Part shown: in pieces, positions 1 through 64,000 of the stretch
How positions within the stretch are numbered: position 1 is the first letter of the stretch
Layout of the letters: the number at the start of each line of letters is the position of its first letter
Assembly: GCF_030144855.1 (NCBI RefSeq)
Contig: NC_082722.1
Location: forward strand, 19,344,001-19,408,000
DNA: 64,000 nucleotides
Origin: Hypanus sabinus
Taxonomy: Eukaryota
Direction: 5' to 3'
Translations under genes and position numbers: made by a program
The notes under the pieces: generated by a model
Seen by the model: only the letters and a program-made list of their open reading frames with translations
Databases searched by the model: none
What the model was told of the DNA's origin: nothing

Positions 1-1397
1 AAATTCCCATCCCGGACTAAATTTTTTGTTTGTACGTTTTCCCATAACCGTATGATTTACTTCGGGCGCTCTGACCTGCTCCACATTCCAAAGGGGAACG
101 GCTGAGTATGCTAATTTGTCACATGGGTGTAACTGAGCGGTACGAACTAGTAGGGTCTCACGGCTCTGTTACAATGCTATATCTCAAAACCAAATTAAAA
201 TGTTATTCACAATAAACTGTCTGCTTTACCTGAGATTAGATAATACGCATTTCTAGCCGTCAATCTTTGCGAAATCCTTTGCTGTCCCTCATATTTAGTG
301 ATTCATAGGCAGTGGCGTGCTCAACAGCTACTTGGTTAACCTGCTAGAAGGACACATTTAATACTGCTAACTGGTACATAGGTCAGTCACCATGAACATA
401 AAACTAATCATAGAAAAGGATCAAAAACGGTTCGAATGACATTTAGTCTGCGTGGAAAGATATTGCCCGTATATTATACCGGAAGTGGGATACCAAATCC
501 ATTTCAGGCTGTAAATCGCTACCATTACTTTAGATTTCCAAACAAGAAGTTAGAACCTTCCTATCTTCTCAGTTTTGGCCATTTCTTTTGCTTCATCTCC
601 GTTGTCATATCCCTTACGTACCCTTAATTTTGGACATGAACTTTATCCCATTCTTTTGTCTTACGCACCATGTCAAATAATTTTAATGACCAGATTTCGT
701 CCCCGTGGTGCAATTAGAAACTGTGCCCCTTAAAACTCGCATTATTTGATTTAAGAAGATTAGAACAAATGGCAAGACCTGATGTGCTTACGCAACTAAA
801 AGAGCAAATATGGGAGAGGCATCTTACACGCTGTTGAGCTGATCGGTTTTGCTGGTGAATCAAGTAAATTACAATGAAATAAGTAGACCAGTTGGACATG
901 CTCGTTATAGTAAATCGTTAAAATAGCATTTGTCTGGCTGAAGTAATTACAAAGCATTCCAAGGGAATGAAGCAACAGTAAATAAAACATAATCTTGAAA
1001 TTTCCAGCTTCAACTTAGATGTTACTGTCATGTGCAGTCCTTCATTTCGGGAAGTTCTACGAGCACTGATGGATGTATTACCGAATTCTACTATAATGAA
1101 GCCAGTATTATATACGAAAACATTGTTTTGGTGATGTCGAAAGTTGCTGCAGCAACTATCGTTACGTAAATAAAAATATGCTCTAAAATTGGGAAGGTGC
1201 TTAATGGAACACAAGCAGACGTTTTCAGTTGTCGACAGATGGGTATACAACCGATACACATTTTTAAATGCTTACAGGAGAATCCAGGTGCGACAAATTA
1301 AATATCATTGAACCGCTGGAAATTTAAAGTAAATGGACAAATAAAACATATGGTCGACCAGGGAACACGAGAGCAAAGAGAAACAGTTAACATTTAT

Positions 1398-2215
1398 GTT
1401 GCAAACACGGGGAAATCTGCAGATGCTGGAAATTCAAGCAACACACACAAAATGCTGGTGGAATGCAGCAGGCCAGGCAGCATCTATAGGAAGAAATACA
1501 GTCGACTTTTCGGGCCGACACCCTTCGTCAGGTCTACCTGAAAGAAAAGATAGCAAGGGATTTGAAATTAGCAGGGGAGGGGGAAATCCGAAATGATAGA
1601 AGACGGGAGGGGTGGGGTGAAGCTGAGAGATGGGAAGGAGATTGGCAAAAGGGATGCAGAGCTGGAAAGGATCATGGGATGCAAGGCTTAGGGAGAAAGA
1701 AAGAGGGAGATGGAGAATAGGCAACGAGTGATGGGCAGAGAGAGAGAGAGAAACGAAAGGAAGGGAGGGAAAGTTAATAAATCAGGGATGGGGTAAGAAG
1801 GAAAGGAGGGGCATTAATATTAATTCCGTTAATGCCCCCTCACTATCTTGCCACATCACTGATTTATTAATTTTTCCCTCCTTTCCTTTTCGTTGCTCTA
1901 TCTGGCCATCACTCTTTGCCTGCGCTCCATCTCCCTCTATTGCTCCCCTCCTCTGTTTCTTTCGCCTTAGACCTCCCAGCCCATGATCGTTTCCAGCTCT
2001 GCATCCCTTTTGTCAATCTCCTTTCCAGCTCTCAGCTCCACCCTACACCCTCCGGTTTTCTCCGATCATTTCGCAATTCCCCCTTCCCCGCCTACTTTCA
2101 AATCTCTTACCATCTTTTCTTTCAATTAGACCTGACGAACTGGGTCGGCCTGAAACGTCAACGGTACTTCTTCCTATAGATGCTGCTGCGTTCCATCAGC
2201 ATTTTGTGTGTGTTA
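1398..2215. mobile_element. Foldback of two inverted copies of an elasmobranch Penelope-like-derived repeat
   Basis: The left arm acacacacaaaatgctgg...gcagcatctataggaagaa...cccttcgtcagg is the reverse complement of 2128-2215. The purine-rich 1540-1815 mirrors the pyrimidine-rich 1830-2125, centred near 1820. Confidence 0.8.
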
Positions 2216-2655
2216 CTTCGTTACTTTGTTACCTTGCTTACTGTCAGTCAGATCAAATGTATCACACATTACCAATTGATTCGTGCACGTACTGTACTTT
2301 CCCATTGTCCCGTCAACTGTGACTCTCCTAAACCTGCATTTAGCAGTTTCTCACAGTTTCAGATGTTTACTGAATTGTTCGGCAAGACAGCTGTCCTTCC
2401 AACGGTAAATATTTCCGTTCCCCTTCCAATCAAACCGGCTATGAACTGACGTGGGAAAACTTGAAAGCATACAGGAAGCAGATGCAATAGGAACATTCAA
2501 ATAAATCTTGGATATACACTCAAAAATAAATATTTTACGGTTAAATGATTGTATTTTCCCTACTATGCTCCAAAGAGTTATGTAATAAAATAAATTCATT
2601 ATATCTTTTCTCTGCGAATATCTCGTTCTGAAACAAGTCGAGTCGCTTCACCTAC

Positions 2656-2699
2656 CGGATCTTCTTTCTGATATCCATCGAAAGAATTTGTGTTACCCC
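2656..2699 (-). CDS. Receptor gene 1, first cytoplasmic exon (GGNTNSFDGYQKEDP)
   Basis: Strong acceptor tttctgatttcttttctgaag| and donor CCG|gtaggt. The 44-bp exon is open in the incoming phase 1. The terminal exon was not identified. Confidence 0.6.
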
Positions 2700-3333
2700 C
2701 TTCAGAAAAGAAATCAGAAAGAAATGATTTACATTGTAAACATTGTGTACGTTATTCATTCGACACGAATCGAATTAATCGTGTAAGTGGAACTGCTGAA
2801 TAATTGATTGGTAACAGTCGTTGGTAACCCTAATATACTGTGTTTTGCATTCACCTGGTGCTATGCTCAAAAGGATTTGATATTCAACGAGTCTGTAAAG
2901 TGATAATAGCATAACAGCGGCGGTACCGTATTTAAGTATGGCAACCAAAATGGAAATTAAAAACAAGGAGACGCAGATAAGTTGGTTAATGTTCTTTACA
3001 CAACCAGGGGGAGTTGAGATAAACGTAAAGTCGTTTACGTTACAAACTACGGACCTGCCACTGTATTAACAAAAGATATTTGAAGAACTCCAAAGGGATA
3101 TAACAGCATTCGTAAATCAGATATAACATACTTCCAGTGGACTGGTGAAATAGTTGAACTTTATGATCAAGCATGCATCGTGCCAGAATATTATCACTGA
3201 AATCCATCTTCGAAAATGGCGATCCATGTCCAATCATTCTGTAAATGTCATTTACTGTTTTGAAATTAAATGCCATTAACGCTGCTATTTTGTACGAATA
3301 GAGGTGAAGTTTCACAGCGATCAGTGTTCTTAC

Positions 3334-3432
3334 CGTGCGATCTCTTTAACTTGAGTTTCAGCAAAACTATTATCGCAATTAAAATTACCGATCCGCCCAA
3401 TGCACATCTGAGAATCAATATGGTATCAGCAC
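3334..3432 (-). CDS. Receptor gene 1, transmembrane exon with Arg
   Basis: Acceptor ctgtttctttttgaag| and donor G|gtaaga bound a 99-bp phase 1-1 exon: GADTILILRCALGGSVILIAIIVLLKLKLKRSH. The hydrophobic run is followed by a basic stop-transfer stretch. It is homologous to the copy-3 TM exon. Confidence 0.85.
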
Positions 3433-4439
3433 CTTCAAAAAGAAACAGTGAAGCATTTATACATCTGAAAACAAATCCACGCATGGAAATCAATAATGCA
3501 AACTATTATATAGGGGCCTTTCAAATCTCACTACACACTGATAGGAAAATGACAGAATATACAGTATAGAACAAAGAAATCTGCTTTATTTTCTGCAGAC
3601 ACATATGAGCTATTTACTAAGACTAAGAATAGGCTCTGCTGCTTTTTCCTTTTCTTGTCTTGACAATAGATATCAGTATAACTATTGAACGTGTAATCAC
3701 CTAACCTATTACAAGTCTGATCTCCATTCAACCTTCTATGTTACGTCTGTCATTAACATTCTTCAGAACGATCAATACTCTATACTCGTCAAAAGAGTCG
3801 CGGTGCAGAAACAATTCGTTTCCGCATGACATGCTGAAATTACTCGCTAAATTCATGAGATTATAACACTTTACGCTCTAAGCATCCTGAATGTACAGTT
3901 ACATATTAAACGTATTTTCCCACTTTTATTTTTTCCACAGCTTTACGAGTAACAAACCTGAATTAATGGGAAACTGCATAATGAAAACATAGATAAACAC
4001 GAGTCATCTATTTGAACTGTGTTGCCCACTATTATTGGAAGGGATTACACAGAGACTGAGTTTTGTCAAAGTCTGTTTACAGTTTCGCTCCCTCTGTATT
4101 CGATCCAGGTGGCAATTAAGTGTCACACATTGGTGTTCAGGAATTCCTACCTTGATTCTGATTTTGCCCCATGCCCGCATTTTTCCGGTAAAACTATATC
4201 AATTGAATACACCTTCACTCACCAGCAGATGGTTTCCCCTTTTTTTATATCATTATGCGATTTAGAGTTTAAGTTTTGCATTGTCTCATCTTTGACAGAT
4301 GTTCGGAAGTTTGTTACCTGACACGGACCACAGGAAATCAATTTCTTAATTAATCCTACACGATTTAAACTGTGGGTATAAGATATTTGTTTTTAAGCAC
4401 TATTCACATTGAATGCCTAACTTTAGATTCTATTATTGG

Positions 4440-5890
4440 GCAATTAATATTCAATATTTAACCTTTCCGACAAAAGATTTGGATGAAATTCAATGTCCAA
4501 GTTGAGTGAACCTCGAGTGCGAGTCTGTACTGGGCTCTATTTGGCTTCTATTTTAGGGGCCCCGCTTCCCTTTGCACTTACTAAAGTGAATAAACAAACC
4601 AGTAATCCAATAACTAAACATGCAATACGAATATGGGTTTCAATTTCGTAAATTTTTGGATTGAATAAATTTCTCCTATCAAGTCTTATTGTATCAATTT
4701 TTCTTCAGAACTGATCAAGCTTTTCTTTTATGGAAAATGAACAGCATAACATGTTTTCGTGATTTATTCATGGATAATCGTCTCAAGTTTTCTGAACTGT
4801 TTTCTAATACGTATAATTTGCGTAGATCACATTTTACAGATATTTACAGATTAGAATCTTCTTGAATGCTATTTTACCTACTTTTCTGATACCACATCAA
4901 ACTGAAATTACAGGAAAAAAAATAGGCTTAAACCCCTGTCAGAAGAGTTTAAGAGCAATTATTTATGATCGGATTACGAAAATTCGTCTAGGTGCATCAG
5001 ATAAAATTACGAATGAATGGGAAATAGAACTTCAGTTATCTTTACCTACAGAGAAATGGGAGAAAATTCTCCAACTTGTTAACACCTCTTCAATGTGTGC
5101 CAGGCAAGCTTTAATACAATTTAAGGAGGTTTATAGGGCCCATATTTCTAAGGATAAGTTAGCTCGTTTTTATTGCCATATGAATTCTGTCTTTGTAATT
5201 CCGAGGTGGCTTCCATGACAAAAATGTTCTGGTCTTGTTCTCTTCTGGAAAAATACTGGAAGAACGTTTTTGATATTATTTCAGTGGATTTGCGCATTGA
5301 TTTATATCCTCACCCTATTACTGCAATTTAAGGATTACCAGTAATCATTTATCCCATTCATCTTGCTGTTTGATTGCATTTCTTACATAATGGACAGAAG
5401 ATCCATTTTATTTAAATGGAGAGAGTTTAGTCCCCCTACCATATTTCAGTGGTTTTCTCAGACTATAACATGTTTAAACCGGGAAAAAAATTAGAAGTGT
5501 TACTTTCGATCCTTAGGTGAAATTTGAAGTATTTTGGAGGACATAAATGTCAGGTGACCTTTTCCGAATCTTTCTCAATAACCTTCTGTTCGTGTATAGA
5601 GGAGCGGAGTTAATGACAAATATTGGTTTTAACCGGTCAAACACGACAGTCCAGCTTTTGTTTTGTTTTGTTTTTTTTTTGTTTGTTTGTTTTTAGTTTA
5701 GCGGGACTTGTTTTGTATAAAAGTTTTTGAATCTTTTTCATGTTCAGTTATTAAGAGATTGGGAGGCTCAGATTACACATGCTTTTCGGAGTTTGTGTTT
5801 GTATACTGACCGTGAGTCATCCCGATCCCTTTGTATTATGATCATTAGTATGTTTATTAATTCGAAACTTAATTAGGAAACGATTAAGAA
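4440..5890 (+). mobile_element. L1-clade LINE, ORF2 C-terminal and 3' UTR fragment
   Basis: ORF 4862-5218 (WEIELQLSLPTEKWEKIL...SSMCARQALIQFKEVYRAHISKDKLARFY) is typical of fish L1/Tx1 ORF2 C-termini, and a T-rich 3' UTR follows. Confidence 0.75.
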
Positions 5891-6167
5891 AGAAAGAGTG
5901 TTCATTGTTATCAAGTAATCTGAAAATTTCGCCCTTCTTCCGTGTTTGGGAAGCTTTTCAGTGACTCTTCTTACCCACGTTTGATCGACACACAGATATC
6001 ATTTGGAAACGTTTCCATCTTGCCCGGAGCGCTAGAGATTCTGAACATGTTGAATATTCAGAGTAACACACAAAATACTGAAGTTACGCAGCAGAAAGGA
6101 GAGGAATAAAATTACGACATTTCGGTCCGATACCTTACACCAGGAAGCAATTAAGACACCATCTTAC

Positions 6168-6216
6168 CTTGTTCCAGGATGTAGCTGAAACTGACAGGCA
6201 CCGTGAGAGAGACATG
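6168..6216 (-). pseudogene. Partial duplicate of the 3' end of the gene-1 C1 exon (HVSLTVPVSFSYILEQ) with its own donor
   Basis: Near-identical to 6609-6657, and the homology runs about 13 bp into the intron (gtaagatggtgtctt vs gtaggctggtgtctt). Confidence 0.85.
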
Positions 6217-6608
6217 CTTTATCATATTTTTAGCAAATGTGCAGAAGTTTGCTACCTTACAGCTATAGAATGGTTTCAATTTCATCATTCGTGCTACACG
6301 ATTTAGAGCAACAGGAACAACACATCAGCTTCTGAACACCTTTCTCGTTTGCTATTCACTGTCAATAACTGATCTTTAAAATTAGTCATTCTTCCTTGTA
6401 GCTATTCAGTTACTGTTCTTACAACGTCACATTGATCCCACCACTATCACTTGCTTACATCTTATATTAAGCGCAAAGCATTCTGAGCATGCTGATATCC
6501 AGAGTTACACAGAAAATCCTGGAAGAACTCCGCCGATCAGGCACATCTAAAATATCGACGTTAAAGGCCGAGACCCAACATCATTACTTCATCAAGACAC
6601 CAGCCTAC

Positions 6609-6902
6609 CTTGCTCCAGGATGTAGCTGAAACTTGCAGGCATCGTGAGAGAGACAAGCGACACCAGGCAGGTGTAAATATCTTTTCCCCATGCAGACTGC
6701 GTGATTTCCAATAAACTAGAAGCATCGTACGTGCCATCAACGTTCGGGTTTGTGACACTTTCTATTCCAATGTGAATTCGTTTCTTATTTCTTTGCCAAA
6801 CGATTTCTAATTTCTCCGGGTAGAAGGCAGCCGTTTTACAAAGAAGCTTTCGAGGAGACGAAAACCCTCCAACAGGAACAATTTCCAATGGAGTTGGAGG
6901 AA
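6609..6902 (-). CDS. Receptor gene 1, C1-set Ig domain exon
   Basis: Acceptor tttgtttttattcaag| and donor G|gtaggc bound a 294-bp phase 1-1 exon. It translates to VPPTPLEIVPV...KLLCKTAAFYPEKLEIVW...NVDGTYDASSLL...YTCLVSLVSLTMPASFSYILEQ, with the C1 hallmarks CxxxxFYP, W, DGTY and YxCxV. Confidence 0.92.
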
Positions 6903-7899
6903 CTTGAATAAAAACAAAGTTATATTGGGTATTTTCGATCCATTTCAGTGCAGGTAGATTTCTTCATTTTCACATCAACTGGCATGTCACTCTAACTATC
7001 AAATGAGTTACCCGCCAGTATTAACCGGTATCTAATAAATTATTTTATTTTGCCATTCTGTTTATTGTTGCACAACCAGACGCACACACCACTGAGCGAA
7101 ACTTTGCTCTTCTGGGGCCAAGTTGAAAAATACGGTACTGTGTAGTGTATGCAGTCACACACAGCAAATGTAGTAACCATTCATACAGACAGTCACAAGA
7201 TAAGTAGAACAAATACGCTAATCTTGGGAGACAGAGGAAAGGAAGAGTTCAGAGAATACAATTCGACGGAGAAGCTAAGTGTTCGGAAGTGAGGAAGACA
7301 TTCTCTTTTGAATGGTATTTGAGATTTTTTTTGCACATTTTTTGCACAGTTAAATTTGGAATCCTCGCTACTTTTGGGTTTTTCATTTCATATTAAGACT
7401 GAGCTACAAAAAAACAAAATATCACAGATTTCTATCGTGATGGAGTTTAATTTTCTGGCAGCTCAACTGCTTAGAGAGTGTTTCAGATCTTGGGATTAAT
7501 CTTCCTAGTCATAAACATCCAGTAATAGAGCTTTCCCCGGAATTTAAATCATTCTACAACAGTTCCCCGTATTGAATGTGCGGATCATCCCTCAGTGAAA
7601 AAATCCAGTACGCAAATGCAAATTGATATTATGCACATTGATTCTATTGTTCTATTCTCTCTAAAGCCTGAAGTCCTGCAGCGAGATGGTCGACAGTGAC
7701 TTGGCACTGCTATAGGATCGCTTATGGAAATGATGCCTTGCAGAAGTTCAAACAGGAACTGAACAGCTTCAATTTCACCGTACACAGAGTGCACTGAAAC
7801 GTGAGCACAATTTTAAGGTTTTGTAAACAGGGACTGCGTCCGCTACAGCTATGGTCGGTGTCTGACAGGAGAGATTCAATAGTTAGATTGCTTTATCTG

Positions 7900-10690
7900 T
7901 TTCTCACTGCAGTGAGGATTTCACTCTGCCTACAATAGCTATCCCATGCTCACCGTTGCCCGACTCCACTTCCCATGCGACATTGACTTCAATTTTCTTG
8001 GCCTTCTCAAATTCTAGGTGAAGGACAATCCCAAGGTGTAAAAAGTCGAAGCTTTCTTCATATACATTAAGGGTAAAGGGATATGGACAAATAAAATTGA
8101 TCAATTTGAAGATCAGCGAGTTCAACAATGAATGTAGCCTAAAGAGATTGTTGGTGGGCGGGAAGATCTAATCTATTTCCATCAGTGTTTACTCGGGAGA
8201 CGTACACAGAGGCTATACAACTAAGCAAAACAGAAGTAATGCCATGGTCCTTATACGGATTACAATCTTGGGGCAAATTGGGGTGCATATATCCCCAGAA
8301 CATGGCAAGGTGTCCGATCGGACATCGTTGGAAGCTAATGCAGAAAGTGAAAGGGCCCCGATGAAACTGTTCAAAATGTCCTTACCATTGGATGTTCCGG
8401 AGAACAAGAGTATAACTTATGTTTTAAGACCATATGACTATTGGATATAGGAGCCGAATTAGGCCACTTCAGCCATCAAGTTTGTTCTGGGCATTTCATC
8501 ATAGCTGAAATTTTCTTCTCAGCCCCAATCTCATGTCTCCTCCCCATCATGCCCTAACCAATCAAGAATATATCAAACCCTGCTGTAAATATTCAGACTT
8601 ATAAAGACTTTGTCTCTATAGCTGCATGTGCCAAAAAAAAAAACTCCACTGGTTCACCACTCTCTGGCTTTAGACATTCCTTCTCATCTCCTTTACAAAA
8701 GGATGCCTATCTATTCTAAGGTTGCGTCCTCTGATCTTAGTCTCTCCCAACATAGGAAACATCCTCACCACATCCACACAATGACGTCCTTTCACCTTTA
8801 AATAGGGTTCAATAAAGTCGGCCTTATTTTTTTTCTGATTTCTAGTGGAAACACGCCCATAGCTCTTCATATCATTAGCTATTGAATTGTGAAATCATTG
8901 TCATGAACCTCTTTTGAACCCTCTCCAGTTCCTCCACATTCTTCCAAAGATAAGTGGCCTCAAACTGCTGACAATATGCAGTGACACTTCACCACTGCTT
9001 TCTAAGTACGAATATTCATACTTGCTTTTATATTCTAGTCCTCTTGAAAAGAATGCTGTCATTTTATTTGCCTTCCTGACCACAGAGACAACCTGCAAAT
9101 TAATCGGCATGGAATACTGCACACCGACTCCCAAGAACCTTCGCACAATGTTTTTGGACTTTCCCTCTAGTTAGAAAATAGTCGAAACGTTCACACACTG
9201 AACCAAAGTGCATGACCACATTCCTCTACACGTTGCATTCTATCTGCCATTTCTTTGCCAATTCTCCTAATCTAAGTCCTTCTGTACCCTCTTCATTTCC
9301 TAAAAAATATTTTCATACCGTCTGCAAACTTTGCAACAAAACCACCAATTCCATAATCCATGTCATTGACAAATTGCTTTAAGCGATTCCCTCACAACAC
9401 AGACCCCTGTGGAGCACCGTTAGTCACAGGCAGCGAAACAGATATTGCTCCCTTTATTCCCATTCTTTGTCTCCCACCCACTGCTTTATCCACCCTCGAA
9501 TCTTTCCTGTAATACTTTGGGCTTGTAGCTGGTTAAACAGCCGTGTGTCAAAGGCCTTCTGAAAATCCGAGTACACAAAAACCGATTCTACCTAGCTTTC
9601 TCGATCCTGCTTATCATTCCTTCAATAAATTCAATCAGATTTGTCTGGCGAGAGCTTCCCTCGAGGAAACAGTTCTGACTATGATATGTTCTATTATGCG
9701 TCTCCAAGTTACCTGAGACCTGATCCTTAAAATCGGAATCCAACATCTTGTCAACCAGTGAGGTCAGACTGACTGGCCTATAGTTTTCCTTGTCTGCCTC
9801 TCTGCCTTCTTGAAGAGTGGGCTCTGCATGGGATGGTAGGTTGATCAAGAACTTTCGCTTGGCATTCAGGATGAAGGAGTCAATGGTATCTAACTTTGGC
9901 TTCGCGGAGAATCCAGAGTATGTAGCAGATAGTTGTTCTTTGAATGACGTGGTGACAAGTGGTGTGCTGCATGGCTTTGACAGCTTGCCGCAGGTTATAG
10001 ACCAGGTGTAAAGATGGGCTGAAAATGGCAGATAGGATTAAACGAAGGTAATTGTAAGCTGTTGCGCTTTGAGAAGACAAACCAATCTCGGATTTACACA
10101 GTGAAAGAAACTGGAATTGAGGAGTGCGGTAAAAAAAAAATCATCCTGGAGTATAGATCGAGAAATCTTTGAAAGTGGAGCCAAAGACGGATAGTATCGT
10201 AAAGATAGTCTTTGTCCTATTGGCATTTATATATCAGAGTATTGAACGTAGAAGTTGGGATGTTGTGCTGAAGTTGTATCAGAAGTTAGTGAGATCAAAT
10301 TAGGAGCATTGTTCGCTGTTCAGGTTATCTATCTGCAGCCAGTTATCAATAAGATTGAATGAGTTCAAGTGAACTTACAAGGAGTTTGCAAGATTTGAGG
10401 ACATGAATTACGAGGAAAGATTTAACTGGTTAGATTTTTTTTACCCATGATTCGTATAAGAATGAGCGAACGTTTGATAGAGGTAGACAAAATAATGAAG
10501 GGTGCAGATACGGTGCAGGAAAGCCTGCTTCATCCACTGAGGTTTGGTGAGAATATAATTCGAAGTCAGAGCTTAAGAGTCAAAGGAGAAGCATCAAAGT
10601 CAAACCTGAGAAGAAAAATCTTCATTCAGACCGTGATGCTATTGTGGTAATATCTGCCAGCGGAGGTGTTGAATGAGGGTTTGCGCTCGC
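7900..10690. mobile_element. Decayed CR1 LINE fragments in the V-C1 intron of gene 1 (+ 7900-8420, - 8435-9830, + 9870-10680)
   Basis: RT-region motifs ENYRPVSLTSLVDKML, LIEFIEG, MPMLGETKIRG and VVRKANKMTAFFSRGLEYKSK. Confidence 0.85.
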
Positions 10691-11461
10691 CTTTCTGCAG
10701 TTTACTGTCTAACCCCATCAGAATTCACCTCGATCTTGAGAGGTCTGTATTTCTCCTCATTTTGTGTGGTGAAAGAAATATAGAGTTCGCTAATACTGCA
10801 TGACACAAGTTGGAATGACAACTTGCAGGGCATGTGAGAAATGGTCACGATGTTGGAATTATCTCGATTGGAACTGGGTGTTATTCCTCTCTACTTGTAG
10901 ATGCGGAAATGGAGCATTGTGCAGCTGCATACATACTTTTTAATGGAGATTATATACGTTTTCATATATTTTGCGTCCTCTGTGATGACGAATCGAGTTA
11001 TACAACTCCGGACATTCTCATTAGTATGAATAATGTTTCGACTTCTTGCTTGCAAAACAATCCTAACCCTGCTTGTAAAGTAACTCGTTGCATTGAGAGT
11101 ACCTTCGCGATGATAAGGGTAAAGTCCAAAGGTATCACAAACCTTGGTCATTAGTTTAAAATAGGAGATACCTGATGAACAGGGCTGGATGAACAGCAGC
11201 GGGAAAGAGCCTAGGGAAGTACGATACGATAAACTAAATTAACTCTATCATGCGCCTTGAAGCTGCTACATGAAATGTGATTAATTCTTCTGTTCTTTAT
11301 AATTGCGAATTGAGAACATCTGGACTGGGGTATATTTAAACGTGGGAAAGGAATGTATTCTCGCCGTTTGCTTTATCAAGAATAAACATTTCGTTTTATC
11401 CTCACCACTAAGTTTGATGTAAAATGCACAGAGATGAAAATATCCAAACAGCCACACTCAC

Positions 11462-11767
11462 CGAAAACAGTGAGCCTGGAGCCACTTCCTCTCCCGTAAG
11501 ATCGTTCTTGATACTTTGCTTCACAGTAATACAGTCCGGAGTCGGCGACTGTGACATTCCAGAGTACAAGTGCTCCCCTTCCCGTTTCGACATTAAATTG
11601 TCTTCTGCTGTCATTTTTTAAAAATGTCTTGTCGCCGTCCCTCCACCAACGAACGTCAGCAGTATCTTGTGATAGTGGAAACATGCAGAACAAAGTAACA
11701 TTCGCACCTCGCAGGACGTTCTGGTCCTTAGGTAATTGAGAGACTTTGCTCGCAGTTACTTTGACGG
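11462..11767 (-). CDS. Receptor gene 1, germline-joined VJ-type Ig domain exon
   Basis: Acceptor ttatttttccggcag| and donor G|gtgagt bound a 306-bp phase 1-1 exon. It translates to VKVTASKVSQLPKDQNVLRGANVTLFC...VRWWRDG...DSGLYYCEAKYQERSYGRGSGSRLTVF, with B-strand Cys, C-strand Trp, DxGxYYC and a J-like GSGSRLTV G strand in the same exon. Confidence 0.93.
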
Positions 11768-11971
11768 CTGCCGGAAAAATAAGCAAGAGTGTTATTAACA
11801 GTCAAACACAATCAATTAACAAAAAATCAACGACGTAATTCAGTGGACATCTAATAGATAAAGACGACCGAATATCTGAAACACTGGAACCAAATATGCT
11901 GCGGGCGCCCAGGATTAAATATTCTAAAATAGAATATTCAGTTCGGAAGCCGCAGGAATAAATCAGCATAC

Positions 11972-12026
11972 TTAGCCAAGTAATAGTCATAAATGCCATG
12001 AACGAAACCGTAAATATCTCCGACAT
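11972..12026 (-). CDS. Receptor gene 1, leader exon (MSEIFTVSFMAFMTITWL + phase 1)
   Basis: ATG at 12026, 18 mostly hydrophobic codons, then A|gtatgc donor. The exon is 55 bp and a 204-bp intron separates it from the V exon. A+CC joins in frame. Copy 3 has a homologous 55-bp leader. Confidence 0.8.
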
Positions 12027-12099
12027 CTTACAGAAACCGAATCGCCTAATTCCTGCAACGCAAGTGGTGGTTTAAATGCAATTGCTGGAGGACAAGGTC

Positions 12100-12175
12100 T
12101 TCGTGAGGAAATGTATTAATCATGTAAACATGACGTAGGATGACGCCACCACGATGCAAAATAATGTGGTTCAGA
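12100..12175. promoter_or_regulatory. Candidate proximal promoter of gene 1
   Basis: GAGGAAAT (Ets-like) at 12105-12112, two TGACG CRE half-sites 10 bp apart at 12131 and 12141, and TGTGGTT (Runx) at 12165-12171, all 80-145 bp upstream of the ATG. Short motifs like these can occur by chance. Confidence 0.3.
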
Positions 12176-14319
12176 TTTAAAATCTGCTTGGGCTAGGAGG
12201 AAAATAAAAACTCTTATAGTTTTAATTTTTTACATGGCTTACCTCGTGCTTTCCTGATAATGCTGGCAATTTTGGCCTCTTGCTGAATTCAGAATTTTGG
12301 CCTCCTGGTGAATTCAGGAATTATCCAAATCTTTTTTGAGATACAAATTCAAATATGTACTCTGCCCATTTTGATGGTAAAGATGCAAATCCGTTTAGGA
12401 GTTGAAAAATTGTCTAATAGCGGGCAAAATTAATAACACAATTTCTTCATTCCAATTTACATTTGAAGTTTTGCTCCATTTTAATCATATCCCTTCAGTG
12501 AAATAGCACCGCGCTGGTTTCTCTACTAAAGCAGTTGCGCTCTTACGGCCAAAAGTTTTAAAGACGCGACGGGAAGAGAAGGTGTTATATAAATGAAAAG
12601 TTTGTTTCTCTTGATAATTTCCTTTAGGGTTTGGTCATAACGGTTCGACTAGTGAACTACTGCTTAATGTCTGAATTGCAAACCATAAAGGAAAAGATGA
12701 ACGACACTGATTTGAACAGCAAGTATATTCTCTCGGATTTCTTAATGCACACGTCTCCGGCACAATGTAGGATTTTCGATTCTGAACAGTTATGTCTGTT
12801 GCTTCAGCAATTTTCATGTAACTTAAATCTATATGTTTCATGAAACAAATGAATATAATGTTAAAACGGTACGAATTTATTCCAGTGACAGATTTCAGGC
12901 TGTTTTATTTTTAAAGTAGGCCCCATTATACTCAGGTTCCTTACTCACTTCTGTGACCAGCTCGCACAAAGAATTCAGCGAAAAACAGCAGCAAATGCTG
13001 TCTGATATAGAAATAGATTCAGGGTATAGTATTTTGATCACATACAGAGAGAGCTTAGATTTCCAACAGCAAGTTATTCAGTTTAATGATGACAGAGGTT
13101 CAAGAGGTACTGCGATAAAATCGATAAAGTGCGCATCGAGAAAGCCTGAAATGATTGGTTGCAATTCCGAGGCACCATTTAAAATCCAATAAGCCCGAGC
13201 ATTTGCGTTGTGGGAAATGCTGCTCTTTCAGATATATCCTACATTTCCACAGAGTAAACAGGAGACAACAGGATAGTTCATCGAGCAAAAAAAAAGATTA
13301 ACGTGATACAGAAAAAATGGATTACCGCGCACCCATGTGTCTGACCTGGCAGGGCATAAATTGTTCTTCATTTATAAAATGACAACACTGAATATTCAAA
13401 CCCATTTTGGGTGGCGATGTAACAGTACTGACCTTCCATGTGCTTCTTACGAACGGAGATAAGATTCTGATTCTCATGTCAAACGCTTCGCCATTTTGAG
13501 CAGTAATATTTCCGAATTTCCATGAAGCGGTTGGGATGTTATACAGTTTTCACAGAAGCTTTATCACCTTTATTGAATTGCATCTCCTGTCCTCTCAGAT
13601 CTGAAATTATGTAGCGGCTTTAGACCTAAGGATCTTCATAGGTAACACATATTTTGTCTATTGGACCCCTATGGATGCAATTGAGGTCAAATCGTTACGA
13701 GTTTACCCAGGAAAGGAAATGGATATTATGAACATTATCCTGCTGTGGATCTGGAGACTAATCTAAAGAGAGAGTATTCTAATGAAAGACAGCTTAATTT
13801 TATATTGCAGGCAATTTGTGATGCCGAATAAAAAGATCTGTCTACGGCAGAAAACACAATTTCCAGAAGGTAAGTTTTCTGTCGAGATTTATGATTTGAT
13901 CTTCTGATATTCTTTTTTCTCGACACATCAATCCTAAAGATGAGAGCACTGTGATTAGTTCCCCATTAATCACTCTCTGTTCTCCATTAGTCCATTCTTC
14001 ATACTGTGTAAGAATTGAGCTGTAACTTGGACCGATTACTAAGCATTATAAAACAATTTAAGCACGTTTGGGATTTTCGTGGCATTTCATAGGTAACAAA
14101 TGAATAAGACTGCGGATACATTTTTAGTTTTTAATGCTTTGGAGATGAATGCTACTTCTGTATATTTTCAACTGCATAAACTTATTCAGCGTTCACTGTG
14201 GCGGAAAAGCACAGGAAAGTGTAGGACGCTTGTATAAACAAGGAAAACCTACAGCACAATGCACGAACGGCGGCCCATAGAGCTATACCGAACATGTCCT
14301 TATATGCCAAGGACGCGGT

Positions 14320-14910
14320 CTGGAAGAGTAGCGTGCCGTCAAGGTACCGGATTTTCGTGGATTTGGAGACGAGCTAATCCGATGCCGGTGCGGCTGCCTG
14401 ATGGGAGTACATAGAAGATTGAAAGCAGCGAGCTGGCTGCTGGCTGTGAACCCAGAGACCCGGGTTTTTCGAGCACAGAGCTCGGAAAAGGTAAGGCAAC
14501 AGACTTTTAAAGCAAAGAATCAGCAAATTGTTTTGTGATATCTGCCCTTTCGCTGCGAAACGTGTACATCATTTTTTTCCCTTATTAGGGAAGAGAGTGA
14601 GATCTGTGGTCTGTCGAAAACCGGCCGAACGAGTGGTCTTTTGGAAACTTCACGTCTGTCTTTCTTGATGCTTTGGTCCACGCTTGAATGCTCGACTGGG
14701 GATGCAGATGATTTCTTTTTATGCTGGTGTGTGGAGGGTGGTCGTTGCTTTGCTACTGCTTATGCGTGGGAGTGATTAGATGTAGGGGGGGCTTTGGGTT
14801 TCTAACATTTAACTGTCATTCATTCTTTGGAGTACTGCACTGTTTTCATGAATGTTTGTGAAGGAAAAGAATTTCAAGATGGATATTGCATATATTTCTC
14901 TGATCCGAAA
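14320..14910 (+). repeat. Unclassified interspersed repeat
   Basis: Abrupt GC/CpG-richer block ending in a LINE-like 3' tail (gaaggaaaagaatttcaagatggatattgcatata). The family is not assigned. Confidence 0.4.
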
Positions 14911-17900
14911 TATCCATTTATAACCTACTGGAATAAAATGAACGTTTATATACATTTGAAAAAGTATTTTTCAAATATAGCTGCTTAATTAACAGAAAAG
15001 AAATCACTTCAAAATTTGAATTAATTTCTGTTTTTTGTCATCATTATGAGATAAGTTAAGTGAAAAGAACGTCGCGATATTTAGACATCATGAAACAGCA
15101 ATAACGATCAGATTTGAAATGATGTAAATGGAAGAAACTGAATTCTGATTTTCTTCATGAGTAAGCTGGCAGTTTTGTTCGCAATTTCAACGCTAAATTA
15201 TTCGTTGGGTAGAGGCATTTTTGCTAAACGGTCGGCTGAAGGAAGATGTAAATATCACTGCAAAACTCAAAATTGTCTCTCCTAAATCCCACTACACTTA
15301 AATCAAACTAACAACATATTGGACCTCTATTTAGTCATAGCTCTCGTTGCGGAAGTTAGCTTCGGTTGTTACCATCCCGTGCTCTTTAAAGCATGTCCAT
15401 CTACGTACGTTGCACGTTGCTGTTTTTGAATAAACGAAGATGTATTTTTGATAATTAGAAGATGGAGAGCGGCCGAGACCAACATGTGATGTTCTTTGAA
15501 AGTAAATCATATTGACCATTAGTTCATTATCCTGCGGCTGCAGTGACGCTGGAGTCTGAAAGAAAGTGGTCACGTGTATCTGTATCTCATTGATTATCAG
15601 CAGAAGACAGTAACCGTAATGTTTGCTTTTTTAAATAAACTTTCTCTTTCTGATTTTCCATTCGGGCTGAAATATCGTTCTACGGTCCATCTCTCACCGA
15701 CAGAGTAATGCTCGTGCTCATTTTAACATCGAAACTTTCATATGAAGGTTAATGCAATCTATTTAAGGGAGCAGCTAAATGCTAAGATCAAAGCAGCCTT
15801 TCTGCTACCGACGGACTGAGATACTAGTGTTGCAAAGCATTATTTTAAGGATCGCCGACGGTCAAATTAACCTGCTGCTTCTGTGGCTTGTAGATTAGGA
15901 TGTGTGAATAATTGTAAATAAAATCTGGACAATAAAGTTCGATCAAAAAGCTGCCACCGCATACCTGGAAGATTAAAAGGTGGACCTTTTTACCTGGGTC
16001 TCAGTGTCTTTCTGATTTGCAGTAACTTCTGTCATTCTGGGAATAATCTGAAGGCGAGGTACTCTTGCAGGTTTGGAGGCATTATCTGCCTATAAAATTA
16101 TTTGTGACGCTATTTATGGATTGAGTAGATTTAGATTTTCGCATTTTCTTTCATTTTGACTTTAAAACTCAGTTTCAGTGCAATCATGAACCATTGTCAA
16201 ACAAAGACCCTATAAGTAAAACAAAGATAATGTTGACTGTGCAGAAGGTTAAAATGGGTGAACGGCTGAAACCTGTTTTTCTTCTGATATGCAGATTCGA
16301 AGCGTTATAGTTAGTGAAATTTCGTAAAAAGCATAGTATTTACGTTTCTTTTCACAATATGTATTTTAAAATCAAATATACCTAGCAATAAACGAACATC
16401 TGCAAAAAATCCTACAATAATATGCACGCTCCACATTTATGCTCAATCACTTCAAACTAAGGAGTCATTTGCATTTCCGCCAAACGTTGAAAGCAGATTC
16501 CAGAGGAAAATTAAAATGTTCATTGCAAATATTTCGCAAATAATATGTTATGCAACCAGAATGGCTTCTTTCTGTTCAGCTAAGTTCTAAGATTCTTCAG
16601 AATTAACATGTTATTTGCTTCGCTTATTGCTGTACTTCTGCTCCTAATTCAACAATTTTAGAAACTTAAGAAACCGTTTCATCTCAACAAATTGGTTTGA
16701 TTCTCACGTCCTTTCAAAGAATTACGCTTACACTTGAAGGAAAAGGGGTGGCTGGAGAATCTATGAGCCTTCCGGTGAATATTGTGTCATGATGCGAATC
16801 AATTTTTTTTTACCCAAAGTAAGATCGCCTGAAGTGCATTATGAAAGTGTGCTGCAGTGCCTATTATTCTATTATTGTGTTTTATGTATTACATCCACCT
16901 TCGTCTTTTGTGAATTATATTCCCTCTCACCTAAAGTGTCTTTCTTACTGTTTGAGTTACATTGTGCTTTCAGCTATGTCAGAGGTACTAGTTCCAAAAT
17001 TTACCTCAATCTCTTTACTTACTTTGTGCATACAGTCGATTGTGAAGATAACCATATGACTCACTATCATGATTCGACCTCCAACTTAGTATCACTGAAA
17101 GGATTTCTTCATACCTGAGTAGGTATTGTGTGAGTAGCCATTTAGGGTACCTGGGTGACAGTGAGAATCAATTCGGAGTTTGATTACTTCGCTTCTGTTC
17201 GTCGTAATGAAGCAATAACGCCTACCGAACATTTAGTCGGAGGAAATATTTCCTTCTCATTGATCGTTGAATAGCGATCATTAAAAATGTTCTTTTCTTA
17301 ATTTCAATTCAGAGTCACAATATTATGAAAGCCGGGAATTTTATTTATACAGTCCCTAATCATGATGTGGAACACAACACATTTCTATGTTTTTTGTTAA
17401 TATTGGGTTATGTGCCAGATAATCTGATGGAGGGAGAACCTTTGAAATAAATTTATTTATTATTTAAAATAGTAGTAAATTCTGTGATTTATTTACTTTG
17501 TACGATCACACACAAAGAAACATGTGGCTTCGAATCAATCAATGCATTTCAAATGTAGAGAACTTCTACTTGAAGGTTTCAGTAGAATTCCATTATTCAA
17601 CTTCTATGCTTCACGTTATTGTTCAAAGTAAACACAATACAATCCGGTTCTGCGACTCGCTCATATCATTTAATTGCTAAAGGAACATCAGCTTGATATT
17701 TGAAGAAACCTATACAGTGCAATGTTTTCTTGAACCTAAATTTTCTCCTTTGTCTCCACCTTCATTTTCGCATTGTGCTAATCATTTTGTTTTTCATTTT
17801 TTTCTCTCTGTTTTTCAAATGTTTCCTGATAATTTCTGTTCTACTTGTATCTCTCTGTTCACTTGTGAACTCTGGAGAACCGCCCGATTACTGCGAGTAT

Positions 17901-20293
17901 CCAAGGTGATATTTCCTGTTGACAATTTATTTCTCCTTCATATCTCCAAAGAAGCAATGCTTCTGAATAAAAAATAAGGTCATTTGATACAGCATGCATT
18001 ACCTTTCAGCCTCTCTATTAGAGAACTGGAAATCACTTTTCTTCAGCAGTGATCAGCAAACTATTTAGTTACCTCTTTTGATATTTGGGAAAAGACGAAA
18101 AGCTTGGAACGTTAGCTCTATGGAAATGGTCGGGATTTAAAGGAAGATAGAAAATAAGTAACCACCCTCGTGAGTTTATGTAATGAAAAAGCGAATGTTT
18201 TTATTTGTGAAGCGAAGTATTTTGATTATTAACCCTGCTTTAAATGCTTGCATCCAGGCTGATATGACAATAAAATATGACGAATTTACTGACCTTGGAA
18301 AATCTGTTAAAAAACTGCAGTTGTGAAATAATAAGCATAACATTTGAAGATGTTGTGGAAGATAATTTGACAACTACATCTAACGGGCGTTGGCTGAACA
18401 CAAAACATTAAGTAAATGGCAGGACAGTACTTTCTAAAAGGGATCCATTTGGCAATAAAATGGAGACAAGATACTTCGGACGCTGGAAGATGGAGCCACA
18501 CAATAAGCGTTGGCTCAACTCAGCGTACTGTAGCTCTGGACTTCGGCATCAGCAGAATATTTTGTGTTTATAAATTTTATCATTCTTAGGAACACAAATT
18601 GCAAATATTCGATGTTATTAGAAAATATTGGAAAATTTTAAACAGGTATTTAACTGATATAAAAATAGTTGATATACATTTGTTGTTTGTGAATGACATA
18701 TTGTGAGTAAAGAAACACATACTTTCAGAAATAGCTTTACAAGTAATTTACTTAAATTAACTTTCTTACTTTTCAACTAAGCGTGAAACGCGATAACGTG
18801 GGTATCTGTAACTTACTCGCCTGAGGTGGTAAAGCTTCCGTGCACACGGAGTTTCCATGATGTCAGCAGCTAACTGTGAGTGCAGTCACTTTGCTGTGTG
18901 TGCTCTCGTTTATCAAAAACATCTATACTGGGTGCATCCTGTCATTGCAAAGTTAGAAAAGATCACTTCTGAGGATTAGAAATCGCGTTTCACGTGCAAA
19001 ATAGGTGCCTCTTTCGACAAATAATTTACATTTCCATCAAGTCAGAACAAAGGAAAACACAAGTACACATAAACGCAATATTGCACAATAGGTTCTATAC
19101 TTGCAGCATGAAAGTTTATTTTGATATATTTTTAAAATCGTTACCATACCTTGATGGAGCACAGCAAAAAAGTATTTCAATCACTTTCTGATTCTGAGCA
19201 CATCAGATAATATGACAAAACACATGTTAAATGTTAACAATGTTAAACGCACAGAAAAGGAGTACAGAAGAGAAGAAAAACACTAAATTACAGAGTTAAG
19301 GTTCGGCATTGTTCGCCTTTGAAAACAGGCGATCATTGGGAGTTGGAGAATGGAGTATTCCACAAATTAGCCGAGCTATACTTTCAGCTCTGGGCCTGAA
19401 TAAAAGGAGGTAATATCTGGAGGAACAAAAGCACAGAGAGGTTTGAAAGGATGGATGACAATTATATAATCCATGTTTTCTTTCACTAAATGGCGGAGTG
19501 GTTCGGTGAGTCCGTGGTTTTCTGATAAACGGGTTGCATAAACCAATCATAACCAGTCACGCAGAATTCTTGAAATTAGACTTCCATATTGACACGCATA
19601 TATAGTCACCCAGTTATGTCCTCTCGGCCAGGAGTGCACGAATAAGCACAAAGGCAGACATTTCCTCTGCATCTACTCGGACTGCAATAATCTGTTCGAA
19701 ACTGTTCAATCTGATTGCCTTCCTAGCACAATAGCCAGGAATGTCGACCAATTATCGCACTTCTTCAGTGACAGTATTCCGAAAATTTCTGAATTATAAA
19801 GACATTTTCCTTGCTCGGCTACAGCAGGTCCACAAATCTAGATTTCTGTAACAATACCGACACTATACGAAGGCCGGCATTGCTGAATATACTCTTAACA
19901 CTCATCTTGCATTAAATTACTTTCCTCCAAAATTGTGCTGTGCAGTACGTGGCAGGTCCTCGTGTTCTATCGTCCAGGGCTCAGGACCTACCTTTATTCT
20001 GGTGCCCCAGTGCTTCAAATTTATAATCGCCATACTCAGACAATGTATTATTTTTATTATTATTTCGAGTTGGTAAATTCAAGCAAGCTAATTTCTCAAC
20101 TGATAGCAAAATTCAAACTGGTGTTTAGAATTGTGGCTTTCAGGAGATTTCTATAAATATTGCTGTGTAGACCTGATTGTTTAATGCTTTTACGTTATGA
20201 TTTTGGGATGATATCAGTTGTAGATATTGCTATTTGGACAAGGTATACCCTTTTCATGTTCCACAGTCTTTCAATTTTCTCTTTTAATTTCAG

Positions 20294-20348
20294 GTGATTT
20301 TCACTCATCGATTTCTTATATTGTGTGTCTTTGGACTGGCTATATCTA
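20294..20348 (+). pseudogene. Orphan leader-like exon (VIFTHRFLILCVFGLAIS + phase 1)
   Basis: Long polypyrimidine acceptor and a perfect A|gtaagt donor. It is 55 bp, hydrophobic and phase 1, but has GTG instead of ATG. Confidence 0.45.
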
Positions 20349-20735
20349 GTAAGTAGGTTCTTTTTGCTTGTTTATCCTGTAATATTTATATACGAAATGT
20401 TATTATAAATTGTCCCATCTGTAATAATGGATTAATTGTATTATAGCTTTGTGAGACTCTGACTCTCAAACTGAACCAGACACACGTTTATCGCAAGGAA
20501 AGGTTCCACTACTGAGTTTGAAATATTAAGCAAGATTTTGGTAAAGAATGCTTGCCACTTAATTGTGCCTGTCTGAGTAATCGGATTGACTTCAACTGTG
20601 GCAATGTCCTGTAATGAGTTAGGTAGTTTCTGGCTTCCCATGGCCTTTCTGCCTGCATCATCTGACAATTTTCAGTGGTTTCTATTCTGTATTTTTGATC
20701 ATTTTTTGAGTGAACCACCTGGTCCTGCATGCCTC

Positions 20736-21335
20736 TGTTATGGTTCAATCCGTAGCACGCAATCCGTCCGCGGCCTCTGGACTCCGGGTCTCGTAGCCGT
20801 CCCTCCTTTCACCCTTAAGCAAAAATGGGATCATCTTGGCTTAAGGAGGCGCATCTGATGCCTGTCAGCTGGCAGGTTTATATAACGGGCTCTGGCAGTT
20901 CGTCTAGTTGGGGGTCATTCTGTTTGTCTTGTTCTCGCTGCTCCCGCTGTTCCGTCTTGTTCACCTTGTTCGCGCTGTTGCTCTGTTCGCCTGTCTACCC
21001 CTTTAGACCTGGTTGTCCTGTTTGCGCTGGTCGCCCGATTTATCCAGTTCCGACCTGTTCGTCATGTTTGCCCTGCTTGCGCTGTTCGCCCGGTTTCGTT
21101 CTGTTGATCTTGTTCGCCCCGGCTTGGAGTACCCACCGTTAATCTTCGAGTTCTGTGAGTCAGTCTCAGAGTCACCCAGGACCGAGCTCACTTCCTATCC
21201 CTTGCCTCCGTCGGGTGAGCCCGGCCGGACTACCGTTGCCCGGCGGGGAACTCTGCCCTTTCCTACCCCTCGCTTCCGACGGGTAGTGCTCCGCAACCTG
21301 CCCAGGCCCTTGTGTTCCTGCCTGGGCCGGGCGCT
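20736..21335. mobile_element. LTR-like CpG-rich element, right end truncated or undefined
   Basis: Starts tgttatgg, has internal ttgttcgc-type short repeats and no protein signal. It abuts CR1 sequence on the right. Confidence 0.45.
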
Positions 21336-21336
21336 G

Positions 21337-24300
21337 CCCTTGACCTATGAAAGCTAACATCTCATAAGGTTTCTTAACTACCCTATCTACCTGTGAGGCA
21401 ACTTTCAGGGATCTGTGGACATGTACACCCAGATCCCTCTGCTCCCCCACAGTACCAAGTATCCCGCCATTTACTTTGTACTGTGCCTTGGAGTTTGTCC
21501 TTCCAAAGTGTATCACATCACACTTCTCCGGGTTGAACTCCATTTGCCAATTCTCAGCCCACTTCTGCATCCTATCAATGTCTCTTTGTGTCGTCTGCAA
21601 ACTTGCCAACACTTCCAGTGCCACATCCAGGTCGTTAATAAAAATTACAAAACGTTGAGGTCCCAGAACAGATCCTTGTGGGACAGCACTAGTCACAAGA
21701 CCCAAACTGAATGTACACCCTCCACCAGGACCCTCTGACTTCTGCAGGCATGCCAATTCTGAATACACTTGGCCAAACTTCCCTGAGTCTCGTGCCTTCT
21801 GACTTTGTGAATAAGCCTACCGTGTGGAACCTTGTCAAATGCCTTAATAAAATCCATGCAGATCACATCCACTGCACTACCCTGATCTTATATGACTGGT
21901 CACCTTCTCAAAGAACTCTACCAGACTTGTTAGGCACGAACTGTCCTTCACAAAGCCATGCTGACTGCCCCTGATCAGACGATGATTCTCTAAATGCCAA
22001 TAGATCCTATCTCTAAGAATCTTTTCCAACAGCTTTCCCACCACAGACGTAAGGCTCACTGGTCTATCATTACCTGGACTATCCCTACTACCTTTTTTGA
22101 ACAAGTGGACAACATTCGCCTCCCTCCAATCCTCCGGCACCATTCCCGTGGACAACGAGGGCATAAAGATCCGAGCTAGAGTTTCAGCAATCTCTTGCGA
22201 GCTTTCCTCGTGGAGCAGCCTGGAGAATATTCCGTCAAGCGTTGGGGACCTATCCGTCCTAATGAATTTTAACAGCACCAACACCTCCTCTCCCTTAAAA
22301 TCAACTTGCCCCAGAACATCAGCCTCACTCATATTGTTCTCACCGTCATCAAGTTCCCTCTGAATGGTGAATACCGAAGAGATGTATTCATTGAGGACCT
22401 CGCTCACTTCCACAGCCTCCAGGCACTTCTTCCCACGTTTCTCTCCAATCGGTCCTACCTTCACTCTTGTCATCCTTTTGTTCTTCACATAATTGAAGAA
22501 TGCCTTGGGGTTTTCCTTTACCCTACTCGCCAAGGCCTTCTCGTGACCCCTTCTCGCTTTTCTCAGTCCCTTCATAAGCTCCTTTCTTGCTACCCTATAT
22601 TCCTCAATAGACCCATCTGATCCTTGCTTAATAAACCTCATGTATGCTGCCTTCTTTCACCTGACTAGATTTTCCACTTCACTTGCCACCCATGGTTCCT
22701 TCACCCTACCATTCTTTATCTTTCTCACCGGGACAAATTTATCCCTAACAACCTGCAGCAGATCCTTAAACATCGACCACATGTTCATAGTACATTTCCA
22801 TATATAACCATATAACAATCACATCACGGAAACAGGCCATCTCGGCCCTCCTAGTCCCTGCCGAACTCTTAAGCACACCTAGTGCCACCTACCCGCAATC
22901 ATCCCATAACCCACCACTCCTTTCTTGTCCATATACCTATCCAATTTAACCTTAAATTACACAACTGAACTGGCCTCTACTACTTCTACAGGAAGCTCAT
23001 TCCACACAGCTATCACTCTCTGAGTAAAGAAATACCCCCTCGTGTTTACTTTCAACTTTAAACTTTTGCCCCCCAACTCTCAAATCATGTCTTCTCGTTT
23101 GAATCACCCCTACTGTCAATGGAAACAGCCTATTCACGTCAACTCTATCTATCCCCCTCAAAATATGCTGATTATACTAAGGTAGGAGATCACTCTGTTC
23201 CACTGCATTCCTCAATGCCCTACCATTTACCCTGTATGTTCTATTTGGATTATTCCTGCCAAAATGTAGACCCTCTCACTTCTCAGCATTAAACTCCATC
23301 TGCCAACGTTCAGCCCATTCTTCGAACCGGCATAAAACTCCTTGCAAGCTTTGAGAACCCACCTCATTATCCACAACACCTCCTACCTTAGCATCATCGG
23401 CATACTTACTAATCCAATTTACCACCCCATCATCCAGATCATTTATGTATATTACAAACAACATTGGGCCCAGAACAGATCCCTGAGGCACCCCGCTAGT
23501 CACCGGCCTCCATCGCGATGAACAATTATCCACCACTACTCTCTGGCATCTCCCATCTAGCCACTGTTGAATCTATTTTATTACTCCAGCATTAATACCT
23601 AACGACTGAACCTCCTTAACTAACCTTCCATGTGGAACTTTGTCAAAGGCCTTGCTGAAGTCCATATAGAGTACATCCACTGCCTTACCCTCGTCAACAT
23701 TCCTCGTAACTTCTTCAAACAATTCAATAAGTTTTGTCAAACATAACCTTCTACGCATAAATCCATGCCGGCTACTCCTAATCAGATCCTGTCTACCCAG
23801 ATAATTATCATTACTATCTCTAAGAATACTTTCCATTAATTTACCCACCACTGATATCAAACTGACAGGTCTATAATTGCTAGGCTTACTTCTAGAACCC
23901 TTTTTAAACAAGGAAACCGCATAAGCAACACGCCAATCCTCCGGCACAATCCCCATTTCTAATGACATCTGAATGATCACCGTCAGAGCTCCTGCTATCT
24001 CTACACAAACTTCCCTCAAGGTCCTGGGGAATTCCTGTCAGGACCGGAGATTTATCCACTTTCAAATGTCTTAAAATCGCCAGTACTTCCAGCTCTTTAA
24101 TTCTCATAGGTTCCATAACTTCCTTACTTGTTCCCCACACCTTACTCAATTCAATATCCTTCTCCTTAGTGAATACCGAAGGGAAGAAATCGTTCACAAT
24201 CTCTCCCTTCTCGCTCGGCTCCACACACAGCTGACCACCCTGATTCTCTAAGGGAGCAATTTTATCCCTCACTATCCTCATGCTTTTAATAAAACTGTAG

Positions 24301-26910
24301 AAACCTTTCGGATTTGCTTTCACCTTATTTGCCAAACCAACCTCGTATCTTCTTTTAGCTTTTCTAATCTCTTTCTTAAGATTCCTTTTACATTCTTTAT
24401 ATTCCTCGAGCAATTCCTTTACTCCATGCTGCCTATATCTATTGTCGACATCCCTCTATTTACGAACCAAGTTTCTAATATACCTTGAAAACCATGGTGC
24501 CTTCAAACCTTTAACCTTTCCTTTCAACCTAACAGGAACATAAACATTCTGTACCCTCATAATTTCACCCTTAAATGACCTCCACTTCTCTATTACATCC
24601 TCCCCATAAAACAACTTGACCCAATCCACTCTCTCTAAATCCCTTCGCATCTCCTCAAAGTTAACCTTTCTCCAATCAAAAATCTCAACTCTTGCTCCTG
24701 TCCTGTCCTTCTCCATAATTATATTGAAGCTAATACTATTGTGATCACTGGACCTGAAGTGCTCCCCAACACATACATCTGTCAGCTGACCTATCGCATT
24801 CCCGAACAGGAGATCCAACACTGCCCCATCTTTAGTTGATACTTCCATGTATTGTTGCAAAAAACTATCCTGCACACATTTCACAAACTCTAAACCATCC
24901 AGCCCTTTTACAGAATGGGCTTCCCTATCTACGTGTGGAAAATTAAAATCTCCCACAACCACCACCTTGTGTTTACTACAAATATCTGCTATCTCCTTAC
25001 ACATCTGCTCTTCCAATTCACGCTCCCCATTAGGTGGCCTATGATACACTCCTATCAGTGTTACTACACCTTTCTCATTCCTCAATTCCACCCAAATAAC
25101 ACCCCTAGAGGAGCTTTCTAATCTATCCTTCCAAAGCATCGCCATAAGATTTTCTCGGGCAAGCAATGCAACACTTCCTCCTCTGGCCCATCCCACTCTA
25201 TCACACCTGAAGCAACTATATCCAGGAATATTTAGTTGCCAATCACACCCTTCCTGCAACCATGTTTCACTAATAGCTACAACATCATAATTCCAGGTAT
25301 CAATCCACGCTTTAAGCTCATCCACCTTTCTTACAATGCTCCTAGCATTAAAATAGATACATTTAAGATACTCTCCACCTCCTCCTCTCTTTTCATCCCT
25401 AACAATGCATTCAAATTTATTATCCTTTTATTTCTTCTCCCCTACATCTTCGGGCTGAGCGCATCCCTTCTCCATCACCTGCCTTTCCTCCCTCACACAC
25501 TGTCTACTTACTTGCTCTACTAGTGAACTAACCTCCTCTCCCATAGTTCCCTCAAATTGATTCCCGCCCCCCCCCCCATCTTACTAGTTTAAAGTCTGCC
25601 CTGTAGCCCTAGCAAACCTCTCCGCTAGGATATTGTTCCCCGCAGGATTCAAGTGTAACCCATCCTTCTTGAACAGGTCACTCCTGCCCCAGAAAAGGTT
25701 CCAATGATCCAGAAACTAGAATCCCTGCCCCCTGCTCCAATCCCTCAGCTACACATTCATCCTCCACCTAATTCCATTCCTATCTCACTGTCGCGTGGCA
25801 CAGGTAGTAATCCCGAGATTACTACCTTTGCGGTCATTCTTCTCAACTGCCTTCCTAACTCCCTATACTCTCGTTTCAGGCCCCTGCAAAAACAACATCC
25901 CTGCAAAAACAACTTCCCAATTCACACCCGCAAGTTCTAGCCTTATAGCCTCATAATTTGCCCTTGCCTAATTAAAAAAATCCTGACTTCTCTCATTCTA
26001 TCCCTTTCTATGGTAATGCTAAAGGCCAGGGAGCGGTGATCACTGTCCCCCAGATGCTCAACCACTGACAGATTAGTGACCTGACCCGGCTCGTTACCCA
26101 ATACTAGTATGGCATTCCCCCTAGTCGACCTGTCAACATACTGTGAAAGGAATCCATCCTGGACACACTTAACAGACTCTGCCCCATCTAAACCCTTGGA
26201 ACTAATCAAGTGCCAATCAATATTAGGGAAGTTAAATTCACCCACGACAACAACCCTGTTATTTTTGCACCTTTCCAAAATCTGCATCCCAATCTGCTCT
26301 TCAGTATCTCCGCTGCTACCTGGGGGCCTATAGAATACCCCCAGTAGAGTAACTGCTCCCTTCCTGTTCCCGACTTCCACCCATACTGACTCAAAAGAGT
26401 ATCCTGCTACATTACCCATCCTTTCTGCAGCTGTAATAGTATCCCTGACCAGTAATGCCACCCCTACTCCCCTTTTCCCCTTCTCTATCCATTTTAAAGC
26501 ACAGAAATCCAGGAATATTGAGAATCCATTCCTGCCTTGGTGTCAGCCAAGTCTCCGTAATGGCCATTACATCACCTTTGTTCCTAATGCATCTTGCATT
26601 GAAGTCCACACACTTTAGCCCTTCTACCTTACTACCTTTACGCCCTTTATTCTGCTGCTCTTTCCTTAAAGCCTCTCTAAATATTAGATCTGACTTTACT
26701 CCATGCACGTCTTTCACTGCTCTATCGCTCTGGGTTGCATCCCCCTTGCAAATTAGTTTAAACCCTCCCGAACCATGCTAACAAACCGAGCAGCAAGTAT
26801 ATTGCTGGACCTCGAGTTCAGGTGCAACCCATTCAACCTTTACATGTCCTACCTTCCCCAGAAGAGATCCCAATAGTCCAAAAATCTAAAACCAACTCCT
26901 CAGCCACACA
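21337..26910 (-). mobile_element. CR1 LINE (EN 25920-26460, RT 21340-22800) interrupted by a second CR1
   Basis: ORFs contain GVPQGSVLGP, NPKAFFNYVKNK and VWVEVGNRKGAVTLLGVFYRPP. The host sequence acatttcc|...|ctgcaaaaacaacttcccaattc resumes across the insert. Confidence 0.9.
22801..25900 (-). mobile_element. Nested CR1 LINE with EN domain, RT fragments and (ATATGGTT)-type 3' tail
   Basis: EN ORF 24456-25325 (NYDVVAISETWLQEG...VVVGDFNFP...SDH) and the tail ccatataaccatataac at about 22801-22817. Confidence 0.9.
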
Positions 26911-26964
26911 TCTTGTTCTATCCAATAGTTGTTCACGTCCTGCCCCTAGTACTTCAGTGTCTGC

Positions 26965-27075
26965 GTCCTGCATTCGGGTCCAGTCTCATGTCCTCTCGTG
27001 ACAGCCACAAGGAAGCACTTTATTCTGAGAGTCTCCAACTCTGAGCCAGGCATTCGATGCTTTAATCTGTTCAGA
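26965..27075 (+). pseudogene. Decayed 3' half of a TCR/Ig-like V domain
   Basis: With two or three small indel repairs it reads PAFGSSLMSSRD(T)ATRKHFILRVSNSEPG(D)SML*xC, matching the V D-E-F strand pattern SRDxxxxxFxLxxxNxEPxDSxxYYC. Confidence 0.45.
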
Positions 27076-28589
27076 CACTGGGAATGTCTTCCAAGGACGG
27101 TCATATTCTTCCATTGCTTAAGTTGTTTCTTCCAGAGTGATAATTGCTTCATTTATCTGTTTTGTGCTTTAATTTCATTTTAGTGGTATTTCCTTCTTAG
27201 CAGAATTGCAAGTGCTCACAGGGAGTGTTAAATCCTGTTTACATAGATGAAATAATATCCTTAGAATTTTTTCTGACTGTTGATACAAAGTTTAGTTATG
27301 TATGTTATTCTTCTTCCCGCTTCTGTCCTAAGTAGCATTAATCTAATTGCATTCGAAAGTGCATTGTGTTTTCTAAAATTTATAATTTTAATTTTTATTT
27401 TTCTTTGTAAATTTTCCTAATGGGCTTCGACCCAAGATATTACGCCAGAAGAATACATTAATGGGTATTATAATTAATATTATTCGTATTATATAATTAC
27501 CATAAGTGCCAACGCATGCGAGTAGCCAGATATCCTGCGCTGAGTAATCAGGGACTGTTTCTACTAACAATTCCCATTGCTATTGCAGTGCGACGCTGCT
27601 TTTCTACCGTCTACTCAATTTTATTTCCCGTAAGCATCCGATCTTTATGGAACATTCATTTAAATCGTTGCTTGTTCATTGCAGGGAAGCATGCATGAGT
27701 TTACTGTTGTTGGTACTGCTCTTCAAACCTAGTATCAGTTCATTATTCTCACCTATCTTTCATAAGTTAAATACTCTGTTTCAAATAGATCATTTACACG
27801 AGGATAGCTTATCTGGGTATTTTAACGTGCCAGATACATCTTTTAAGCAAACTCCCACTGATCTGAGGAACAGTAATTTTGGTATCCGCGATTTTAGGCT
27901 AAAATTTACAGCGGTAAGTATAGGACTCAAGAAAACGTAAACTAATAACTAACAAAGAATATTTAAAATTAAAGGTAAGTGTACAATACTTATTAAGATT
28001 GACGGGGTAATCCACATTAACTTTGACCAGTATTTTTTATATCAACAATTAGTCAGAGACGTAAATCATCTGAAGTTTAATTTAAGGGATATTATACTGG
28101 AAATATATTTTCACACCAGAGCAACAGTTTATAGAAGACTCATCAAGTTAGAAAATATGAAATCGAAAAACAATGTGCAGTGGAATAACATTGGACTTTC
28201 TTTCCGAGATTGGTAATTTTCCTGCTCATATTTTCTCTCGTATTGTTCGATAGGAAGTGTGGATTACACAGCTAATCTGTATCTGTTTTCAAAGTTTTTT
28301 TCTGTGCCCACCACCCTCCCCAGATATGTAGGATTCATTTATAAATATTAGGCAATTCGTTGGCGTAAAACATGCAACAACCTATTTTATTTTTGCACCA
28401 TTTTAAAGGTAGAAAAAAGCTTTACTGAGACAGGCAGCATTGTATAACTTTGTTCTCTATTTAATTTATTTGCTGGACGAGACAACATAGAAGAGATTGT
28501 TCCCGTCCAATTAGCAGCAGAGCCAGCAAACCACGTACTAAAATCCACTCTGGTCACAGGAGAATTTACAATGAAGGATTATCTTACTA

Positions 28590-28760
28590 ACCAGTTCGTC
28601 TTCAGACTGTCGGAAGAAACCGGAGCACCTGGAGGAGTCTCACGTGGTTCACGGGGAGAAAGTGCAAATTCCTTAAAAATTGCACCAGAATTGAACCCAC
28701 AACTACAGAATGCCCTGCAATGTGAGAGTATCGCGCTAACCGTTATGCTACCGTGGCCTT
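28590..28760 (-). mobile_element. tRNA-derived V-SINE (HE1-like)
   Basis: The minus strand reads ggccacggtagcataacggttagcgc (A-box-like)...gggttcaattc (B-box-like)...ctccccgtg...ggtgctccggtttcttccgacagtc (V-domain-like core). Confidence 0.75.
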
Positions 28761-29199
28761 TTTTAACATAATTTCATTTCAGTTATATTTGCACGTGATT
28801 TGTGACTTAGAACCTGGCGGGTGGTAGTCACCGGATTTTCCCTCTGCTGCAATTTATGGAATTTCATTAGGATGTTTTATAGAGATTGATCATAAATTGC
28901 ATACTGCATAAGCCAGTCTGCCTCTCAAACTGAATTAAACTGTGATTTAACATTGGAGAAATTACAAACGGAATGCACCATATCCTTCTGCTTGAGAAAT
29001 ACTGTTAATGATTGGCGGCAATAAATTTAAAAGATTTGTTCACATCGATGATAATATCATCCCTATTCTTTCTATTTGCTACCCATTTAATTAGTGATTA
29101 TGATGCATTACCTAAAATTTTAAATTACCAAGGTAACCTGTTGGATGTAAGCTCACGGCTGCCGCTTATAAGGTGTTGGTCAGGCCACATTTGTAATAT

Positions 29200-30210
29200 T
29201 GTGAGTTACCTTGTTTGGTATGGAAGGAAAGATGTCCTGGACCTGGAAAGAGTCCGCAGCAGCTTCACGAAAATGTTCCCAAAAATAAAAGGATTAACAG
29301 CGTGGGGCGTTGTGTATCACTGTGCCTGTAGTAGATGGAGTTCATCAGATCATAAAACCACAATACATAGGAGCTGAATTAGGCCATTTGGCCCATTGAG
29401 CCTGCTCTGTCATTTCATCACCCAATTTTCCTCTGAGTTCAAAATTCTGCCTCCTCCCCGTAACCCTACCTGACCAGACCAACAAAGAAATCCATCAACC
29501 TTTACATGAAATATACATAAAAACGTTGCATTCATAGCCACCTTTGATCAATATTTACCCAGATTAACCACTCTCAGTCTGAATACATTTGTCTCATCTC
29601 AATTCTAAAAGAACGCTCCTCTATTTTCAGGCTGTGTCCTCTCGTTGCAGACTTTCCCTTCATAGGAGACATCCTGTCCATATTCGCTCTATCAAAACCC
29701 TTCACTATCTGAGAGCTGTCAATAAAGTTACCCCTCATTCTTCTGAATTCTAGATAATTTAGGGCCAGAGCCATCAAACTCTCTTCATACGAAGGGAGAG
29801 GTGGGGTGAGTGGAAGGGACGGGGGCGATGGCATGAGTGACCTCAGTGAAACATACGATATGCTGAGAAGCCAATGGAGAGTAGACGTGGAGTGGTATTT
29901 CCATTTTGTAGCAGAGCCGAGGATCAATGGTTACACATGTGCATTGAAGGGATATTTCCTGGAATTAACACGTTTTTGTTTTCCGTATGAAGGTGCTGAA
30001 TCTGTAGAATTCGCTGCCAGAGAAGGCTGCGGGGGGCAAGGTTTTGGACGTATTTAAGGCAGAGATTGAAATGTTCTTGACTGTTACAGCATTTAAAGGT
30101 TACGAGTAGAAGATGGGAGGATGCGATTGAAAAATAAGAAACTGTATTCAACGGCCGAGCAGAATGGCTGAGCAAATTTTCCAAATTCTGCTCCTGTTCT
30201 CTTATGGTCA
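29200..30210. mobile_element. Decayed CR1 3' fragments in both orientations
   Basis: RKDVLDLERVRSSFTKMFP and LEFRRMRGNFI...KGKSATRGHSLKI motifs. Confidence 0.8.
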
Positions 30211-32043
30211 CTGCAGAACTCTTGAAGTGTTATTAAACTAATTAAACTTTCTCATGAAAAGTCTCAGAAGGGATTATAGTGATACGTAAAAATTTTGTTG
30301 GATCAATAGACAAGGACCAGAGTTTTGTTTTTCATTTGCAAATTCCTCAAAATGGAATGTAATCAAGATGAATCACTTATTTTTTCTTTCGTATTCCAAA
30401 ATTGCTGTCCCTGAAGGCAGTTAAACTAATCAAACTCAAAAGCATTCATATATAGCAACAAATGAAGTCTACTTATCAATTAATTTACTATTTATTTATT
30501 TTATTTTTAATTGTATTATATTCCAGATTAGTTATCTTTCAACATTTTTCTGTAGTTTTCACTGACTCTATTTTATTTCTTAGTTCTATCTGATTGCCTG
30601 CAAGAAAATGAATCTCAAGTTTGTATATGCTGATATACACATATACTTTCAAAATAAAGTTACTTCCAACTTCAACTTTTGAGCTTCAAATTTTTCAACC
30701 AGTCATACAACAGGAAGAGATAAATATATATAGTATATTTGTGCTTGTAATGGGCTCGCCCGACCTTTGCGTGGCTCCGGAAAGCATTGGGCTACAAGGT
30801 TTTTAGAGAGCCTAAAGTGGTTAATTATGGCTTAACGAGATTCGTTATTTGTTGATATTGCCTTGTACGTTTATTTTGAATAGCTCGGGGTTTCCTTGTG
30901 ACGTGGATCTATCTCAAGGCATTCAGATATACCAGCTGCCATCCACATTAGGCTATCGAAATGTCATATCATTCTTGATGAGGTTAAATTTTCTGTCGTC
31001 GAGCACCATTATTCCACAGCTTCTCTTTTTATGCGTGATAGAGAGCATTTTATCATTTACTTCCTTGTATGTTCGTTCTGCAAAAATTATCAACTTGCCT
31101 AAAATTGCCAATTCACCATGAGCACACATGAGTTTTAGCATAATCGTACGATGATCTACAGGAACAAAGGATTAACTATGCAATTCGCACACACGTATAC
31201 ATACATACATAAATAAATCAACAAGAATAGGATGTCTTCTGATCCTGACTGCAAAAATTCCAAGGTGATAAATGACACCAATTTCAATTTAATGAGTTTA
31301 AATGAAATTTACGAACGAAAGGAATCACATTAAGAAACATTTATTTCCACGATCTCTGTTTATTAAGGTGAAACGATGATGTCAGCATTTGTGCTAACAA
31401 GAATAGTGCAGACTAACGGAGAGTCATCCATACAATAAAAGAACTGAAACAGAGTTTGAACAAATAAAGTTGCGACCAGGCCATACAGAATGAGATTTTA
31501 AAGGATGCAATCAAGCACTAGACGAAAAATTACAAACGGGGCGTTTCAAGAAGATGTGGTGAGGAAAATGTAGCCAAAGAAAAGCATCTCATGAATGGTG
31601 TACTGTAGGTAGCTGAAACATGCTGTGCGGTAAAGAGTTGAACATGAAAACATTAAATACATAGGAAAAACACATTGAAAAAGGAGGAATGGACACTTTG
31701 TACTGGATACAGCTACAAGAATTAGAGTAGTTGAACTTTTACGATATTTTGCTGGATTGTGATTGATTTTCTTGCCTGTTATTAATCCCCCTTGATTGGA
31801 TGCTTGTTCAAAATAGGCTTATCTCAGAATTGTAATGTTTTCTGATTTGTCATGGTCTATAATAGGGCATTACCTCCAAGTAATACAATGTCACTCTATA
31901 TGCATTCCTCTTTGTCTGAATATAGGAATAGTTCGAGGCAGAGTAAATACATTTTCAAAACGTGCTGTAGATTTACATCTTAATATCTTACGTACTTTGG
32001 AGGTAACATTTTGTTAATTTTCCTCAAGTGACCTCAGACTCAC

Positions 32044-32079
32044 CCGATCCAATGCTTTTTGGGACGATAGACCGCTCCC
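32044..32079 (-). pseudogene. Candidate cytoplasmic exon of gene 2 (GERSIVPKSIGS)
   Basis: Strong acceptor tactttcattcacag| and donor G|gtgagt bound a 36-bp phase 1-1 exon. It starts GG-G like the gene-1 cytoplasmic exon. Confidence 0.4.
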
Positions 32080-32272
32080 CTGTGAATGAAAGTACAGAAT
32101 CTCAAAGTTCAAAAAAATATATTATCGAAGTACATTTATGGTACTCTTTCCAACGTGGGATTCATTGTTTGGCGGGCAAACTCAATAAATCCATAGATAA
32201 TAAAATTAGCATGATCAATGAAAGAATGTAGCAAAGTGGACGTATAACCAAATTGAAAAGGACAACAAACTG

Positions 32273-32490
32273 NNNNNNNNNNNNNNNNNNNNNNNNNNNN
32301 NNNNNNNNNNNNNNNNNNNNNNNNNNNNNNNNNNNNNNNNNNNNNNNNNNNNNNNNNNNNNNNNNNNNNNNNNNNNNNNNNNNNNNNNNNNNNNNNNNNN
32401 NNNNNNNNNNNNNNNNNNNNNNNNNNNNNNNNNNNNNNNNNNNNNNNNNNNNNNNNNNNNNNNNNNNNNNNNNNNNNNNNNNNNNNNNNA
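32273..32490. other. Assembly gap (218 N)
   Basis: Run of n. Confidence 1.
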
Positions 32491-33560
32491 ACGAGGGAGC
32501 AGTTGACACCCTTATTGGACACGAGGGACGCCTGAAGCTGAAAAGTACTATACATCGTGCATCCAATGTATTCGGAGGAAGACGCTGTCTACTAGAGTTG
32601 TCTATCAGACGCTGCCACCATCCTATTCACAATGAACTGGGACACTTGACAGTGTATATTGGATTTCTCTCCATCGAGCTTGATTCCAGTAATACAGCGA
32701 TTATCTTGTTCATCAAGGACTAATACACCTGATAACCTGAAGCCTTGTCCAATAAGGATCAGAGAGTATCCACAGTTTCCAAAATGTTATGCGATAATTA
32801 TATTATTCGTTATGATCACGGAAGTTATCAGGGAGGGGATTTTGAGAGCCGTGTCATATGCGAGTTACTCTGTATGCTTGGAGTTCGGAGGTCAAAAGGT
32901 ACTCTCAAGGTGATCCTCAGTATGGAAAATTCAACAGGACATTGATAAACATGCTTGGGACCATTGATGCCAACAAAAAGGGAAAATATTGGACATCAAC
33001 ATATTAGACATCTGGTGCATTGCTATAGCCGCACACAGAATGAAATCACTGCGTACTGGCCATACTATTTGATGTTCGGGCATGAAGCGAGGTCACCTGT
33101 AGACGGTTGGTTTGGAACCGTCAGGGAGGACTTGCCGCACAAAATGTATCTCAAGTATGCGTCTGACGTGAGGAAAGAAATGTAAAAAGCCTATGCGATA
33201 GTAGCAGTTTCTGCTACCGATCAAAAGCAGGGAAAGTAGAAGAGATATGGTCAAAGGATCTTGTCCTCGGTTGACGGCTGGAGAATGAGTTCTAATAATA
33301 AGTCTGGGACTACAAGGGAAGCCTATGTTTGCCAACTGCTGAGTTTCTATGCCGTATGTATTGGAGAGCCAGATGTCAAATTTGCCAGGTTGCGAATGGT
33401 CATGTCAATATTCTCTATTAGAAAAATCTTTTACCTCAAGGGCAGGAAGAACATGTTAGCCCAGCGTCTGACATGGAGCCTATGCTTCTTTGAAATCTCT
33501 CCGCAGCAGGAGAACAGAAAGACAACAAACGGTCAATAGTGTGATTACAGTCGAAATTCA
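32491..33560 (+). mobile_element. Decayed Gypsy LTR-retrotransposon integrase
   Basis: Frameshifted rve-like pieces: FLSIELD...ILFIKD, YQGGDFESRVICELLCMLGVRRS, FNRTLINMLGT and HLVHCYS...PYYLMFGHEARSPVD. Confidence 0.8.
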
Positions 33561-33647
33561 TTAGAATGTTGTGATACTAATAATGGATTGATAACTTCTT
33601 AATGTTTATAACATCATGAGCTCATGACTATTTTTGGTCGGGGAGAA

Positions 33648-34290
33648 TGTAATGCCCTGGTTAAGAACATGTTCTATTGTATTCCTACCTCTATGTTAAT
33701 AGGTATCTTAATTTTAGGCACATTTTCTGCAAGACGCAGTGCGCTCCGTTAGTTAAGTGTTTTAGACAGTATTTTGGTTTCTGCTTAGATAAGGAGCTGT
33801 ATGCACATCTTAGGAACGTTGTGTCAGCCAATCAGGGTTGTCCTATTAACATTCTAACCAGTGGGATGCTATAGAACATTCCAGAGAACTGGACGGGATC
33901 AGATACCTTTGACGCACAATGGTTTGATTTTCTGTTTCGTTTGCAGGTGTTGGAAGAGGAAGGAGGTGTAGAGCACAACCGAAGACGCCAGCAGAATCCT
34001 GCCCGAAGAGGAGACCCTGTTGTAAGATGTGATTTGTGCAGACCAATGGGTTCAAGGAGGAAATGTAAATATTTCTGAGTTAGACAGTTCATAAATAGCG
34101 ATCTTCGAGGGAAGTCTGAACAGTAGCTGCGGACATGGGTTCATCGCCCTGAGTACTTATAGTAAAGCATTCGACTATCCAGAAATTAGCTTCAACGTAG
34201 ATATGCAGACTTTGACTGGTTTAACTGTGATGCTCCTTTTTTTTATTGACTGTTTGTTAACCCAGGCAACCGATTCATATTCTATACCTT
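33648..34290 (+). mobile_element. Probable 3' LTR of the Gypsy element
   Basis: A polypurine tract ggggagaa sits immediately before TGTAATGCCC, downstream of the integrase. The right boundary is approximate. Confidence 0.6.
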
Positions 34291-34299
34291 CACAGTCGT

Positions 34300-34770
34300 G
34301 TCCGGGTCAATTTTGTCCCGGCCCAAGAATCCCCTCATAGGAAGTGTGTGTATCAAATTTTGAAGCAAAGATATTTATAGAATGTATAAATAGCCTATCT
34401 GACATTGATAAATGGGTGATTAATCCTTAATTAATATTTCGCAGATGTAAAATCCATTTCAATAGATACGGGTCAAATTTGAACCGGAACAGCCTCAGTG
34501 GACATTAATTCTTAATTAATGTTTCAGAGATCTATAATCCATTTCAATAGAAACTGGTCAAATTTGACCCGGAACACCCACAATGTACAAAAATTTGCAG
34601 CACTTGTACAAAAGTATGACATTTTCAATATTTTAATTATTTCGCATATTGGATCACTTTAGAAAACGTCACCAAATTTCGGCTAAAATGGAATTTAGGG
34701 TGTTTTCTCTGCTGTCAAATGTCAAAACGGGTCAAATTTGTCCCGAACAGTATGTAACGGTTCAAGTTGA
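34300..34770. mobile_element. DNA-transposon remnant (piggyBac-like) with four copies of an 18-bp palindrome
   Basis: CGGGTCAAATTTGACCCG variants at 34303, 34469, 34554 and 34728, an ~85-bp internal tandem duplication, and a right end resembling a degenerate GGGTTAA terminus. Confidence 0.55.
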
Positions 34771-35139
34771 AATATCTGTCAATATACTAACAATATAATT
34801 TTAAGCCGATGTAAGGTCTGTTATTTCCTGGTAAACGATAACTGTGCATGAGGCATTAATGATACAACATTTGCTACATTTTTTGCCTCCTGAGTGGAAC
34901 AATTCAGCTTTCCATTTTAGTTGAACTCGGATTATACCGACTCTAGACGTGTTTTGATTATTGAATGTGTCCCTCTCACCGTTACCCATGCAAAACTGGG
35001 TCGTTAGCCAGGTTCAGTTAACAAACCTCGCATCAGTTAGAGTGTAACACCAGAAATAACATTTCACAAAATTTCCGCAATCGGGCGTTAGTCAAATTGT
35101 AAAGATAGGAAAATGTTGTGCTTCCAGAAACAAAGGAAC

Positions 35140-35440
35140 CAAGCAACGCAATACCCGAGAGCAATTTTTATTTCCGAAAAAATGTCGCTGAATTTTCACT
35201 TGACGGCAATACACTCCACAGTCTGCTACACTAGCATTTAGGAGGGTAAATGTGCCCTTGCTACTCTTTACACTGAACTACTATTTTCTGCTGACTGATT
35301 CTAAAACTGTCGCCCTCCAAACGAAACTTCAGCAACATTATGTAGAATTGGAAATCTGCAGAATATGGATTCAGTGTTGCCGATTAAGAAGTTTAAGATC
35401 AGAAGGATTGTTCCATTTTGGCGGAAGTTGCTTTTACGGT
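35140..35440 (-). pseudogene. Receptor gene 2, decayed VJ exon
   Basis: Fragments ESIFCRFPILHNVAEVS and FSVKSSKGTFTLLNASVADCGVYCRQVKIQ align to copies 1 and 3. It has frameshifts and stops, and the acceptor is mutated (tttgtcaa|CC). Confidence 0.88.
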
Positions 35441-35489
35441 TGACAAAGCATAAATGAGAATGATGAGAACAGTTGAATACACCGGACAA

Positions 35490-36920
35490 AAAATCTGCAG
35501 GGGCCCGAGCAGATATACTTAAATTGTCCGTATCTACGTGTGAGATGCCAGAGGATTGGAGGATAGCTTATGTTGTTCTGCTGTTTAAAAAAATACTCTG
35601 AACTTAGTCCGGATAATTATATGCTGGTACGTTTGACGTCGGTAGTAGGTAAATTATTGGAAGGAGTACTAAGAAATAGGATCTACAAGTATTTAGATAG
35701 ACAGGGATCTATTCGGGAGAGTCAACATGGCTTTGTGCCTAGTAGGTCATGTTTAAAAAATCTTTTAGTGTTTTTCGAGGAGGTTACAAGGAATGTGGAT
35801 GAAGGCAAGGCTGCGGATGTTCTCTACATGGGCTTCAGTAAGGCCTTTGACAAAGTCCCGCATGGGAGGTTAATTAGGAAGATTCAGTCGCTAGGTATAA
35901 ATTCTGAGGTAGTAAATTGGATTAGACATTGGCTCAATGGAAGAAGCCAGAGAGTGGTGGTGGAGGATTGTTTCTCTGAGTACAGGGCTCTGACTAGTGG
36001 TGTGCCACAGGGATCAGTGTTGGGTCCATTGTTATTTGCCATCTATGTCAATGATCTGGTTGATTATGTGTTAATTGGATCAGCAAATTTGCTAATGATG
36101 CAAAGATTGGAGGTGTAGTGGACAGTGAGGAAGGTTCTCAAAGCTTGCAAAGGGATTTGCACCATCTGGAAAAACGGGCTGAAAAATGGCAGATGGAGTT
36201 TCACACTGACAAGTGTGAGGTAAACGGTAGGGCACTGAGGAGGGCAGTAGAATAGGGGCATCTGGGAATACAGATGAAAAAGTCCCTAAATATTGCGTCA
36301 TAGGTAGATAGGATAGTAAAGAGAGCTTTTGGTACATTGGCCTTTATAAAACAAACTATTGAGTATAAGAGTTGGAATGTTATAGTGCGGTTGTAAAATG
36401 CATTGATGAGGCCGAATTTGGAGTATTATGTGTAGTTTTGGTCTCCGAATTACAGGAAGGATATTAATGAGGTTGAAAGAGTGTAGAGAAGATCTACAAG
36501 GATGTTGTCGGGACCTGAGAAACTGAGTTACAGAGAAAGGTTGAATAGGTTAGGACGTTATTCACTGGAACGTGAAGCATGAGGGCAGACTTGATAGATG
36601 TATATACAATTATGATGGGTATTGATGAGTGAATGCCAGCAGGATTTTTCCACTGATGTTATGGGTGAAAAAAAAATCCCGAGGACATGGAGTAAGTGTG
36701 AAGGCGGTAAAGTTTAAAGGGAACATTGTGGGGTGGAGGGCTTCGAAACACTTTTATCATTTAAGAAATACTTGGACAGGTACGTGGATGAGAGTTGTAT
36801 GGAGCGATATGGTCCAGGTGCAGGTCAGTGGGACTAGGCGGAAATATGGTTCGGCACAGCCAAGAAAGGCAAAAAGACCTGTTTCTGTGCTGCAATTATC
36901 TATGGTTCTATGTTTCTAAG
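35490..36920 (+). mobile_element. 5'-truncated CR1 in the leader-V intron of gene 2
   Basis: RT ORF 35570-36118 (SKAFDKVPHGRLI...GVPQGSVLGPLLF) and a 3' tail ctatggttctatg. Confidence 0.9.
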
Positions 36921-37053
36921 TGGGAAGAAGAATGAAGAAATGACAATATGAGAATTGGATATGTGCTACGTCCTAAGTTGCACAGTGCAAGCAATGTATA
37001 TTATTATAGCATCGGGTTAGCTCCAAAAACTTGGCATAATAATTATGTGTTTA

Positions 37054-37105
37054 TGGTCAAAATATTGCGATAAATGTCATTCACCGAACTGTTATATCTG
37101 TACGT
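37054..37105 (-). pseudogene. Receptor gene 2, decayed leader exon
   Basis: The + strand tggtcaaaatattgcgataaatgtcattcaccgaact aligns to the copy-3 leader tggtcaaaacgcggcgagaagtgccaagtaccaaact. The start and donor are degenerate. A CR1 insertion separates it from the V exon. Confidence 0.55.
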
Positions 37106-37419
37106 TTTCCAAAATAAAGTCAGGCGTTTTATGTTTAATGGAAGCTGTAACATGTTTTACTAAATTCCAAACCTACACAAGAAAGCGCACTGAAACTTTT
37201 CCGTGATAACGTCGTCACTTCAGAGTAGCCCCTTGATGTGAAACCAGAACCCAATTACGTTACCCTACACAGCGCCACCCCACCTACAACGCTGCAATTA
37301 ATCTAGTGTCGGAATAAGGTCACATTCAGTTTGGAGGAGAAACATTTTATATTCGGTCGGGGTAGACTGCAACCTAATGTCATGAACAATGACTTCTCGA
37401 ACTTCCCGTAATGACCTCC

Positions 37420-37800
37420 TACAACATTCCTGATCCCCAGTTCTCTCTGTCGCCTTTTCTCCTTACCTGCCTATCACCTCCCGCTCATGCTCCTCCGCCT
37501 ATTCTTTTTCCCATGGCCTTCCATCTCTCCTACCAGATTCTCTCTTGTCCAGCCCCGGATTTCTTTCACTAATCAACTCCCCAGCCCTTTAGCTCACCCC
37601 AGCTCCCGCGTTCTCCTATCACCTTGTGTTTTTTCCTTCCCTCCTCTCACTTTCTTATTTGACTCCTTATCTTTTTTCCCCAGTTCTGATGAAGGATTTC
37701 AGTATGAAACGTCGATTGTTCTATTTCCTATCGGTGCTGCTTGACCTGCTGATTTCCTCCAGTATTTTCCATGGGTTGCGTTTCCTCTGTTTTAGCCGTT
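37420..37800 (+). mobile_element. Penelope-like-derived repeat, 3' part
   Basis: Pyrimidine-rich tract followed by ctgatgaagg...gaaacgtcgattg...gctgcttgacctgctga...cctccagtatttt, the same family as 1398-2215. Confidence 0.7.
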
Positions 37801-37837
37801 CTCGGTTCACTGCTTTCGAATACAGTGTTATTTCTTC

Positions 37838-40800
37838 GGCAGTTAGAAAGGGGCACGACTGCGCAAGCGCGTGGAAGTCCGCCCGTCAGGCAGCGGGAGA
37901 ATTTAAAAAGCGAGCTGATGAACGTAGTAGCGGGAAACAGAGTAGAGAGATACATAGTAGGAAGGCTTTGGCTCGAGAGGCTTCGGCGTGCAGAGACTGA
38001 GGACGAGCTTCACCCCAAGTGAGGTAAGGCCAGATAAGTTCCTTTAATTAATGTAATTACCTTAGGGGTAGGTAATGGAGTCAGCAGTTAGGGCAGTCGA
38101 GTGCTCCGTTTGAAGTATGTGGGAGGTTAGGGAAGGCACAATTGTCCCAGATGACGACACCTGCAAAAGGTGCATCAAGCTGCAGCTCCTGACAAACGGT
38201 GTTAGGGAACTGGAGCTGGAGCTGGATGAAATTCGGATCATTCGGGAGGCAGATGCAGAAATAAACATGAGTTAAAGGGCGAGAGTAACCCCTAAAATCA
38301 GCAGACAGGTAGCTGGGTGACTGTCAGAAGAGGGAGGTGGATTAGACAGAATGAGCAGAGAACCCCTTTGGCGGTTCCCATCAATAATAAGAAATTGTTG
38401 GTGGGGACGACCCTGCAGGGACAAGTTGCATTAGTTGCGTCTCTGGCACCGAAACTGGACCCTCAGCTCAGAAGGGAAGGAGGGCAAAGAGGAGAACAGT
38501 AGTGATAGAGGATTCTATTTTTAGGGGGTACAGATAAGAGGTTCTGTGGAAGAGATCGAGAATCCCAGATGGTCTGTTGCCTAGATACAAGCAGGGAGGG
38601 GAATCAAAGTTTAGGAACAGATATATGGGAGAGGGAAGAAAAGGAAGATCGTTAAGTTGCTTGCACCGTTAGTGATAAACAGGAAGTAAGAGGTGGAAAA
38701 TTTTTAAGTACAATTATTTTAATGCTAGGAGCATTGTAAGAAAGGTGGATGAGCTTAGGGCTTGGATTGATATCTGGAAATATGATGTTATAGCTATTAG
38801 TGAAACCTGGTTTCAAGAGCGGTGTGATTGGCAAATAAATATTCTTGGATTTGGTTGCTTCTGGTGTGATAGAATCGGAGGGACGGGGGTTGTTGCATTA
38901 GTTGTCAGAAAAAAATATTACAGCGGTTCTCTGGGAGGATAGATTAGAGTGCTCGTCTAGGGAGGCTTTTTGGTGGAAATGAGGAATGGGAAATGTGTAG
39001 TAACACTTATAGGGGTATATTATAGACCACCTAATGGAGAGCGAGAATTGGAGGAGCAAATTTCTAAGGAGGTAGCAGATATCTGTAGTAAGCACAGATT
39101 TGTGATTGTGGGAGATTTGAATTTTCCACACATAGACTGGGAAGCTCATACTGTAAAAGGGCTGGATGATTTGGAATTTATAAAATGTGTGCAGGGTAGT
39201 TTTTTGCCGCATTACATAGAGGTACCAAGTAGAGAAGGGGCAGTGTTGCATCTCCTGTTAGGGAATGAGAGAGGTCAGGTGACGGAAGTAGGTACTGGGG
39301 AGCACTTCGGGTCCAGTGAACATATTGCCATTAGTTTCAATATGATTATGGAGAAAGATAGGACTGGACCCAGGGCTGAGATTTTTGATTGGAGAAAGGC
39401 TAACTTTGAGGAGTTGTGAAAGCATTTAGAACGAGTGGATTGGGACCATTTGTTTTATGGCAAGGATGAAGTAGAGAAATGGAGGTCATTTAAATGTGAA
39501 ACTTTGAGGGTACAGAATCTTTATGTTCCTGATCAGTTGAAAGGAAAGGTTAAAAGTTTGACAGAGCAATGGTTTTCAAGGGATATTGGAAACTTGGTTC
39601 GGAAAAAGAGAGATATCTACAATAAATAAAGGCAGCATGGAGTAAATGAGGTGCGTGAGGAATATAAAGAATGTAAAACGAATCGTAAGAAATAAATTAG
39701 AAAAGCTAAAAGAAGATACAGAATTGATTTGGCAAATAAGGTAAAAATATATCGAAAGGGTTTCTACAGTTATATTAATAGCAAAACGATAGTGAGGGAT
39801 AAAACTGGTCCCTTCGAGAATCAGAGTGGAGAGCTATTTCTTGGTATTCACTAAGGAGAAGGATATTGCATTGTGTGAGGTAAGGGATACAAGTAAGGAA
39901 GTTATGCACACAATGATTATTAAAGAGGAGGAAGTACCTGCACTTTTACGGAATATTAAAGTGGATAAATCTCCGTGTCCTAACAGGATATTCCCTACGG
40001 TTTTGAGGGAAGTTAGTGTAGCAATAGCAGGGTCTCTGACAGAAGTATTTCAAATGTCATTAGAAACGGAAATGGTGCCGGAGGACTGGCGTATTGCTCA
40101 TGTTGTTCTATTGTTTGAAGATGATTCTAAGAGTAAACATAGTAAACATAGGTCTGTAAGTTTGACGTCAGTGATGGGTAAATTAATGGAAAGTATTCTG
40201 AGAGATGGTATATATAATTATCCGAATAGACAGGGTCTGATTAGGAATATTCAGCATGGATTTGAGCGTAGAAGGTCATGTTTGCCAAATCTTATTGAAA
40301 TTTTTGAAGAGGTTACTAGGAAAGTTGATGAAGGTAAAGCAGTATATGTTGTTTATATGGACTTCAGTAAAGACTTTGACAAGGTTCCACACGGAAGTTT
40401 AGTAGGAATGTCTGATGGTTAGGTATTAATATTGAAGTAGTAAAATGGATTCAACAGTGACTGGATGGGAGATGCCAGTGAGTAGTGGTGGCTAACTGAT
40501 TGTCAGGTTGGAGGCCGGTGACAAGTGGTGTGCCTCACGGATCTGTATTGGTCCAGTGTTGTTTGTCATTTACATTAATTATCTGGATGATAGGATGGTA
40601 ATTTGGATTAGTAAGTATGCAGATGTTACTAAGATAGCTGACGTTGTGGATAATGAAGTAGCTTTTCAGAGCTTACAGAGTGATTTGGGCCAGTTAGAAG
40701 AATGGGCTGAAAGATGACAGATGGAGTTTAGTGCTGATAAGTGTGAGGTGCTACATTTTGGTTGGAGTAATCAAAATAGTACATACATGATAAATGGTAG

Positions 40801-41540
40801 GGCATTGAAGAATGCAGTGGAACAGAGTGATCTAGGAATAATGCTGCATAGTTCTCTGAAGGTGGAATCTCATGCGAATAGTGTGGTGAAGAAAGCTTTT
40901 GGTACGCTGGCCTTTATAAATCAGAGCATTGAGTATAGTCGTTGGGCTGTAATGTTAAAATTGTACAAGTGATTGGTACTGCCAAATTTGGAGTACTGTG
41001 TACAGTTCTGTGTACAGTCTAGGAAATATGTCAACAAAATAGAGTGAGTACAGAGAAGATTTACTAGAATGTTACCTGGGTTTCAGCACCTAAGTTACAG
41101 ATAAAGGTTGAACAAGTTAGGTCTTTATTCTTTGGAGCGTAGAAGATTGAGGGGGGATTTGACAGAGGTATTTAAAATTATGAGGGGGATAGGTAGAGCT
41201 GAAGTGGATAGGCTTTTTCCATTGAGAGTAGGGGTGATTCAAACAAGAGGACATGAGTTGAGAGTTAGTGGGCAAAAGTTTAGAGGTAACACGAGGGGGA
41301 ACTTCTTTACTCTGACAGTGGTAGCTGTGTGGAACGAGCTTCCAGTAGAAGTGGTAGAGGTAGGTTCGATATTGTCATTTAACATAAAATTGGATGAGTG
41401 CATGGACCAGAAATGAATGGAGGGTTATGGGCTGAGTGCAGGTCAGTGGGACTAGATGAAAGTACTTTTTCTGCACAGACTAGAAGGGCCGAGGTGTCCT
41501 GTCTCTGTGCTGTAATTGTTATATTGTTATATGGTTATGT
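37838..41540 (+). mobile_element. Near full-length decayed CR1 LINE (ORF1 Zn-finger/esterase, ORF2 EN-RT)
   Basis: ORF1 pieces CKRCIKLQLL...RELELELD and DSIFRGTDKRFCGRDRESQMVCCL. The EN spans 38700-39420, the RT 39826-41416, and the tail is gttatattgttatatggttatg. Confidence 0.92.
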
Positions 41541-41559
41541 GTGTTGAATCACGTTATTA

Positions 41560-43981
41560 GTCTTTAATTGTTTAGTGGTCCGACAGTACAGTAAAATACC
41601 CATGATGTCCGTGCTCCCCAAATTCCATCAGTATATGGACTTTGCAATGAGGAGGGAAACGCGTTGGTCCTGGTTTACACATACATCCGCGACACGCACC
41701 GGGCAGAGCCTCGCCCCCACCTCGGTTACACAGACGACATCTCTTTTATACTAATCCCAGCATACAGACCGCTCATCAGGCGCTCCAGACCAATTCAGAA
41801 GCAGGTGAAAACCTGGCCAGCAGGAGCCATTTCCGCTCTTCAAGACTGCTTTGAGCACACTGACTGGTACATGTTCAGGAAGGCTGCAACCGATGGTGAC
41901 TCCACCAACTTAGAGGGATACACAACATCAGTTACAAGCTACATCAGCAAGTGCATTGATGATGTTACTCTGTCCAAGTCAAGCACTATACGCGCTAACC
42001 AGGAGCTATGGATTACCGCGGAGGTGCGTCTACTGCTGAGGACCCGCGCCTCCGCCTTCAGAGTAGGCGACAAGGCTGCCCAAACAACAGCAAGGGCCAA
42101 ACTGTCCCGAGCCTTCAGAGGGGAAAAGCGTGCACACGCTCAGCGAATCAGCAGCCACTTCCAGGACTGCGACGACACGCAGCACATGTGGAAGGATATC
42201 CAGGGCATCACCAATTACAGGACAACTTCAACTGACTGTGCGGTTGATGCCTTCCTCAAAGATGCGTTGAATAATTTCTACGCCCGTTTAGAGGTGGAAA
42301 ACGGCATGGTGGCGAGGAAGTCCACTTCTCCTACAAAAGACTAGCTGCTGTGTCTCACCGTGGCCGTTATGAGAAAAACCCCGGGAAGGCTGCTGGACCA
42401 GACAACATTCCTGATAGAATTCTCAGAGGATCTGCAGACCAGCTAGTAGATGTTCTCACTGACATCTTCAACATCTCCCTGAGCTGAGCCACCGTTCCAA
42501 CGTGCTTCAAGGCAGTCACCATCGTCCCCGTGCCGCAGAAGTCTTCATGGCCCTGCCTAAATGACTACCGTCCCATTGCACTCACATCCATCATCATGGT
42601 GCTTCGAGAGGCTCGTCATGAGGCATATCAAGACCCTGCTACCCCGTCACCGGACCCCTTGCAGCTTGCGTACCGTCCGAACTGCTCAACAGATGACGCT
42701 ATTGCCATTACCCTCCATCTGGCCCTAACCCATCTGGACAAAAAAGACATATACGTTCGGATGCTGTTCATAGACTTCTGTTCCGCATTCAACACAATCG
42801 TCCCTCCGAAACTGATTGGAAAGCTGAGACAACGGGCTTGAACACCTCCCTCTGCAACTGGATCCCAGACTTCCTGACTGGGTCACCTCAATCAGTCCGG
42901 AAAGGGAGCAGCATCTCCAACACCATCACACTGAGCACGGGGACCCAAAGGGCTGTGTGCACAGTCCACTGCTGTTCACTCTGCTGACCCACGACTGTGC
43001 TGCAACACGCAGCTCGAACTACATCATTAAGTTCACCGATAACACGACCATGGTGTGTCTCATCAGCAAGAACGACGAGTCAGCTTACAGAGAGGAGGTA
43101 CAGTGGCTAACGGACTGGTGCAGAGCCAACAACAGGCTACTGAATGTGAACAGAACAAAAGAGATGGTTGTTGACTTCAGGAGGTCACGGAGCGACCACT
43201 CCCTGCTGAAAATCGACGGTTCCTCGGTAGAGATCGTTAAGAGCACCAGATTCCTTGGCGTTCGCCTGGCGGATAATCTCACCGGGTCCCTCAACTCCAG
43301 CTCCATACCACAGAAAGTCCTGCAGCGTCTCTAATTTCTGTGAGGTCTGAGGAAAGTCCATCTCGCACGCCCCAGTCTTCATCACATTCTACAGAGGTTG
43401 TATTGAGTGCATCCTCGGCAGCTGCTTCACTGCCTGGTTTGGAAATTGCACCATTTCTGCAAGACCCTGCAGCGAATAGTACGGTCAGCTGAGATAATTA
43501 GGGACTCTCTTCCCACTATCACGGACATTTACACTACACGCTGCATCCGCGAAGAAAATAACATTATGAAGGACTCCATACACCCATCATACAATCTGTA
43601 CTCCCTGCTGCCGTCTGGGAAAAGACACCGAAGCATTCGGGCTCTTACGACCAGCCTATGTAACAGTTTATTCCCACAAGCTATCAGAATCCTCAATACC
43701 CAGAACCTGGCCTGACACCTTACCCTATTGTCCTGTTTATTATCTATTGCAATGCCTGCACTGTTTTGTGCATTTTATCCAGTCCTGGGCAGCTGTGTAT
43801 CCTCGTGTAGCTGAGTGTTTTTTTTTACCCCTGTGTTTTTTTTAAAGTAGTTCAGCCTAGTTTTTGTAATGTGTCGTGTAACAATATAGTCCAGATAAAA
43901 GTTGTCTCATTTTTATTATGTACTGTACCAGCAGTTATGGTCGAAATGAGAATAAAATTTACTTGACTTGACTTGACTTGA
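41560..43981 (+). mobile_element. Rex1/Babar-type LINE, ORF fragments with (TTGAC)n tail
   Basis: [49 protein letters not shown] and [10 protein letters not shown]...IIKFTDNTT motifs, with an acttgacttgacttgacttg tail. Confidence 0.88.
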
Positions 43982-45114
43982 TCACTTATAATTGAATTGA
44001 TTTCTACCTGCTTGGATATGGTCTACATCGCTCCATTGTTTGTCTGCTCATGTCAATAGTCGAATGCCTTTAACGGGTGTGATCATATCAGTATTCTCTC
44101 GTAGTGCGTTCAAGCCGCCGACCATTTTCTGTTTAAAATAATTGCTGCGGAAAGCTCACTTAATTTTTCCTCTTTTATCTCAAGGCTACGTTACTGGCAC
44201 TAATATGCACGAGCTATAGTGACAGACAGAATGACAAGGCTAACATTAATATGGAATCCCGGTTGACTAACGTATTGAGACACTGGTCAGGAGATAAAGT
44301 CCTGTATCATCTGTAGCGAACGAGTTCGAGTGAGCTCCTTCAGAACTCTATGAGATATTGTGGTACACTCGAGAGAAATCATGACAGCACAAAAATGGCA
44401 TGAAATATCTTGCAATGATATATTAAAGGGAAAAGAACGAACAGTGATTCTGAAGAAACAGCGTGATCGTCTCTGTGTGGAGCCACTGGCGATATCTGAG
44501 GTGAAGCTTATTATTTCTCCTCTGTGTAACTGTGGTGGAAATCAAGGCGGAGATAAAATTACGGGAATTAATTATACCTTCATTGAGATTCGCCAATTCC
44601 TGTATGGCAGACTAATGTAGAAAGCTAGTTTGCATGGGAAACAGGGTTAGCCAGCCAATGAACACGAGGGCAGCGAATTGGTTTTGTATAATATAAGAAG
44701 GTGATTGTGGAGATTTGCTATTCAAGAATGAAGGCCTCCAACTACTGATGTACTGAAGAGGGCGCTTTAGGTCTCAGCACTCTTTGTCATGTAGTTCTGA
44801 AACACTTAAGAGGATAATATTGTTAACAACATTAAGAACTTCGGGGAGGCAAATAAATTACCGACAGAATAGAAAGAGAAAGCTAACCAAGACAATGAAC
44901 TGGGAAAATGCTCCTTCAAGGGCAGATATAATTTAACTGGGGCAATGGCGAAATGTTGCATTTTGGTTGAAAAAAATAAAGCTGGAGTTACACAGTAAAT
45001 TGCCCTCGTGGTTGAAGTAGAACACAGTGACTGAGGGCAAGTGGCGATAGACGTGGACAGAAAGGAAAAGAAGTTTGGAAACGTCAAGATGAGGCCACAC
45101 GCAGGTTCATGGAA

Positions 45115-45520
45115 CAATATCTTATCTCCCGCCTAGGCAGCCTCCTGCCTGCCGGGATGAACATTCAACTCACAGACCTCCGTTGATATCTCTGCCCCCC
45201 TTACCCCATCCCTATCTATAATTTTAGCCTGATTCTTTCTCTCACTCTTTCTTTCTTTTCTCCCCCCAACTATAATCTCCCCACCCCTACCTTTCTTTCT
45301 CTTTTATTTCCCATGTCTCCAACTTCCCCTAGCCCATTTCCCTTCAGACTATCACTTCCCAGCTCTCTACTTCATACCTCCCCCCACTTCTTATCCCCCT
45401 CGACCATCCCAAGTTACTTCACACCTGATGAAGGGTTTCGGCCCGAAACGTCGTCACTACCTCCTCCCATAGATGCTGTCTGGCCTGTTGAGTTCTGCCA
45501 GCATTTTGTGCTTTTCAGGT
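45115..45520 (+). mobile_element. Penelope-like element 3' end
   Basis: LISRLGSLLPAGMNIQL resembles the GIY-YIG C-terminal motif, followed by a pyrimidine tract and the family terminal repeat. Confidence 0.7.
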
Positions 45521-46489
45521 AAAGAAGGTGCTTGTCTCACTTGAAACAACAGTTGACGTAGTGAGTGCAGGGTCTGGGATGTCCTGTTATACTATACACG
45601 TCATTAGCGAAACTCTAAGAGTTTTGTGCATTAATGATCGCCCAGCTATCGAAAAGGGATGGCAGTCCTGAACACTGTGCAGAAAGGATCCACGAGCATG
45701 TTTTCTGGACAACAAAATTTTGACTATACGGAGAGGGTGCATTATTCTTCCTTGAGTACAAGAGGTTGAGTGATGATCTTATATAGGAATTTTGAACGAC
45801 GAGGGGCGTCTGCAGACCTAAGTTACAGTGTTTTACCCAGGATAGGTTAATAGAAAATAAGAATACATCAATTCAAGGCTTGAGAGAAAACATTTAAAGT
45901 GTGTCTAGGGAACTTTTTTCAACAAATAGGAGCTTGGAAAGTGTAAAATGTACGAGCTTGGAAAGTGTAAAATGTGGGTGGGTTCCGTAGCAATGTGTGA
46001 AATACAGTTAGATTGGTATGTTAAGATATGTTTAGAGCAAAAAGGATTGCAAGGGTCAAAAACTGGTCTTCTGGGAGATCAGTATGATAACCTATGCATG
46101 GATCCAACAGAGAATGTGATGTTAGATGGATTCTTTGCATACGTATTTACTCGGGAAAAGGACACAGGGTCTATAGAAGTGATGCAAAGCAGCAATGAGG
46201 CTATGGTCTTGTATTTCTTCATTCAAATCTTTGACAATTGGGTCGAAGTCAAAAGGGAACCCAGCATGACCTGTGACTGTACGCTTCTTCTTCCCTTCTC
46301 TTATCTCCAGCGATCTCAGCAATTCTCAGTCCGATCCAACATGTTATCTTCAGTGCCTAATATTCTAATTTTCTGTGTATGTCCAACATTTTCTACAAAT
46401 GTTCTAAAATTAGTATTTCACATCAGTAACAGAAGTGATTTTGCAGAGTTGCTGCAATCAATGACAACACAGACAAAATTGTAAAGGAG

Positions 46490-47310
46490 CTCAGCCAGGA
46501 AAGCAGCATATATGGAAGTGAACAAACAGTCGATGTTTCTGGTCAAAATCCTTCATCAACATTGGATAGGAAGACGGAAGATGTCAGAATACAAAAGCAG
46601 GAGAGTGAAAGGAGGACTAACAAGAAGGACATGGGTAAAGCCAGGTGAATGGGGAAGAAGCGATGAAGAAAAAATTGCGGAGGTGACAGATGGAAAAGAA
46701 AAAGTGCTGTAGAAGAATGAATTTGATAAGATAAGAGATTAGACCGTGCGAGAAGGGAAACAGGAAGGGCACAAAGGAGGGGATATAGGTAGGTAAGGAG
46801 AAGAGGTAGGAGGCTAGAGTGTAGAACTGAGGAAAACGGAAGGGAGAGAGAAAAATTAATGAAAAGAGAAATCGATGTTCATGCCATCAAATTTGTCACT
46901 CCTTAGACTAAAAATGAAGCGTTAATCCTCCAACCTCAGAGTAGCCTCATGGTGGCAGAAGAAGAAGCCGAGGACCAAACTGTCGCGAGGAGAATGGGGA
47001 TAGGAAGGACAATGACTGGCCACCGGAATTTCCTCTTTTTGTGGATGCAGTGGAGATTCTTGAAAAAGTGTTCCGCTACGTTGTTCACACCAACGCAGAG
47101 GAGGCTGCATCGCAAGTACAGGAAATACTAGACAACTATAATAGATTGAGAGATTAAAGTGTTGCCTCACCAGGACGGGTTGGTTGGGACCCTGAATAGC
47201 GGTGAGAAACTATATCTCTTAAGTATAATTTTCACGTTGTCCTGGCCTGACAGGGACATTTTCCTTCCATTTAGGTTCACATTTCAGATTCGAAACCAAA
47301 TGCACTCTTC
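46490..47310 (-). mobile_element. Penelope-like element fragment, opposite orientation
   Basis: Terminal repeat ggagctcagccagg...gcagcatatatgg...gtcgatgtttctggtcaaaatccttcatc, then a purine tract and an internal coding remnant. Confidence 0.65.
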
Positions 47311-48679
47311 ACCCAGGGATCTGCTCAACTCAGTACTAGGTTTGACAACACTTCATAGTCTTCTACAGAGGAAGGTTAGTCTAGAAGCTACCTCGGTATT
47401 GTAATTCATCACACAAATTAATAAATAAATAAACTTTCTTCATATGAAGGCTACTTCTGTTTTTTTTTAAATATTATGTTAAGACATATAGAAAAACGTT
47501 GACAAAATTCCCACTAGATTCCATTACTTTCTATATCAAATGAAAGTAATTCTCAATCCTTCTCCGTGTATTCTCTCATGCAGGGCTAGTCAAGGTTCTC
47601 GGCTTGAAAAGACAACTGTTCATTCATGTTCATTGATGCCACCTCACGCTTGGACCGCTGGATATAACAAAATGTTTCTCTTGACATTCATACTGTTATG
47701 AATTTTTTTTTTACTACTGTGAAATATAACTGGTTCCGCAATTGTATTGGATTTTATCTGATGTTGTGATAACGCTTCACCTTATTCACTTCGCAGAATG
47801 TTCAAGCCGTAGAATCGTAACACGGACGTTGCAGAACAACATGCAAAACTTTTAGTTGGAAGGAAGAGGGTTCGAAATCACTCATTTTAAATTTGAGCCA
47901 TTGTCTGTAACCTAAGCGTTGAAATTAAAATTATACAAGTCTGCAAATCGATTTTTGAGCTAGAAGCAAACTTTACACACACAGGCCTTCCATAATATCA
48001 TTAGGTTCATTCGTGCATTTCTATTTTCTGCTATTTGTAACTTCCTGTTAACCTGCGTGAAGACTTTGTTGCAGATATTAAGCTGAAAGTAGAAATTAAA
48101 TCGCGGTGTACAGCATGGAACAGGCTCGTCTCGAACATTCAGAACGATATATTTGTGCAACCGTTATTTTCCGTTCCTCTATCACTCCCACTGGCAACAT
48201 GTTTTATACATCTAATCTCCTCTGTGTGAAAACCCTGCCATGCCTGGTTCTCCTTTAAATATTTATTCTCTGAATTCAGAACGATGTCCTCTAGCTTTAG
48301 CTCCCCAGGCTTGGGGAATTGTGAGAATCTGCAATATTAAAGTCGGTAGCAATGTTTATCCAAATTTCATGTTATCCTCCAGTCTGCTATACTCCAGAGT
48401 GAACAGCCCTTTTCTATACAATCCCTCCATGCCACTACAGACACCCCTTCAAGGAAATATCCCGATTTGTTTTTACTGCAATATTTCTAACTCTACCTCG
48501 TGCATTCTATCTTGTGTTGACCAGAAGAACACAAAACGCGCCAAGTGTGGACCAGCCAATGGCTACAGCTACAACATGATATCCCAACACTCGTTAATAC
48601 ACTGTCAAGAGGGCAAGTTGGTCAAAGGCCCTCTTATCTAATACCCTGATATATTGTCTTCTCAGGAGACTATCTATGT

Positions 48680-50530
48680 GTTCCCCGAGGTTCCTATGTG
48701 AAGGGAAAGAAGATAGTTAAGAACAATGTTGGCCCCTTGAAGAATGAATTGGGAGAAATTGTTATGGGAAACAGGGAAATGGCAACATAATTTAATGCGT
48801 ACTTTAGATCTGTCTTCACCAGGGAGGACACAAGCAATCTCCCAGATGTATGGATGGGCCAGGGTCATAGATATCAGAGGAATTGAGACAGATTGACATT
48901 AGGAAAGAAACTGTGATGAGTAGACTGGTAGGACTGCAGGCTAATAAATCCCCGGGTCCAGATGGTCTGCATTCGAGGGTTCTAAAAGAGCTGGCTCAGG
49001 AAATTGCGGATGCATTGGTAATCATTTTCCAATGTTCCTTAGATTCAGGATCAGTTCCTGAAGGTTGGAGAGTGGCTAATGTCATCCCACTTTTCAAGAA
49101 GGGAGGGAAGGAGAAAACGGAGAACTAACGCCCTGTTAGCCTAACGTCAGTCGTGGGGAAGATGCTTGAATCCATTATTAAGGACGAAATAGTGGCACAT
49201 CTAGAAGACAGAAATAGGATTAGGCCGAGCCAGCATGGATTTACCAAGGGCAAATCATGCTAGACTAATCTGTTGGAGTTTTCTGAGGATGTAACAAGGA
49301 TGTTAGACGAGGGTAAGCCAGTGGATGTTGTATACCTAGATTTTCAGAAGGCATTCGATAAGGTGCCACATAGGAGATTGGTGAGTAAAATCAGAGCTCA
49401 TGGCATTAGGGGCAGTGTTTCAACATGGATAGAAAACTGGTTGGGAGATAGAAAGCAAAGGGTAGCAGTGAATGGGTGTTTCTCGGACTGGCTGGAGGTG
49501 ACTAGTGGGGTACAACAGTGCTCTGTATTGGGACCACAGCTCTTTACGATTTATGTCAATGATTTAGATGAGGGCATTGAAAACTATATCAGCAAGTTTG
49601 CTGACGATACTAAACTGGGTGGCAGTGTGACATGCGAAGAGGACGTTAGGAGAATACAGGGAGACTTGGATAGGCTGGGTGAGTGGGCAGATCCTTGGCA
49701 GATGTCATTCAATGTGAATAAATGTGAAGTTATCCACTTTGGAAGCAGGAACAAGAGGGCAGAATATTGTCTGAACGGTGTAGAGTGAGGTAAGGGAGAA
49801 ATGCAAAGAAACCTAGGAGTCCTAGTTCACCAGTCAATGAAGGTGAATGAGCAAGTGCAACAGGCAGTGAAGAGGGCAAATGGAATGTTGGCCTTTGTTA
49901 CAAGGGGAATTGAATACAAGAGCAAGGATGTCCTTTTGCATTTGTACAGGGCCCTGGTGAGACCACACCTGGAATATTGCGTACAGTTTTGGTCTCCAGG
50001 TTTAAGGAAGGACATTCTGGCAATTGAGGAAGTGCAGCGTAGATTCACTAGGTTGATTCCTGGGATGGCAGGGCTGTCTTACGCAGAGAGATTGGAGAGA
50101 TTGGGCTTGTACACGCTGGAATTGAGGAGATTGAGAGGGGATCTGATTGAAACGTTTAAGATAATTAAAGGATTTGATAGGATTGTGACAGGAAATATGT
50201 TCCAGATGTTGGGAGAGTCCAGTACCAGAGGGCATGGATTGAGAATAAGAGGTCAGTTATTTAAAACAGAGTTGAGGAAGAGCTTCTTCTCCCAGAGAGT
50301 TGTGCAGGTGTGGAATGCACTACCTCGGAAGACGGTGGAGGCCAGTTCTCTGGATGCTTTCAAGAAGGAGCTAGATAGATATCTGATGGATAGGGGAATC
50401 AAGGGATATGGGGACAAGGCAGGGACTGGGTATTGATAGTGAATGATCAGCCATGATCTCAGAATGGCGGTGCAGACTCGAGGGGCCGAATGGTCTACTT
50501 CTGCACCTATTGTCTATTGTCTGTTGTCTC
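48680..50530 (+). mobile_element. CR1 LINE RT region, relatively young, with (CTATTGT)n tail
   Basis: ORFs 48883-49128, 49273-49788 and 49801-50436 with few lesions (YLDFQKAFDKVPH, ISKFADDTKLGG), and a ctattgtctattgtc tail. Confidence 0.93.
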
Positions 50531-53485
50531 TGTACCTCATTTCCTCCGTATACTGTATATTTCCTGTCTTTTCCAGTGGCCAGTAAATCATAAACACTGG
50601 AGTTTCTGGATATGCTGAAATCCACAGTAATAAATACAAAATCCTGCAGGAACTTAGCAGGAATCACAGTATTAATGAAAAGGAATGAACTGTTACTTTT
50701 TCGAGCCGAAAACCTTGATTAGCGTGGTTGCTTTTCTTCAGGATACGAAGCAATGCCCTTCTAATTTTGCAGCAGCGTGGATTAACCATCGGTATGAGCA
50801 GGACATTTTTACACGGCCTCTCAGAAGATTATGCACGGGCTGGTAGCTTATTAACAATTAACTATCGATTTCCAGTCTGAGCTTGTTGTGACAATTTGTA
50901 CCAGTGTTGTAACTTGCAACACTGACAATTTAAGTACGTTGAAGCTCGACAGTGTTTTACATTACAGTTGTCGTATGTTCATTATGCAGAAACATAATGG
51001 TTATATTCATCAGCACACAGTTATTTGGTATTTTACAAATACATTAACATAGACTTCATAATCATATTAGCATAATTTCAAAACTAGATTAACATTATCT
51101 AAAATAAGATTCCAGCTGCATGACAGCAAAGACTATATGCGCAGGAGCGCTTCAGTCACTGCGCGGCTGCATACCGGCAGGGTTTAATGGGAACTGTGGG
51201 AACAACTGTATACAGACCACATAGAGAGGAGGCTGGTTTCCTAATGAACTGAACTGCGTCCACAAACTTCTGTAATTTTGTTCTTGCTGTCTTGGGCGAT
51301 CTGCCGTTATCAAAACTTTGAATATTACCATTGACTTGAAACCTACAAAGTGCTTTGGATCACGTTAAGGTTAAATATTGATTTACAAACACTTCCCATT
51401 GCGATCATTATAGAAGCGAATTCCCGTTCTCCGAAAAAAAAAACATCATTTTTATATCGACACGTACTCGTCCAGAGAAAGATGTACATTTTCGGTGGAT
51501 TAAAAAAGGGGTCATTCAGAAGAAGGTAGCCAATGAATAAACAAAGTAACCCACTTTGAATTCCATTCACAAAGCTTAATGCAGCGACAAATCACTTCTT
51601 TGTCGATGTCCATAAAACCTGAAACTTTTAACAACATTTCAATGAAGGTTAGTAGGGACCCATTGCCCTACCTCCTGCACAACACCATGCATTCAAATTT
51701 GTAAATATATCACTGTCCCTGTATTGACGTAGAGTTGCCGGAAGTCTTAGCCAACAAGATAGGCAAAAGCTGTTCTCTCAGCCGAACACGACGGAAGAAT
51801 TAAATTGAGCTTCACGATTTGCTAACTTTATTTGCTGTTATTTTACATAAGTTACACAGTGCATTACCATGAAACATTACTACTGAATTCAATACACCTA
51901 TTTATCGGTTTCGCTGTGGGTTGGAATAGAATTCAGAGAATGTTTGCAAGATGCCAAAATCACTATTGTTTATTTTCTTATATTATCATCCAGCCACCAA
52001 ATTATTTGGACTGAAATGAAAAGAAGCTGCTGGACGAATTCAATGGGCCGTACAATATTTGTGAAGGCAAGAGAATGTTCAAAGTTTTGCGATCGAGACT
52101 TGGGATTAGAGTGTAGAGAGAAGATACTCAATAAATAAATATGAGAAGGAGGTGTGTGATCGAAATTGTCAGGTGATAAGTGGAACCAAACTGTGGGCTG
52201 GAGTGGTGGAGTTGTTGCAAGCTGAGCGATATTCGCTTCTTTATAATTGGCGGCTTCTACCTGCATTTTAAAAAAAAGTTTGTCTCTCCAATGCCGGCGA
52301 ATCTCTGGATGTTGTTTCTTTTTCTCATCGTCTGAGGAATATTGAAGTAAATCATTGGGGGCATATTTAATGGAAAGTAGTTTCTTTTTCTTGAAATGGT
52401 TGAGAAATATGCAATGGGCCAGAAGTGGAGGTTATGACTGAGCATATCAGACATTATCACATTGAATGGCCGGGCCTACAAGAGGCGAAATTTCCGGACC
52501 CCGATTCATAAGTTTCTTACTTTTTTCAGTACAATTTTGCTGAATGAATCGGAGAAACGTCGAAGACGAAAATGACCGCAACTCATATATATGATATTGA
52601 TTGTCATTCTTTTTCTGGATATAAGGAATGAAACGAAGCAACGCCTTGGGTCTACACTCATTGGTGGTCTACCGCTCTGAACTACAACTGGATTCTCAGC
52701 TACACAGCTTCCTTGATGTGTTTACTGTATAGGTGCGCTCAATATATGTTTGCGTTGAAGTTTGGATGCTGATGTGTTCATGGAATTGTAAGGTTGCAGA
52801 GCAGCGCAAGTCAGTTTGTCAGCTCCATTTGTAGATTGTGGAAGTTATATCAAATTCGAGAATCAAGTGACTAATTGAATCAAACGATCGCAAAATAAAT
52901 TAGTGATGGACTGATTAAATTTCAATTTTAGATTCCTATCACTTAACACGAAGTTTCTGTCAGCGTTCTTCAAGATTTCCATTTTTGATTCTTATAGATT
53001 TTGAATGGCATGAGACTGTCTTATCCCCCGGAAGAATGACTGTTCCCTTCCTTATTTAAAATGAAATATAGCAAAATCTAATTAGGAGAGTAGAGAATTT
53101 ATTACTTTATTTATTACTTTATAATAGTCATGTTACTAAATGTTTGGCTAAATCACAATACAGGCGGAATTTTGAGTTATTTCTGTTGATTTTCGCAACC
53201 TGATTCAGAGACTGAGATCACAGGCGGTTGTTTAACTACATCTGGCGTTTAACTTGAACTTGAGCTTCTCGTGAGAGGACATTACGATATCGTGATGATA
53301 TATCGTCAGCGATAATGTTGTTCTGCAAGCTGATGTATATCAACTAGAGCAACTTATATATAATAAGTAATGTCGAATGTGAATCGGTTAATGCATTGGA
53401 AATCTTGATTCTCTCATTATCATTTCTGTTTTCAATCTGTCAAGATAGTAAATGGAAATTCTTGTTAAATCATTCATGTTCTCAC

Positions 53486-53587
53486 CACGTTTTGTCTTCA
53501 GTCAGATTCTTATCAAAATTATAATCAGAATGACAATTGCCAGTCCGCCCAAAGCACCTCCAAGAATCAGGGATTTATTGCTGTCTT
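53486..53587 (-). pseudogene. Receptor gene 3, TM exon, uncharged, with a stop
   Basis: Acceptor ttacatgatctag| and donor G|gtgaga bound a 102-bp exon: EDSNKSLILGGALGGLAIVILIIILIRI*LKTKR. It aligns to the gene-1 TM (LILRCALGG vs LILGGALGG). Confidence 0.85.
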
Positions 53588-53639
53588 CTAGATCATGTAA
53601 AAAAAAAGTAACTGTGAAACATATATACATATATAGAGA

Positions 53640-53830
53640 CCGTGAGAAAAAAAAGTGGATAATTTTAATACCCGAGGAACTCAGCAGGGCAGGCAGCATC
53701 TGTGGAGAAAAACAGTCGACGTTTCGGGCGAGACTCTTGGTAGGACTGGTGTTGCCTGGCCTGCTGAGATCCTCCTGCATTTTGTGTGTGTTGCTTGGAG
53801 TTCGAGCATCTACAGGTATTCTCTTGCTTG
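53640..53830. mobile_element. Penelope-like terminal repeat pair just 5' of the gene-3 TM exon
   Basis: gaggaactcagcagggcaggcagcatct...gtcgacgtttcgggcgagac followed by the inverted gcctggcctgctgagatcctcctgcattttgtg. Confidence 0.75.
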
Positions 53831-55524
53831 CGTTTTGGTTCTTTACAGTGAGTTTTTTTTTTCTTTTGGATTGAAGATTTTTTTTCTTTTTATGATGCCT
53901 TTGCAGATAGTTGGATCGCAATTGCGAAAGGAGATCATTTGCTTCTGAAATGCCACTCGAAAACTTTTTCAGCAGATCCCATTGGCAAAAAAAATTAAAA
54001 TGAATTTTTGCTTTCACCAGACATCACAAGATGCATTGGTAGAATATTAAAAAGCATAATCCGAGCCATACATGAGAAGTGCTAACATAGTTGGTGAAAA
54101 CCGGAGCGACTAAGTTTTAGATTAAATAATAGAAAAAAGACACATGCAGAGGGAATTCCAGCTTTCCTTGCAGAAGTAGCCAAATGCATAGAATTGCGCA
54201 GATAAAAAAGAACAGAATATGGAACAATGGATTTATTGATATATTGCATATGAAAATCTGAAACATAAAGATGATTTGACTATTTGCAAAAGTGACCAAC
54301 TTCCAAACTTGTGCTTGATCTTCTCCTGCATGGTTCAGATGCTTCGATTCTCAACTGGGTTGAAGTAAAACGATTGCAGTCTCGGATGTTTCCAATGAAT
54401 ATACATGCACAATATTAGGAATTAGAAATATCAAAGATTTACCAACCTCTCAACGAAGAAAACATTTAGTACCCACTCTTATCACGACAAGGAATCTATC
54501 TCTGGCTGAAGGAAACTGCAACTTGATATTCTCAGCTGGATTCCTATATACGCATTGTAGTTAGATCGTTCTCTCAACTCACAGAGCCTTTTAAACAAAC
54601 TTACAGAACATTCTCTTTTTGTCAGACTGATATAAACATGCAAAAGGTAATCCTGACATCATTCCTGATATTCTAATTACATATTCTATTTCTCGCTTGA
54701 GAGTTTGGTTGGTGCAAACATACCGTATGTCCTTTATACCGAATTTACCAAAGTAAAACATACTTTTCAAATTATTTTACCCAAAGAATTTTTTTCTAAC
54801 ATTTGGCTAAAGATGAACGGCAAAGTGCACGAAGGAAAATGATTGACTTTCCACAAACGAATGCAATGGTCAATTGGATAGAAAGCGAAATGGAACAGAA
54901 TTGCATTTGTTATCATATCACATCAATATCATGTGCTTTCTTTAGCACTAATATAACGTAGAATTAAAAGCGATGGCCATGGTAAAGAGATCTTCTGGTT
55001 ACACCATTTATTAGTGAATTTTCCAGTATTCTCAAAAAAATTCTCAATGTGCAGGAAAATAGAGCTGTGTTGGACTAATAGGGAAAGAAATAGAATTGCA
55101 TTGTACTCCAGAATACATATCCATACCATTACCAGAGGTCGTTATTTCAGTAATTATGCTGGAGTATATACTTCATATTACCCCACCTTCGATTGAAACC
55201 GTTGCTGCAATGCGGTGAATTCCGTCATCAAAATCATTGATATATAATGGGGAAAGAAATAGTTCCAAAGCCAACCCCTGTGGAACACCACTATACAACC
55301 AAAAAATGATATTCCTGGTGATACGTAGAATTCCATGCAAGACCCAAATATTCTTCACATTTTCTCCAAGAAAATAAAAGTAATGATAAAATCTACTTCA
55401 TCGACCATGTACCTGACATCTGTCGAAATACTTCTTTTGGCATCCCAGTTTTTTTTTTTTTACTCTTTTTTTACTATATTGGAATGTTTGCTATGTAATA
55501 GGCTATGCATAAATTTAGGAATTT

Positions 55525-58490
55525 CGTAAGAACATAAGAATTAGGAACAACAGTCAGCCATCTGGCCCATCGAACCTGTAAGATCATGGCTGATCCGACG
55601 AGGGACTCATTTCCATCTGCCTGCCATTCCCCATAATGTTGAATACCCCAGCTACGCAAAAATGTATCCAACCTTGTATTAAGTATATTTACTGAGGTTG
55701 ACCCCACTGCTTCATTGGGCAAAGATTTCACTACACTTTGGGAAAAGCAATTCCTCCTAATCTCCAACCTAAAGTTACTCCTCCGAATCTTGAGGCGATG
55801 TACTTAGTTCTAGTCTCGCCTATCAGTGGAAACAACTTTCCCGGCTCTATCTTATCTAGCCCTTTTATAATTTTACATGTTTCTATAAGATTTCCCTTCA
55901 TTCTTCTGAATTCCAGCGAGTATAGTCCCGGGCAACTGAATCTCTCTTCATAGTTTAACTCTCTCATCTCTGGAATCAATCTGGTGAACGTCGCCAGTAT
56001 ATACTGTCACTAGTATACCCTTCCTCAAGTAAGAACATCAGAACAGCACGCAGCACTTTAGATATGGCCTCATTAGCACCCTATACCTCTGTAGCATACG
56101 TTCCTTGCTCTTAAATTCAATCCTTCTAGCAAAGAAGACCAACAATCCACTTGCCTCTTTGATAGCCTGCTGCAACACCGAACCAACATTTTACAATTCA
56201 TACACAAGTACTCCCAGAACAGAAGTATGCTGCAACCAATTAAATAATAGTCTGATCTTCATTTTTCCTTCCAAAATAGATGACCTCGCATTTACCAACA
56301 TTGTACTCCATCTGCAAGACTCTTGCTTAACATATCTATTTCTCTCAGCAGACTATCTATATCCACTGCATAATTTGTTTGTTCACTCAATTTAGTGTAA
56401 TCAGCAAACTTAGATACACCACTGATTGCCAACCAGAAGACCCATGTCTCCCAACTCTCTGCTTTTTATTTGCGAGCCATTTCTCTATCCATGCTAACCC
56501 CCCCCCCCCCCCCACTCTGCACATTCTTATCTTTTGGATAGGTCTTTTATGCGGCACGTTATTGAACGAATTCTGTAAATCCAATTATGTAACCTCCATC
56601 TGTTCCCTTCTATGCACTGCGCTTGTTATATCATCAAAGAACACTAGTAAGTTTGTCAAACGGGATTTGCCTTTGCTTCACCCTTGTCTGTGTACCTGAC
56701 GGATCAATTTCTTTTCAGCAGTTTTTCGTTACTTGTTGTTTAATGACAGCTTCAAGAATTTTCCCAACTACAGATGTTAACTGACTGGCCATTTACTTGT
56801 CTTTTGTCTGCCTTTTTTATTGAACAGTGACGAATGTCATTAGCCCTCTTCCATTCCGCCGGGACCTGCCCAGAGTCCGGAGAATTTTGGTAAGTGATCA
56901 CCAACGCCCAGCTATAACCTCTGCTATTTCTTTCAGTACCCTGAGATTTGTCTGTATTTTGATCCACAAGATTACTCAGCGCTACCTCTTAAATTATAGC
57001 TATTGTATCGAGGTCTTCACATCCCATTGCATCCATATTATCTCACTTCGGCAGGTTAGAGATGCCCTCCACTGTGAAACCTGGCAGAAGACAGTCATTC
57101 AAAGCCTCGGCCAATTACTCATTAACCAGATCAATTCCACTTCTCGTCCTCCACGGGACCCACGTTCACCTTGGCCACCGCTTTATATAATTATAAAAAC
57201 TTTTATTATCCGTTTAAATATGTTATACTGGTTTATTTTCATAATCCATCTTCCCTTTCTTTATTGTTTGCTTAGTGGTTCTTTGTTGCTTTTTAACGTT
57301 TTCCAACTCTTCCAGTTTTCTGCTACTCGGGGAGACTTTGTAGTCACGAGCTTTTAGTTTGTTGCCTTTTTTTATATCCTTAGTTGTCCAAGGATGGCTC
57401 TCCCTGCCCTTACTGTCCTTTCTTTCAACTGGAATATTTTGTTATTGAACTTCGTGAAAAATCTCTTTGAAAGTATTCTAATGTTCTTCAAACGTCCCAC
57501 AATATAGCCTGTGTTCCCACTCTACCCTATGCAGCTCTTCCCTCATCATTTTGTAGTTTCCCTTGATTAGGCATAATATACTGGTTTTAGACTGAATAAT
57601 TGACACTCTATTTGTAGAAGAAAGTCAGCCATGCAGCCATGCTTTCCAGGAGGATGTCTAACAACAACATTGGTATTTTACTTGTCTCATTGTGCAGCGC
57701 TAGATCCAAGATAACGTGTTTGCTTGTAGGTTCATCAAAATGCTGTAGAAGAAAGCGAGCGTGTGTGGATTCTAGGAAGCCCTCTTTAATACTACCTCGA
57801 CCAACTTGAATCAAATAATCGATGTGCATGTTAAAGTCCACAATTCTGCAAACACGTTTCTGTATAGGCCACTAAATCACAGGCCCTTGTACTATTTTGT
57901 ACCACAAATTCACTGACCTTGTTAGTGACACTACGAGCATTCAGATAAAGTTCCCTTACACTCATTGTGCCTTTAAAATCTAGTGCTCTCTGTCTCGTAG
58001 GCGCTTGATTCTCTGCATTCCACCCATACTTTTCTCTTTCTCTAACTTTTGCTTTTATTTTATCTTTATCCACACTTTTCTCTTTTACTTTATCCATACT
58101 TCTCCAATCTGTTGAACTTATGGTACTTATATAAAAAAAAATCGTATCCACAATCCTAATTAAGCCATTCGTCAGGATCCAGATCCCATCACCGTTCAGG
58201 TGGAGCGCTTCCGAATGGAAGAGCTCCCTCCTCAATTCTGGTGCCAGTTTTCCATGAATTCAACCCCACTCCTTCCACAGCAATTCCTGAGCAACGCATT
58301 TAACTGTCTAATCTTCTTAACCCTGTGCCAATTTGCACGTGGTTCAGGTTGTAATCCAGAGATTACCACTTATTTGTTTCTGCTTTTTCAGTTAGCCCCT
58401 TGCTGCTCGAAATCCCTCAGCAGGATCTCTTTCCTTGCTTTACCTTTGTCGTTGATCCCAACATTACCTTACAGGCTGTAAATAATGTAG
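55525..58490 (-). mobile_element. Decayed CR1 LINE in the C1-TM intron of gene 3
   Basis: LYSLEFRRMKGNLIETCKII, DLQNSFNNVPHKR and ELYLNARSVTNKV...YTETCL motifs, with the 3' tail taagaacataagaa at 55527. Confidence 0.85.
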
Positions 58491-58623
58491 ACACAGGACA
58501 CACGTTAACTTTTCCCCGTTGGAAAAAGAAATGAGATTTCATATTTTCTTTCTCGTGTTTGTACAGCTCTCCAGGCATTTTCTCATTCAGGTTGGAGCTT
58601 GCTTTAAATGATTCCGGTCTTAC

Positions 58624-58912
58624 CCTGTTCAATAATATAGCTGAAACTGGCTGGAATTTTTAGCGTTTCGTGAGATACCAGGCAGGTGTAAACCATTTTG
58701 CCCTGAACAGGCTGTGCATCTTTCAAAGTACTGGAAGCCTCAAAGAATCCTTCTTAAGTCTCGTTTCTTGGCGTTTCTATTTTGGTTATAATTTCCATAT
58801 TATTTCTGAGCCAAAAGATGTATAATTTCTGCGGATAAAATGGTGCAGTTTTACACATGAGTTTCTGTGATTCAGATGATGTTTCTTCAACTTGAATGAT
58901 TTTCAGTCGAAG
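58624..58912 (-). pseudogene. Receptor gene 3, C1 exon with one stop and a lost acceptor
   Basis: Translates to LRLKIIQV...KLMCKTAPFYPQKLYIFW...ET*EGFFEASSTL...YTCLVSHETLKIPASFSYIIEQ, then G|gtaaga. The TAA is at 58754-56 and there is no AG at the expected 5' edge. Confidence 0.9.
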
Positions 58913-60085
58913 TTCAAAAGAATAAAACGGACGTAGAATATTTAGCTATTATTTGATCGCATATACTCTCCGTCTCACGCTACCAATCTCAATTGTTATC
59001 AATGCGGCCGTTTAAAATAGCCTGAGTCTGTCATTTTTTATTGGTTTCAGGGGGCAGGAGAACATGACAAAACAGATGTACTGGTGACAGGTGGAGAACG
59101 CATGTCTATTTGGAATAAACGCAGCAGACTTAGCGTGTGCTAGGACTGACTTTATTTCTTCTTCAAACTGTGCATTTTTCCCTAACCCTGCCCTTATAGG
59201 TCAATTTTGTATGAGCGCAAAATGAGAGGCAGAGAACTAGTATAACAATGCTGGTTTCAATGGGATCGGCATTGTGGAGCTGCACAGGTAACAATCTGTG
59301 TTTCTCACTGTATAGGTTTAAGCACACGTCCCGTAATTGACATTAATGAAGTGGGTTTATTTGTCTTTGTGCTTTAGATGGAAGCTGAATATATTCCTCT
59401 GTGAATTCACTGAATTGTTGATTACGGTGTTTCGATGATCCCCGTTCCCCAAAAGTTCATCGAGAGATTGGCGCAGTGAACGATGTTTATTAATTACTTA
59501 TCAATAGTTGTAGCTATGCGTTTAAGCAACTGCGGGATCGAGATCGGTAAAATACGTCGTGATATAAATACGACGTAGTATAAAAACAGGTTGAAGAACG
59601 GGTGGATGTCGTTCACTTATGCAATGCTTCGCTTTGAATTAGATGGCTTGTGACTTATCCTTCAACGCAAATTGTCTACAGCTCCCTAGTTAAGCCGAAT
59701 CAATTTGGTCGTCCAAAAATTAGGTGGTTCATTTCATCCGCTGTTTGAAGCAATTGATTGATAAAGTTGTTGGGGCTGTTTCAGGAATAGGTCAAGGCCG
59801 GGACAGGGTGGGACGTTGTGTAGGAATATAGGAATAACAAAAATATGGTTGGAAATGTCAACAGTCCAAAAATAATTGGAGCAAAAGCTAATCTCCAGAA
59901 TCATGTCAAAATAATAAACAGAACAATCCAAAAATGTCTAAAATGATCTTTTCCTTTTTTTGAAAGTATGTAAACCAAATTAGTGGCACAAATTGTACAC
60001 CACTTCATAACATTTTCATAATCCTGGCTTTTTCTAAAATGCAAAGAGATGAACACTCTCCAATTCCAGGAATAAAGACATTTAC

Positions 60086-60391
60086 GTAACGTATTAAGCT
60101 GAGAGCCACTTCCAATTCCCAATATTTGTTGTTGACTTTTCACTTGACAGTAATAGCAGCCGACCTCTGCTTATCTCACATTCAGGAGGGTAAATGTGAC
60201 CCTGCCTTTCTTTACACTGAACTGATTTCTGCTGTCTGGTTCTAAAAATGCCTTCTGACCCTCCTTCCACTACGAAACTTCAGCAGTATCTTGTAGTATT
60301 GGAAATTTGCAGAACATGGATTCTTTGCACCCGATTGAGACTTCTAAGGTTGGAGGGAATTGTTCCACTGTGGCGGAAGCTCCTTTTGAGG
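60086..60391 (-). pseudogene. Receptor gene 3, VJ exon with two stops
   Basis: 306 bp with ag/gt intact. It aligns without gaps to the gene-1 V (44/102 aa identical by hand count): ...ESMFCKFPILQDTAEVS*WKEG...LLNVR*AEVGCYYCQVKSQQQILGIGSGSQLNTL. Stops are at 60270-72 and 60171-73. Confidence 0.92.
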
Positions 60392-60530
60392 CTAACAAAG
60401 CATAAGTGAACATGGTGAAAACTGTTGCTTTCACTGTACAAAGAATCAACAAACAAAATAGGCAGAACAATGGATATTTGCTAAAGCTAAATTTGCTGCG
60501 GTTTACAAATGTATAATGTTATAATATATT

Positions 60531-61241
60531 TGTGCAACCCCCTGGGCGCCACAGGCTCGGTCAGCTCGTTCTCGTCTTGGGGGAGCAGCCTTCGGCCTCG
60601 CCAAACTGGGTAATCAGCTAGTGTGGATGCTGTGTGATGTCCCCGCCTCGCCCAAAAACAGACAGTACACCATATGCGATTAAATGAGTACAATTTATAA
60701 AGGTTACTATAACTAAATGATTAATAACGATACAGAATATATGAAGAAAAAAATAAAGGAAAGGCGCCAAACTTAACAAAGTCCAAACCACCGTGCACAA
60801 TCGTTGGAGCTCAATTACTGAAGTCTTCTGGCCACCATTCGATCCCCTCCGAACTCCTCGACTCGTAGCTCAGGACCATCTGAAGTGGCCAACCAAGCAC
60901 ATTTATCTTCATCTCCTCTCCTCGGAGTACCTCCTGGCCTCGGACCCCCACTTGGGGTCCGTTACTCGCCCAGCTGACTGCATCGCGCCCTCTCTCTCTC
61001 AGCCCCTCGCGCCGATCTCCCCAAAAGACCGCCAACAATAGCTTACAGACTCAGAAGAAAGAACAACATTAATCCCAATTGGTTTACAAAGGAATACAGT
61101 GCTGGTTATCAGTAAATTTTAACCCAAACAAGCTTCCAGCATTCTCTCGCAACAAAGAAGCATTCCTGCTTTTAACAAAACAAATAAGCCATTCTGATTA
61201 CATACACAGTAACAAATAAAAAAGAAGAAACCCCCTTTATA
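60531..61241 (-). mobile_element. Solo LTR-like insertion in the leader-V intron of gene 3
   Basis: About 710 bp with minus-strand ends tataaagggg...gggggttgcaca, and ATTTG repeated at both edges. Removing it restores a ~180-bp intron, close to the 204 bp in gene 1. Confidence 0.6.
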
Positions 61242-61280
61242 TTTGTTTCATAGATTGGGCACAAAAAAATTTAAGCGTAC

Positions 61281-61335
61281 CTGGTCAAAACGCGGCGAGA
61301 AGTGCCAAGTACCAAACTTCTGCATCCACCGACAT
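61281..61335 (-). pseudogene. Receptor gene 3, leader exon with in-frame TGA (MSVDAEVWYLALLAAF*P)
   Basis: ATG at 61335, 55 bp, donor G|gtacgc. Same length and phase as the gene-1 leader, with TGA at the gene-1 Trp position. Confidence 0.8.
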
Positions 61336-61439
61336 TGCCAATGAAAGTGGTCTGTCTGAAAGACAGAAATTCATAGGATGTGATAATCACGTGCGCATTA
61401 TTTATGAAGTGACATGGTCAAGGCTACGTCGATGCCTCG

Positions 61440-61830
61440 AGTACAGGAAACTCTGCAGATACTGGAAATCCAGAAAAATACAGAGAAACGCTAGCCGAGC
61501 TCAGTTTCAACAATGAAAAACAAAAAGTAGTTGTTTCGGGGTAAGATCCTTCTTCAGGATTGCAAAGGAACGGGGAAGAAGCCACAAAGTGGAGATAGGG
61601 GAGAGAAACGCGTATAAGGTGGCAGCTGATAAGAGGCGTGAGTAGGACTTAAGGAGATAACATTTGACAGGTGGTTTTATATTCCGCCTCGGTAGCCTCC
61701 AATCTGCTGATATGAACACTGAGTTCTCTAACTATCAATAATTTCTCTCATACATTTCCCATTCTGCGTCTCCTTTTTATCTCTTCTCTTCTCCTCACCT
61801 CGCTTTGCTGCTCCTCCTCCTTCACTTTTT
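61440..61830. mobile_element. Penelope-like element with inverted arms
   Basis: Terminal repeat ctctgcagatactggaaat, a purine arm, then FIFRLGSLQSADMNTEFS (GIY-YIG C-terminal-like) and a pyrimidine arm. Confidence 0.7.
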
Positions 61831-62599
61831 TCTAACCGTCCAATGTCCTCTCCTGTCAGATTGCGTCTCATTTAGTCTTTACCACTTCCACATATCACGT
61901 TATGGCCGTTCCATATTCGCATGGGTATTTTCCTGTATTCTAGTCCTGCCCGGTTCACTACGGCTACATAATAAAAGTCACAGCCCATTATTGATTCTTA
62001 TCCCTTAAATAATGCTAGTACTGCACCAGGAAATGTCTTTGGAACAATGATATCTGTATCAATAATAATTCTATCTGATCGGACTTGGTCTACATCGGGT
62101 TTTTTTTTACCTCCTCCTGGGCTTGTTGGAATGTCCATTAGCTGCTGTAAACAAATCAACACTCTGATGTAGCACTGCCAAGTTGCCTCCCACTCTCGGC
62201 GTAATGTACGTGCTCGCAACCTCATTTATTTTTTTCTCTCTTATTTCAAGGCGATACCCGCTTTTCACTGCCGCTGATATGCATGAGTGGTATCGGTAAA
62301 GAGAATGGCATGACCAACAGTATTAGAGAATCCCTGTTCACGAGGATAATGAGATATTGTTTCAGAGAAAGGAGACCTGCATCATCTGTAGGAAACGGGT
62401 TCAAGCGATTCCCGACAGAAATATGAGCTGTATGATAGTACAGCTGCCGGAAATCATGAGAGTAGAAAGGTAACACTATATAACTTCTGAATATGAAGCA
62501 AGAGGAAATGAGGAAACAGCGACTGAGAAATCGCGATGACCAAGCTGTAAATTATTAATTCCCATCACTGTGGTAAAAATCCGGGAAGCTAAGCGATTT

Positions 62600-63990
62600 A
62601 AGGGAAAAACATATTATTTTTTAACAGATGCACATGAGAAAAATGGAGGCGTGGGGGTAAGAGGGTGCTCACGGTGTAAGAACATAGTCCGTTTGATGAA
62701 CATGCGGCACCTAATCAAGTCTATCTTTTGACATTGTCAGAAGATAGAGAAGAAATTGTAAGGCTTATTGCAAAAATATCAGCATCGTCTTAAACCAGTA
62801 TTGTGTTACCGCAGCACTGGAGAGTGGCAAATGTGCATTTATTTAGGAATATCTGAAAAGACAAAAGAAGAGTTGAACGTGGCGAGCTCAACATCAATGC
62901 GTGGAGACACATTGGACTGGATCGCAGAGAAATAATCTATCACAATTTGGAAAGATAAAGGATGAAATTGTGACCGTAGCATGGATTTGTCATTTGGAAT
63001 CTCATCTAAAAAAATTGATCGATTTGTTTTGAAGAGGTGATGAAGAGAGTTGTTGAGTGCAGCAACTGAAGTTGTCCTTCATTGACTTTTGCAAGGTTGC
63101 ATAGAGAGGTAGATAACATGGGAGCCAGGGTGAGCCAGCCAGCTGAGCACAAGAACACAAAATAGGCTTAGTAAAGGAAGTCAGACGGTGACAGTGGAAA
63201 TTTCACATCAAGAATGACCGCCTGCAGCTAGTGGTGTACTGAACAGGTGGGGTCCAGTTCTAGTATTGTTTACCATCTCCGAAATAGTCAGAGGAAAATT
63301 TTGTTAACTTCGGTAATATCTTTCGGAATGCATCGAAGTTGGTGTATGCTAGACTGAAAGATAACTGCGACAATAAACTGCGAAAGTAGGACAAGCAAGT
63401 GCAGATAGAATATAACTTGGCCATTTGTTGTTCTTTGGTTAGTTAAACCAGGGCAGGAACTGCACTGTCGATTGCCCAGGGAGTTGAAGTAAAACAAAGT
63501 GACTGAGGGGTACTTGAAGATTGATCTTTGTAAGCCACAGAAGAGGTGGACAGACTGGGGAAGAAGGTGTTTGTCACATTTATTTAACAGTTGCAGCAAT
63601 GAGTACAGCATCTGGCTCATCATGTTCACTGTACAAGTCGTTGGTGAAACAGACTCAGAGTGTTCTGAGCACTTCGAATCAGCCAGCTGAAGAAACGTCC
63701 CGACGAAGCTTGAAATACTGCAGGAGAGATTCGTAAAAACATTTGAGGGACAACATGTTTTTCGCTGCAAGGAGAGTCTGGGGTTACTCGTCCTTCGAGC
63801 ACAGGAGGTTCACTGGTAACGTAAGCAGAGGGTATAGTTACAGTCTTTTACCCAGAATAGCTCTATCAAAGATGAGAATGAATCGATACAGGATAAGACC
63901 GAAAACATTTAAATGGATCTGTGGCAAGTTTTAAAAAGCAAGGGGGCTTGGCAACTGAAATAAAGTATGGGATGAATCTGTAGAGGTGGG
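62600..63990 (+). mobile_element. Highly decayed CR1 fragments
   Basis: Residual RT-region nucleotide motifs (catggatttgtc...aaattgatcgatttgttttgaagaggtga, gagcacaggaggttc) with no intact ORF. Confidence 0.55.
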
Positions 63991-64000
63991 TACGATTGCA

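Follow-up and report, generated by a model that had tools for sequence, protein, structure and literature searches.

A germline VJ-C1 receptor gene in Hypanus sabinus: a candidate charged-transmembrane member of a chondrichthyan paired-receptor family

The locus and its surroundings

The window, by which we mean the whole 64,000-nucleotide stretch of Hypanus sabinus contig NC_082722.1 that was analyzed, carries a gene of five exons on its minus strand, each flanked by an AG acceptor and a GT donor. Exon junctions one to four are in phase 1, and the spliced exons form 798 nucleotides, or 266 codons, uninterrupted by a stop. Read in order, the predicted product comprises a leader, a V-set domain encoded by a single VJ exon, one C1-set domain, a transmembrane (TM) segment with an arginine, and a short tail. 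The exons lie at the sites proposed in a first-pass annotation of this DNA, with the GT-AG borders, compatible phases, and open 266-residue frame that it described, except that the fourth is shifted by one base. The features of the gene and of its relatives in the window are listed below (labels such as P0163 denote proteins).

11972-12026, minus strand: exon 1, with the start codon and the bulk of the leader, which is split; 55 bp, ending in phase 1
11462-11767, minus strand: exon 2, single-exon VJ domain (V-set); 306 bp; Pfam V-set, 7e-10
6609-6902, minus strand: exon 3, single C1-set domain; 294 bp; Pfam C1-set, 4.8e-11
6107-6217, minus strand: within intron 3, a partial copy (77%) of the C1 exon's 3′ end and the start of its intron
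3334-3432, minus strand: exon 4, stalk, TM segment with Arg (…LILRCALGG…), and basic stop-transfer stretch; 99 bp
2656-2699, minus strand: exon 5, cytoplasmic; 44 bp, ending in phase 0
2599-2699, minus strand: exon 5 with a possible read-through of its donor, adding 18 codons and a TAA at 2599-2601
230-340, minus strand: exon 6, first tyrosine-motif tail exon, with acceptor and donor; located by tblastn searches using the P0163, P0002, and P0197 tails
35152-35518, minus strand: relic of a V exon from the same family, decayed, with a frameshift and stops
52728-61374, minus strand: pseudogene paralog of the same family and orientation, 72-76% identical to P0037/P0027
about 61282-61374, minus strand: leader relic of the pseudogene
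60096-60386, minus strand: V exon of the pseudogene, with two stops
58625-58906, minus strand: C1 exon of the pseudogene, with one stop
about 53486-53587, minus strand: TM exon of the pseudogene, with Gly at the site of the main gene's Arg and an in-frame stop
52728-52829, minus strand: last-exon relic of the pseudogene, its Tyr lost

A chance set of exons is excluded because the spliced product aligns over residues 1-266, gapless at the exon joins, to the annotated H. sabinus protein P0163 (88% identity; E 7e-177 by BLASTP). Fifteen other ray proteins are also collinear with the product, again with no gaps at the joins, at identities of 60-73%. The leader encoded by exon 1 agrees with that of P0163 at 16 of 18 residues. 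Exon 2 closes with a J-like G strand, G-x-G-S-x-L-T-V, that runs directly into a GTGAGT donor, and no RSS heptamer or nonamer was found within 300 bp of this exon on either strand, which bears out the earlier claim of a germline-joined VJ exon without an RSS. The single domain of exon 3 is a true C1-set domain by its Pfam match, as had been proposed, and no second C1 was found between 3432 and 6609. Equally sound was the suggestion of a TM arginine and a short cytoplasmic part, with the arginine in exon 4 and a tail that ends early.

Both extracellular domains resemble those of the relatives closely. In an alignment of 24 V domains of the family, 13 columns are invariant, and all 13 are preserved in exon 2; the family-invariant residues include the cysteine, WW, D-x-G-x-Y-x-C, and the J motif G-x-G…V. 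The C1 exon is 84-89% identical to the C1 domains of P0002 and P0163, begins with the VPPTPL of the family, contains FYP, and has 13 residues between its Cys and Trp. Published criteria for C1-set domains (PMC2785349) call for (F/Y)(F/Y/H)P in the BC loop, an interval of 13 residues separating Cys(B) from Trp(C), and x-V-x-H following Cys(F). The exon agrees with them apart from the hallmark histidine after the F-strand cysteine, which is a leucine, so that L-V-S-L stands here versus L-V-S-H in the family (within Y-T-C-L-V-S-H), a change unique to this copy. Across the ectodomain and TM exons there are three unique changes at otherwise invariant positions, versus zero to four in annotated relatives, and by this alignment-based measure the upstream part of the gene appears to have undergone no excess decay. 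No other genes were found within the 64-kb window, and the surroundings are rich in LINE and transposon fragments.

A multigene family of cartilaginous fishes

An exhaustive HMMER search of proteins with the C1 exon recovered a family to which the gene belongs; a word-based search with the V-exon ORF (candidates of 75-238 amino acids) returned nothing. Members are annotated by NCBI in at least 11 chondrichthyan genera, among them rays, sharks, and a chimaera. The family is multigene, is present in every chondrichthyan genome sampled, and numbers dozens of paralogs per genome. The names given to its members by NCBI are inconsistent and include SIRP-alpha-like, SIRP-beta-like, B7-H6-like, Ig-lambda-like, PTPNS1-like, and NCR3LG1-like. 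A profile built from the C1 domains of the family scores members at 100-149 bits versus 52 bits for the best outsider, and this gap of about 50 bits separates members from all other C1 proteins.

When a full-length family profile was run against a collection of 5.8 billion proteins, only chondrichthyan proteins were among the matches listed. An identical or near-identical product was not among the matches listed in that collection, where the best was at 88%, and this copy is therefore either unannotated or called a pseudogene. A protein atlas search with the V exon returned only generic V-set and I-set clusters, and literature searches found no published description of a shark SIRP-like family.

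From these comparisons, the gene is best regarded as a member of a chondrichthyan-wide VJ-C1 multigene family, and not as a lone relic of an antigen-receptor ancestor. The first-pass annotation had favored a chondrichthyan member of the PRARP-VJC1 class of proposed antigen-receptor-precursor relics, or a new lineage. A lone relic of this kind, or a new lineage of the PRARP-VJC1 type, is left unsupported because the gene is one copy of a large family spread over so many genera. A rare relic of a non-rearranging antigen-receptor precursor, whether of the PRARP or Xenopus VJC1 class or of a new lineage, would agree with the VJ exon and true C1, the split leader, and the lack of an RSS, and Ig light chains, TCR beta, and UrIg2 are among the best sequence or fold matches. 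Such a relic is nevertheless very improbable, given that each genome has dozens of paralogs of the gene, among which are ITIM tails and paired charged-TM forms, that the same architecture defines the SIRPs (PMC2785349), and that its C1, in a tree with few outgroups, falls beside the SIRP-like C1 of a coelacanth and not beside multi-C1 proteins.

Conceivably, the gene could also stem from an Ig light-chain or TCR cluster that is joined in the germline, as is known from cartilaginous fish. Certain members of the family are listed by NCBI as “Ig lambda-1 light chain-like” or “TCR beta chain-like,” and the fold of the ectodomain is light-chain-like. However, identity to Ig and TCR chains is about 20%, the family has a TM exon and ITIM tails, its profile sets members apart from other C1 proteins by the margin of about 50 bits noted above, and no relic of an RSS accompanies the V exon (300 bp, both strands). 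We consider this origin very unlikely.

Transmembrane charge, tail, and the paired-receptor pattern

Most members of the family combine a neutral TM segment with a long tail that has three or four ITIM/ITSM-like tyrosine motifs, and other members, scattered across the tree, combine a charged TM residue with a short tail. The gene described here follows this either/or rule as one of the second type. In the ectodomain tree, charged-TM, short-tail forms stand beside ITIM forms in several clades, with this gene paired with P0163, P0169/P0173 with P0164, P0199 with P0186, and P0096 with P0187. The column of the TM arginine, which sits within the membrane span's outer third, is occupied by Ala in P0163, by Arg in the short-tail Mobula proteins P0169/P0173, and by Glu in P0003.

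The spliced frame runs on past 2656, either into exon 6 or into a read-through of the exon 5 donor. Exon 6 keeps a T-A-Y-E-S-L motif ahead of two in-frame stops, a TGA at 260-262 and a TAA at 236-238, and as a result of these stops the distal tyrosine motifs are lost; the distal ITIM/ITSM exon itself would be positioned beyond the start of the window. The exon is closest to the tails of P0179, P0165, and P0197, which stop at the same “…RII.” These three proteins, from a short-tail lineage of Mobula, Hypanus, and Hemitrygon, each have Asp or Lys in the membrane span. The present copy has an extra stop located eight codons upstream of the usual stop of that lineage. Regarding the alternative 3′ end, the NCBI models of Mobula P0003 and P0166 terminate in the homologous exon-5 read-through, and no canonical poly(A) signal was found closely 3′ of the read-through stop. 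The gene had been described as apparently intact, which is accurate for the ectodomain and TM exons but not for the inhibitory tail exon 6 with its stop codons.

It is possible, if doubtful, that the locus is a young pseudogene, that is, a duplicated inhibitory gene that is decaying from its 3′ end and whose TM arginine is an incidental missense change. The two nonsense codons in exon 6 would be expected of such a gene, as would the H-to-L change at the C1 hallmark site found only in this copy and a product that is unmatched in the protein collection (88% at best, among the matches listed). Both other copies of the family in the window are pseudogenes, and the setting is rich in transposon fragments. 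Against this stand the 798 open nucleotides in five exons whose splice sites are all intact, and the changes at invariant positions, which fall within the range of annotated genes (3 versus 0-4). Furthermore, the TAA stop is common to annotated charged-TM proteins of three genera, and short-tail genes of Mobula also have an arginine at the column that it occupies here.

We favor instead, with a probability of roughly 60%, the reading that the gene specifies a germline-encoded type I receptor of a paired family, and that this copy is the charged-TM, short-tail partner of an inhibitory relative. An ectodomain matched to that of an inhibitory receptor, a new arginine in the membrane, and a tail cut by stops make up the usual route to activating partners. 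Judging from their tail motifs and membrane spans, the neutral-TM members with ITIM/ITSM tails are presumably inhibitory, and the charged-TM members with short tails are presumably activating or coupled to adaptors.

For the paired-receptor reading, a mechanism can be sketched as follows. The gene is predicted to be expressed, and its V domain may bind the same ligand as the inhibitory partner or a similar one. The arginine may recruit an ITAM adaptor like FcR-gamma, CD3-zeta, or DAP12, and the tail would be shortened either by the exon 6 stops or by termination after exon 5. Should exon 6 be spliced in, a single T-x-Y-x-x-L motif would remain and the product would be a mixed receptor. The value of the locus lies in family annotation and in the case that it offers for paired-receptor evolution, and not in a new kind of V-plus-C1 gene.

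Comparison with known receptor systems

KIR2DL4 and NKp44 are mixed receptors, in which a charged TM residue is combined with an ITIM/ITSM-like motif. If exon 6 is used, the product described here would share with them a charged TM residue and one ITIM/ITSM-like motif. However, the Ig domains are unrelated, and the likeness is an analogy of design only.

NKp30 (NCR3) has a germline VJ exon, a TM arginine, and a short tail, all three of which recur in this gene, and the W-R-D and G-x-G-x-x-L-x-V motifs are reminiscent of NKp30 as well. The two differ in that NKp30 is without a C1 and the gene described here has a C1 exon. On one reading, this gene would be an NKp30-family receptor that has retained an ancestral C1. 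NCBI has named a C1-skipped chimaera isoform of the family “NCR3-like,” but this protein is a family member minus its C1 exon and has an ITIM tail. Moreover, no homologue in the NKp30 size range emerged from the word-based search that used the V exon, and the arginine is recent relative to the 88%-identical inhibitory relative. We regard membership in the NKp30 family as highly improbable. Profile searches of the PDB, run with alignments of the family's V and C1 domains and with the ectodomain of P0163, mostly matched multi-domain Ig, titin, and contactin chains and gave no usable ranking of SIRP, NKp30, and B7-H6.

Two non-rearranging genes of elasmobranchs, UrIg, which is secreted and has three C domains, and UrIg2, which has nine or more (PMC12227049), occur in the same animals and share the single-exon VJ, the split leader, constant domains of the C1 type, and the lack of rearrangement. 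They differ from the present gene in its single C1, its TM segment, and the ITIM tails of its family. Among solved structures, the C1 exon matches UrIg2 (PDB 9dmx) best when scores are summed. Even so, the family C1 profile gives multi-C1 proteins of sharks and skates, which are possibly UrIg2, about 45-48 bits, where members exceed 100, and the C1 tree does not place these proteins as sister to the family. Chicken PRARP (2019) is characterized, in its title and in text that cites it (PMC10751288), by a VJ-C1-TM layout without rearrangement, and the gene is likened to it from that description only; no PRARP sequence was among the matches listed in any search.

The SIRPs of bony vertebrates (SIRP-alpha, -beta, and -gamma; PTPNS1) resemble the family in placing a true C1-set domain directly after a non-rearranging VJ-type V, and in having paired forms with near-identical ectodomains, one with an ITIM tail (inhibitory, in the family presumably so) and one with a charged TM and a short tail (activating, in the family presumably so). 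Tetrapod SIRPs, however, are V-C1-C1, whereas one C1 exon is present here, and the TM charge of SIRP-beta is Lys, whereas the family has Arg, Asp, or Glu at other positions. In a C1 tree with few outgroups, from which TCR, shark IgL, tapasin, B7-H6, and MHC II were absent, the family is sister to the first C1 (d2) of a Latimeria SIRP-beta-1-like protein (UFBoot 94; FastTree 0.75) whose SIRP name is automatic. That coelacanth protein is 29% identical to P0163 across the VJ-C1 join. In a fold search, SIRP was tied with B7/BTN, TCR beta, TAPBPR, and IgL, and structure alignment gave about 15-21% identity to mammalian SIRPs. The first-pass annotation had weighed against its own proposal a placement of both V and C1 inside a known SIRP or B7 family; the result goes only part of that way, in that the C1 stands beside a coelacanth SIRP-like C1.

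The V-plus-C1 plan underlies a large SIRP-like family in cartilaginous fish whose members are poorly named, and non-rearranging receptors of this plan are central to ideas on the origin of antibodies and T-cell receptors. The SIRPs have themselves been discussed as relatives of antigen-receptor precursors (PMC2785349). We tentatively suggest, as a proposal that is some way from probable, that the family might be the chondrichthyan counterpart of the SIRPs or a sister lineage, and that this VJ-C1 paired innate system might predate the split between chimaeras and elasmobranchs. If this is true, then the family would count among the nearest non-rearranging relatives alive today of the type of gene that the RAG transposon entered, and the copy described here would be an inhibitory member in the course of becoming, by a few point changes, a partner with a charged TM and a short tail.

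Gene structure and membership in a cartilaginous fish family

The gene is carried by five exons, all on the minus strand.

11972-12026, minus strand, exon 1 (leader), 55 bp
11462-11767, minus strand, exon 2 (V), 306 bp
6609-6902, minus strand, exon 3 (C1), 294 bp
3334-3432, minus strand, exon 4 (transmembrane), 99 bp
2656-2699, minus strand, exon 5 (cytoplasmic), 44 bp

AG acceptors and GT donors flank all five exons, junctions 1-4 are all phase 1, and splicing yields 798 nt encoding 266 aa without a stop. The five exons, splice sites and stop-free frame of about 266 aa proposed in the first-pass annotation are thus borne out, with exon 4 moved one base higher. Exon 2 encodes a V-set domain (7e-10, Pfam) and exon 3 a C1-set domain (4.8e-11, Pfam). 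As had also been proposed, the V exon carries its own J-like strand and lacks an RSS: its G strand (G-S-G-S-R-L-T-V-F) is directly followed by GTGAGT, and a heptamer-spacer-nonamer scan of both strands revealed no RSS within 300 bp of the exon. Published criteria for C1 domains (PMC2785349) include an FYP-type motif in the BC loop, 13 residues from the B-strand Cys to the C-strand Trp, and an x-V-x-H motif. Two of these three features are found in exon 3, where the BC loop is FYP and the Cys-Trp gap is exactly 13 residues; the third reads L-V-S-L, with the His replaced.

An exhaustive HMMER search of 1.84 billion representative proteins with the C1 exon as the query matched approximately 30 single-C1 proteins (40-84% identity, C1 at residues ~120-220). 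Their common plan runs from a leader through a VJ domain and a C1 domain starting with VPPTPL to a transmembrane stretch patterned L-I-x-G-C-A-G-G-L. Most members of this VJ-C1 family also have a tail of 100-150 residues with tyrosine motifs that include A-Y-A-S-L-N, I-Y-S-Q, L-T-Y-A-A-L and L-Y-A-D-V. Among the matches listed from cluster look-ups and a 5.8-billion protein collection, only cartilaginous fish carry the family (Mobula, Hypanus, Hemitrygon, Pristis, Narcine, Amblyraja, Heterodontus, Scyliorhinus, Chiloscyllium, Heptranchias and Callorhinchus). Across residues 1-266 the spliced product shares 88% identity with P0163, a 350-aa Hypanus sabinus relative with an ITIM-type tail, and its identity to fifteen further ray proteins is 60-73%. 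This agreement confirms the exon joins and makes the gene a family member. Members score 100-149 bits against the family C1 profile and the top non-member scores 52 bits, so the family is sharply bounded. A literature search found no description of it. The gene had been read as a chondrichthyan member of a class proposed as antigen-receptor precursor relics, or as a new lineage; its non-rearranging VJ-plus-C1 character stands, but the view of it as an isolated relic is not supported, given many chondrichthyan paralogues.

Two further observations concern the introns. A 111-nt direct repeat (6107-6217, 77%) of the C1-exon 3′ end and intron start (6548-6658) sits in intron 3, 441 bp downstream of its source; the His codon lost from the exon persists in this copy, which is P0163-like there. 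Intron 2 holds reverse-transcriptase-like ORF fragments at 8900-9850 (…NYRPVSLTS…).

Membrane residue, tail and coding state

The transmembrane stretch reads L-I-L-R-C-A-L-G-G, compared with L-I-L-A-C-A-L-G-G in P0163, whose tail has 106 residues and three tyrosine motifs. In the alignment column of this Arg, the short-tailed Mobula proteins P0169 and P0173 also have Arg, and P0003 has Glu. Beyond exon 5, the gene has two possible 3′ ends. Read-through of the exon-5 donor adds 18 codons up to a stop at 2599-2601, and Mobula P0003 and P0166 are annotated as ending in the homologous read-through. The other end involves splicing to a sixth exon.

230-340, minus strand, exon 6, with a good acceptor and donor

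Exon 6 retains T-A-Y-E-S-L, followed by TGA (260-262) and TAA (236-238). Closest to it are the last coding exons of P0165 (Mobula), P0197 (Hypanus) and P0179 (Hemitrygon), all of which end at the TAA position ('…RII') and have a charged membrane-span residue, Lys or Asp. Neither 3′ end retains the distal L-T-Y-A-A-L and L-Y-A-D-V motifs.

Other family copies and elements in the window are as follows.

52728-61374, same orientation as the gene (minus strand), full pseudogene paralogue whose V, C1 and transmembrane exons all contain stops
35152-35518, decayed family V-exon relic with a frameshift and stops
21000-26500, 35570-36120, 38900-40420, 41660-43330 and 49270-50440, long reverse-transcriptase and endonuclease-like ORFs (LINE fragments)

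The pseudogene is 72-76% identical to family proteins P0037 and P0027 and has Gly at the position of the Arg; the read-through ORF that follows its transmembrane exon is conserved in P0173 and P0037 as well. No C1 partner for the V relic was found nearby. The LINE stretch at 22-26 kb has a strong negative GC skew, and 217 consecutive N (32273-32489) mark an assembly gap or masked stretch.

Judging from sequence, we assign a probability of roughly 0.6 to the gene encoding a functional short-tail receptor, one whose membrane span is charged and whose tail is cut off. Its five open exons and intact splice sites count toward a live gene and against a young pseudogene, a reading that we consider rather unlikely. 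Such decay would fit the extra stop in exon 6, the death of both other family copies in the window, the LINE-rich surroundings, and the lack of a match to the product in the 5.8-billion protein collection, where P0163 is the best at 88%. At sites that do not vary among 16 close relatives, the gene also has three changes unique to it, among them that of the C1 hallmark His, but this count falls inside the range of 0-4 for annotated genes.

Pairing of short-tail and ITIM forms

When the ectodomains of this gene and 66 family proteins are placed on one tree, charged-transmembrane short-tail forms adjoin ITIM forms in several separate clades. The gene pairs with P0163, P0169/P0173 with P0164, chimaera P0199 with P0186, and P0096 with P0187. 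This clade-by-clade mix follows the paired-receptor pattern of inhibitory and activating forms, and the Arg of the short-tail receptor would couple it to an ITAM adaptor. Sharks and chimaera share a membrane exon with an outer-end Arg and an inner-end Asp (…R…IIVDH/Y…; P0199, P0184, P0065 and P0096), which suggests an ancient activating lineage distinct from the point-mutated ray type of the present gene.

Relation to known immune families

The automatic names of family members are mutually contradictory, and include 'tyrosine-protein phosphatase non-receptor type substrate 1-like' (SIRP-alpha), 'SIRP-beta-1-like', 'NCR3 ligand 1-like', 'Ig lambda-1 light chain-like', 'M1-specific TCR beta chain-like', 'tapasin-related', 'PD-L1-like' and 'class II DP alpha-like'. 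The AlphaFold model of the P0163 ectodomain and transmembrane segment (mean pLDDT 83.6) matches Swiss-Prot models of B7/butyrophilins, TCR beta, SIRP-alpha, TAPBPR, CADM and Ig light chains nearly equally (E 1e-11 to 1e-12, 15-23% identity), and its PDB matches are Ig light chains and TCR beta. The names are inconsistent because fold matches tie across many Ig families. The exons included in a model also decide which name a member gets. P0202 of Callorhinchus is a C1-exon-skipping isoform (V-TM-ITIM tail) that NCBI names 'NCR3-like'.

The C1 search also matched non-family proteins, one of them a V-C1-C1 protein from the coelacanth that bears the name SIRP-beta-1-like and is 29% identical to P0163 over the J strand and C1. 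In a C1 tree, this protein served as an outgroup together with pig Ig lambda, MHC I of fish, and white shark, skate and coelacanth proteins with multiple C1 domains. With this small outgroup set, the family forms a single clade (UFBoot 80), and the coelacanth SIRP-beta-1-like protein contributes its sister, the first C1 (UFBoot 94, FastTree 0.75). Because the outgroups are few and the names automatic, the SIRP affinity is a lead rather than a result. The gene is different from UrIg, which is secreted and has three C domains, and from UrIg2, which has nine or more (PMC12227049), whereas the gene described here has a single C1.
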